Origin: Antedon mediterranea
Lineage: Eukaryota > Animalia > Echinodermata
Reading direction: 5' to 3'
DNA length: 64,000 bases
Assembly (NCBI RefSeq): GCF_964355755.1
Contig: NC_092680.1
Location: forward strand, 17,245,045 to 17,309,044
Below the pieces are notes generated by a model. That model saw only the letters and a list, made by a program, of their open reading frames with translations, was not told where the DNA came from and did no database searches. The position numbers were made by a program, and so were the translations under genes. This document shows positions 1 to 64,000 of the stretch, piece after piece; the first letter of the stretch is position 1, and each line of letters begins with the position of its first letter.

Positions 1-1045
1 GAAGAACTTTTAGAAAAGTAGAGGGCGCTATAATAATAATAATAATAATTTTTATTTGGAAAACGCTTTTTGAACAGCGGCACACATAATAATTAATGGT
101 GCATCCTTAAAACAATTAAACATACAATATAAAAATATATGAGTATCAAAATAAAGATAGACTAGATTAAAACAGATAATACTCAGATAAAACGGAAGTT
201 CGATAAAACCAAATTAAAAATAAACTGTAATACTAAAACCAATTAAATGCAACCCACATACATAAGCTTGGACACTAAATTAGCATATCAATTAGTATAT
301 AAACAAATTATGGAAATGTTGCCAAAATATTGTTTTATGTTGTTATTATGTATAAGGACCTCAAATCACCGGACAAAAAATGAAGTTATCTAAATCACTT
401 CTTCTATTAAGTTAGGGTGTCTGAATAGGGCCATATGGGGTAAGATTATTCCAAGTTAAATAACAAATAATAACGGATCGATGTTTCGTAAAATCTTCTT
501 TTTTTTTGCTGTAAAGTTATATACTAACTTGTTTTAATTCATAAGATTTACTGAAACTTAAAGCAGATTCAAAAGGCAACAAATAGCCTAACTATACTAA
601 ATAAATCATATTTATATAACAGTACCACACTACTACAGATTGTATGAATATTATAATTTTAAAATAAATTTATTTAGAAAAATTAATACAAACAACTTGA
701 AATGCTATTTTTCATAAATTAATAAATATAGGCCTGAAATAAAAATAATTATAGGCCTGCTTTACATTTTGTATACACTACTTGTTTTTAATGTGTTATA
801 GGCCTACTGCGTCTAATAAATTACACATTTATTTAAGATTGAAGAAAATTGGGACTCATGACTCCTAAAGTTATAGTAATCTTATTTACTTTAGCAGTTC
901 CTGAAAAATTCTCTATATGTATGTTTTACATTTTCTTTTGCTTGTCAAATAAATAAATAAAATAAGACATTTTCACCAATAATAACTTTTTAAAATAATT
1001 ATAATCCGAAATTTGATTAGCGACCTCTATGTATTATAAAAACTA

Positions 1046-1130
1046 ATTACGTCAGAGTCTGGCCAGCGGTTGTATGACGCATTGATGACGCGTCACAAAA
1101 CCCGATGAACCACAGATTCTCCGGAACTCA
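1046..1130. promoter_or_regulatory. Probable GBA2 proximal promoter
   Basis: Abrupt shift to CpG-containing sequence 330-420 nt upstream of the ATG, with CRE-like motifs (TTACGTCA, TGACGCA, TGACGCGTCA) and an ETS-like CCGGAA. Confidence 0.45.
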
Positions 1131-1461
1131 CATTGTACTCTCGTCGTACGATTGTTGTAAACAGTGTGGTGGTGCGGTGTGGTATGTTGATATCAGCTGA
1201 TTGTTGACATTTTGGAACTTTTATTACAGAAGTTGGAAAGTGTTTGTATAAGAGAATAAAGGCAAATTATTATAGCGGTCGAAAAATGGAACATTCCCTT
1301 ATCACACTTTAAGGTTAGGGCCTAGACAGAAAAAAAACGCTAGGCCTTGATAGACGTTTAACAAATCATCGTCAATAAATTGTTGTGTGACGTGAGGAGA
1401 GTCTAAGCTAGGACAGGTAGGCCTACACTACATATAGAGGGAGAGGGATTGCCAGGGAGAG

Positions 1462-4400
1462 ATGGCATCCGGTGTTGTGGAAGAGGGCCCTGCTGCTGTA
1501 GCAACCTGTACGAATGATGCTGATACTACTACAAGCCAGCCTGATGCAGCAGTGCCTGGGGTTTCGATGTATGGCTGGCGACGTGATTTAGATAAAACCT
1601 TTGAAGAAAAATGGGGTCCATTGAGATCAAAACATATACGATTAAGGCAATTAGCAGAAATGATAGGGCAGGGATTTAGGTGAGTAAACAGCAAGATTTA
1701 TTTTTTTATTATCTTGTATTCATTATTGTACTGTAGAATCCGATCCGGGACGATTTGTTTGGCCTGGACGATTCCTTAAGCAGCCAAAGCTGCCGTATCC
1801 CTCGTTAACCACAGCGTAAAATAAATTCCTAAAAAAGTCATTTTTTATGCAATTATTATTTCAGAAAAAAACATTTGTTTATGCATTCGCCAACAAATTT
1901 GTTTAAACATTGTTGACATGGCTATAAAGGAGTATAACATAATCATTTAAACATAGTTGACATGGCTATAATAAGGAGTGTATAACATAATCATTTATGC
2001 ACTTGTCAATTGTATGACTACTATACGACCCCCGGGAGAGGTGCGTCATTTGTCCGATGTGCGTCATACTTTTGAATACCATGATGCACCCGTGCGTCAA
2101 AAAGGTGACTTACCTTTAGGTGACCATGACGCACCCATTTTGACGCACTGTGACCATGTTGTTTATGATATGGTGGGTGGTAAAGTGACGGACATTGACA
2201 GTACTGTACACACCTTGTTCATTGATGTGACGTACCATCTAGGTTTTTTGACGCACCCCTGCATCAGTAATTATTTGTAAATGACGAACCTCTCCCGGGG
2301 GTCGTATAGTGGGTCATACAATTGACAAGTGCATTAAACATAGTTGACATGGCTATAAGTTGAGCATAACATAATCATTTTCAGCAATGTTTTAGGCTCA
2401 GTATTTTAAAAAGTCCCGGACCGAATCGTCCCAGGAGTGAATCGTCTCTTTTTATTTACAATCTGTAAAAATGTAACTTTAGTTTATTTATTTATAAACT
2501 GTTAGAATTGTAAAATATTTAAATGTATGTTTATCTATTTAATTTAATAATTTCAATTTAATAAAAGGCCATGTGTTAAAAATGTGCAAACTTTTCAAAT
2601 TCTGCAATACCTTTTGTGCAGTTTGAAATTGTGCAAAATCCAGAACTGTAGGAAGGGTTTTTACAGTTCCCATCCCTTAGTGTGCTGATCTGTAATAATA
2701 CCCCTTTCATATTTCCTAGCAAAACTCTTAGTTTACAAAAACCAGTAATTTTTACATGACGTGTACCCTGGTGTGTATTTTTGCTAGGCGATGTGATAGG
2801 TGAATAAGTTTGAAAAGGGCACTTCAGGATATATATAACCCAAGCATCCCCGCCCACCCCTCCATCACCCCATCTGCCTTGGAAAGTATAAATGATATAT
2901 CATAACATCATTAATTTTGAAATGTTTGTTGAGATCGTTATTACCCTGACCTTCAACTCTGCTTGTTTTTAAGTCATCTGTATCATCCTACTTCCTACCG
3001 GATGAATGTTCCGTTAGTTATTTGTTAGCATTTGACGTGCTGACTCTCTTCAGCAGTGTGAGGGCGAAGATACTTGTGACCTTTCATTTTCACAGCCTTT
3101 GATTTTCAAACGCCACGCAACTACACACATGTTGAGTCTAACAGTCATTCTGGGCATGCTCATGCGTGACTTCTCGACTCAACACCTACGTAATTGAGTA
3201 GCACATGGCGAAAACGAAAGGTCGATAATTGAAAATATGTACAGTCAACATATGATAATTCAATACCGATAAATGTTTTCACAACTTGTAAATTGTTTTT
3301 AATTATGAATTAATATTTATTAATTTAATATTTTCAGGTATATTCAGCTTTATTATAAAATGAAGCGAGAAGGAAGGCGTATATTTATTGATCAAATTGA
3401 ACCAACAAAATTAAAGCAAATTTATGGTAAGGTAGAATTATTAAGAAGTTCATTTTATCTTGATTGATATATTAAAATTGCACTTCGATTATCTAAGACG
3501 TATAACATTAACTATATATACTATGTTCAATAAAACATAAACCAGTCAGAAAAATACCATTAAAATAATTAGTAGTTTTCATAAAGGTCATAAAGGTTTA
3601 TATTTATGTTACACTTTACAATAAGATGTTGTGTACTTATCACTATTTATCTTCTGTTCGTTAAACAAAGTTAAGAATAAACATCTTTATTCTTTCACAC
3701 ACAATTTTGTTAATGATGTGAAAGCTAATCTTCATTAAAACTAGATTTTCAAATAAACATTAATAAATTATGAACTTGTAGCACTAAATTTGGTCAAGCA
3801 TAAATTTCATTCTAGCAATAATTAGACTTCGTTTAGATTTGTGTTTCTAAAGGTATGTGTTTTAGTTTCAACAGTTATGTTGTATGTTATCATCCATCTG
3901 AAATTTGGTGTATGAATCTGCCTTAAGCTCTGTCTACACTATCAAACTAGTTTGACAAAAAAAGTGTGACATCACATCACATTGTTTTAATTGAATAGCA
4001 AATGCACTGTTATATGATGTACTGTACTTATTCTATGTTATATTCAACCCATTGAAGAATTAGTGATATTTTCCCCTATTATTATTCTGAATTTTATTAA
4101 ATGCATTTAGACAACTGATATGCTAGACCAATGGGCTAGCACATTTTGTTTCTTGTGGTACTCACTAGTCCTACAAAATGTTAGTAGCCCACTGTTTGCA
4201 AAATGGGCAAATAAAACCAGTCAGATTTTTTTAAACATAATAGATGCATTATGAAGCACAAGATGTCATATGATCAGTCAGTCTCATGAATATTTATGAA
4301 CATTCTTATGAATATTATGATCATTCTCATAAACCACTGAACTAAAAAATTAAACCTTTTACAAACATATAAAAGACAATTAGCCTAAACTCTAAAATAG

Positions 4401-7400
4401 TATGCATTTCATAAAGACTTCATATGATCAGTCAGTCTCATGAATATTTATGAACATTCTCATGAATATTAATCATTTTCATAAACCACTGAATTAAACC
4501 AGCTTTTCTCTTTATACAAATATTATATTAAAGACACTTAGCATAAACTCTAAAATGGTACAATCATTTAATGTCTATTGTCATCTAAACAATATTATTA
4601 TCACAAGTTTGCTGGTATGATTGTCCATAATTCCACAATTCATACAAATTGCAAATACACTAATTATTAATTGAAGTATACGATAATTAAAATTATGTTC
4701 TTTCATTAATTTCAGGTGTTCCTATTGGTGGAATAGGATGCGGTGCTATAAACAGGGGTTGGCAGGGTGACTTTTGTCGCTGGTGCCTTACCCCCGGGAT
4801 GTATAGTTACGATATTGTAGAAGCTGATCAGGTAAATGAAAATATGAATGTAGAGGAACATGGAAGGGATTAGATTTAAGCTCTGTCTACACTATCAAAC
4901 TAGTTTGGAAAAAAAAAGTGTGATGTGCCCAAATATGGTAGTGTTATGACATCATCATGTCCATATATGGGCACATCACATAAAGTTTGATACTGTAGTG
5001 TAGACAGAGCTTTAGACCATTTGCATATGCAATTTTTTAATAAATAAAACAGCAAATGGTAAATGCTATACTGGTAGCTTTTGTAATAAAAATGATACAA
5101 TGTACACAACATGTACAGTTACATCGTACACAGTCAGCATACAGTATGTGTGCATTGAATAGAGTAAAGTAGTCAATGTACACATGTACAGTTACATCGT
5201 ACACAGTCCGCATACAGTATGTGTGCATTGAATAGAGTAAAGTAGTCAATGTACACATGTACAGTTACATCGTACACAGTCAGCATACAGTATGTGTGCA
5301 TTGAATAGAGTAAAGTAGTACAGTATGTTTAACCAGAAATCATAGGCAAAATTTTTGGCAACAAGAGTAGGTCACAAGAAATCTCTGAATCTACATAGAT
5401 TATTAATTGAATTCAATAATTGTTTCTGATACTGTATTTTTTTTGTGGGTAGAACTGGATAAAGATAAAATGTCCATCAATCCTAAAAAAGGCTACAAAT
5501 GCAAAAACCACACAGGGAAGATTTACAAGAGTTAATTTCCAAGGCCAAAAAATAACCTAAATTAGTTTGTGACAATCATTTTGTGACAACTATTTATGTT
5601 CAATTAGGGTCAAGGGTCAAGTTGAAAACCTGTTTCATTATTACATTACATGGTTCACTGATTAAATATTTTGTAATATCATTTAAAACACTAAAGTTAT
5701 GGGGAAACCGGAGACCCAACAAATTGTCCCTGTGTGTGCTATATTTCCCTTGTTCATTGCATGCCAAGTGGCCCTTTGTGTGCTATATTTCCCCTTGTTC
5801 ATTGCATGCCAAGTGTACCTGTGTGTGCTATATTGCCCCTTGTTCATTGCATGCCAAGTGGCCCTTTGTGTGCTATATTTCCCCTTGTTCATTGCATGCC
5901 AAGTGTACCTGTGTGTGCTATATTGCCCCTTGTTCATTGCATGCCAAGTGGCCCTTTGTGTGCTATATTCCCCCTTGTTCATTGCATGCCAAGTGTACCT
6001 GTGTGTGCTATATTTCCCCTTCATTGCATGCCAAGTGTCCCTGTGTGTGCTATATTGCCCCTTGTTCATTGCATGCCAAGTGGCCCTTTGTGTGCTATAT
6101 TTCCCCTTGTTCATTGCATGCCAAGTGTACCTGTGTGTGCTATATTGCCCCTTGTTCATTGCATACCAAGTGGCCCTTTGTGTGCTATATTTCCCCTTGT
6201 TCATTGCATGCCAAGTGTACCTGTGTGTGCTATATTGCCCCTTGTTCATTGCATGCCAAGTGGCCCTTTGTGTGCTATATTCCCCCTTGTTCATTGCATG
6301 CCAAGTGTACCTGTGTGTGCTATATTTCCCCTTGTTCATTGCATGCCAAGTGTACCTGTGTGTGCTATATTTCCCCTTGTTCATTGCATGCCAAGTGTAC
6401 CTGTGTGTGCTATATTTCCCCTTGTTCATTGCATGCCAAGTGTACCTGTGTGTGCTATATTGCCCTTTGTTCAGTGCTATATTGCCCTTTGTTCATTGCA
6501 TGCCAAGTGTCCCTGTGTGTGCTATATTGCCCCTTGTTCATTGCATGCCAAGTGTCCCCTTAATAGAGGTGTCCCAAAGTAGAGGTTCTACTGTCAAATG
6601 CATTGAGTTTCCTTAAAGCTCTGTCTACACTATCAAACACTATTTGCCCAAATATGGTAGTGATATGATGTATTCCATATAATGGGCACATCACATTTTT
6701 TTTGTCACATTAAGTTTGATAGTGTAGACATAACAGACCTTTTCTATGAATCTTTGACTTTGAATATTTATTTGTGTCATCTTGAATGTTCTGAATATTC
6801 ATTACTAATTTTTGTTTATAGTTTACTGTGTGTATACGTAAAGATGGTCAAACAGTCTATCAACAAGTTCTGTCACCTGGCAAGCCTTCGAGTAAAGTCT
6901 TGACTCACTGGAAATGGAACTTCCCCGGGGGTGATGCTACTTATCTAGGCCTCTATCCACGTGCATGGACAACGTATCGTATACCAGAGTTTAATGTAAC
7001 ACTGATTTGTAGGCAGATCTCACCAGTCTTCCCAAATGATTACAAGGTATACAAAATCTAAATTAATATTGGATGAGATCTTGTTACTAAAAGAAAAATT
7101 GTCCCCTACCCCTTTTAAAAAAAAATCTTATTTTCAAATGTAGTTTCCCCATTTTGAGTGTGTGTATGGAGGCATATAGTAGAAAACTTATATGTACAAA
7201 CTCTCTCTCTCTCTCATAATTTATAGACAAATAAGAATGCTTTTTTGATGATTTTTAGGATACTTCTACTCCAGCTGGTGTGTTTGTGTGGGAAATCCAT
7301 AACAACTCGGACCAACCCCTAGACGTTACTGTTATGTTTACCTTTCAAAATGGAACTGGTCAAGCCAGTGATAAACTTGGCGGTAGGTGGAATGAACCAT

Positions 7401-10400
7401 TTTTAACAGAGGAGACATCGGAAGCTTCCACTACTCTAACAGGGGTGCTTCTTCACAATGCTCATCCAACGATGGATTGTACCATGGCTGTATCAGCTGC
7501 AAACACAGTAAGAAATTAACAGTTTTGTAATTCTGTCTCCGTCTCCGCTACCCTGTCTCCACTATCCCGTCCCACACACATACTTAATCTACAACAGGAT
7601 ACAATAAAAAATCTTAAATAAAACAATAGTAGTGTTAACTGAAAACTCGACACTTTCTTTCTGTCTGTTTTAATTCACTGTTTTGATTTAGTTTTGACCT
7701 GCTTTTCTCATTTTTTCCAGTAATTTGCCGTTGGGTTTATAAATAAAAAAAAAATATTACCAGAATATTCAATACTACATATTTACACTTTCTGTGTATT
7801 TTTAAAAACTTTTTTTCCATTTTTTAGCATTATTTTTCCAAAATAATGTAGATAAATCACTGTAAACATTTAGCCGCACAAAAAAAAATTAATACCTGTT
7901 TTATTCAATTTTATTACGCTAAAATTAATAATTTTGAATTATTAGTTTCAAAATTAAAGCACAGAATTGATATTCATATCCTCTCCTATCCCAAAATTAT
8001 ATTGTATATATAATATTTTCCACTTTGGTTGATTTATTTTGCTTTTTGGTAAACCCAGTCATGTGGAACTCTTCTCTTATATTCTTTGTCTATGTTATAA
8101 TTTTGATTGATTGATTTTGATAATTTTTTAACTTTTCTGATGAAACAAATGAAATGAAAAAAGTTTACCAATGTATTATTGTGAATTTTATGAACGAATT
8201 TTCCAAAATGCTATGTAGACCGTTTTAACTTCACTTCAATTAAGCATGGTGTGAAATTATTGATCAGGTTGGCCTTCAAACTCTTGTATTTAACTCATTG
8301 ATTCCTGCATTGTGACTGTGCTTTTGTATGTACACATTCAATACATTATTGATTATGTGCGTTTGGTGTGATTTACGTTGCTTTCACCTGGACGTGTCTA
8401 CTGTTCCATCCACCCAGCTGTTTCAGGGTTTTTTTATTCATGTCATTAACAATGTAGTTCACAATGAAAAATAATCATTTATTGAAATGAGTTATTCAAT
8501 CATTATTTAGTGTTAGAATATAAATTTCACATTTACTCTATGTTGTCATAATATAGACATCCCCCAAGTCTGTATTATTGTCTTTTTTATATTAGTACAC
8601 TAGTCAATTTTTGTCAGAAATACAGCTCTAAAGGAGTATACGTATGAAATGCCGTATGTGCCAAAATATTGATCTTGTTACTAATATTAACTAAAAACTC
8701 TTTCTAGAACCTAGGCTAATCATAATATAATGTAGTTCCTTATGAAAAATAATCATTTTGAACAGTTAAGAATTCACATTTTAGTTAGGTACCATTCCTG
8801 TAACTAGTGGCAGAGTACATAATTATTTAGAAGTTTGGTTTAGACTTTTAAGTGCTTGCGTACGTTTTAACTCATTAATAACAGTTTTAACTTTTAAAAT
8901 AAAACTATATTATAGATATTTTAATTATCTCTATGTAGCAATGTGTAAAGTTATTGTCTGTGAAAAAACATCTTGTTCTTTGTGATGATTTTAGTTCATT
9001 TATTTAATAATACTGCGTTAAAAATGTTTAATTACCATGGACCATTAGATTTTCCACTCTAAGTTCCCTGTTTTTTTTTAGTTTAGTTTTTAAGAGAATA
9101 TGAAATAGATTTAGGATATTAGTGCTCTAGGAAACCTGCCCTTGATAGTACATCCTGTAAAAACTCATAAGTTATTTAAGTGTCATATCCATATATGGTC
9201 ACAGATCAGATAATACTATACATAATGCAGTACCCATGAAGCTTGGTCTAGATGTTTTTAAAATGATTTGCGTTCAACCTTTAATACAATGATCACTGTG
9301 TATACTATATTCACTATATACGATTCACCCTATTGTTGTGTCTGTATTTCCTTAACTTTTGAACCCATTTAATCGTTTTATATTTAATAGTTAATTTAAA
9401 TGTAACAATGTGAATAATAAATTCAAGGGTCAAAAGGTTTTAAAAATTGATCACAATAACATACTGTTGTTTATTCCCATGATTTTTAACAATCACATAT
9501 TTGACAATTATTATTTTTTTGGTAGACATGTCTTGGTATTTCTCAAAATGTTACTGTCTAAAATTATTTGATTTTCTTTCTTATATTAGGGGCCCATCTT
9601 CCTACAATACATTAGGTCTTTTGAAATGTTGAAAATGTCAAAGAGCTGTAAGTCACAAAGACAGCCTTTTAATTTTGTGGAAGTAGTTGTTGGCAACAGG
9701 ATGTAAGGGAATTATCATTTAAATTCTAATTGTCTAGAAATCACTATTAATAGGCTACCAGCAAAAGACAATGAATATACATAGATCATGATTTATCATT
9801 ACAGTCATTACTTTTAATTGGTAATTAAAATTTAAATACCAAAAGTAGATTCCATATAGCAGACACGTGATGGAAATGAAAGCCACAGCTATCGCTCATG
9901 TAGTGGAATTTTTTTGTTCTCATTTGATTCATATGAACAATTTTGCATAGTGGAATACACGGTTCACATACGCCTATTCCAACTTCATATAAAGATATAA
10001 CATGGAGCAGTATTTCTGCTGAATATTGATTCACTACAACTTTTAACCAGGTTTTATCTCCCGATTTATTACACGTTTTCATACACACATATGCGAAACC
10101 TGAGAAATCTCGAAAAGAAAGCATAGTTGCGTGCTATTTGATTACTATGATTGGTCAGTTTAATACTAGGGCAATACACGCGCGCTCAGTAAGAACTTCG
10201 ATTATCTCGCAACAAAAAAAAGGCCTCTCATCAGTGTGTTTTTCTCCCGAGATTTCACAGAGGTCTTTTTTTGATTTTCCACAAAATTGTATTTACACTA
10301 TGTAAACCTGGTTACATTTAGCCTCTAGAATATTATTCCTGGACAACAACTTCTACTAATCCTACACTAATACAAATTAATTTTTTGTATCATTTCAGGA

Positions 10401-13400
10401 AGGTGTATCTGTAAGTCATGTAACTGGTTTCAACCCCTATGACAAGAGCGATCAGGGCAAGTTATTATGGGAGGATCTTCACGAAGATGGGCAATTAGAA
10501 AGTCCGGCTGGTAAAGCATTAGTGTTTGTTTTGTGTTGTTGACTCTTTTAAAACTATCCTCTCATTTCTCCAAGAATTTTTAAAGCTCTGTCTACACTAT
10601 CAAACTAGTTTGACAAAACAAGTGTGATGTGCCTAAATATGGTAGTGATATGACATCATCGTGTCCATATATGGGCACATCACATTTTTTTGTCACATAA
10701 AGTTTGATAGTTTTACAGAGCTTTACTTTAGATCGGTCTTTAGAATGATCTTCTTGTTTTGAATGTGTCAAGTTTTGGCAATGAGAATTGTTCATGACAA
10801 TTCAGCTTACTACTACAGTATATGGTCAGACATTTGTCATTCTCATAAATTGATTTTCTCAAATTCAGGACCGACAGACAAGACCAAAAAGGGAACAGCA
10901 ATCGCTGCCGCCGTAGCTGCTCAAACGACTGTCACCCCAGGCAGCAAAGGAAAATTAGAGTTTGTACTAACTTGGGATATGCCGAATGTTCATTTTAAAA
11001 GCCAGAGGAGGAAATACACTCGTCGCTATGCACGCTGGTTTGGTAACTCTGGTAACGCAGCTCCTACCTTGTCTTCTTATGCTATCAATAACTATGCAAG
11101 TTGGGAAGAGAAAATCGAGGCTTGGCAAAACCCAATTTTAAATAATCCGTAAGTATTGGTATATTCAGTATGAAAGTGAATTATTAAGGCACATAAGTGT
11201 ACATTTTTTAGGTATTTTAAGCAGAGCTTAAAGGCTCTGTAAACATTGGTAGAGGCATAGAGATATTATAGTAAGCTCATCATAATATCTCTATGGTAGA
11301 GGCTAGATGTGTTCAACAATGTTTCAATCATTGCATTGTCAATATTATTGTTGTGTAGTAGCTGTGTGCTGCCAAAATGATACTAATTACTTAAGATGTT
11401 ACATAACCTTTTATTCAACATTATGTAATGTACGGTATGGCATTGTTTATAGTGAGCTTCCTGATTGGTATAAATCTGCGTTATTCAATGAACTCTATTA
11501 CATCTCTGATGGTGGAACTATATGGGTAGATGCATGTGAAGATCAGCCTACCTGTAATGGTGAGGTTATCACTGAAAACCCGAAACCAGCTCATGCTAAA
11601 CTGATCAAGGAGTATGGCAGGTTCGCATATTTAGAAGGTGAGTATACTATATAGGATTCGCATTGTGCACGCTCTGTTGACTAGTGACAGGTACGACGCA
11701 GCGCAAGTACCTAACACAACATAAGTGATTTGACCAATCACAAGTGATGGATTATTCGAAGAGTCAAATAGCTTGCGTTGCGCGTACGTCCTGTCTTTGC
11801 GTCTCTAGTTGAAACCACGCTTTAATACGAACATAGTAGGTTAGTAAAGACATGGGCAGTTCTGAAATGTTGTCCTATAACATTATATTACATTACCCTG
11901 CAAATGCACTGTAGCTTAACATCATGGATTCTTATCCTTGACAGGTACTAGTATTTTTATTATGACATAAACGCTACTACTAACTAAAACTAGGAATAGT
12001 TTTATTCTTATAATACGTTCAAACCCCTAAATCTCTGTCTACACTATCAAACTTTATATGACAGAAAAATATGATGTGCCCATGGACATGATAATGTCAT
12101 ATCTTCACCATATTTGGGCATATCACTACCATATTTGGGCACCTCACTCTTTTTTTGTCAAATTAGTTTGATAGTGTAGACAGAGCTTTAGGGTTTTGAA
12201 ACAACAACATTCTATTCCAGCTACAGTGGTCTGTAGGGCATCAGCATATTCAGAAAATTCTAAGTTCATGTCAGCATTTTTCACCACACCGTTTTTCTTT
12301 ATCGTTCATGAAAGAATGTATTTGTTATTGCAGGGCATGAATACCGTATGTACAACACGTATGACGTACATTTCTATGCATCATTCGCACTAGCAATGCT
12401 GTGGCCAAAACTTGAACTATGCATACAACACGACTTTGGTAATCATATGTTTTTTATGTCCGCTTTTTATCTTAATAAATCAATAGGCATTTTTCTATAA
12501 ACTGAGTGAAGGATTTGTGACCTAAAAAAAATTGCCCTACAATCAAACACACAGTATGTGTTTGTGTTGTGTGGCTATCAATTGGTGTCACATATTATAC
12601 TTCATCTCCCTATAGAGGGACATACAATAGGTGGACATTTTTTGCAGAATTGTGTATTTTAACCAGTAAATTGTATAGTTAGTGTAGAAGTTCATTCATT
12701 TTACTTTTATTTCGGAACGTACATCCATAGTTACAAAATCAATTGCATCAGGTAAGAAAAAATTTAAATAAAAAAGGCAAACACACACAAAAAAGACACC
12801 GGTATCAGATTATCTCCATCATTTTGTTACCATAATACATTCTATCATTTCATTTTTGCTAGCAAACATTCTTAGTAACAACGAAAAGACAGATTAACAA
12901 ACATGTCACTAGCACTAGGCAATCTTATGAGTTTTTATGACAAAGCAAGATCTATGTTTTTTTTAAATAGGTATGTTTGTTGAACATGCGGATGAGGAGG
13001 TGTTTAAAGAGTTAAACACAGGTAAAGCAACACAAAGAAAACTACTGGGATCTGTACCTCATGACATTGGTGATCCAGGTAATATATTTAATTTGCCTTG
13101 GCATACCCTTGTTTATTATACTCTGTCCATCAAAATAGAACCAATGAAGAACTTCTATGACATTTATTTTAAATGATTAAAAAGATAGAGCGTTGTCTCC
13201 CAGATGATCATTGTTAAGCTCTGTCTACACTATCAAACTTTATGTGACAAAAAAGTGTGATGTACTTAAATACACATACGCAAACCCTGAAAAATCTTGA
13301 AAAGAAAGCATAGTTGCACGCTATTTGATTACTATGATTGGTCAGTTTAATACCAGGGCAATACACGCGCGCTCAGTAAGAAATCTGATTATCTCGGATG

Positions 13401-16400
13401 ATGTACTTAAATATTGTAGTGATATGCTTAAATATTGTAGTGATGTGATATCATCATGTCCATATATGGGCACATCACATTTTGTTGTCACATAAAGTTT
13501 GATAGTGTAGATAGAGCTTAAGGCACTGTTCTTTCTGAAGGCCAAATAGAAGACCTACTCGAGCACTATCAACATGGATAGATAATAACACAAATTTAAT
13601 TCCGAAATTGGTAATTTATACTCGCATTGTATTAACAATGATTGACCGTTTGTCATGTGTCCTAGCCAAAATACATAAATACATTTCAATTGAATTTTTG
13701 TTTTACAGAGGAAGAACCATGGTTAAGTATAAACAGCTACTACCTCCATGATACCTCACAGTGGAAAGACCTCAATCTCAAATTTGTACTACTGACATAT
13801 AGGGATTACTATATCACTCAGGACATGGACTTCCTAAGAGAAATGTGGCCACGATTGAAGGTAAATAGAATTAATGAAATGATAAACAATAAGCTGTCTA
13901 AAGCCCTGTCTGCACTATCGAACTTTATGTGACAACAAATGTGATGTGCCCATATATGGACATGATGTTATATCACTACCATATTTGGTCACAAAGCATA
14001 AGAAACTCTGTCCATTTCAAGAACTGTAAAAATTGTTTATGTTTATGCTAAATATTATAAGTCATACATTTACAAGAAAACTGTTAGACCAACTAAACGT
14101 ACAGATAGATAGTTGTACACGATGTATAATAATTACATGTTGTTATGCAATATAATTTGACAGAAACCCTAAACTACACAGGAACAATGGTGAAATGAAC
14201 AATGAGGTGTAAATTATGAAGATGTTATTTCACTCTTGTTTACACATATTTGAAAATATTCTTGTTTATGTCTACTTGTGCTTTGTGACAAGCCTGACAC
14301 TTATGTATATGTAAGGGCGTGTGGCGCAGTGTGTTGGACGTTGGACTACCGATCGTCAGACCTAGGTTCGAATCCAACTCTCGCCGCATTGCTTGTATCC
14401 GTAGGCAAGATACTTTACTTACGTTGCCTCTCTCCACCCAGGTGTATAAATGGGTACCCAGTTAGATCTAGACACAACTTTGCGCTGGTTACCGGCTGCA
14501 TTATGGGAGTATGTTTCCATACGTGTTTGATCCCAAAAAATACTGGGGTAATAATGCTTGTAAAGCGCCTTTGAGCATGATTAGGGCGCTATATAAATGT
14601 GGTATTATTATTATTATTATTATTATAGACATTTAATTTGTTTATATACCTTATGCATATTTTATGTCTATATTTTTAGATTGTCATGGAAACATCCAAG
14701 TTACATGATACGGATGGTGATGGCTTGATTGATAACTCTGGCTTCCCAGACCAAACATATGATGCATGGACAGTAACTGGTGCAAGGTATACTAGCAATA
14801 TATTGTCAAGATGTTATACATGTTTTTAATTAAGAAATTGGGGTGTTATTTATTTAAGGAAGGCTCTGTCTACACTATTAAACTTTATGTGACAACAAAT
14901 GTGATGTTCCCATATGTGGACATTATGATGTCATATCACTACCATATTTGGGCATATCAGTACCATATTTGGCCACATCACACAAACACTAGTTTGATAG
15001 TAGACTACAGGATACAGTATTTACTGTAAAAAGCAACAATGTTTAGCTATCACAATGTGGATATCACAATAAGAAATTTATTACTCTTAAACTATTAAAA
15101 CATTTGTATAATAGAAGATAATTGTAAAGATCTATTGTTTTTTTAGTGCATATTGCGGTGGGTTGTGGTTAGCAGCTCTTTCTATCATGTGTGAGGTATC
15201 ACGCATTTTAGGTTACAATCATGAACATGATGAGTATAAGAGTCTGTTAGAACGCGGAAAAGAATCTTATGAAACTAAATTATGGAATGGTAAGTTCTCT
15301 AATTAAAATTGTGTAAAATTGACTACATAACACCTTTCAAATTTTGTCTGTTACAGAGCTTTTGATTTCCAATGACCGACAACCTAAGTAGGTCAGGTCA
15401 ATCGCTTTGTCGTCGGTTGTTGATAGAAATCAACAAAACTGGGTTGGGAGGAGGAGCGAGGAAACGCGTCCCAATATCCATAATAAATTAAAGTGTAATG
15501 CAACTCGTTTAAGCTTATGCTGTCAAGTTGCAATATGTGTTTTTTATATCAGAATAAAATGATGTAGTTGTGGTCATCACTCGTGGTCGTCACTCGTCGC
15601 AAATCGAAAACTCTCTATTGTCCTTATATTTTCATATTTATATAATATTATGTTCTCAGTTTTAACTGTATTATATTTACAGGTAAATATTACAATTATG
15701 ACAGCAGTGGTAAATACTATAGCAACAGTGTAATGGCAGACCAGGCGGCAGGGCATTGGATTCTAAGAGCTTGTAACTTTGTCAGCCCGAGCAATCCAGT
15801 CTTCCCTGTCGATAATATCAAATCAGCACTTAAAACTATCTTTGAGTTGAACGTAATGGGAATAAATAATGGGACATTTGGTGCAATGAATGGTGTGCGG
15901 CCAAGCGGCAAGATCGATCCATCGAGCTTACAAGCGGAGGAAGTCTGGACTGGTGTAACATACGCCCTCTCTGCTAGTATGATACAAGAGGTATGATCAA
16001 GTTACTTTAGTGTTCTCTCAATATCCGGGAAATTGACAAAATATACTGTAGCTTAACCTACTACTAGTAGATAAGTGATTTTTTATGTATAATTTTCTTG
16101 CACTATTTTTAATACCGTCTGGAGCCAATTAAGTCCGGCAAATCTTGCTGGCAAAACCTGCTTCGGGAGAACACTGTGTTTTGTATTATGGTAGGAGCAG
16201 TGGTATGAGCAACAATATATTATAAAAATGATCAATTGTTGAATACAGAGAATATTTTATGAGTTAAAAGATTGACTGCCGCTGAGTTAAATAGAAAAGT
16301 GAGTCTTTAACGAATGATGCTATTATTAGCATGTACTGTGATTGGTCTAGTTAAATACCAGTGCAAGTACACATGCACAGTAACAACAACCAGGTCTCTC

Positions 16401-16806
16401 GCTGGAGAAATTCTTGAAAATTCTCCAAAAAGTTACATTTACAATATTCAAAATCAATTTTTCACAACGGGTTTTGTCATTTTCAGTCATCTTGATACAT
16501 ATTTTTAAATATTTATGGGTTCCGGTCACAAACTAAGGTAATATAGTAATATTAATAAATTATCTGACTATGTTTTAAGATAAATGTTTTCTCTTTCAGG
16601 GTATGGTGAAAGAAGGTTTCCAAACAGCTAGTGGAGTATATGAGACTTGTTTCAATCGGCTAGGCTTTGCTTACCAAACACCCGAGGCCTACATGGCTAA
16701 GAAGGCCTACCGATCCCTTGGCTACATGAGGCCACTGAGTATATGGGCTATGCAATGGGCTGTTGAAAACTGGCATGAATCAATACCAAATAAGGAAAAT
16801 CAATGA
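1462..16806 (+). CDS. GBA2: Non-lysosomal glucosylceramidase (GH116), spliced gene, 15 coding exons, ~867 aa
   Basis: Exons read by hand, all GT-AG and phase-consistent: 1462-1679, 3338-3426, 4716-4831, 6822-7046, 7259-7507, 10399-10510, 10869-11148, 11453-11637, 12334-12438, 12971-13078, 13709-13860, 14680-14786, 15147-15289, 15683-15990, 16600-16806 (2604 nt including TGA). GBA2 motifs: [71 protein letters not shown] (nucleophile Glu region), [41 protein letters not shown] (acid/base Asp), [46 protein letters not shown]. Confidence 0.95.
1998..2333. mobile_element. MITE with ~55-bp TIRs and TTA TSD (PIF/Harbinger-like)
   Basis: TGCACTTGTCAATTGTATGAC..ACTATACGACCCCCGGGAGAGGT at the left end and its reverse complement at the right. 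Inserted into one unit of a short local tandem (CATTTAAACATAGTTGACATGGCTATA) whose neighbouring unit shows the empty site. Confidence 0.75.
4878..5012. mobile_element. Abundant ~140-170-bp MITE family, TIR AAGCTCTGTCTACACTATCAAACT (PIF/Harbinger-like, TWA flanks); representative copy
   Basis: Full or partial copies at about 3925, 4878, 6615, 10582, 12029, 13216, 13900, 14861, 17365, 19045, 24620, 29045, 29254, 33190, 34134, 35575, 37078, 38765, 41365, 43055, 45994 and 49930. Shared core GTGATGTGCCCAAATATGGTAGTGATATGACATCATCATGTCCATATATGGGCACATCAC. Confidence 0.85.
5109..5319. repeat. 73-bp tandem repeat, ~3 copies
   Basis: Unit ACATGTACAGTTACATCGTACACAGTCAGCATACAGTATGTGTGCATTGAATAGAGTAAAGTAGTCAATGTAC starting at 5109, 5182 and 5255. 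Confidence 0.9.
5722..6560. repeat. 45-bp minisatellite (~18 copies, partial 90-bp higher-order dimer) inside a Mariner-like MITE
   Basis: Unit AAGTGTACCTGTGTGTGCTATATT(G/T)CCCCTTGTTCATTGCATGCC alternates with an AAGTGGCCCTTTGTG variant. The array runs directly into the MITE end GTCCCCTTAATAGAGGTGTCCCAAAGTAGAGGTTCTACTG. Confidence 0.95.
11256..11295. mobile_element. 40-bp hairpin with 7-bp TSD (P-element-like remnant)
   Basis: GTAGAGG | CATAGAGATATTAT-agtaagctcatc-ATAATATCTCTATG | GTAGAGG. Confidence 0.7.
14315..14626 (+). mobile_element. tRNA-derived SINE with L2-like 3' tail, copy 1
   Basis: A-box-like TGGCGCAGTG, B-box GGTTCGAATCC, central GGCAAGATACTTTAC..CTCTCCACCCAGGTGTATAAATGGGTACC, tail AGCGCCTTTGAG..GGGCGCTATATAAAT plus (TAT)n. 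A near-identical second copy is at 19511-19830. Confidence 0.85.
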
Positions 16807-17665
16807 TGATGATATTTTCATTTTTTAAAAAAATACTGCATGTCAAGGTTAGTTTGTTAGTTGAAAAAACATGTTGCTGTTACTTTTTTCCGATTGTTAA
16901 TGGATAATTGGAGTGTAATAAATTCAACTTATTCACAACACTGATGTGAATTTGTGCGCACAATATGGAAATAACGTAACATGCAATTCAAAATTGTAAA
17001 GGTATAGAAAATTCTAGCAATTACTAAATGGTTAACTGCTAGAAACTTTGTGAAACTTTAAAAATAGTGTTTAAGCAAGGTAATGATTTCTAGACTAAAA
17101 TAAAAAAAGAATTTTACAATTATTGATGTGTGATACCAACTATATAAATCCTTCTAAATAAAATATTATTTGTAATATTATTATTATTGTAATATTATTT
17201 GTAAACACAATGAATTCTTTGATTATGAACTTTATGAGCAGTTATTATTATTATTGTAAATTTAACATACTGAATGTAATTGTTTTAAAGCTACGACTTT
17301 TCCAGTAATAATTAGAAATTAAACTGTTTGCTGGGCTAATAAGGATGCATGAAAATAAGGGTTTATGTCTGTCTACACTATCAATCTAGTTTGACAAAAA
17401 AAGTGTAATGTGCCCAAATATGGTAGTGATATGATGTCATTGTGTCCATATATGGGAACATCACATTTTTTTATAGTGTAGATAGAGCTTAAGACAGAAG
17501 AAAGATAAAACTTTCCATAATAATGTACAGTAGGCCTAAAGTGTTTTTAATGTGTTATGCTTATTCTGATACTAAGCTAAGCAGCCACGTTAGTTGATGG
17601 TGACATAAATGTACAGTACACAGTAGAAGCCCCTATACACTTTGGTTCCAAATGTGTCCTCTTAA

Positions 17666-17934
17666 AGGACAACTTGACCGAGGACCATATTTTTACAACG
17701 TATAGGGATGTACCTATGAATTTAGAACAATCGCGAGATTAAGGATATCGCCGCACACGCTCGCCGTACAGCCGTCGCCGTAAATTTTGTGATGCACCTG
17801 TGACGTTACAGCAATGTACGGCGACGGCTGTACAACGAGCGCGTGCGGCGATATCCTTAATTTCGCGATGGTTCTGAAATCATATGTACATCCCTAATAC
17901 GTTTTTAAAATATGGTCCTCGGTCAAGTTGTCCT
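17666..17934. mobile_element. Almost fully palindromic MITE with TTAA TSD and AG..CT termini (Kolobok-like)
   Basis: TTAA|AGGACAACTTGACCGAGGACCATATTTT ... AAAATATGGTCCTCGGTCAAGTTGTCCT|TTAA; arms of ~115 bp; sits inside an older Mariner-like MITE. Confidence 0.85.
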
Positions 17935-18638
17935 TTAATAGAGATTCCACTGCAATTTCACTGCCATTTAAAGATTGTTGATATTTATTATTTAATTTGT
18001 GCACTAGGTTTTATTTGACACGGGTGACTTAAATATTAAATTAATTATAATTTCATTATATAGAATTTATATTTAACATATATAATATTTTATGATTTTT
18101 GTGCTGCTGGTCACTGAGTAAGTTTTAGTGTAAGTAATTTAGTTTTGAGTGCTAGCATATAGCCATTCATTTTGCAGTTTTTATCTGCAATAAAAAAAAT
18201 AATAAACAATTTTGAATTTTTTTGTGAGGCAAAAAGTGAATGAATGAATGAATAAATTAAATTTATAATAATAATTAATTATATTAAAATTAAATTTGAA
18301 TAAACAGTAACTTTCATGCTATCCATTATCTATATACAACCCTATTCTATGCAAATATGTATTGTAACATATTGTTTTACTTCGCATATTGAAAATGTGA
18401 AAAGGAAAATCCATTTTAAGAAAAAACAAGTGCAATAAAGTAAGATCTGATAAATTATTATTATTTAAAAATGTATAGAAAGCATTTTAGTAAAATCATC
18501 ATTATGCAATCTATTTAATTTTGAAAAAATAATTTTGATAATGTCTATTTTTTATTCTGATAATTTCTGCATTTATCATCTGAAAGTAAAGAACACACAG
18601 GGTAGATAAAACACATTTGTTGGATAAATGGTGGCTAT

Positions 18639-18972
18639 AGGCCTAAAGCCAGTTTTCCACTAGGCAACCAATCAGAGATCAGGAAATGAGACGGAGGCCT
18701 AAAGCCAGTTTTCCACTAGGCAACCAATCAGAGATCAGGAAATGAGACGGAGGCCTAAAGCCAGTTTTCCACTAGGCAACCAATCAGAGATCAGGAAATG
18801 AGATGGAGGCCTAAAGCCAGTTTTCCACTAGGCAACCAATCAGAGATCAGGAAATGAGATGGAGGCCTAAAGCCAGTTTTCCACTAGGCAACCAATCAGA
18901 GATCAGGAAATGAGATGGAGGCCTAAAGCCAGTTTTCCACTAGGCAACCAATCAGAGATCAGGAAATGAGAT
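18639..18972. repeat. 56-bp tandem repeat, 6 copies
   Basis: Unit AGGCCTAAAGCCAGTTTTCCACTAGGCAACCAATCAGAGATCAGGAAATGAGA(C/T)GG at 18639, 18695, 18751, 18807, 18863 and 18919. Confidence 0.95.
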
Positions 18973-19510
18973 ACGAAAACATTAAATTCACAGTCTTGTA
19001 ACAATTGTCAGTGTCTTCCAATATTGGTGCATTTTACATTGTATAAAGCTCTGTCTACACTATCAAACTTTGTGCAAAAAAAATGTGATGTGCCCATATA
19101 TGGACATGATGATGTCATATTACCATACCACCATATATCACTATCATATTTGGGCACATTACACTTGTCAAACTAGTTGGGTAGTGTAGAGGTTTCCCCT
19201 CAGAGCAATCAACTGTTGCCCAACATGCCATGAAATGTACTGCATATTATATACTATACATTCTAGCTTGAAAACAGAATAGGAGAGTTATCACTGCTGA
19301 GGCATTTTTGTTATTACCATTGACATTTATGTGCTAATTTGTTAGTTGTCTAGTGTTCTGCATGGAAGTCTTGGATATTTTATCACTTCACAAGTTGATC
19401 TTGAATGGGATATTCAATTAAATTGCTTTTAATATATATTATTTATATTGCTAAAGTAGAAACCCTTATTAAGAGGACTCTTTTGGCACCCAATAGGGGT
19501 GTCCCCTGAA

Positions 19511-19830
19511 TAATAATAATAATAATAATACCACATTTATATAGCGCCCTTTTCATGAGTAATCATGCTCAAAGGCGCTTTACAATCATTATTACACCAG
19601 TATTTGCTTTGGGATCAAACACGTATGGAAACATACTCCCATAATGCAGCCGGTAACCAGCGCAAAGTTGTGTCTAGATCTAACTGGGTACCCATTTATA
19701 CACCTGGGTGGAGAGAGGCAACGTAAGTAAAGTATCTTGCCTACGGATACAAGCAATGCGGCGAGAGTTGGATTCGAACCTAGGTCTGACGATCGGTAGT
19801 TCAACGTCCAACGCACTGCGCCACACGCCC
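19511..19830 (-). mobile_element. tRNA-derived SINE with L2-like tail, copy 2
   Basis: Reverse complement of the 14315 element with an intact tail hairpin; flanked by (CCC)TGAA on both sides; interrupts a Mariner-like MITE. Confidence 0.85.
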
Positions 19831-21278
19831 TGAAGAGGGGTTGACTATATATATATATTATATATACACTTCTTCACCCCCACATTCGTTTCACACGAAA
19901 GTGTCCCTTAAATAGGGGTTTTATTTCAGCAGTATATTTTACAATATTTTAATGTGAATGTAAAAATAAACTTTAAAAATTCACCTTGTCTTTATACCTT
20001 GCCTTAGTCATATGTATATATATATATATATATATGTGTCAATCTTTATAGTGCTTAATGCTCAAACCGAGTCACATTTTTACCCAGGTCACGTTTGGAC
20101 CGCTCCCATAACGCAGCTAGTAATCAGCACAATGATGTTTGATTCTACCACGTACTGTACCCATTTCCACCTTGGTGGAGTGAGTTATGTCACGGTTATA
20201 ATATACTGCTATAGAAATTGATTTCAGGTTTGTGCTGTACTTAATGGTAAAAAGATTAAGAACTGTACAGTACCGTACTTACTTTTGAAGAAATTAACAA
20301 ATGAAAAAAACACTCATTATATATCTAAACATATTTCTTATACCTATAGAATTAAACTTGTCTTTTGAAAACTGCACCAGGTCAGTGGTGTATTAAAAAT
20401 CCAGGTGGCTTCCTGTTATATTTCTTATTTACTTGTTTATGATTTTGTTTCTAAACAGTGATTATAATATTACTTTTCTTGTGTAACATATTATAAGAAT
20501 GAAAACTAAGAAAACCAAAATGAATATTTGGTATTTCAGTGCTGGAGTTTGCATGAATATAAGGTTTGCACGAGATGGTATTACATGCCTTGGTATAGTA
20601 TTTAAATTGCCAATTTAAATCAATCGCAATTTTTACCAAAGACCTTGCTAGAGTTTATGTATTACTATGGAAATTGTAATATTAAGACTGTCTGAGCCAG
20701 ATTGATTTTTATAATTATTTGTTAATAATTATTAGTATATATAGTGCAGTCTCAACTGTTTTCTAGTGTGGCTCTGATAATAGTATTTACAAATTATTTT
20801 GAGGATCAGATAGAGGTCCAAGGGCTTATGGTTTTTTTATATTTTTTTTAGCAGCTCTTTGCGAGTCATATGAAACATAGATCAGTGACTTGGCCTACAG
20901 TGGCAAATTTCTGCTAAATTACCATTGACATATTTTGTGTATTTATAATCCCTGAGTGACGTTAAGTCAACGAATCCACCCTACACCCCTTAATAGTAAA
21001 TGAAAACGATATTATACGAAAATAGCCCCTGTTCTGTCTTGGATTTACTATAGAATATGCCAGGTTCTGTATAGATTACGTTTAGGTTTAAAGTGCAAAA
21101 TCTTGCCATATTTAAAATATAGCAACAGTGTGCAAACAATGTGTAGTGAACATTGTACTAGTCTAAATCAAGTTATTTTACGTATTATTACATACTTTTT
21201 ATTTCAAAATACAGTAGACCCTTTACACCTTTAAGATCAAACAATATTTCCTCTTAATAAAGTTATCTCATTTGTTAA

Positions 21279-21590
21279 AGATGTATTGTCCCCCTGAAAA
21301 AATAATTCTGACAATTTTTTTTTTTAATATTCCATTTTAATGCAACATAATAGTTATCCATTTTGACCAAAAATTGGATCGAAAAATATGTATTTACCTG
21401 AAAAAATTGTAATTGGCTGCTTTTTTTTTATATTTTTGGTTGAATTTAACCATTTATTTTGTCATTTTATAAGTGAAAACAATTTTTTTTCCCTATGGAA
21501 GTGATTAACTTGATTAAAACTACCAAATAACATATTCAAAGTCTGATTTAATTAATCTTCATTTTTCATGTTTTTGGGGACAATACATCT
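21279..21590. mobile_element. Kolobok-like non-autonomous element (TTAA TSD, TIR AGATGTATTGTCCC)
   Basis: TTAA|AGATGTATTGTCCCC ... GGGGACAATACATCT|TTAA; second copy at 49607-49926. Confidence 0.8.
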
Positions 21591-24500
21591 TTAAAACATA
21601 TATTTTCATTCTTTGTTCATTTAAGAGGAAAGTGTCCCCTAATTAGAGGTGTCCCAAAGGAAGAGTTCTACTGTGTGTGGGTTTTTATATTATTGACCGC
21701 TATTCAGAATATCATTTTAGTGGCCATTTTTTAAAATTAGATTTACAGAGGGAGGTATATGCTTTATCATGAATTATCTTTCTATATCTTTTTTTTCTTT
21801 ATTCACTATTTTTTAATATTGTAATTTCAAGATGTATTCAATAAAAAAACAACAGAACAAATCAATAAATAGGTGTTATGTTTGATTGTTGTCAAGATTT
21901 ATATTTTTTTGATTTGTAAAGCCTTGAAAAGAAGCCCATCACAAAATAGATATTATTGTAAAGTACTAATAGTACAGTACTAACACGGTACAACAGGTAG
22001 GTTCATCGATTAAACATTAATGTTAGAGGATCAGAAACAAACACACGCGTAAGGTGTCCCCTTAGGGTTTAACTGTTTTTTCTATGAGTGAATATCCATT
22101 AATCATTAATTTAAATAAATAACATATTTATCATACATTTACGGAGTATTTTATTCTAAATACTTCATGACCAAATTGAAAATATCAACTACAAAATCAA
22201 ATAAAATGTTAAATGCAGTTGTACTTTACTATTTTTATAATGCGAAAATATACCAAAATGCCACAGACTACACAAACATTTATAATCAAAGAGATAAACT
22301 TTAGCTAATATAATATTAATTACCATACTGTTATGATTAACTATACAATTTGGAAGGCTGTACATACAATTTATCATTGGCCTTCCATACTTCAAGTATA
22401 GCACGCAAAACATGCATTAATTTGAAGACTACATACACCTGTTTGCTTTACATAAGCATATACATGTTTAGAATACACTATAATATAACTACTGTAATAA
22501 TATATAGAAAATAGATATACAGTATAATTCTTATCCACCAGGAAAAAGTCCCGGAAAAGATAAAATGGAAAATATTAAACCGATATAATCAAAACATTCC
22601 AAAATTTGTAGTTTTGTAACCTAAACAATAATTTACACTATGCTCATTTATTATGCGTAAACATTTCATTTTCATCATTTACACAGCTTTTACTATAATA
22701 AGTTGAAAAGGGGTTTAACATTTCAATTTAAACCACCAAACACAATGTCATAACACACAACTTGTCCATTTGTTCTCTATAAAGCTTTATTCACATCGAG
22801 CCCAGATTTGGCCGAGACAACTATGCTATGATTTTTTAGCACTGCGTTCACACACACCGTTTTTCCCCAAAATCTCAAATAAGTTAGTGTGAACAGTTCT
22901 TCAACACTACACCCATGGCATTTGTAGGCCTATATATGGACCGAAATTCAGGTTCAGTGTGAATGGAGTTTTAAACACAAAATCCTTTAATTCACATATT
23001 TTAAAATTCTATGTAATTTTCAAAATGTCCTGTTCTTTACTTGTTATGTTTATTAAGTTTTGGCAAGAATTGCTTTACGTTAATGCTATATTATAAATCA
23101 GATAAAAAAATACTTAAATTTACTATTATTTAAGTTAACCTTTGATAGCTAACACATTATTTTGGGACGAGCTTTGAATTCAAACTCATGATCTCAAGTC
23201 CACAGATTATTTCATTGTGCACAATAATGTTTAAATTTAAGAAAATCAGAAAACTTAATTTTGTTTACTTATAATCACTCTTATATACTGTACTGACTAA
23301 TGCATAGCCTATACTGTTATATTTATATGTTTAATATTGCCTTGTTTGTACAGATGATCCCTGATGATCAGCTTTAGCTGGATGGACCACCCTTGTTAAA
23401 TATTGTTGAAATAAATAATTTACCTTAACCCCATCAGACAAATACAATTTACAATCTAATAACAGGTCCTATCTTCAATACAACTACATCCACAAAATAA
23501 AAAAAAATTATTTGTGTAATGTAATGACCAATAGAAAATTGTACAGTTGACCACTCTCCCTTCTTCCGCTCTCTTTTGGGACACCCCTTTAAGGGGACAC
23601 TGTGAAACAAAAGTGAGGAAATTTAAATAAAATTACACACTTTGTGTGCCAAAGATGTCCCCTTGATAGGGATTCTACTCTATGTCAACTTATACCTGTA
23701 TAAACATAATCATTCTGTGTATAAACATTCTGAATTTGGAGGTGGGCTTATATTACCTAGAGTGGGCTTATATACAAGCCAGTAAGCAAGTTCATTTTCT
23801 ACAAAATATACTTACAGTTTTATAGCTAAATATTTTTAAATAAAAAACAACAAATAATAAAGAACTGTTTACATTTTATATTCCAACATATAATATAAAA
23901 TAAATATGAATATACTAACTTAAGTTAAATACAGTTGATTCTCAAATATATATATTTATTTTGTAGAATTTCAGAAATTATAAGAAACAGGGGCCTGCAG
24001 GAACATACAACGGATTAATATACAAACTATTAATACACTACATTTAATACACTAATGTAAATTATTGACCAATATTTAGTCCAATGCTGATTCAGATATC
24101 TTTCCCAGTACAAATAAATATAATTTTATAATTTAAAACATGCATACAACAACACTCCTTTCACACTAGCATTTTGTATGATGTGCACACCATGCTGTGT
24201 ATGTGTGAACTCGAGAGTTTTGCTAGGTAGTGTGAAAGGGGTATAACAATCAATGTTGTATTAATAGCATAAGCATTTATATATATTGTATTGTCCCAAT
24301 ACTCTACATCTATTAGTTGTAAAATAGCGTTTACAAATGTCATATCAATTTGGATGAAATTGGCCAAATACTTTACTCAATCATAAGCCCAACTTTCTGT
24401 TTGTGGGGTTATGCATTGCAGAACCCCCTCTTTAGGCAACCCTATTATGGGGACAGAGTCTGAATAAAAGATAATATATGTTTTAACTATACAGCTAACT

Positions 24501-25938
24501 CCTATTCAGTATACACTCCTATTTGTTGGGTCTCAGGGGTGTCCCCTCAATAGGGGTTTTACTGTATATTTCACAGACAGGGTAAACTTACTTTTGAATC
24601 ACCATTAGTTTTTAAACTGAACTAGTTTGATAAAAAAAAGGTGTGATGTGCCCATATATGGTAGTGATATTCCCTAATACAGTAGTGATATGACATCATC
24701 ATGTCCATATATGGGAACATCACATTTTGTTGTCACATAAAGTTTGAGCTTTAGAAAAGTATATATATATTTACTGTGAACAAAACTGATATTATAATAT
24801 TCTAAAGGCGTGGTAGAATCATACTAGGAAAAGTCTACCATGCACCTACATTACAACATAGCACCAAACATTTTTGCATCAGACAACATTTTATGAAATA
24901 CATATAAAAGAGATATCTGCATCATTGGCCTCTTTCAACTCCCAACAGGCTTAAAATATAAATGTTAAACTGTTTATCATTTAATATTTCGTGCATGTTC
25001 AATTCCCAGTGCTTCTGAAAACTATGTCCCATTTAAATATATATACGTTGGCAATACGTTCCAAATACTCTTATTTCTTTCATAAATCAATTTATCTGTG
25101 TCATTCTAACTAAAGCCAACACTAAAAAAGACAGCCTGCTAAGTCTAAAATACACATTTTTATGAGATGTATGCATGCCATGAATGTTTCTAAATCAATT
25201 GCCAAAATTATGGAAGAAATGTTTACCTACTGTTAACATTTTAAATAAATCTGCTATTTATTTTAAATATAAAATAATAACATTGATATTTACATAACAG
25301 AACTATGTACAATTGTAATGTTTATCAGTTAGTCATCGAATAAGCACCACAGCAAGTATAATAAAGATATTTTCTTGGTTTTGCAAAATTGATTACGATT
25401 TAATCTTAATTTAATTTAGAACATACCCAATACAATTTTACTATCATGTATATTTTACCAGGGTATAATACGCAGTCGGCAATCGAATATTAGACACAGC
25501 AGGTGAATATAACTAACCATCAAAATGAAACAGATTGTTAGTGCTAAGGTGCTTACTCGATCACCTACAGTATGTTTTTTTATCAACTTGATGTTGGTAG
25601 TGACCGTAGTACTTTGCAAAAGCCTTGTAATATTGTCAACTTGTATATTACCTAATGCATTGTTGAAATGCTGTTGAAATGTCATCCCTCATTAAGAAAA
25701 TAGTCTGAACCCACAACCCTGAAAAAGTCCATCTGTCGAATATGAAAACTACATCTTTTAAATATTTCATAGACTTTCAATTGATCATGTTATATGAATT
25801 GTTATAGCTTTTATATGCAGCCCTGCAAATCTATAGTAGTCAATGTACAGGTGCTTATTCCTCTCAGACTCCAATAAACCACATCAGGCCTACACCAGTT
25901 TCAGTTTATCATAAAGCCCCCTATTATGCCACCTTCAG

Positions 25939-28900
25939 TTAGTCACTATCGCTTTCTTGGCTTTCCTCGTAGTCTGTCCAGTCGACAGCTGGAAGCTTAC
26001 CGGCACGCTGTAAGCTTTCCAGAACCGCAAAATGACAAAATTCATACTGGTCGGGTGTCTGTATACTGAAAGCACGCTGTGTTCGCATTTTACGTACTGT
26101 GTCGTATATATTTAACTTCTGTGTGATTTCTAAACGGACTAACGTGATATCGATTGTGCAGAAAGTTCCTAAACATTTTCAATAAGAAAAAAATAATTTT
26201 GGTTACAAAGTAGAATAAATTTAATAGAGATGAACATTGATGTGAAGAGAAAGGGAAATGGAACAGTCCATGTGACATAGCTGACTGTATCAATGTCTAT
26301 TGCATGCATGACACCACCAAGGTGCAATACAATACAACCCTTCTTTTTCAACAACTCTGTTCAGGGGACACATCATGTGAAGTAAATGAGAGGAAATATA
26401 CCCTTTCAGGAATACTTTGTTGGGTATCCATGTGTTTCATTTAATAGGGATTTCAATGTAGTAGAAATCAGATTTTTGATATTTTCTTTTGTTGTAACAC
26501 CATACTGAACAAATTTCTTTAATATAAATTAATAAAATTATAATTTAAATATATATTTGTTCATATAAAAAGGTTACATGCCTGTTCTGCCTATACCAGC
26601 GCTGCAATGCACCAAGATGGGAGGTCCATTAGGATGTCCTATCCAATCAGATCCCATCGACTCAACAGCTTCTCTCTGGTACAGACGAACCTCATTCCTG
26701 AACTCCAGCATCGCTATAGCTGAGCGCGGTACCCCAAAGTCTGGCCAACTTGTAAATTGATAGTGCGCAATTTTTCGGCATTCTCCTAACTTTTGACAAA
26801 ATATTTAAAACCAAAATTAACAATCAAAAAAAATAGTTCACTTAAAATTTGAAAAGAATAGAAAAATGAAATGGATTATAAATAATGTAATTTATGTGGG
26901 GAATCAATAACCTGTGTATAGCAGCATAACTGGGCTGAACATACAAATTCACTTTCCTCTGTGGATTCCTTTGTGTCGTGCATAGTAAAATTGCAATCAA
27001 AAAACACCAATTTGTCTGTCCACAATGACAAAGGCTGAGATGAACCAGTACACCAGGGTAACCCCTACACTCTTCTAAAGTATGCTCTTAAAATTTTAAA
27101 GCGCACACAAGCCAGATGTATATAGTGGACCTCAAGTCCTTATTCAATCACTTGACTCGATTAACTTTGATAGGAGTAAATGCTATGGTTAAATAAGTGA
27201 TGTATAAACTGAACAGAAACCATTATGGTGGCAATCAAATAAATTAATGACACTTCTCACACATTATAAATTAATACACAATTTTCAGAACAATTAGTTA
27301 CAACTCACTATTTCATCTTAATACAATTACCTTAAATAATTAATAGGAATATACATAATTAGGATGGTTCAGTGAGAATTTGGTTTAATAAATTATGCTT
27401 AAAATTCCACTTTAGAGGATTTCAGAAAAGAACAACTATCTTCTTTGAAATTAATTTGTCTTTTAAGATATTTTGTATTAAAGATCATGCCAAGGTTGTT
27501 TTTTTTTAGCTTACACAAGAAATTCCATTGCTTGAAATTGCAAGTAAAACTCAATTTACAATCATAGTTTATCTCTTTTGTTTGAGTATTTTGTATGTCA
27601 AAGAATGCGTGGAGACAGTTACGGGATGTCAAAACAATTCTACTGCTTACTGGAAAAATGAGTGTATATGTTCAAGCTTTATGAAATGCTTTAATATTAG
27701 AAGATTGCAGTTATAAATTCAGTTAAATTAAAAACCTAACTGCATTAACTGCAGTATAGAAAAGTCATTTTTTTTTAATCAGTTAAATTAAAGAGCAAAC
27801 TGTGGTAAAATAATGAAGACATGGTGATTGTTTTGCCAAAATATTAAACATTTTATTATTATTATTATTATATCAAAATTTATAAAGCGTCAATTCAAAG
27901 ACCGAGGTACAAAATCAAAGGCGCTGGGCATGTTAGTGGTCGAAAAAATGAGTTTTGAGCAATTTTTTAAATAAGGCAACAGAAGAGCAGTGTTTAATTT
28001 GTGGGGGGAGTGAATTCCAGAGTGTGGGTGCAGCAAAAGAAAACGATCTATGACCAAAGGTTTTAGTGGCTATGCGTGGAACAGAGAGTAAAAAATCATC
28101 AGATGATCTAAGAGTCCGTCCAGGAACATAAAAGGTGATTAATTTACGGATGTAAGCAGGCTGGTTAAAAAGAAGTACTTTAAAAGTAAGGAGCAAGATT
28201 TTGAATTTGATTTGATTGTCAATGGGGAGCCAGTGAAGTTCTCGAAGAACAGGTGAAATGTGAGAGCGACGGTTTTGGAACTTGTGCCTCATTTCCTTAA
28301 ATTCATTCATTCATTCATACACATTTATTCAGTTATAACTACTACAACTAGGGCCCTACAATACATGAAAAGAAATATAGAACATACAGGTAGAAGAATG
28401 TAGGTAGCGTTTTACAGATTTTTTTAAAGTAAAACCAGAATATAATGTAATAGTTCTCACACGAATGTTAAACATAGAAAAGGAAAATATAAGATATTTT
28501 GTCTGATTTGCCATTTTATAAGTCATATTTTTTTATTACATTATATGTGTTTTATATTTAAAAATCCAAATTACTAAAAGCTAAATGAAACACAGCCAGA
28601 AGAAAGAGCCTTGTTTCCAGACAACAACACTCTTTGATTTATATATATATATATTTTTCAAAAATACTAAAAAAAAAGACAAAAATGCTGCAAAACTTAC
28701 TATATTATTTTGTACAAAAAGTGTTGACACAATGTAATCTCTTTTCTTCTCAACTTCTAAATTCACCACTGTCATATTTCCATACTCTTCGGCCGTTTCT
28801 GGATCTGGAGGCCAGTACTGCGCGCATTTTGTACGCCCTCGTTCCACCGTCCTTGTTGTCATTACGATGACTAGAATATTTTCTTGCCATATCATTCGCC

Positions 28901-31900
28901 AGTAATCATTTATGGTATTTGGCAGTGGTCCTAAAGATAAAATATGAAAACCATTTTATTATTTTTTTATAATATATAAATTTGTTACATATCAACACCT
29001 CTTTGATACATTAATAAAGAGCTAACTGTAGTGTAAAACTGTATGTACACTACTGTATCAAACTTTATGATACAAAAAAATGTGATGTGGTCATATTATG
29101 TCATATCACTACCATATTTGGGCACATCACATGTTGTCAAACTAGTTTATAGTGTAGAGATTTAGGGACTAATAAATAAAATAAAAATCACAGGCCATTG
29201 GAATAAATCAATTACATATCCCAGGTCAAAGTTCACTATCAATGTACTATGTTAAGCTTTGTGTACACTATCACACTTTGTGTGACAAAAAAAGTGATGT
29301 GACCATATATGGACACGATGACATCATACACTACCATATTTGGGCACATCACACTTTTTTGCCCAAATATTTCCATTTAAACAACACAGCGCCGTCTACT
29401 GTTCTGTGAAACAAGTGTGAATGAGGCTTTAGAAGCAATTTCTCAAGTAATAGTAACAATACCTTGTGCTGCTATGAAGGCATTTTTATGCATAAAACCA
29501 TCAACATAATTTGCGTTGATATAATCTGTTGCTAGATCATCCTCTAGCGATGGCTGTAATCGCACCCTACTGTGATCAAAGCATAGCACATCCGCATAGC
29601 GGTTCTTGGGAATGTTTCTCTTACTTCTACAGATAAAAAAGTTTAATAATATATTATTATGTATAAAATACAACAATAAGCATTAAAGGTAAAATACAAC
29701 AGATTAATAATATCATATTATCTAAGGAAAAATGATGAATGTCTTACAATTACGTAGAAAATTATAAGTCTTTTTTAATGAATGCACTGTAAACAAGTTT
29801 TTTTCTAATTTCCTTTCTTTGTGAATTTACATCCTTTTGATTCAACAATTAAAGACTTTATAGTTTTACCGTTAACTTTACTGCGGAACTTGGACATAAT
29901 TGTACTAAATACTCAGCACATTGAGAATACTTATTCTTGGATGGAAAGGAAACAGTGGGTAGTGCACCATTAAAACTAAAAATACTACGGAGTAGATTTG
30001 TTTTAGGGAGTGAAGTTATTGGTCAATGTTATTGGACTTTTCTGACATAGCTGGAGTGAATAGTCAGTACCTTATTAGGTACTTATGCATAATAGAATTA
30101 CATAGAGCAAGAACTATGGTGGCCTATAGCCTTTAGAATACTATATTTAACTCAACTAAAACATGCATTTTTAACAGTACAAGAAACTTGACCACGGCCA
30201 TCCGTTCTTACTTTGAATATGAAAATGAACCTGAAGGGGGTTCACTCCTTATATCTGCATATTCCTTATATATTCCTTGCTGTTTCATGTCCTGCATTTG
30301 CTGAACCAACTCAGCTGGAGTAATTCCCTTATCTTCAAGCCTATGGATACTTTCGCCATCTGGAATTGTGCTCGATACCCTCACGGGTACAGGCGGAGGT
30401 GGTGAGTTGGCATTCGGGTCGGGTCTTGGTGGTTTTGGTGGCGGTAATGACGGCATATCACCATCTTCATCTTCGCTGTTCGTTTCCAACGATTGCACTA
30501 ATGCGAATATTTTTCCGTCTATGACTGGATGTACGGCCATGTTGTCACCATTACTGCCAATACCATTGGTGGAAGGCGAGCTGATGCTGGCCTCAATAGA
30601 AGGACTTTGTTGCCACGTGTTCCCTTGTATTGGCACAACAGAGTTCAGCATGTCAGTTCTTTGGTCTTTGTTTGAGCCAATCGGATTTATCCTTATTTGA
30701 TTATTGTCTTGTGAAAATAACTCTACAGCCTTCTCATTGGCTGATAGTGCCGTCGGACCGTCGTTCAGTACTTCGGAAAAATCCGTAGTTATCCTCTTTT
30801 CGTACGAAGCATTCAAACAGGACTTTAACCACTCCATATGGTTGAACGTGGTCGTACCGCCTAACTCAGTTGGAAGAGATTCTTTTGGAAGAAACCGGAC
30901 TAATTTTTCTAAATTTACAAGCATTACCTGTAAGATATAAATACGAAAAGTTGTTAATAAACATAGTATAGTTGTGTTCACACGGACTAGTGTTAAGCAT
31001 GCATAAAACAGACTTAAGCTAATCCAAATCACATGAGAGTTACATCCGACAAAATTGATTGTTTATCGACTAACTCTCTTAAACCTCTGCATTGTTAACT
31101 CTGATGTACCTCTATATAACTCTGATAGGTTTCATTCAATGTAAAATTGTACCACACATATTTAAATGTAGAACTAAGTTAAACCGATTGATCGACCGTA
31201 CTATTTAACTCCGATACAAATAAGAACATGTGTAAACATAGCATGGTTAACAGGCAATTGGTTTCTCACTTCAAAATACATGATATTTTTTAACCTGACC
31301 TCTCTGCCATTCCCACCTCCTAGTACAAAATTAGGTCAAGTTTAGGGATACACGTCTATACGGTAGTGGTTTGGCTCCATGTAGATTCCTTATACAAAAT
31401 GATGGTCAAAAGAGCAAGAAAACTGTACATGTGAATTAACTGCTATACCGAATTCATTAACTTCATTCGCATGATCAAATGGCAAATTTGTTTTACTTGT
31501 CTTTAACACGGCGGTGCATACGGCAATGTAGGTCTATCAAAACAGGTTCAAACGCATTCTTTATTACACATTCATTTAAATATTCATGATTTTACATAAT
31601 TTATACTTCCGGTAAAATCTATAATTCAAAATAATAATCAAATCCTTCGTCGGCTTACTAATGTACATTAATGGCTTATAGTAGGTAGCATCATTCCTAC
31701 CAACACATTTTTTAAATCTTCTTTTTAATGTATAAAGGGAAACAACCTATTTGCAAGGATTATAGTCATACCTCAGGCAAATCTCTAACATCAATAATTT
31801 TACCACCAATCAGATGCGAGGATGAAAACGGTTACTGACTGAGTACGTTTAGACTTAATTTGTCTTCTTCATTTTAATGTTGGGAAACAACCTATTAGAC

Positions 31901-34900
31901 TGAAGGATATGCTCATGTATTTTGTGAATCTTAAAATATACTATAATTTCACCGCCAATCACAATCAATTCGAAAACTCTAATACAAATTTATAGTTTAA
32001 AGTGAACTACTGTATTAAAGATACTGTACATTACACATATCTCATTCATAGACCATTTTGTAGTTTTTTATTATTATTATTATTCAGCCATTACGCAATA
32101 AAAATGAATGTATAAATGATTTTTCTTACACGAGTATAACAGACACAAAAACTATTAAATCCATTGATTTTGCAGTCAATGGGTTTCAGGTTGACTTCTT
32201 TTTTTGTTTTAATTTCAGTTTTATTATAAAAAAAAATCCTTGTTTAATCCTTTTATTATGTGACATTAAAATTGCTACTTCAATAAAAAAATAGTTATTT
32301 TTTAAAGGGAACAATATGTGTTATATTATTTTGAATTTGACAGACATGATAGGAAACTGGCTCAGCTACAGTGATTAAGTTCACTTAGATTGACCCGTGG
32401 TCTCCCCAATTTCAGTTTTTTGTTTGTTATGATATTGAAATAGACCGAATAAATCATGAAATGAAACACCATTGCCCTTGATTGACGTAAAAATTAAAGC
32501 AGTCAGCCTTTTTTTTATTCACCACTAAATCTATTTTATCTTATATTAATAAATAAAAAAAAACCAAATAAATGTTACCAATGCAAAATAAAAACCTACC
32601 CTTTCTCTAATCTTTTCTTTCAGTAGCGGTTTCAGAATGCCGTACATTGCTTTGAACCAGAGTGGGGGCGCTACAACATACACACGTTTCAACCTTGCAG
32701 GGTAGCCATCCCGGAGCATGCTCAGTAGCTTGCGGCTCAAGTTTATATCAAAATTAGAAAGATTTGAATCGGTCATGTTGTAAACAAAGACGAGTCCATT
32801 TCGTTGAGTATTTATACTGAAAAGAACCAAAATGAAGCATTAAGTGAGTAATATTTAAATGTCTTTGTGGGAATATAATGAAAGAAACTTGACAATGAGA
32901 TAATAAATAAATTAATTCCCTTAGTTTTTTTCAAGTACCATTTGGATGCTCAACGGCCATTAGCCTTGTTAACAGAAAACCAATCCATATTCTCAGAACT
33001 TCTTCCAACAACCAGCTTATATGAATAATTCTGTTATATGAAATTAGGTCAAGTTTATCCAAGTGATTCGGTCTTTTTATTCTACATGGATAAATTTAAT
33101 ACAAAATGTGTATGCCATATTTGGGATGAGCAGAGCAGGCTTATGTCATAAAGTTGTAGATTTATACTTAAAGGGGCTTATACATGGAGATATGTGATGA
33201 GCCCATATATGGACATGATGATGTCATATCACTACCATATTTGGGCACATCACTACCTCTACCATATTTGAACACATCACACTGTTTTTTGTTAAATAGT
33301 TTGATAATGTAGACAAGCTTTAAGCTCTGTATACTATCAAACAAGTGTAGTGTAGACAGAGCTTTAGAGTGAGTTTATAAACCAGCATTTCATTTTACAG
33401 TATCTGAGAGTGGGCTATCATTTAAATCGTATGAGAATAATAAATTCTCATTTTAATTTGTGAAAAGTGGATTGAAAACTATTAATGTACTTAAATACCT
33501 ATCATCAACCTGTACCCATTTTTAATTATAAAATATTTAATGATAATTTTGTAATTTCAATGAAATGGAAATAGTGATGTAAAATATTTTGTTTTTCATT
33601 CATGAATTGTAGTCTAATATAATTCATAAATGTAAAAAATAATAATAATATATAAAAATATATATATATATCATCGCTGTTTTCCAACCAAATAGGAAAG
33701 AATTAAATCTTCAAAGAGGAAATGGGTTTAAGGAAAAGTCAATTGACAACAGACCACTAGCAAGATTCACTCACTGTAAACCGCTTTATTCCCAGTAGTA
33801 CAACATAGTTTAATGTTGCCATACACGGCCTAGCCTGTTTTTATTAGTGAGTTATACATTATTTTATGCCCAATTCCGAGAAAATCTGCCTTCGTTTCCT
33901 CATTAACTTAAGCTGAAATGGATCTATTCAAAAGCATGATTGGCTAGAGGATTCACATTGAGAGCCTTTCATGCTATTTATACACTTCACAATTTAACAT
34001 TTCTGTTTTTATTCTCCATTTTGCTTTTGATTGTTAAATAAAAACCTAGCGTCTTTATTTTTATATTATTAGTGTTTAATTTGAAATTCTGTCCGTATAT
34101 TTTTTTAAAGTTTCTACAATTTGTTTAAGTCTAAAGCTATGTCTACACTATCAAACTTGGTGTCATATCACTACCGGGTCATTCCATGTCAAATCAACCA
34201 GACCACCGTTTTGGATTTTGACGAAACTTTAAAAAAATTATCCATTATGTGAAAAACTCACTCACAAAAAAATTTAACCATATACGGTATGTAGTTTCCA
34301 AGATATTGACATCTCAAAAAGGGGGCGTGGTTGTTAAAAATTTGCGAATGCAATTTCCTCGGACTTTGGAAGCTTATAACTCAAGATTGGTAATAGCTAT
34401 CAAGCTCAAACTTGGAATTCCAAATTATTTCTGGCCATATTATAGAAATATGTTTTGAGATTAACTCTTATCACTTTCCCTTTAAAGTTATCTGAACTCT
34501 AAATAGCCATTTCGTTTAACAACGCAGATTTTGTTTAATTTTCGGGGTTGTCTGTAAGAGTGGGTAGATACATTTCATATTGCAAATATATTATCTGTGG
34601 ATAGTTGTCTATAGCCACAAAGAAGCACAGGCTGATTAAATGAATAGAAATGAAATAATATCTATTCAAAGTTGGGATCAGATCTAAAAAAGTGAAAAAC
34701 GCGTATATTTCTTATTAACGGTTAGTTATGTGGACAGTGAAAACTTGTTTTAAAATTTACACCAATTAATCAGACATATTGGATCTACATATAGACCAAA
34801 TTTCAGCTTTGGTACTCAACTCATTCATATTTAGATACTTTGTTAAACATCCTGACATGACAGGGCTTGAACCCTTGGATTGGTAGGCAAGCATCATAAC

Positions 34901-37900
34901 TACCAAGCCACAACTCAACTGAGTTTATTAATTTAGGCTATTTGGCTGGAAGCACAGTTTTCATATTGCAGGATTTACCATTGTTCACCTGCTCTCTACC
35001 TGCTGCTTATAAATACCTATTAATGCTCTTTAAGTGATAACATCATTTGGGGAAAAAAAAATAAACACAACCAACCATAGCATAAAACTAACTTCAAATA
35101 ACGAGAGGCAAGCAATCATGCAACGTTTCGATCTTTATTTGATCATCATGATTCAAAGTTTCGATCTTTATTTGATCGATGATCAAATAAAGATCGAAAC
35201 ATTGAATCATGACTTGCCTCTTGTTGGAGTTAAGTTTTATGCTATGTTATTTAAACATAATCAGTGCATCTATTGGATTTTGGAAACAACCAACCATGCT
35301 ACTGTCACGTCATAAACTACACAACCCAAAAAAAAACATGAATTAACTAAAAGTGAATACATTAATTTGTTTAGGATACAGCGGCAATAGGATTGATGAT
35401 TGGATAGTTGTAGTATATTGTTTAATGTAAGTCTAGCGTGAACAATGGCTTGTTGGCCAAACCAGGATATCCTTAATATTCTTGTACGGTAGTTTAAATT
35501 GTGTTTGTATCCAAATTTTATGAAGTATTCTGACATAATAAAGTGCAAGTATAAATAAATAAAAGTCTAAGTCTAAAGCTCTGCCTACACTATCAAACTC
35601 GTTTGGCAAAAAAAAGTTTGATTGCCCAAATATGGTAGTGATATGCTTAAATATTGGTAGTGGTATGACATGTCTATATATGGGCACATCACATTTTTTG
35701 TCACATAAAGTTTGATAGAGTAGAGAAATCAGTGAGTAATATTATTATATAAATAATCTTGACACTGTAAACAACCATCATTTAACCCAAGACTATCTGG
35801 TCCCAACAATAGATTGCTTCGGCGATGCATTGTTGACGCGACCTTTAAACTTTGGTGTCAGATTTTAAACATGCATTGTGTCTGCATTGAAAATTCAACA
35901 TCTCCTGAACATCGCATAAAAAATAATTTTACTGCAAAATGTTCATGAAAGATTATATCACACATCACTGTATAACTGTTTATTAAATAAAACATGTTCT
36001 GATCTTCCAAAAGCAAGCAAAAAAAGCTGGATAGTGTATAAACATAGACATAGGTGCGCATGGAACCATCGCCACATACAATGTCAATAGACATGTCGTT
36101 TTGCATGCATGAAGGTCAAAACAATTTTTCAATTTTGAAACATTCATACAGGCATGTGGGCTAAAAACATTTTCCAGTGTGGTACTCAAGTTAGGTCATG
36201 TGAAACCCATCGCTGAATCCGTCAGGAAGGATAGCCAATATATCAGTATAATTCCTTTCCTAATAGTTTTGATTTCATCTACTTCCAGTTTCGTTGTACT
36301 TTATTTCCTGTTTGAGGCGGGTGTGGATTTTCCCTTTTTAACTAAAATGTATTTTTACCTACAGGTATAATTTCCTCCATGGTAGTGTTACCGAGATTAC
36401 TCCCTAAGAGATTGACACTATAGATAAGACCTTATTGAATATACACTCACCATTAAAACTAAAGATTTAAAAAAATAGTCCAACCAAATACCCACTCACA
36501 ACCCCCCCTCCCGCCTGCAGTTAAGATAAAGGATACCATTGTTAGAAATACTGACTATGTAACTGTGTAAAAACGCCTGGAATCACATTCTTGCAATGCC
36601 ATTTCATGATGCATGCGATAGAGTTGAAGTACTTGAATGAGCTTTCCTTCTATACTTTTGTTGCTATTAACATGTGTTTATTTTTTCTATCAAGGGATAT
36701 TTTTTTCTCAATCCTGGGACAAAATATTTTATCTATACAGGAAGTATAAAAAATAATATAAAATGAAACTGAGGTGGGTATTTACAGACAATATTGTTTG
36801 AATATGGTGGAATGCTGATTTTGTAAATTCTATAACTCTCCTTGTCTAACTGTATTCAATTTAATACTTTATAATGACTATAGTTTGCTTACTCTGCCAA
36901 TGCATGATCTAACTGGAAGACAACAGCCTTAAGAACGATGTGTGATGAAGTGGTGTTGGGGTTATGTAGCTTTGCTGTGTATAAAGCTATTGCTGCTCCA
37001 CCTGAATCACGATTTGGCTGTAAAGAGAAACAAAAAAATCATAATTAATAATTGTATGTACAAATCTTTACTAACTTAAGCTCTGTGTACACTATCAAAC
37101 TAGTTTGACAAAAATAGTGCGATGTGTGCAAATATGGTAGTGATATGCCTAAATATGGTAGTGATATGACATCATCAGTCCATATACAGTATGGGCACAT
37201 CACATTTTTTGTCACATAAAGTTTGATAGTGTAGACAGAGCTTTACTTTCAGCACAGTATCATGTACCATACAATTTGAGAACAGTTACTAAATTCCCTT
37301 TATTTTAACTTTTAAGATTTTTAAAATATTGTATGTACACTGTATGTAATTCATAGCAACGGCTTTGTATATACTGCAATAAATACAGTAAATAAATAAA
37401 AACTGGAAATCAATAGGCGTGACTATTGGTATTGGCAACAATAACAAACATTAGGACAAAAACATAATAAAAGAAATGCTCTGTAATATAAATTTTCTCT
37501 GTACAGTCAACTCTCCCAATACCGGACACCTTTGGGCCGGCCAAATAAGTCTGGTTTTCCGGAAAGTCTGGTATTCGGAATGTGTTTTTAATGGTAAAAT
37601 TAAATTTGGGACCTTTTGGTCCTCAAAAAAAGTCTGGTATTGGGAGAGTTTCTGGTTTTCAGAGAGTCCGGTATTGGGATAGTTGACTGTATACATGTTT
37701 GTTTTATCTAGATTTCAACACAATATCAAAATATTTTATATAATCTTTTAACCTCTGTCTGTGTAATATCACTTAAATATTCATTGATAAATAGATAGAT
37801 AGACATATATACTGTAACCTTCACCATATTGTTTATCATTGCAATAAAAGTGGGTTGCCCCCACAAAAGAGAAAAAAAAAATAAAAGAAATGTTCTTGTC

Positions 37901-40900
37901 TAAAAGATTAGTGTGAAAAACGTTAATAAGTAGTAGGCGTAGTTTTGCTTAAAGCAGTATGATTTTTTAAATGTTTTATTAGGGATCAAATATTTTTACT
38001 TTTGATTTTATTTCTTAAAAAAGTATTCTGTATAATTCTTCTTATTATTAATCATTTAAATGTACAAATCTAGCATTTTATCTATCTCTGTTTAAAAACG
38101 TTTGAATTGAATATATGTTGTTGAATAAATGAAACATAAAAAGCAAGTATATACAATACAAGGCAAAACAATCAATATTGTAGCCTACAGTACAATAGTG
38201 ATTTTAAGTCGAAACAAAAAAAATGAACCTATTTATTAATATCAGTGTTTAATTGTAAGGTGAATTGAACCATCTGTTAAATGGTTTATATCAAATAGCA
38301 CTTCACAGGAAACCATTAATTCTAGACGTTTTTAGTCAAGATCAAACTTAAAATAGGAAATATTCTTTAAAGCTATTTAGACAAAATGCTAAAAAAAAGA
38401 CAAATATAAATGTTCAGTACTTTACTATTATGCAAATTATACAAAGAGAAACATAAACAGGCTGTATAACATTTTTCAAAGCCGGGTATTAGAATATTAC
38501 ATCAAATTTTATTTCTTTTGTCGTTTGAAATTGAAAGCTTTCAGGCGTACATTGCTACGATGACAACTAATCCAGGAAGTAGGCATTAATCGGAGACTTC
38601 CAAAGTGAAGAGGAAGGGACCACGCAAATGACCACAAAGTGTAAATTAGGTCACGAACCGTGAATAGCAGCAGCAGCAGCAAATGGTGTGGTACAAATTT
38701 GAACAATGTGAAAAGGATCTGTGTGAAAAGTGTTCAAACAGCTACAAAGACTGTCATCCCATTTAAACTCTGTCTATACTATCAAACTTTTGTGACAAAA
38801 AAATGTGATGTGCCCATACATGGACATGATGATGTCATATCACTAACTACCATATTTGGGTATATCACTACCATATTTGGGCACATTATCACACCTTTCT
38901 GTCAAACTAGTTTGATAGTATAGACAGAGCTTTACATTAATTATGCAAAGAAAACCCTCGCATTAAGTTTTCACACCATAAATAATTAGGTTATTTTGTT
39001 AAAAACAACTATTTTATGATCAAGATCATGAATGAAAAGCATACTGTATTAAAAATCTGCTACAGTACAAGAAATTTCAAAGCAAGTGGTGGATCCAGCC
39101 TTGAAGAGAATGGAAGGGAGAGAGTTGCACAGACAATTAGCTGGATGTCTGGGATCCACCAATGTGAGATGTAGATTAAAAGTCCCAGATTTTTTGTCAT
39201 ATCAACTTGACACATGACACATCACTTTTGAATTGAATTGAAATATTTTATTTATAAAGTCTTCAGTCAAAGACTGGTCTCCAAGAGGGCAGTTATGACC
39301 AGTGGCTGTGATGTACAGTACTACTGTAGTACACAGGGGTAACCCCCATACTCGTCTCAAAAGAAGTACTAGGTTCTTTCAAGTGTACACGAGCTAGATG
39401 TGTACACTGGACCTACTTTACGGTTTATAGTTCTTATCTGAGAAGACTTGTTCTACCACCATAACCATGGAGCGAGAGAGCCTCAAACTCTTGCCGATGT
39501 TATGGCTATACAGTAATTACGTTTTCCTTGGCTTAACCACTCGACCACTCACTGGACGAGAATGTCCTGCTAACTAGCCCTACAGTAGCAGAAACCAGAG
39601 AGATCAAGATTATTTTCATCAACATACAGTAGGAATGGGATACCGTAGAGAAACATTTAGTACTGTAGGACCTAATTTCTAGCAGCAGTAGTATAGTCTG
39701 GTAGTCGGCCTCATACTAAAGTTAGATGTCAAATTACAATCATGTGAGGGACCACCTCAATATACACGATGAAATAATAATAATCATGTTCAGTACAGTG
39801 TGTTATGATTAGAAAGAACGAAATTTTCTTTTTTAATGCCATCTAATTTCTTGGTAACTATTAATTATAAATTTAAACAGGTAAAGTATCATGAGAAAAC
39901 TATTTAAAGTATGTATTTCCTGGATCCCATAATATTCAAGTTACTTCAAGAGAAACATTATCCTATAGTATTACAGTAGTTCTGCTTAATATGAATTAGC
40001 AAATTAAGTTTTTTCCCCAATTGAATAATTCAACATATTACGTTATTTACTTCCTGAACACAATTAACAAAGGAAAAGACTATTTTTGGATTATTGGACA
40101 CTAAAACCTGGTAAAGTTTCAACAATGGATTGAGTACAATTAGGTAAAAACACCCTTTGAATGGAATCACTGAGAAGTAAGTTATAACTGAAACATACAA
40201 TTTAAATAAACTCATTTTGTTTTAGTTTCAACCAATCTAACAACAGGACACTGAGCTCGCCTTGCCATGATAGGAACTCGTAATGTCCTTTGATCTTACT
40301 GTATGTCTGGCTGCGACAAATACCAATAGGCTGTACTACAGTATGTACATATAGTATTCTAACGTGGTGCGCAGTATCTAGATCGTGTCAAAGTCACAAA
40401 TACAGTCAATCCGGAGCTCAGTATCCTGTTGTTAGATTTCCTTGAATAAACTAATATCTAATTAATAATACAACATAATACAGTACTGTAGTAACCCTAC
40501 CTTTGGAACACATATATTAAAGGGGACACTTTTTTTTGATGGACAAATACAGTTTAATGTGTTTTTTAACACTAATAATAATAATAGGGAGGTTTCGCAA
40601 CCTTACGAATATGATAACGAAAACGGATACGTCATACATTTATGAAACTTTTGAGCTGATTCCCATTTCATATTCGTAAAGCGTATTCGTGTTGACGAAT
40701 ATCACCAGTCATATTCGTAACTACAAAACGAGTATAGTTTTTGATCTATTTTGCACATTTTGCATTTGAATTAGGAATGATTCATGATTATAATATAATT
40801 ATATATTTATTGAAAGTAATTTACTAAAGTAATTTACTAAAATTCCAGGTCAATTTAGATAAATAGCAGTTTTTAAAGTCCTCACTCGCTTTGATGTTAC

Positions 40901-43900
40901 GCTAGGCCTAGGCAGCCAAGCACCAAGCTACACGTACCTGCGCTTCGCTCAAATTTACCGCAGTCATATTTTGGACGCGCCTCAATATTTCGTTGCCATG
41001 CGAAACAGATTTTTTATGGCTTACGAAAACAAATACGTGAGCATGACGTATCCGTTTTCGTTATCGTATCCGTAAGATTGCGAAACCTCTCTAATGACAA
41101 ATCCTCATTCACGAGAAGTACCCAATGTCCCTATAAAATAATGCGTTCTACTGTGTTCATAATTAAATTAGACAGAAGATGGCATCAGACCAGGATGAAA
41201 AATAGCATGTGATATTCTTAGTAATTGTATTGATTTGTTTTAAAATTAAACATGAAATTCCAAGAACAATATGAATTTCCTGAATCGGATTATAAATTGG
41301 ATTAAAATTATGTTCACGTCACTGGAGTAATTCATTAATGACTATGGTATATTAACCATGAAAACAGTACATTAAACTTCATGTGACAACAAATCTGATG
41401 TGCCCATATATGGACATGATGTGTCATACAGTATCACTACCATATTTGGGCACATCACACTTTTTTGTCATATTTACTTTGATAGTGTACAGTAGATAGA
41501 GCATTAAGCTATGAATGTCATATTTGTTTGAAATTGCGGTCACTTACAAACTTCTCAAAACAAACAAAATTTTTAAAAACAAATGAACATAAATGATCAT
41601 AATTGTACAGTAATTATTATGATAGAGAATTTTTTATACCGTTTTTGCTATTTTTTTTCAAAAGTTCATGGCTGCCAGCCACAGAAAATTTGGAAATTCG
41701 GAAAGACCTCCCACAACATTTCGGAAGTAGCCTATTAAGTAGGCTATTTGATGGGCTGTAAAAAGATCATTACATACAGTACATTCATAATTGGCACCTT
41801 ACCCTGGCCATGGGAAAAGAGGTAGCGTGTTCAGCGTGTTGGTTAGAGTTAGAGGTACACACTGGTTCAGATACTACCATTGTGAAATATAATAAATACT
41901 CTTTAAATGATTAAAGTGATTAGATTAGAGTGATTTTAAAAATGCTTAAAAATGTTAATTCTACCGAATTTCACAAACAAAGCAATCAGAAGGAGTCAAA
42001 AGGTCGAAATCGCATGCAAATTTTAAACTTAATGTGACTGAAATTGTCATATAAAGTGTGTAGTCTTCAGGGGAAGTTTAAAGAAGTAAATAAATAATTG
42101 TTGTACAATGATGTTTTCACAGGTAGTGGATAAGATACAGTACTACACAAGATGATCCCATAAAAACATATCCTTTGGGAAAAATCGGGAGTAATGGCCA
42201 TAAATGAACTTTCCATGACTTCTTCTTAATCCTATAAACCACTTTCTACAGTTTCAGATGTGGCAAATTGTTCAATCATGCTTAAAATCAAGACTACAAC
42301 ATGTAACTGGTTATTTGCTGGCAAGGAGCAGACACACTAGGCCCTGATCTTTGTGTCATTGGTACCAGGCTGCCATTTATCAACACATTTCCACCAATGA
42401 TTGATTTAAATTATAACCATAATCAACTCTTACCACAAATTCAATTTATGCTTGCACATTTTAAATTCTTTAATTTTCATTCACTGACGAAAATAACATA
42501 ATTAGCAATTTACAAGAATGAGTATCTACTGTATGACCTTTTCATGACCCCCAACAAAGAAGAAATTCGCTGGCAGTATCGAAATTGCTAATTTACAAGC
42601 TTTATGAAATGTATAGGCATAAAATATTTGAGCAATTTATACAGTAGCATCATTTTCCTTTAAACACTCAAAATAATGTATTTTTGAAAAAATTATTTAA
42701 AAAAGATGAATTTTAAAAAAAACCAAAATAAAATGTAATTTTTTAAATAAGTTATTCGCTTGATTTCACTTCCAATTGATCCTTCTTTCCTTCAAATTTT
42801 CAGGTAAACAATTTTAGTATAAAAAAAACCTTGTTTGAAATATATTTCTTTCTATATTATTTCAATAACTATACACAAGAATTAAAATGTGAATTATGTG
42901 GAAGAAAATCATGATTATTTCACTACTATATGCCTCTCACTCAGGTACACTTCTTTTGTGCGTTGCTTCCAAGGACAACTATATTTGACAATATTTTATG
43001 AAGATCTGTCTTCACTAGATAATATGAATATATAATACAATGTTTGCTTATCTTAAGCTCTGTCTACACTAGTTTGAGTTTGATGTGTCCAAATATGGTA
43101 GTGATGTGTCCAAATATGGTAGTGATGTGTCCAAATATGGTTGTGATATGTCCAAATATGGTTGTGATATGTCCAAATATGGTAGTGATATGTCCAAATA
43201 TGGTAGTAATATGTCGAAATATGGTAGTGATGTGTCCAAATATGGTAGTGATGTGTCCAAATATGGCAGTGATGTGTCCAAATATGGTTGTGATGTGTCC
43301 AAATATGGTTGTGATGTGTCCAAATATGGTTGTGATATGTCCAAATATGGTAGTGATATGTCGAAATATGGTAGTGATATGTCGAAATATGGTAGTGATG
43401 TGTCCAAATATGGTTGTGATATGTCCAAATATGGTTGTGATATGTCCAAATATGGTAGTGATATGTCCAAATATGGTAGTGATGTGTCCAAATATGGTAG
43501 TGATGTGTCCAAATATGGTAGTGATGTGTCCAAATATGGTAGTGATATGTCCAAATATGGCAGTGATGTGTCCAAATATGGTTGTGATATGTCCAAATAT
43601 GGTAGTGATATGTCCAAATATGGTAGTGATATTACATCATCATGTCCACATCGTATTTTTGTTTCACATAAGTTTAATAATGCTGACAATACAAGTTTAA
43701 GTCACTTACCAATATTGTGAACTTGCCACTATGCAACTCCTTATTTAAGTGTTCTTCTGTGGGGACTATTTGTATAAGACATTCCTTATGTCTCAATGCC
43801 TATTAGACATACAAAAAATATCAATACAAGTACATTTAAATGAGTGTTCTTTTAATATCCTTAATAATACAGTATAATCAGATTATACGATCAGATTTTG

Positions 43901-46900
43901 TCAACAAGCAGTCGAGAGTTATGTATAGAAACAAACAATAGCACATTTGTGTCCACAAAACCGGATTACACAAACCAATAGTGGTGTTGGTAGTCTATGA
44001 GTGATAGCTTACCTGAATGAACCGACATAGGCCTTTTCCCCTTCAAGGGGAGAACATAACCGAAAAGTAAATTTTTATTCATGAACTCCCCTCCAAGACA
44101 GTGGTATCGCCCATGCGCCACGCCCTCAGGTGGGCGGCAACGCCCATGCATACCTCACCATTCTATGTCGGTTCATCCAGGTAAGCTAGTCACGTAATAG
44201 ACTTATAAAATATATTGAGCCAATTGGCGAAATCAATTTGACCTTTTGGCCAACTAACTAGACAAAAGATATATGTTATGCTAGTGCGAGCGTAGCATTT
44301 TTTAAAACATTTTTTCAACAGAAACAGATCTACTGTGGTTCTCAAGTAGTTATTATAGGACTGATGCTTGATGAACATCTTTCTTTGGTAAATAGTGCAT
44401 TGTAATTGACTAATTAAGCAATTAAATAACAAACATTCATTCATATAATCTGGTCTCATGACTCACCATATGGTTTTTAAAGAGCTCTAAAGCTCGTTTG
44501 ACGTCAAATTTTCTAGCCATCAGAAAACGTACGGCTATATTCCATGACACAGGAGCGGCACCAAAATTTTCACGTGCCCGATTTAAATGATCAAGAAATG
44601 TTTTTGTGGCCTAAAAAAAAAGAATGATCAGTAAAATATTTCAGAAGAATGATGTTGACATCTTTAACCAAACAAAGATAAAACAAACATGAATAATTTT
44701 CTAGGAAATAAAGTTTATTCATAATAAAACAAAGTTTCAATGCTTTATTTGAATACCGGTGTATAAACATTTTGCAATAATAAAAATAATCTATAGTATG
44801 TTTTTAAAAAAATATTTTTTTTAAATCAATTTCCAGGTAAAAGAATTAGAAAGAAGCTGTACAAAAACAAACAAAAACCACAACACAAAACCATTCTGCC
44901 CATAACAGAGTAAAGGGCCTTTCACACCTGCTCCGGCACGGTTCCGGTTTGGCGACGGCAAATCCAATCGAACGTCAATGTTTCGTTTTCACGCGGCTAC
45001 GCGCATATCGATTGGTGCTTGGCCGCGTGGAGCGTCGTAAAAACGAAACATTTGTGTTCGATTCGCCGGACCGGAACCGTGCCGGAACAGGTGTGAAAGG
45101 CCCTTTACATGGATAGAATGTATTTTGCATATTTATATTTATATTATAGGGGCCCCCATGAACAAGCTATTGTTTCTAATGCGAACCCCAGTTATTGTCA
45201 AATAACTGAATAAATGTGTAGGAATGAATGAATGAATGAATAGTCAAAGGTGTCATGTTGCAAGACAAGAGGTGTAACTGATGAGATGACATACAGTACA
45301 GTAATATTTAATAAACACTTTAAAAAACAATAATATCAGTACTGTAACTACAGTTAACAACATTCAGTTATATTATAACAGTATTATCCACTGTAATAAT
45401 TTCTCATTTTTTCATCTCTTTATAAAATCAAAAGTACTATGGTCAATTTTCAATTGGGGTTCATACAGTAGGTCATTGACCTTAAGGTCACTGTATGCTC
45501 TATTTCTGAGCAGGTTATTAGGATGTGGTTTATCCCCTCCTACTGAAATGTCAAAGTTAACACAGTAATGAGTGAGTTACAGTATTCAGTACACTATGAT
45601 TTCTTGGAAATGTTGCAAATTATCAACCATAACAATGTACCTGTACAGTAGAGGTGGGAGTTCTCCCATTTTTTACATTTTTCAAATTGTTCACCACACT
45701 TATCATAACTTTCTCAATAATATTTTGTGTTACAGTAAGCACCCAGAAGATGCAGAGAACCAGGAACCTTGAATATCATCAGAAAACTGAACATCTCAGG
45801 ATAACAATTACAATTTTTGCGCAAGAGTAGAATAAAATCTTTTGATTCTGAACGGTGATTACACAGACCCAAAATGACTGGTGTATACCCTGCAAATTTG
45901 CAGGCTGGAATTGACACTAATAAATTTGTTGTGTCAGCAAATCAAAACAGCAAAATCGTCAAATGAACATTTATTCTAATATAAGCTGGCCTGAAGCTCT
46001 GTCTACACTATCAAACTTTAAGTGGCAACAAAATGTGATGTGCCCATATATTGACATGATGATGTCATACTGTATCACTACTACCATATTTGGGTATATT
46101 ATCACAACCATGTGATTGAATTGAAATTTATATTTATACTGGGTAACCTCTTCAGTCAAAGACTGGTCTCCCAGAAGGCCCAGTTGGTGATCAGTGGCTG
46201 TGATGTACTAATACACCGGGGTAACCCCCTACTCGTCTCGAAAGATGTACTAGGTTCTTTAAAGTGCACACACATGTTTGGGCACATACAACTTTTTTGT
46301 CAAACTGATTTGTGTAGACAGAGCTTTATTATTACAGTACACTATACAGTACTTTAAAATGCATTCTGAAAGAATTCTGGGGTAGCATAAACCGTGCCTA
46401 GATTGAAATATTGAAAATAAATGAACATAAACAAAACAAACATGTACATACCGTATATTATTTGGTATCTGTAGTACAGTATTCATCAGTATGTTAGTCA
46501 ATGTTTATATTATTTTAAGTAAATTACGATTGAATGAGTCAACATTGTAATCAAAACCAAATAAAAAGTAACAAATCAGAACTTGGTAACTAACTGTATT
46601 CATCCTTTTAATGTTAATAGCTTAAATCTAATAACAATAATTTAAAAACAAGACATCGTCACTTCAGGCGAAGATGTGTACTTGTACTGTAGAGTAATTC
46701 ATACAGATTTACAGTATCAGTCAAAATGTTGTTTTCTGTGCTATTAGTGAGTGGTATGATTGATGATTTAGAACTGTGAAGGAATTGGTTACCTTGGATA
46801 GACCACCAAAAACACTGCACAAACCTCCTCCAAACTAATATGATATTTTTAAAAATCTAATCAAGTAACATTTTCACGATAATAATATTGCTCTTTCTTA

Positions 46901-49900
46901 TTAATCATGACGTCAATTAATCGGATGTGTGAAAATATTATTTTCATCAAAGGCAGCATAGATGGTTATCCTATAATTCTATAAATAACTTTTTAAATTT
47001 CTTTTGTTTTAATTACTGTAAGGTAATGAAAAATGGATATTTATCTATAGGCCCTAAGGTACTGTATGCCATGCCACTTTTAGATGTTTTTGAACTGTAT
47101 TAGGATCAAGGTCATGTTCCTTCTAGTTATCCACAGTACTACAGGACAGTTACAGGACACCTTGAACCTTCATAACATGCTCCTCTTCCTATCAATGGGA
47201 TTTAACTTTAACTTATAAATTATTCAAAAGGATATCAATATATCCTTATCATCACAAAAAATCAAATATTAATATTTGACATTTATGCATTGAATATATT
47301 GAAAATAGCTTTATCATCTCATGATCACGGCGTCAAAGTAGGAGTCTATCTGTCTAATACTGTTCAGGTAAAAATCTATTAAATGGATTGAAGTGTCACA
47401 GAGTACAGTGTCAACAAAATCATTAGTATGTGATTATGAAACTACTATAGTTCTCCCGGATGTTAACCTACTGTAGTACAGTACATGTATATTAAATATC
47501 AAGTTTAATGTTTAATAAAAAAATAACATCATTCTTTGAACAGTTACTAATATATTATTATTAAGTGTGGTTGCCACTAGCGACGCAACGCAAGGACGTA
47601 ACGCAACGCAAGTGAATTGACCAATCACAAGCGATGGCTTATTCGCTTGTGATTGCTTACTGTCTATAACTTCGCTTGTCATTGGTTAAAACGCTTGTGT
47701 TGCGTTTATGTCCTTGCGTTACGTTCTAGTGGGAACCAAGCTTTAGACCCAACAATGGACTACTGTACTACAGTAGTACTGTATGTATGCGTGGTAATTA
47801 ATTTTCTATTTAAAAAGTACTGTATAGAATAGTATTGTTCAGGCCTCGAATTTTACCGCGGCCACCGCGGCCAGTGCCGTCGGTGCCCTCCCAGTTGGCC
47901 TCAATGCCCTCGAAAATGAATAGCACCCACGGCCACTACTGGCCTGCCCTTTTTTTTGCGTTGGCCGCGAGTGCCCTTCCCGAGTTTTACCACAATAAAA
48001 ACCACTGAATTAGATAGAAAATAATGTCAAGAAGATTTGTTTACACGACTCAGACGAGACGCAAAACTATCGCCTGTCTTCGTTGCAAGGGGATTTCCCT
48101 AAACGCATTTATTAATACACAAACAGTAAACAAAACATCGAACATTGCAAAAGGGTACCAAAACAATATCATCCCGGCCGCCGTGCGTGGTAAATCATGG
48201 TATAGATAGTACATCAATATACAGGGGTGTAAACTTTTAATAATCAAGCTAAAAACGTTCCTCGATCGGAGGTTACTGAAAGTATTAAAGTCGCACAATA
48301 ATCGAGCTAGCCGCCGCCTTCGATGAAAAAAATATTACACGCACTCGCTCCTAGCTAGCCTAGCCTATCCTCCCGCCGCCGATCCGGTCGAACACACGCA
48401 ATTCAATGCATTGGGAAAACAATTCTATTTGACGCACACGCACCCTCTGATAAGAAATTTCACACACAAAAAACGTCGCGTGTGAGAGTACCACGCGCGA
48501 AGGATCGGCGGATCGTTGGAAAAACAATTCCTTTTGACGTACACGCACCCTCTGAGAAGAAAATACCATGTGCGTTCCTGCATGGTGTAGTCCATTATAC
48601 GTGTAAAATTAGGGGTGTTTACCTTTAGCACCAAAGTTAAACCTGCACCACAACCCGAAGATCGTTGGAAGTATATCATATTTATATTTTATCGCACCCA
48701 CCTCAATAATCCGGCAGACAGATCATCGAAAAATCTTGTTTAACAACGTCGTACACTAAATTACCAAACGCGTTTTTACCGAATTCAAGGAAATGGTATA
48801 GTCCAGAATACACGTGCCGAAGGCTAAACAGAGAGAGAAAGGGGTCGGTGTCCGTCCGTGTTTGTTATACTAACAAAAAAGCTTCAGAAATCGAAACTCG
48901 GAAAATAACTATAATTTATATTCTACTACATAATGTCATTGGCTTGATTTTTACCGTGGTAAACACTCTGTGTATGAATAGTTGTAGGTAAGGCCTACAA
49001 ACAAATTGTTTTTGTATCATGTTTTCTCCGTCGGCTGCTAGGTTAGGCTGAGTAGCTTGCTGTTGGAAGGGTTTTTATACCTGTTCCGGGCCTTACTTGG
49101 TTGGCTTCACATGCCTTTTTATCGCATTATTTGAAACTAAACGAAACATTCAACACAGGACGGTAAACTATAAACGCTGAACATCGTACCTATTTATTAT
49201 TTATATAGATCGTAAATACACGTAATATTTATATGAAATACAAAAACATGTATTGTAGACAGTCCTACTACTACTCCGCGATCTGATGAATAGGGGGAAA
49301 TCCCAAAAAACATTTTGCGGGTAGAATTTTTTTTTTGGGAAAAAAATTCCACCCTCAACCGGAAAAAAGCTATTTTTAAATTTTGGCCTAGTTATTAAAA
49401 TATTTTTTAATTTTGGCCTTGGTGCCCCTTTGATTTAAAACAAATGGCCTTGGTGCCCTCCCATTTGGCCTTGGTGCCCCTAAAATCAATGAAAACCGGA
49501 GGCCAAATGGCCTTGCCCCTAAAATCCCCAAATTCGAGGCCTGATTGTTGCAATGCTGTACAAATCATACACATAATTCACATAATATAATAGAAGAATG
49601 CCTTAAAGATGTATTGTCCCAATGAAAAAATTATTCTTAAAACAGTTTTTGTTGAATATTCCATTTTAATGTAACATAATAGTTATTTGACCAAAAATTG
49701 GATCGAAAAAAATGTGTTTACCTGAAAAAATGTAATTTAAAGCAAAAAATGGTCAAATTGACTGCCAGCCAATGAATGGATTTTTGGTTGAATTTAACCA
49801 TTAATTTTGTTATTTTACAAGTGAAAACATTACTTTTTTTTCGTTATTTTTCTACGGAAGTGATGTGATGATTAAGTGTGATTTAATTAATCTTCATTTT

Positions 49901-51765
49901 TCATGTTTTTGGGGGACAATACATCTTTATGCTGTGTATACTGTACACTATCAAACGTTATGTGACAATGATGTGACCATATTTGGACATATCACTAACA
50001 TGGGCACATCACATTTTTTGTCAAACTAGTCTGATGATAGTGTAAAGCTTTATGTGTTTAGTTAAAACCCTTTAAACAACAAACCGACTTTATAGTTTAT
50101 GTTTAAGCATCAATATTTTCTCATGCAAAACAATTGAAGAAGTCTAATAAAAGTTTAGTGAAGAAGTCAGTGATATACTGAAGCCTAGTGTTGATACATG
50201 GCGGCCAAAATGACAACCAACTACAATCAGTATTACAGTACTGGTAAAGTACACTAAAAACAAGGCCAAATGATTTATTGTACAATGAATGAAAGATTTT
50301 TTTTTTGTGCAGATTAGAAAATCATTATTATGAAACCTGTCCATGTTACCGAGCACAATGGAATGTGAATTCCACTCAGGATGAGATGAAGTTTTGTCAG
50401 TCAGAATGAAAGACAACATTTCTATATTGTTATTGTATAGAATTTTTTTTTTCGATTTTCTTATAATAGTTTTTTTATATAAAAAGTTTATTAAACACGG
50501 GCACCAGTTCAATGGGTAGGGCGTGGGAATCATTTAAATCGTGTCACTTGAACTATAGTGTAACTTTACCCATGACCTACAACCTTAATCAATCAGTCTT
50601 CATTTTTTGTCAGTGCCACACAATACAGTAGAAACACAGCTGTCCGAGTCGAAAATCATTATGTGCACAAAAATAATGAGTGTACCTGTACATAGAATGA
50701 CTTTTAGACTTGGTGTTGTGTCTATCATTACAGTTCAGTGTTATATCGGTAAGGTTGACCATTCTTAGTTCCTCTTTTATCATTGGCAGAGGCAACGGTC
50801 ACAGTGCATTTTGGCCCCTGATCATACTTCTAAAAATACAGTATTGTATTTCTAAAAAAAGAATTCCTCTACTGTAGGCATTGATGAATAAAGACGATGG
50901 TGAGTAAAGCCATTTTAAACTCACATTCTCAATAAAGATGGTGAGTAAAATGTATCATACAGTAATTTAGGTGGATTACAACGGTGGCTTAAATGATTTA
51001 AGACTTAGGGAAACTAGGCGCACAGTCGACTGTGCCAATAAAACATTACAATGCAATCATTTCGTGATTTAGTGATTAGGTTCGGTTTTTTGAAATTCTG
51101 TCTCTGCCAGGTTGCGTTTGTTGTTTTTTTATTGTTTGTCCATGTATTGGATTGTCTTTTTATTTCGTTTTGAGTAGGAGGCAAAATAAATGAAATAAAA
51201 GTTTGTTTGATTGGCACAATACAAACACAGTACAGTAGGTCCAAAAGTCTAAAACTATATTAACACAATCAAACAAACTTGGACACAAAAATTATCCTAC
51301 CCTACAGACAGAGGCTTGGCCTCCTACAAAACTACATCATACAAAATAACAATCGTAGAACAAATCATTATTAAATGATATTATGATTTAGGAGTTTCCA
51401 GTGATCCCAAATATACAAACAAAGAAAATATAATTCGCATATATATCCTAAATGCAGAGTAAGTTTTAAGCAGGCTCTAGTCTAGGCCTTGTCGTAGCGT
51501 AGCCTGCTCACACACTCTCTTTCTCTGGACACAAAAACCCTCACAAACTCAGAGAGTAGGCCTAGCTGAAGTGCTCAACAAAGTAGTAATAATAAGCCTA
51601 GCCTAGACTACCAAAACTAACGTTAAACAATCTTAAATATTTATAGTATGTCAAGTACACACATAAATATATATCTTACATTTCATATTCAACTTAATAA
51701 AGCTAGAAAATGATAAATAATCAATTGTATACCTGTTCTTCCACCGCAGTCAAGACGGCCGCCAT
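25939..51765 (-). CDS. PTPN9: Tyrosine-protein phosphatase non-receptor type 9 (PTP-MEG2; Sec14/CRAL-TRIO plus classical PTP), 10 coding exons, ~718 aa
   Basis: Exons (minus strand): 51733-51765, 44467-44610, 43710-43799, 36893-37017, 32600-32816, 30212-30927, 29463-29626, 28701-28930, 26582-26789, 25939-26168 (2157 nt including TAA), phase-consistent. N-terminus MAAVLTAVEEQATKTFL..SWNIAVRFLMARKFDVKRALELF; Sec14 motifs TQRNGLVFVYNM, YPARLKRV, LPTELGG; PTP motifs KNRYADV, DYINANYVDG, AAQGPLPNT, KCAQYWP, WPDFGVP, VHCSAGIGRTGTF, QTPDQYEF. Confidence 0.95.
27853..28275 (-). mobile_element. 5'-truncated L2/CR1-group LINE, 3' end of ORF2 plus tail
   Basis: Translates as SHISPVLRELHWLPI..KFKILLLTFK..RTLRSS..GHRSFSFAAPTLWNSLP..FKKLLKTHFF*, typical of the L2-clade ORF2 C-terminus. 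Followed by AGCGCCTTTGA..GACGCTTTATAAAT and (TAA)n. Confidence 0.85.
35076..35246. repeat. Palindromic element with CATAGCATAAAACT termini and internal GTTTCGATCTTTATTTGATC repeats
   Basis: Clear terminal inverted repeats and inverted internal repeats; no matching TSD seen. Confidence 0.6.
37504..37689. mobile_element. Tc1/Mariner-like MITE, TA TSD
   Basis: TA|CAGTCAACTCTCCCAATACCGGAC ... GTCCGGTATTGGGATAGTTGACTG|TA. Confidence 0.85.
39228..39556 (-). mobile_element. tRNA-derived SINE with Nin/Deu-like central domain and (TTCAA)n tail
   Basis: Minus strand: A-box-like AGTGGTCGAGTGGTTAAG, core TCTTCTCAGATAAGAACTATAAACCG..AGGTCC..AAAGAACC..GAGACGAGTATGGGGGTTACCCC. Partial copies at ~46113-46270 and ~27045-27145. 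Confidence 0.65.
40234..40438. mobile_element. MITE, TIR AATCTAACAACAGGA(C/T)ACTGAGCTC
   Basis: 25-bp inverted termini; superfamily unclear. Confidence 0.6.
40586..41092. mobile_element. Harbinger-like MITE with ~48-bp TIRs and AAT TSD
   Basis: AAT|AGGGAGGTTTCGCAACCTTACG..AACGAAAACGGATACGTCAT ... ATGACGTATCCGTTTTCGTT..CGTAAGATTGCGAAACCTCTCT|AAT. Confidence 0.8.
43080..43630. repeat. 21-bp minisatellite (~26 copies) expanded inside a copy of the AAGCTCTGTCTACAC MITE
   Basis: Unit GTGAT(G/A)TGTCCAAATATGGT(A/T). Preceded by the TIR AAGCTCTGTCTACACT (43055) and followed by the normal MITE continuation ACATCATCATGTCCA..CACATAAGTTT. Confidence 0.95.
44005..44188. mobile_element. MITE with TAGCTTACCTG(A/G)ATGAACCGACATAG TIRs (Academ-like TAG termini)
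   Basis: 26-bp inverted termini; flanks GTGA/GTCA. Confidence 0.65.
44914..45104. mobile_element. Harbinger-like palindromic MITE
   Basis: TAA|AGGGCCTTTCACACCTG..CCGGCACGGTTCCGG ... CCGGAACCGTGCCGG..CAGGTGTGAAAGGCCCT|TTA. Confidence 0.85.
47563..47743. mobile_element. Harbinger-like MITE (TIR ~AAGCTTGGTTCCCACTAG, ACGCA repeats)
   Basis: Inverted termini and internal GACCAATCACAAG; a degraded relative is at ~11675-11823. Confidence 0.7.
47840..49543. mobile_element. 1.7-kb non-autonomous DNA transposon, 14-bp TIR CAGGCCTCGAATTT, 6-bp TSD (hAT-like)
   Basis: ATTGTT|CAGGCCTCGAATTT ... AAATTCGAGGCCTG|ATTGTT; subterminal GGCC..TGCCC repeats at both ends; no transposase ORF. Confidence 0.85.
49607..49926. 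mobile_element. Kolobok-like non-autonomous element, copy 2
   Basis: Collinear with 21279-21590; TTAA on the left, TTAT on the right. Confidence 0.8.
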
Positions 51766-52029
51766 CTTGTCTTCAGTTAACATAACGCATGCGTAGATTA
51801 GGAAACTTTCAGTCGATTCTGCTATTATTATAATAATATTGATATCCCTCCTACACTTTGAGGATACGGATTGGATGTGATCGCTCCGCTTATTTCTACA
51901 CAATAATCTTTAATTTGAAAGTAAAGCAATATTTTCGTTGTGAAAGTGTGTTGTTTCCTTGAGACTACCACAATAAATTGCAAAATTTCCCCGTTCCGGT
52001 TAGAGAAAATCACCTTTTGATATCTTCTC

Positions 52030-52240
52030 TTGTGCGTATGATTGATAGTTATTTCTGAACCGGATGTATCAACACATTGTGCTCAGTATCCACTTTTTTA
52101 TCAATCCGGTACTTTACGAACCTGGTGGTTACTCAAGTCAACAAGAACGATATCATCTTAATATTTAGTACACTGTTGAACTCCGGAATTAAAATGTGAT
52201 CACTATCCAATCAATACACGTCATACATTGTGACATGCTC
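52030..52240. promoter_or_regulatory. Probable PTPN9 promoter region
   Basis: CCGGAT/CCGGAA ETS-like sites, CCAAT and a CACGTCA half-CRE 270-470 nt upstream of the ATG; YY1-like AAGATGGCGGC overlaps the ATG itself. Confidence 0.4.
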
Positions 52241-52588
52241 AGAGAGAGAATTCTCCTCCAATTTTTTTTCTTCAAATTTTTTCTTTTAGGCGGACGAACT
52301 ATGGCCTACTAATGTTTGTTACTGAAAAGCTTTCTTTATACCTGTTTATTGTGCAATTCATGTGGGCCATAACGGTAGTAAATTCAACAACAAAAACCAA
52401 AATTTATAAAATACAAACAGTGAAAGGCACAAGCAAAAGCAAAATTACTAATTTTAATTTTCTACAATTCATCATTACTGTTAATCCCCTACAATAATTA
52501 TAGTAATGTTACAATTTTTTCCAGATGCGACGACTAACGTTAGGCGGTTTTTAGTCCATCATAATCACCAATCAGCTTCATATGCTTA

Positions 52589-52848
52589 TGTTATGTCTAG
52601 CTATGGTGCCAGTAGGCAAGATGATACATTTGTTTATCAGTATACACTTCCTATGTTATCAGTTGGTTTACAAATACCACCTGTAACTATACCAATTTGT
52701 ATGAGTCATATAGATAGTAGAATTGTGAATAAAAGAGTTGTTAAAAAGTAGTCGAAGTGAATGCATCTATCTTTGAGTCAGCTTTACAATACTTTACATT
52801 ATATTACAATACATTACTACTGTACAAAGGTACTGGGGGTATATAACA
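52589..52848 (+). repeat. 5' LTR
   Basis: TG..CA termini, contains AATAAA; direct repeat of 59000-59259. Confidence 0.95.
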
Positions 52849-52851
52849 AAT

Positions 52852-52870
52852 TGGCGACGAGGATCGGATT
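52852..52870 (+). other. Primer-binding site, complementary to the tRNA-Ser(GCU) 3' end
   Basis: TGGCGACGAGGATcGGATT, 3 nt after the 5' LTR; metazoan tRNA-Ser(GCU) ends ..AATCCCATCCTCGTCGCCA. Confidence 0.8.
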
Positions 52871-52889
52871 TTAAATTCTAAGTGATACA

Positions 52890-53435
52890 ATGGCTGGAAT
52901 TTCACCACCAGTACCGTTTCTACCTACTCCAGGCAAATCAACGTTAAAGTTTGAACAATGGTTTGAATTTTTTACAAATTATACTCTTGCGTCTGGAAGT
53001 GACCGATGGAATGCTGAAAGAAGAAAAGCACTATTACTACATTGTCTTGGTACTGAGGGTCAACGTATTTACAGCTCTTTACCAGAAAGAGAAATTGATC
53101 CAAATGATGATGTTAATTCATATGATGCAACTGTTGCCAAATTGCGGGCACATTTTAACCCAAGATTAAACGTTGTAGCGGAAAGATACAAATTTCGTCA
53201 ACGTAGACAACTCCAGGATGAAACATCAGATGAGTACGTAAGAGAACTTCGACAATTATCAATTTCATGTAATTTCGGTGTAATAGCTGATGAAATGATA
53301 AGAGACCAGTTAGTTGAGAAAACTAATTCTTCCCGTATTCGCGAAAGATTACTTCTGGAACCTGAACTTACATTAAATACTGCCATAGAAATTGCAAGGC
53401 AATGCGAACATGCTGCAAAAGAATGCCAAATAATA
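52890..53435 (+). CDS. Gypsy gag, N-terminal (capsid) part, truncated by insertion
   Basis: RRKALLLHCLG, ERYKFRQRRQ..ETSDEYVRELRQLSISCNFG, MIRDQLV..IRERLL are typical retrotransposon Gag motifs; the frame runs into the inserted element and stops at 53462. Confidence 0.85.
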
Positions 53436-55635
53436 CAGTGGGAAAGCCACTTCGCGTTTTGACCGTTAAATCGTGTAAAATCGACTTACTTCCGCATTGA
53501 CGATTTTGAAGCGCCACCTATCGTTGAAAACTGAAACCACGATTTTTCGTCGCCTAGCAAATAAGTGCTGTTTTATTTTAAGCTCTCATGAATATTTAAG
53601 AACCGCCCAACATTACCTATTATGGTAAAAGCATTTCCTAATAAGTATAATTGAATAACCAATCGGTTTCTTTCAAAGAAACCGAAGCTAATACAATACA
53701 TTCGGCGACTGAAGTCGGGACTCGTGAAATTTATAAATGTGGTACGATTTGACTACTGTGTTGTTGTCCATTTTCTGAATAGTCGGAGGTGCATCCCAAC
53801 AAATTAAAACAATTATAATCAATTGTTTTATCAAGAATAATATTAGTTTAATCGAGTATGATATATTTCTATCCTGTTCAAAATTTGTTGGTGTATTCTC
53901 AGGCCTCGAAAGGTAGGTACATTTTCTAGCTGTGAGCGTGGTTTCGGCAACGCGAGACACGTGTGTCAGTATAGGCGATAGCGAGACGTGTGTTGTACCA
54001 TGGATTAAAGAATAGAATTCTTTAATCCATGGTTGTACTGTGTTGATGCTGATCCGATAGTCGTTAAGTTGTACTGATTACGAGTATCATTGGTCCTGGC
54101 CGGCCTAGCCTGGTGATCTGATCCCCCCCAAAAAATACTTTTTTTCAATCAGTATTAATATATTATTTGATTTATTAGGCTCAATAGATGCCTAGCTAGG
54201 CTACTAGTAGGCCTAGGCCTAGATTATAAATAATAATAGTAAATACTGTAATTTAATTAATAAAATACAGCTTCCATTTGCCTTACTTTTATGTCATCAT
54301 ATAATATATTATAATTATATATACAACCAGACATTAAAATTTTTTAAAATAATATTTATTATTTTTTCTGACACTTTCAGGAATCGTTGATGATGCAGAG
54401 TTCTTTTTCTTTGTGACTTCAAACTGAGAGTGAAGTGGATAAAAAGATGACACTGTCATACCCAAACTATAATTTAATTATTTAAAACAAAATGTTGAAT
54501 TACAAAAATGTATGTTGCAGAGGATTTAGATGAATATTACAATACAAATATTTATGTTGAATGCAAACCTACTACACTATACTCTGTAAATTATGTTATT
54601 GTCATGTGGTAGACCTTAAAAATTGAATATTTATTGTATGTTAGGGCTATTTTATATTTTATTATTATTAATACTGAATTAGTTTAATATTTATACTACA
54701 ATGTATTAATTTATATTATAGTATACAGTACTACTACTACTAGTTTGTACATGTTTTTACCCAAAAAAAATGAATAAATAATTTGTTATTCAATCTAATT
54801 GCTTGTTTGTTCATCAATAGCAAAACAATTGTAAGCAAGTATATAACAGTTCTTGTTAGCCGCTTATTTCAGGTCATATTATTAGTATTAGCTAGGCCCG
54901 ACGCGCCCGATCACAACGTCACTAAGTGACTTTCCGCCCCTGGAACCATCGCTCGCTAATAGGGCTAGGCCTCGGACTCGTATAAAAGCTATTATAATAG
55001 TTATGATAAATATTCCTCAACTAAAATGTATACTGTGATAAATAAACAAGTAATAATATACGTTGTATTGGAATGTATTTATTTATATGAATTCTTATAT
55101 GCGGACAATTATAAACATCGCGTATATCGTTCGCTATAAATAAATTCATAAACACGATGACGATGAGTTTACAAAATGGCGGTTTCGCTAGTTTTCGATG
55201 GAACAAATAGTGGTACCTTTAGTTTGAATAGTCGGAGCTGCATCCCAACCACCGAATTTTGTATCTTAATATCGTATTCTGTAGATTATTAATTTTTCTA
55301 ACAGGGATTTTAAATTCAGGACTGTTCAATTTTTCTAAACATTTTATTTTAATGATTTTCTAGGGTACAATTTCGGAAAAAAGACATTGGTTGATTTTGC
55401 CGTTAAATTACAGATTATCGTTTTGTTCAAATACATTTAATTTTACATGAGAATATATTAAAACCATTTATGAATTTATTTCACTAACAATATTTTTCCG
55501 ATAATCAGCTAAATTTACAAATATTGTGTTTTTCCAACACCCTAAAATTGAGCAATTTTCAACTAAATTAGAAAAGTAGGGCGCCCTCTCCGAGTCGAAA
55601 TTTGACACGATTTGTCGACTGGCTGTCCCACACTG
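53436..55635. mobile_element. 2.2-kb non-autonomous DNA transposon nested in Gypsy gag
   Basis: AATA|CAGTGGGAAAGCCA ... TGGCTGTCCCACACTG|AATA; imperfect bipartite TIRs; removing it restores the gag-pol frame; no coding ORF. Confidence 0.85.
53999..54031. mobile_element. 33-bp hairpin with 7-bp TSD (P-element-like remnant)
   Basis: GTTGTAC | CATGGATTAAAGAAT-aga-ATTCTTTAATCCATG | GTTGTAC. Confidence 0.75.
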
Positions 55636-55639
55636 AATA

Positions 55640-58600
55640 GGTAAAGCTGAACTACCATTACCTGTTGAGCAGATACGAAAGAGTAATTACAAACCTAAAC
55701 AACAGCCAGCAAAATACAAATCCAGTGAGTACTGTTTTCGTTGTGGTTCGAAATCGCACAAAGCAAATGATGTCAAATGCAAGGCAAAGAAAGCTAAATG
55801 CAATAAATGCCGTAAGATAGGACATTTTGCTAGTGTTTGCAGAAGTGTTGAAATTGAAAATATTGATGAAACCATGTCTGTTAATGTGATGGTTAACAGA
55901 AAATTACGCACTGACGTATTGATAGGTCATTCAGCAAAAGTGAACATGACCATAGATACTGGTTCACCAGTTACAATTCTACCCAAAAGAATCTATAATC
56001 GATATTTTGTCAACGAAGCTCTACAAAAGGCGTCAATCAAACTGATGACCTACTCCAAGGAACCGATACATGTGCATGGATTTGTGAATTTACCAGTTAC
56101 CCTTGCCAGTGAGCCAGAGAATAAAGTGCACGCGAAGATTTACATTGTAGAAAAAGGATCGCCTATTCTCGGGATGGACTTGATTAGCAACCTAAATATT
56201 AACATTGTGAAAGGACAAATTGCTTACGTCCAAGTTGCTAAAGATATTACTACAATTGATGATGCTGAATACAAGCAAGAACTGAAAAAGAACTATCCAA
56301 GATTGTTCAATGGGAATGTGGGGCTCGCGAAGGATTTCGTACATAAAGTTATGGTCCGCGAACACTGTACACCGAAAATTCAGAAATTACGAAGCTTACC
56401 ATTTACGGTAAGAGACAAAGTTGCTAAAGAACTTGATAGGTTAGAAAGCCAAGGAATTATAGAGAAAATTAATGCAAGTCCTTGGGTAAGTCCTATTGTC
56501 GTAGTAGGTAAAAAATCCGGTGATGTACGTATTTGTATAGATTTAAGAGAAGTTAACAAAGAACTTGTAGTAGACCAATTTCCTTTACCTGATATTTCAG
56601 AATTATTCAATTCATTGCATGGTGCTACTGTATTTTCTACGTTAGATCTTAGATCTGCGTACCATCAATTGACATTACATAAAGAAAGTAGGGATTTAAC
56701 TGCTTTTATTACGCATCAAGGCCTTTACCGTTATAAGAGAGTATGTTTTGGTCTTGCTTCCGCACCATCTGCATTTCAGAAAACAATGAGTTCAATCCTA
56801 ATGAATGCAAAGGGGGTACGTTGCTATCTTGACGATATTGTTGTCTTTGGTAAAGATGAACATGAACATGCTATTAATATGGAAAATGTTCTAAGTAAAA
56901 TACAAAAGGCAGGGTTAACGCTAAACCTTGATAAATGCAAATTTAGAGTGAAACAAATTTCATACTTAGGTCATACAATTTCGGCTTCAGGACTTCAACC
57001 TGATAATGACCATGTAAAAGCCATAATCGAGGCAAAAATTCCAAACAACATCTCTGAATTGAGAACTGCTTTGGGAATGTTTGGATACTATGCAAAATTT
57101 GTACCAAATTATGCGACTACATCAGAACCATTAAGGTATTTGCTAAGGAAAGAAAATGCGTTTGTGTGGGGTACTGAACAACAAGCCGCATTTGATAAAT
57201 TAAAGAATAGTATTGCTAAAAGTACTGCATTGAATTTGTTTGATCCCAAATTACCAGTGATTGTTACCACTGATAGTTCAGATTACGGAATAGGCGGTGT
57301 GCTAAGTCAAATTAAGGATAACATTGAAATTCCTATTGCATTTACATCCCGTACATTAACAAGTGCAGAGCGTAATTATTCAACGGGAGAGAAAGAAGCA
57401 TTAGCTTGTGTATATGCTTGTAAAAAATGGTTTAATTACTTATGGGGTAACAAATTTACATTACGTACTGACCACAAGGCTAATTTAAAATTGCTAAGTT
57501 CATGTGCTACAGGTCATAAAACCATGCGAATTGCTAGATGGGCAGAGTGGCTACTTAATTTAGATTATGTGATTGAATATGTTACAGGGCAAAATAATTC
57601 TGTTGCCGATGCTTTAAGTAGACTCCCCATAACAGAAAATAATCCTTCTGTTGATAATAGTGATGAATATGTATTAAGTTATATATTGGATGCTAACACT
57701 TGCATTACAAAACAAGAGTTAATTAAGGAGACAAATACTGATCATGTGTCAACATTACTTAAGAAGTATATTACAACTGCATGGCCAAGTAAGAAAATGT
57801 TAAATGAAGAATTAAATCCTTACTACCTTGTAAAAGATGAATTGTGTTTAAATGATGATTTAATTATGAGGGGGGAGAGACTGGTAATCCCAAAATCATT
57901 GCAATGTAAAATAATTGATGAAGCACATACTGCACATCAAGGTATTGTACGAACTAAAAACAGGATTAGAGAACTATACTGGTTTCCTGCTATAGATCGT
58001 AAAGTAGAAGATAAAATTAAGAATTGTGAACCGTGTCAAAATAGTGATAAGACGGCTAAAACTTACAATGCGCCATTACAACCAATTGCGTTACCAGAAC
58101 ATGCATGGCAAAAAGTTGCTATTGATATAATAGGCCCATTTGAAAAGGGACCTAGAAAGTGTAGATATGCTATTGTGTTAGTTGACTATTTCAGTAAATG
58201 GCCAGAAGTTTCTTTTACTAATGATATTACATCTACATTTGTATGTAATTTTCTCGATCAGATATTTGCAAGAGAAGGATTACCAAATGAGTTGGTATCC
58301 GATAATGGGAAACAATTTGTATCCATAGAGTTTGAAAATTATTTAAAGGAGAGAGGTATTAAACACATTAGAACATCATTGTACTATCCTAAAAGTAATG
58401 GATTAGTTGAAAGAATGAATAGAACAATTAAACATACCATTCAAATGGCCAATGAAAATAATAAGAATTGGAATGAGGCCATGTTAGAATTTCTTATGAT
58501 CTATCGATCTACACCTCATGCTGTTACAGGCATATCTCCTGCAGAATTATTACATAAGCGTAAATTAATTACTACACTAAATGTAAGACCTACAGATGGT

Positions 58601-58969
58601 TACCAAAATGGAATTAAACATACTGAGGTAAAGGAACGAGTTAAAAAGTTCCAAATTAAAAGTAAGAAGTATTACGATGATAAGAAAAATGTGAGAAAAC
58701 CACAATTTAAAGTGGGAGATTCAGTACGAATTAAGAATCCGAGACATGTTGATAAATCAAGTAATAAGTTCTATACTGGAGGAAAAATTAAAAGAATTGT
58801 TAGTAATGCTACATATGAGCTAGATGATGGAAAGATCTGGAATGCTAAATACCTAACAAATGATCTAACCACACAGAAACAGAAAGATACTGTTGTACAT
58901 ACATTTGATAAAGATAGACCTAGACGTGAAGTTTATAAACCACGTTGGTTAATTGATTACACTCCCTAA
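55640..58969 (+). CDS. Gypsy gag C-terminus (two Zn knuckles) plus pol (protease, RT, RNase H, integrase)
   Basis: Open frame from 55640: CFRCGSKSH..C and CNKCRKIGHFASVC; protease IDTGS; RT LDLRSAYHQ, FGLASAP, YLDD; RNase H TDSSDYGIGGVL, YSTGEKEALA; integrase H-x3-H..CEPC, IDIIGP, SDNGKQF, NGLVERMN. No env or chromodomain seen. Confidence 0.95.
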   Translation, partial: GKAELPLPVEQIRKSNYKPKQQPAKYKSSEYCFRCGSKSHKANDVKCKAKKAKCNKCRKIGHFASVCRSVEIENIDETMSVNVMVNRKLRTDVLIGHSAKVNMTIDTGSPVTILPKRIYNRYFVNEALQKASIKLMTYSKEPIHVHGFVNLPVTLASEPENKVHAKIYIVEKGSPILGMDLISNLNINIVKGQIAYVQVAKDITTIDDAEYKQELKKNYPRLFNGNVGLAKDFVHKVMVREHCTPKIQKLRSLPFTVRDKVAKELDRLESQGIIEKINASPWVSPIVVVGKKSGDVRICIDLREVNKELVVDQFPLPDISELFNSLHGATVFSTLDLRSAYHQLTLHKESRDLTAFITHQGLYRYKRVCFGLASAPSAFQKTMSSILMNAKGVRCYLDDIVVFGKDEHEHAINMENVLSKIQKAGLTLNLDKCKFRVKQISYLGHTISASGLQPDNDHVKAIIEAKIPNNISELRTALGMFGYYAKFVPNYATTSEPLRYLLRKENAFVWGTEQQAAFDKLKNSIAKSTALNLFDPKLPVIVTTDSSDYGIGGVLSQIKDNIEIPIAFTSRTLTSAERNYSTGEKEALACVYACKKWFNYLWGNKFTLRTDHKANLKLLSSCATGHKTMRIARWAEWLLNLDYVIEYVTGQNNSVADALSRLPITENNPSVDNSDEYVLSYILDANTCITKQELIKETNTDHVSTLLKKYITTAWPSKKMLNEELNPYYLVKDELCLNDDLIMRGERLVIPKSLQCKIIDEAHTAHQGIVRTKNRIRELYWFPAIDRKVEDKIKNCEPCQNSDKTAKTYNAPLQPIALPEHAWQKVAIDIIGPFEKGPRKCRYAIVLVDYFSKWPEVSFTNDITSTFVCNFLDQIFAREGLPNELVSDNGKQFVSIEFENYLKERGIKHIRTSLYYPKSNGLVERMNRTIKHTIQMANENNKNWNEAMLEFLMIYRSTPHAVTGISPAELLHKRKLITTLNVRPTDGYQNGIKHTEVKERVKKFQIKSKKYYDDKKNVRKPQFKVGDSVRIKNPRHVDKSSNKFYTGGKIKRIVSNATYELDDGKIWNAKYLTNDLTTQKQKDTVVHTFDKDRPRREVYKPRWLIDYTP

Positions 58970-58999
58970 ATGTAACATGTGAAATTAGGAGGGGAGAGA

Positions 59000-59259
59000 T
59001 GTTATGTCTAGCTATGGTGCCAGTAGGCAAGATGATACATTTGTTTATCAGTATACACTTCCTATGTTATCAGTTGGTTTACAAATACCACCTGTAACTA
59101 TACCAATTTGTATGAGTCATATAGATAGTAGAATTGTGAATAAAAGAGTTGTTAAAAAGTAGTCGAAGTGAATGCATCTATCTTTGAGTCAGCTTTACAA
59201 TACTTTACATTATATTACAATACATTACTACTGTACAAAGGTACTGGGGGTATATAACA
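59000..59259 (+). repeat. 3' LTR
   Basis: Preceded by the polypurine tract AGGAGGGGAGAGA and followed by the TSD GCTTA. Confidence 0.95.
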
Positions 59260-60169
59260 GCTTACTTAGCTTTTGAAGGTGGTCACTATCGGCATCTTTA
59301 CAAATGTTTTTGTTCCCAATTTTATGACATCGAGGAACACACAATGGCGTTCCTCGGAACCCGAATGTTAGAATTTGTGACGTAATACGGGTGTCAATGC
59401 TCTGTTTGGAGTAGGCGGCCTACTCTCAGCTCTAGCTTGGGTTCGAATCTTTACGGAATTTTTTTTAATGGAAAAGAAAGTGTTTAGAGTTCAGTTAATT
59501 TAGGACATAGGTAAGGCGATTCCCACCGTCAAAACAATGTATAGTAAATTGTCATGATGCAAACACACTAATCGTGCTATCTACTATAGTAGGCCTATAT
59601 ATAGTATTATAGTACTGTATTATTATAGTATACTATTATAATAGGGGATGCCTCTTGCCATCGTAGGCATGTTGCGTGGGGTGCGTCCAAAATTATTGAC
59701 ACTTATGTGTGGGAGGTGCGGGTGCAGAATGCGCTACCCCTGATAACTAACAATAAATAACAAAGTAGGTCTAGTTGGAAATTAAATTGTTTTAAACGTA
59801 AAAAAGGGGGAAATTTAAAATTCATGCAGCCAGCACCAAACCACTGAAAAAAGGAGACGCCTTCGGTGTACGTGACGCACCAGATGAAGCGGATACCAAT
59901 ACAAAAATGACAATCAGTACAGTTTAACATCCCCTTCAATGTCGATCCATACTCATCATGACATACTGCAGTGTCAATCGTCAGAGAGGAGGCCAGGATA
60001 TTAATTATTATGTCTTATATTATAGGGCTAATTGACGCACACGATACGGTGTTAATTCGTCCACATGTCCGTTACAGTGTCCCGTCCGGATGTACATTAA
60101 ATGTATCCACCAGCGTCAGTTCTACCATGTTTATTCCCCCCCCCCCCCCACTATAATGTTTATTTAGGT

Positions 60170-60190
60170 CATGGAGTTACTTACTCCATG
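60170..60190. mobile_element. 21-bp hairpin with 7-bp TSD (P-element-like remnant)
   Basis: TTTAGGT | CATGGAGT-tactt-ACTCCATG | TTTAGGT. Confidence 0.7.
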
Positions 60191-60278
60191 TTTAGGTGCT
60201 ATAGATTACTTCCATCGGCTAGTAGGAGTGAGCGAGTTGGCCTCCTGAATCCATTCCGATATTAATGGCTCGTCAGGT

Positions 60279-60298
60279 CATGGAGGTATACCTCCATG
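60279..60298. mobile_element. 20-bp perfect palindrome with 7-bp TSD (P-element-like remnant)
   Basis: GTCAGGT | CATGGAGGTATACCTCCATG | GTCAGGT. Confidence 0.7.
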
Positions 60299-61242
60299 GT
60301 CAGGTACGGTAAGGCATCTTGGTCATTTGATGCGCGTAAGCCTACTTTACATCTTATTTTGAATGTGTATTGGATGCTTTAATGATGTTCGGACAATTTA
60401 ATTAAGCATGTCCGATAATTTATATTATTTGTAGACTCACACAAACCAGCATTCAATGGACAGTAAAAATGTAATTCAAAGACTTAGAGAAAATTATGTT
60501 ACCATATATACAAGGAAACTTTGTATATTTTCAAGTTTTAACAATTAATAGATATATAAATAAAGACATTATTGTTCCTCCGAAAAAGTAATTTGTTTAA
60601 AATGTATATGTTGAATATAACCAATTCAATGTCACATAGTTTTACACAAAAATTAGATTAAAAATACATGAAAAACTGTAATTTAAAGGTAAAAAAAGTC
60701 AATTTGACTGTTTAATTTATAAATGAAAGCATTTTTTTTTTCGCTTTAAAGTGATTACAAAGATAACCAATTCAAAGTCGGTCAATTATTAATATTATTA
60801 GTCCGATGATCTTCATTCTTCATGTTTTTAGGAGACAAAATAATACATCTTGAATGACCCGTTTTTATGTTCCGGTTTCTACAGGATCCTCATCATCGCA
60901 TTTAAAAATATTTTTTTATTTTACTTCGATGAAATGAAATGTGAATTATTTCGAAATAGGAAAAAACCGAGCAGCCTATTCTTTTCTTTACAGTTACTAT
61001 CAGTAAATCTTAATAACATAGAGGGCGGACTTCTAAAATATGTCGATATCAGAAGCGATTTTGATTTAAAGCTCATGCCAGAAAACTTGTTTTCAATGAT
61101 GTTTTAATAACAATATTTTACTCAAAGCTTACGAATGTTATCTTATGCGAACGAACATTTAAACGTGTCCATGAATGATGTTTTATATTCTGATAAACCA
61201 GAATAGCAATGTTGTTTAAAGGATACAACATGCACGTCATAC

Positions 61243-61271
61243 CAGAGAGATGTAACATTTACATCTCCCGG
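61243..61271. mobile_element. 29-bp imperfect hairpin with 7-bp TSD (P-element-like remnant)
   Basis: GTCATAC | CAGAGAGATGTAA-cat-TTACATCTCCCGG | GTCATAC. Confidence 0.6.
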
Positions 61272-61639
61272 GTCATACCGGCCATGTTCATACTAAAGTA
61301 AAAGCATATTTTGTAAATATTCATGATATTAGTTAATTAATTTACAGGGTTAATGTTATGTGTATTAAATTCTTGCAACTTGTGTTTTTCAGTAAAACTA
61401 ATAATGATAAAAGTAAACTTTAACTAATTAAATATACAAAAGCGATCAGAACAAAGACCATCTTTTGTCTTTTGACCCAGTCGAGTCATATTTCACATGG
61501 TAGAGAGACTTGCTGACTCAGATTAAAAGAAAAAAAAATAGTAGAAAATGTATAATTATTTCATATTAAGCTAGCAATAACATAGTCATATACGATTACT
61601 ATAATTTAAAAAAAGGAAAAATCATGTTCCTTTGTTTTT

Positions 61640-61740
61640 TGATGCGATGCGCGTTGAGTTCGTCATCAGTGTCGCGAACTCTCAATTCCGTGTTGTGACG
61701 TCACTGTACAATACAGTAATCGCCATCTTGCGTCAAACAA
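61640..61740. promoter_or_regulatory. Probable CDC34/UBE2R2 promoter
   Basis: Perfect CRE TGACGTCA at 61696-61703, YY1-like CGCCATCTTG at 61721 and TCGCGA, ~200 nt upstream of the ATG. Confidence 0.5.
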
Positions 61741-61904
61741 AAACAGTGAACTGGACGAACTGGTCGAGAGCGAGGAGAGTTAGTAGAAACCTGTCATAAA
61801 TTGAATCGTTTTATATTTTCCATTTCCAGTTTTATTCAATTTTTAAGTAAAGACGAAAACCACCTTACTATTATTGTTTTTAGGAGTTGTTTTAACGTCC
61901 ATTG

Positions 61905-62078
61905 ATGGCGACGACAAGCGCTAGCGCTTTACGAGCGCTAAGCCTCGAGTACAGGAAACTGCAAGAGGAACCAGTGGAAGGTTTCAACGTGAAATTAGCC
62001 GATGAGAGCAACCTTTTTATATGGAATGTGGTCATCTTTGGACCCCCAGAAACACTGTACGAGGGTGGCTATTTCAAG
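61905..62078 (+). CDS. UBE2R2: Ubiquitin-conjugating enzyme E2 R (CDC34/UBE2R2), first coding exon; gene continues beyond the window
   Basis: MATTSASALRALSLEYRKLQEEPVEGFNVKLADESNLFIWNVVIFGPPETLYEGGYFK followed by donor AAG|GTAAAG; matches the CDC34-family N-terminus (LQEEPVEGF..IFGPPxTxYEGGYFK). Confidence 0.9.
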
Positions 62079-62663
62079 GTAAAGTTGAAAGCTAACAACC
62101 GAACGAAGAGAACGAATATGTGGTTGAATAAGCCGACCCTTTCTTTTGTTATCAAAATAGAATAATCTGTTTGATCTAATCTAACTAATGTTTGATGATT
62201 CATCATGCTTTTGTTTTGTCAGTTGTTTGTGTTTTATTTATTTTTTATGAAGACTCGTCGTGTATGAATTTACATGAAGATCTTTTAGTTTTTACTAAAA
62301 AACAGAGTCCAGATTTATTATTCAATCATATGTTATTTTTGGTATATTTGCTTGTGGTGTTGTTATATTTTTTAATTGCAACAATATTATTTCATTATTT
62401 TTAATTTTATTATTATTAAATACAATTTTAAATTTATTGGACAGTCTACGATCATAACTTTCATCAAAGGTGGTAAAATATTCTTATTGAAAAGTTACTT
62501 ACCTTACAAGTAAATTCTTTGTAGAAATATCGTGTCTTTTTTTATTCCGATGCAATTGCACTTTGAACCACACCCAACCCCAATGAACCACACCCAATCC
62601 AATGAACCACACCCAATCCAATGAACCAGGTCCGACGAATTGCCCCAATGAACCAGGTAGCCG

Positions 62664-63655
62664 ATCACTCCGGCCGCGCTTCACTCCGGCCGCCGTATCA
62701 GTTTAGCGCGATGTTATGCACTCCGGCCGCTATTCAATTCGACTTCCTGTGCAAAGGGGCTGTTAGTATGGAGCGCCCATATCTACGTTTTCTATACTGT
62801 TCAGTGTTATAACAAATTCTTGGTGAATTTAAATGGAACTAGTTGAATATTTATTATCAACAATTTTACTTTTTTCATTAACAATAACATTCAAAGAAGT
62901 TGGAACTGCTTTTTCTTTCAAACTAAACTTAACTTAATTAAATTCAATAATAAAATAATAATCAAATGCCCGTCTAATTATTGCTTGAATAACAATATTT
63001 AATTTCTTTCTATGTACATTTATTTTTATAGCTTTACATTTATTAACATTAAAAATTAGTTAAAACCCTTATAACACTTTATCGACTTGCCAGTACCCAT
63101 ACTTACTAATTATAGTTAATAACAATATGTAAAATATTAATTAATTTATTTCAAATAATCAATTATTATTGATGTTTGTTATAGTTAATAACAATATTTT
63201 CAATATTAATTAATTTATTTCAAATAATCAAGTATCCGTCTAATTAATGTTATTACCTGGAATTGTATCAAGAATTAATATATCATTTTTGTACAGTCCA
63301 ATTTACAATGATTTTATATTTTAATTTATATATGATAAAAATAATATGACATATAGGGTACATTGCAATAAATTACATTAATTAATCACATTACAATTAA
63401 TATACTAGCCTATTACATTGGATAAAACACATAAATTATTTTGTTTTAGCATTAGACCTAATTTAAAACACTTGCGATGTTGTTGTGATCCTGAAAGAGA
63501 AAAAATATACTGTATGATTACAAATGTTTATTTTGATTCTCTACAAAAAACGTGTCTCAGTTGTAAAAGACTCATTGGGCGCTCCATAGCTGCGGCCGGA
63601 ATGAATCGCGGCCGGATTGAAGCGCGGCCGGAGTGAAGCGCGGCCGGAGTGATCT
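62664..63655. mobile_element. ~1-kb foldback-type element with GATCACTCCGGCCGCGCTTCACTCCGGCCGC terminal arrays
   Basis: Inverted arrays of (T/C)CCGGCCGC at both ends and an AT-rich interior; flanked on both sides by CCAATGAACCA-containing direct repeats. Confidence 0.7.
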
Positions 63656-64000
63656 GTATTCATGAACCACACCCAATCCAATGAACCAGGTCCGACGAAT
63701 TGCCCCAATGAACCACATCATATGAGGAGTATGTTGACTTTACGTGCTAACGATGATCACCCAAAGGAGATTGAGTATCCAGCTTCTCTCTCGGGCTCTA
63801 GCCTTAAAAAACAAAGAATAAAACTTATCTCTAGGAAAATTATGAGAAAAGACGATGCAATGAGTAAAGCCATGGGTTTTGTGTGGTTTAAAGAAATGAA
63901 AATGTACCATCATGCCTGAATACCATGGATAAAGAATACATTTTATGACTTTTCATCAGATTTGTTTATTTAAGCATGGCTTCCTAAATGCAAAGTAAAT

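What the first reader, a model, noticed from the sequence alone, without database searches (positions are those of the whole stretch)
60163..61278. Family of 20-40-bp hairpins with perfect 7-bp TSDs: likely P-element excision scars (or minimal MITEs) from several families
Seen: five tiny inverted repeats at 11256-11295, 53999-54031, 60170-60190, 60279-60298 and 61243-61271. All start CA (CATAG, CATGG x3, CAGAG), and each lies between exact 7-bp direct repeats (GTAGAGG, GTTGTAC, TTTAGGT, GTCAGGT, GTCATAC; four begin GT and two are GT-NNN-AC). Arms are 8-15 bp and differ between sites. Established: P-superfamily elements have CA(T) termini, 7-8-bp TSDs and a GT..AC-type target preference. Drosophila P transposase leaves 17-nt 3' TIR overhangs on the donor, so end-joining leaves up to ~17 bp of each TIR between the TSDs. 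Inference: these are healed excision sites of at least four different P families, implying staggered cleavage is conserved in this animal. Three cluster within 1.8 kb upstream of CDC34/UBE2R2, echoing the P preference for promoters. They are too short for standard repeat annotation.
Basis: partly seen in the sequence, partly recalled or inferred. Interest (0 to 1): 0.8.

Follow-up and report, generated by a model that had tools for sequence, protein, structure and literature searches.

The report
P-type transposon scars in feather star
These 20-40-letter hairpins between two copies of a 7-letter target are real insertions, one of them missing from most copies of the repeat that carries it, and they are likely healed wounds left where relatives of the fruit-fly P element cut themselves out, possibly keeping about 20 letters of each tip rather than the fly's 17.

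Summary
Observation holds. Four perfect CAT..ATG hairpins lie between exact 7-bp repeats, against 0 CA-starting cases in 150 simulated windows. The fifth ends GG and has two arm mismatches. A sixth, of 84 bp, was missed. For 53999 the 7-bp repeat is a true TSD: most copies of its host repeat lack exactly hairpin plus one repeat. The same ends occur at other loci with invariant outer arms and at least seven centre types of 28-37 bp, mostly one perfect 30-bp palindrome. This matches fly P donor-site junctions (PMC2895639 Table 1), where identical palindromes also dominate, so identical copies do not favour micro-MITEs. Best reading: end-joining scars of P-like transposons (0.75). Not shown: no parent element or transposase was found and no genome is held, so P membership rests on TSD, ends and target motif. 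The 17-nt cap is not supported: the junctions parse best from a 20-21-nt end, though templated repair could mimic this. The scan has already reported such scars on other DNA (16 findings, at least 6 genomes), some also suggesting 18-20 nt. The host is likely a crinoid.

The parts
11249..11302 (.). 40-bp hairpin 11256-11295 (14-bp perfect arms; whole 20+20 pairs with 3 transitions, centred on AGCT) between 7-bp repeats GTAGAGG, in an intron of a GBA2-like gene
53992..54038 (.). 33-bp hairpin 53999-54031 (15-bp arms) between true 7-bp TSDs GTTGTAC; member of a family with >=7 centre types at other loci
   Evidence: (joint 53991->54032, skips 40, 7 letters fit both sides)
60163..60197 (.). 21-bp hairpin 60170-60190 (8-bp arms, centre holds a 4-nt direct repeat) between 7-bp repeats TTTAGGT
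   Evidence: spanned without gaps by an X2 contig, no empty form listed
60272..60305 (.). 20-bp perfect palindrome 60279-60298 centred on self-complementary TATA, between 7-bp repeats GTCAGGT
   Evidence: contigs of all 4 runs break here (60276/60302), unexplained
61236..61278 (.). 29-bp hairpin 61243-61271 (13-bp arms, 2 mismatches, ends GG not TG) between 7-bp repeats GTCATAC; weakest member
   Evidence: spanned with 0 differences in 4 of 4 runs
35114..35211 (.). sixth, missed member: 84 bp (35121-35204), CA..TG, 27-bp arms with 1 mismatch, 30-bp centre that is an inverted copy of the right repeat plus right arm, between 7-bp repeats AATCATG; sits in the loop of a larger imperfect palindrome (35076-35246)
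53436..55635 (.). host of the 53999 hairpin: 2.2-kb high-copy TIR element (CAGTG..CACTG, 4-bp TSD AATA) with no Pfam-matching ORF
52588..59259 (+). Gypsy-type LTR retrotransposon with identical 261-bp LTRs (52588-52848, 58999-59259) and 5-bp TSD GCTTA, in which the host TIR element sits; gives a relative date
61905..62078 (+). first coding exon of a ubiquitin-conjugating-enzyme gene (CDC34/UBE2R-like by recall), downstream of three of the hairpins

Best explanation
These hairpins are TSD-flanked insertions built from the two outer tips of DNA transposons, and they are likely the end-joining scars left after P-superfamily-like elements excised. Step 1 (shown for 53999, inferred for the others): an element inserted and duplicated 7 bp, with a GT..AC-leaning target. 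Step 2 (inferred from fly chemistry): the transposase cut one strand at each element end and the other strand well inside it, so each donor end kept a long 3' single-stranded copy of the tip. Step 3 (junction pattern shown, pathway inferred): the two tails have the same sequence and cannot anneal except at short self-complementary spots (TA, AT, TATA, AGCT). They were trimmed and joined there, bluntly or with short templated fill, giving a palindrome with constant outer arms and a variable centre between intact TSDs. The scars are inert and record at least four end types. In the 53999 family the retained tail is at least 18 and probably 20-21 nt, so the cut may be deeper than the fly's 17 nt (inferred, not shown).
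For: Empty site: joint skipping exactly 40 bp with 7 letters on both sides at depth 1077, 2806 and 2175 in X2, X4 and X5, against 7-39 for single-copy neighbours; X3 shows it as a loose end. 18 contigs per run lay on the 53-bp site with unrelated flanks, no substitution rows listed, and nearly all indels at 54009-54017; the dominant form lacks 3 letters at 54014 (depth 633 of 962 and 631 of 986). Applying those indels gives lengths 28, 30, 32, 33, 35, 36 and 37; 28, 30 and 36 are perfect palindromes, and 28 and 30 join at 2-nt self-complementary microhomology. Fly P{wa} junctions with both tips span 7-44 bp, with 30- and 32-bp palindromes at 14 and 5 of 44 (PMC2895639 Table 1). P cuts 17 bp inside its ends (PMC7776569 section 7). 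Galileo and 1360 make 7-bp TSDs and Galileo's consensus is GTANTAC (PMC3698922, PMC4168063). With two 17-nt cuts, a piece of <=34 bp has no duplex left, so this chemistry could not move most of these hairpins.
Against: No parent element and no transposase with these ends was found. A 7-bp TSD with CA..TG ends is not unique to P: fungal Kyakuja (no TIRs) has both and fungal hAT7 has 7-bp TSDs (PMC12730594 passages). The window's exact 33-bp form was not among the 18 contigs per run (0 at >=95% likeness), presumably collapsed into the empty host. All read data come from one sample. The 28-37-bp range is partly imposed by the 80% likeness filter. The centre variants are also interconvertible by simple slippage. 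61243 lacks a TG end, and 35121 has 27-bp arms.
Confidence: 0.75

Rival explanations
1. Collapse products: longer palindromic or long-TIR elements with the same ends (Galileo-like foldbacks, MITEs) lost their interior by hairpin-driven deletion or by gap repair aborted very early, not at a fixed staggered cut.
For: Retained ends exceed 17 nt (18-20 in the 53999 family, up to 22 at 11256, 27 at 35121). Galileo is a foldback element with 7-bp TSDs. Fly donor sites are also repaired by homologous copying.
Against: 5 of 5 CA..TG, 7-bp-TSD hits above chance in the window are <=84 bp and none is intermediate or long. Centres cluster at self-complementary 2-4-nt spots, as in the Rad51-deficient fly junctions.
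Confidence: 0.13
2. Mobile micro-MITEs: the 20-40-bp hairpins are themselves copied to new sites by a transposase in trans, and their centres drift by slippage.
For: The 30-bp form, and probably the 35-bp form, recur identically at several loci (depth 633 and 165 against about 25-35 per single locus). All centre types differ by 2-5-nt indels.
Against: Change is nearly confined to the centre while the arms stay constant. Identical palindromes are also the commonest fly scars. No duplex would survive P-type cuts, and the internal transposase binding sites that P needs are absent (PMC7776569). That 20-bp DNA cannot bend to pair its two ends is my own knowledge.
Confidence: 0.07
3. Scars of another, non-P superfamily with 7-bp TSDs that also cuts deep inside its ends, or non-transposon templated repair at a staggered break.
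For: No transposase link was obtained. 7-bp TSDs occur in hAT7 and Kyakuja. 61243 and 35121 deviate in ends or target.
Against: The same arms recur with unrelated flanks, so they are not copied from local DNA. hAT-type footprints derive from the flank and Tc1/mariner leave 2-3 nt with a TA TSD (own knowledge). The GT..AC target matches Galileo.
Confidence: 0.05

Closest known systems
Drosophila melanogaster P-element donor-site end-joining products (P{wa} assay, PMC2895639 Table 1; mechanism PMC7776569)
   Same: CAT..ATG tips between intact TSDs; near-palindromes of about 20-44 bp; dominant perfect palindromes from 2-nt microhomology; short inserted centres
   Different: 7-bp rather than 8-bp TSD; natural alleles in a likely crinoid, not laboratory products; several end types; retained end apparently 18-21 nt or more rather than at most 17; parent element not identified
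Galileo and 1360 (P superfamily; PMC4168063, PMC3698922)
   Same: 7-bp TSD; GT..AC-type target (Galileo GTANTAC, against GTTGTAC and GTCATAC here)
   Different: described as full or deleted elements in Drosophila; one search for Galileo excision footprints gave 0 papers; no sequence comparison with their ends was made
Zebrafish Pdre2 / THAP9 (PMC10983969)
   Same: deuterostome P-like element with CAT..ATG ends that can be excised
   Different: 8-bp TSD, 13-bp TIRs; cut depth not stated in section 6 or the passages read; junction figures S5-S7 not seen
MITEs / non-autonomous TIR elements
   Same: non-coding, TIRs, TSD, multiple loci
   Different: 20-40 bp with no interior; variation concentrated at the centre; too short for P-type excision

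Membership tests
P superfamily | 7-8-bp TSD made on insertion | tested here: met
   exact 7-bp repeats at 6 of 6 sites; empty site proves duplication for 53999 only
P superfamily | CA(T)..(A)TG termini with TIRs | tested here: met
   5 of 6 sites are CA..TG; 61243 ends GG. The feature is shared with other superfamilies
P superfamily | palindromic GT..AC-type target preference (Galileo) | tested here: inconclusive
P superfamily | autonomous partner encoding a THAP + RNase H + GTP-binding transposase with the same ends | not testable with these tools
   no genome held; 0 of 93 window ORFs match; collection scans gave chance hits only
P-element excision footprint | both TSDs and both tips kept, variable centre from microhomology or inserted bases | tested here: met
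   >=7 centre types with constant arms in one family, compared with fly Table 1
P-element excision footprint | at most 17 nt of each end retained | tested here: inconclusive
   a 17-nt cap needs 9 inserted nt over 7 types, a 21-nt end needs 0; the parent end is unknown and templated fill could give the same letters
P-element excision footprint | the same site once held the full element | not testable with these tools
   one sample only; no full-element allele listed at the four sites laid
MITE | the short element itself transposes; copies related by descent with changes spread along the length | tested here: inconclusive
   identical copies exist, but nearly all change is central; mobility cannot be observed here

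The most novel reading that the evidence does not exclude
P-like transposases of a feather star cut about 20-21 nt inside their ends instead of 17, and different families in one genome may use different depths (up to 22 at 11256 and 27 at 35121). Genome-wide scars would then be a ruler for cut geometry and a natural record of germline end-joining, with no biochemistry needed.
Probability: 0.35. Interest if true: 0.65.

Novelty: new variant of a known kind. Interest (0 to 1): 0.45.

Why it matters
In the papers read, the long staggered cut is described only for the fly enzyme. If natural scars record cut depth, any genome with active P-like families can show whether that geometry is conserved or varies, and how its germline joins non-complementary tails. 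Scars are also below the size of usual repeat annotation, so P-like activity is probably undercounted. The footprint type itself is known from fly experiments, and this scan has already seen it in at least 6 other genomes. This locus adds a likely crinoid case, a proven TSD and a junction series, not a new kind of system.

Tried and rejected
Whole-genome census: no genome held. Other copies of the arms or long elements in the window: none beyond the hairpins themselves; 63924 resembles a sister end but has no partner. Empty paralogues within the window: none. Transposase in the window: 0 of 93 stop-to-stop ORFs of >=70 aa, outside two tandem arrays, match THAP or P families. Hairpin pattern in metagenomes: 9 loci, none with a TSD or full arms, so chance; viral contigs 0. 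An 18-nt end in viral contigs: 2 loci with no partner end. Templating of the 11256 centre from its flank: a 7-nt match, but 13% of random flanks match as well, so not evidence. Sequence look-ups in earlier findings: none; near-place look-up: none. Literature searches for natural P-type scars outside flies listed none; I saw only listings for most hits, and subscription papers and Repbase are not covered. PMC2817418 passages gave nothing relevant. The joint 59610->60670 and similar link short repeats and were not read as empty sites.

Full report
Observation. The five hairpins and their 7-bp flanking repeats are at the stated places. Four are CAT..ATG with perfect arms of 14, 15, 8 and 10 bp. 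The fifth (61243) ends GG and has two arm mismatches. The class is far above chance: 4 CA-starting perfect cases against 0 in 150 local Markov simulations, and 5 hits of at most 100 bp against 0.02 in 100 simulations under a looser rule. Only 7-bp repeats occur, no 8-bp ones. The looser scan found a sixth member at 35121-35204, with 27-bp arms and a centre that repeats the right TSD and arm in inverted form. All six fold better than 200 of 200 shuffles, which only restates the palindrome.

Setting. The window is animal DNA of 33% GC, with GBA2-like, CRAL-TRIO/PTP and ubiquitin-conjugating-enzyme genes. The one protein hit for a GBA2 exon, among 382 candidates, is from the crinoid Anneissia japonica at 71% identity, so the host is likely a feather star; earlier scan notes say the same. 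11256 lies in a GBA2 intron. Three sites lie 0.66-1.74 kb before the ATG at 61905, in a stretch with CpG o/e 0.83-1.27 against 0.65 for the window. The cluster is unlikely under uniform placement (p=0.009, post hoc), but promoter preference and local hopping, both described for P (PMC7776569), cannot be told apart. 53999 lies in a 2.2-kb TIR element (53436-55635, 4-bp TSD), which sits inside a Gypsy-type element with identical 261-bp LTRs.

Is the repeat a TSD? No genome is held. The run search gave 4 contig sets of one sample and one weak row. Laid on 53400-61600, three runs show a joint 53991->54032 that skips 40 bp with 7 letters fitting both sides, at depth 1077-2806 against 7-39 for single-copy neighbours; the fourth shows the same empty form as a loose end. 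So most copies of the host element lack hairpin plus one repeat: an insertion with a 7-bp duplication. No empty or full-element form of 60170, 60279 or 61243 is among the 15 of 16 joints shown. Contigs span 61243 with 0 differences in 4 of 4 runs. X4 and X5 carry 18 and 11 gap letters somewhere in 59260-60302 that the cut table does not place, and all four runs break at 60276-60302; both are unexplained. The host copy differs from most of its family at 19 listed positions while the LTRs differ at none, so the scar may predate the host's arrival here.

Family and junctions. On the 53-bp site alone, 18 contigs laid in each of two runs (16 of 36 pieces and 12 of 18 loose ends shown). They carry unrelated flanks, so they are other loci, and several match the GT or AC edge of the TSD. 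No substitution rows are listed. Indels fall at 54009-54017, apart from one contig per run whose extra arm deletions mark a sister end like window 63924. The dominant form lacks 3 letters at 54014 (7-8 contigs, depth about 630 of 960-990); next is AT put in behind 54016 (2-3 contigs, about 160). Depth is no copy number, but it suggests on the order of ten or more loci. None of the 18 reached 95% likeness, so the window's own form was not seen in the contigs. Applying the listed indels gives 7 types of 28, 30, 32, 33, 35, 36 and 37 bp, three of them perfect palindromes. I left out the sister-end contig and, a 29-bp form with an arm deletion. Listed pieces with 0 other letters support the 30-, 35- and 37-bp forms exactly; the 36-bp form rests on the indel table alone. 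The 80% filter hides longer centres and full elements, so the upper size is not measured.

Mechanism. Fly P transposase cuts at the 3' end and 17 bp inside on the other strand (PMC7776569: passages and section 7 read), leaving 17-nt 3' tails on the donor. In Rad51-deficient flies these join into the products of PMC2895639 Table 1 (passages and section 7 read). Of 66 tabulated isolates I dropped 22 that lose a tip or a TSD. The other 44 span 7-44 bp, and 19 of them are two perfect palindromes formed at AT or TA. The crinoid series has the same make-up: 30- and 28-bp palindromes from 2-nt microhomology, plus longer asymmetric forms. 60279 is centred on TATA and 11256 on AGCT. Recurrent identical copies are therefore expected of scars. 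P-type cuts would leave no duplex from a piece of 34 bp or less, which argues against mobility. Galileo and 1360 make 7-bp TSDs (PMC3698922 passages) and Galileo prefers GTANTAC (PMC4168063 passages). Against uniqueness, fungal Kyakuja has 7-bp TSDs with CA..TG ends but no TIRs, and hAT7 has 7-bp TSDs (PMC12730594 passages).

Cut depth. Earlier scan notes hinted at ends longer than 17 nt, and I tested this on my own series. Five of 7 types share the first 18 nt of the window's left arm and three share 20. A 21-nt parental end explains all 7 with no inserted base, a 20-nt end needs 1, and the best 17-nt end needs 9. Candidates came from the variants themselves and the contigs were selected by likeness to the window copy, both of which favour longer ends. 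The extra letters also repeat arm positions 12-15, so templated re-synthesis, seen in the fly table, or briefly aborted gap repair could give the same result. The parent end decides, and it was not found. After this calculation I saw notes proposing 18- or 20-nt cuts in elasmobranchs; they are unchecked and not independent support. The zebrafish preprint (PMC10983969: passages and section 6) shows excision but states no cut depth there; its figures S5-S7, which I could not see, may bear on this.

What failed. No parent or transposase in the window. Nine metagenome and two viral-contig hits lack TSDs or partner ends. Flank templating at 11256 is at chance. Six paper searches listed no description of natural P-type scars outside flies; the library lacks most subscription papers and Repbase.

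Verdict. Real, TSD-making insertions that work like fly P excision footprints (0.75). Membership of the P superfamily is likely but unproven without a transposase. The 17-nt cap is not supported, and a deeper cut is an open, testable possibility (0.35). The scan found this before on other DNA (16 findings in at least 6 genomes). Interest 0.45.

Noticed in passing
window 35114-35211: Sixth CA..TG insertion, 84 bp, with a 7-bp repeat, 27-bp arms and an inverted copy of its right TSD and arm in the centre, inside the loop of a larger imperfect palindrome (35076-35246)
   Followed up: partly
window 53436-55635: High-copy non-coding TIR element with CAGTG..CACTG ends, a 4-bp TSD and a 25-bp internal direct repeat (53776-53800, 55225-55249); superfamily not assigned
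   Followed up: partly
window 52588-59259: Very young Gypsy-type element (identical LTRs, 5-bp TSD) between two divergent genes, interrupted between gag and pol by the TIR element; other copies in the same sample lack that insertion
   Followed up: partly
window 60276-60302: Contigs of all four runs end at this hairpin, and two runs carry 11-18 unplaced gap letters upstream; could be another allele or another locus with the same hairpin and target
   Followed up: no
window 63924-63939: Lone end-like sequence resembling the sister family seen, with no partner end or TSD in the window
   Followed up: no
window 17703-17896: About 200-bp palindromic element (84-nt arms, 89% complementary), MITE-like
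   Followed up: no
window 10581-46328 (many places) and 43081-43632: Dispersed repeat family built on a 21-bp unit that also forms a 26-copy tandem array; a separate 45-bp array at 5725-6477
   Followed up: no
window 14314-14537 and 19608-19831: 224-bp inverted pair, 99% complementary, 5 kb apart
   Followed up: no
window 62564-62693 and 63592-63715: Repeated 16- and 19-bp units in direct and inverted arrangement in the first intron of the E2 gene, possibly the two ends of a 1.1-kb element
   Followed up: no
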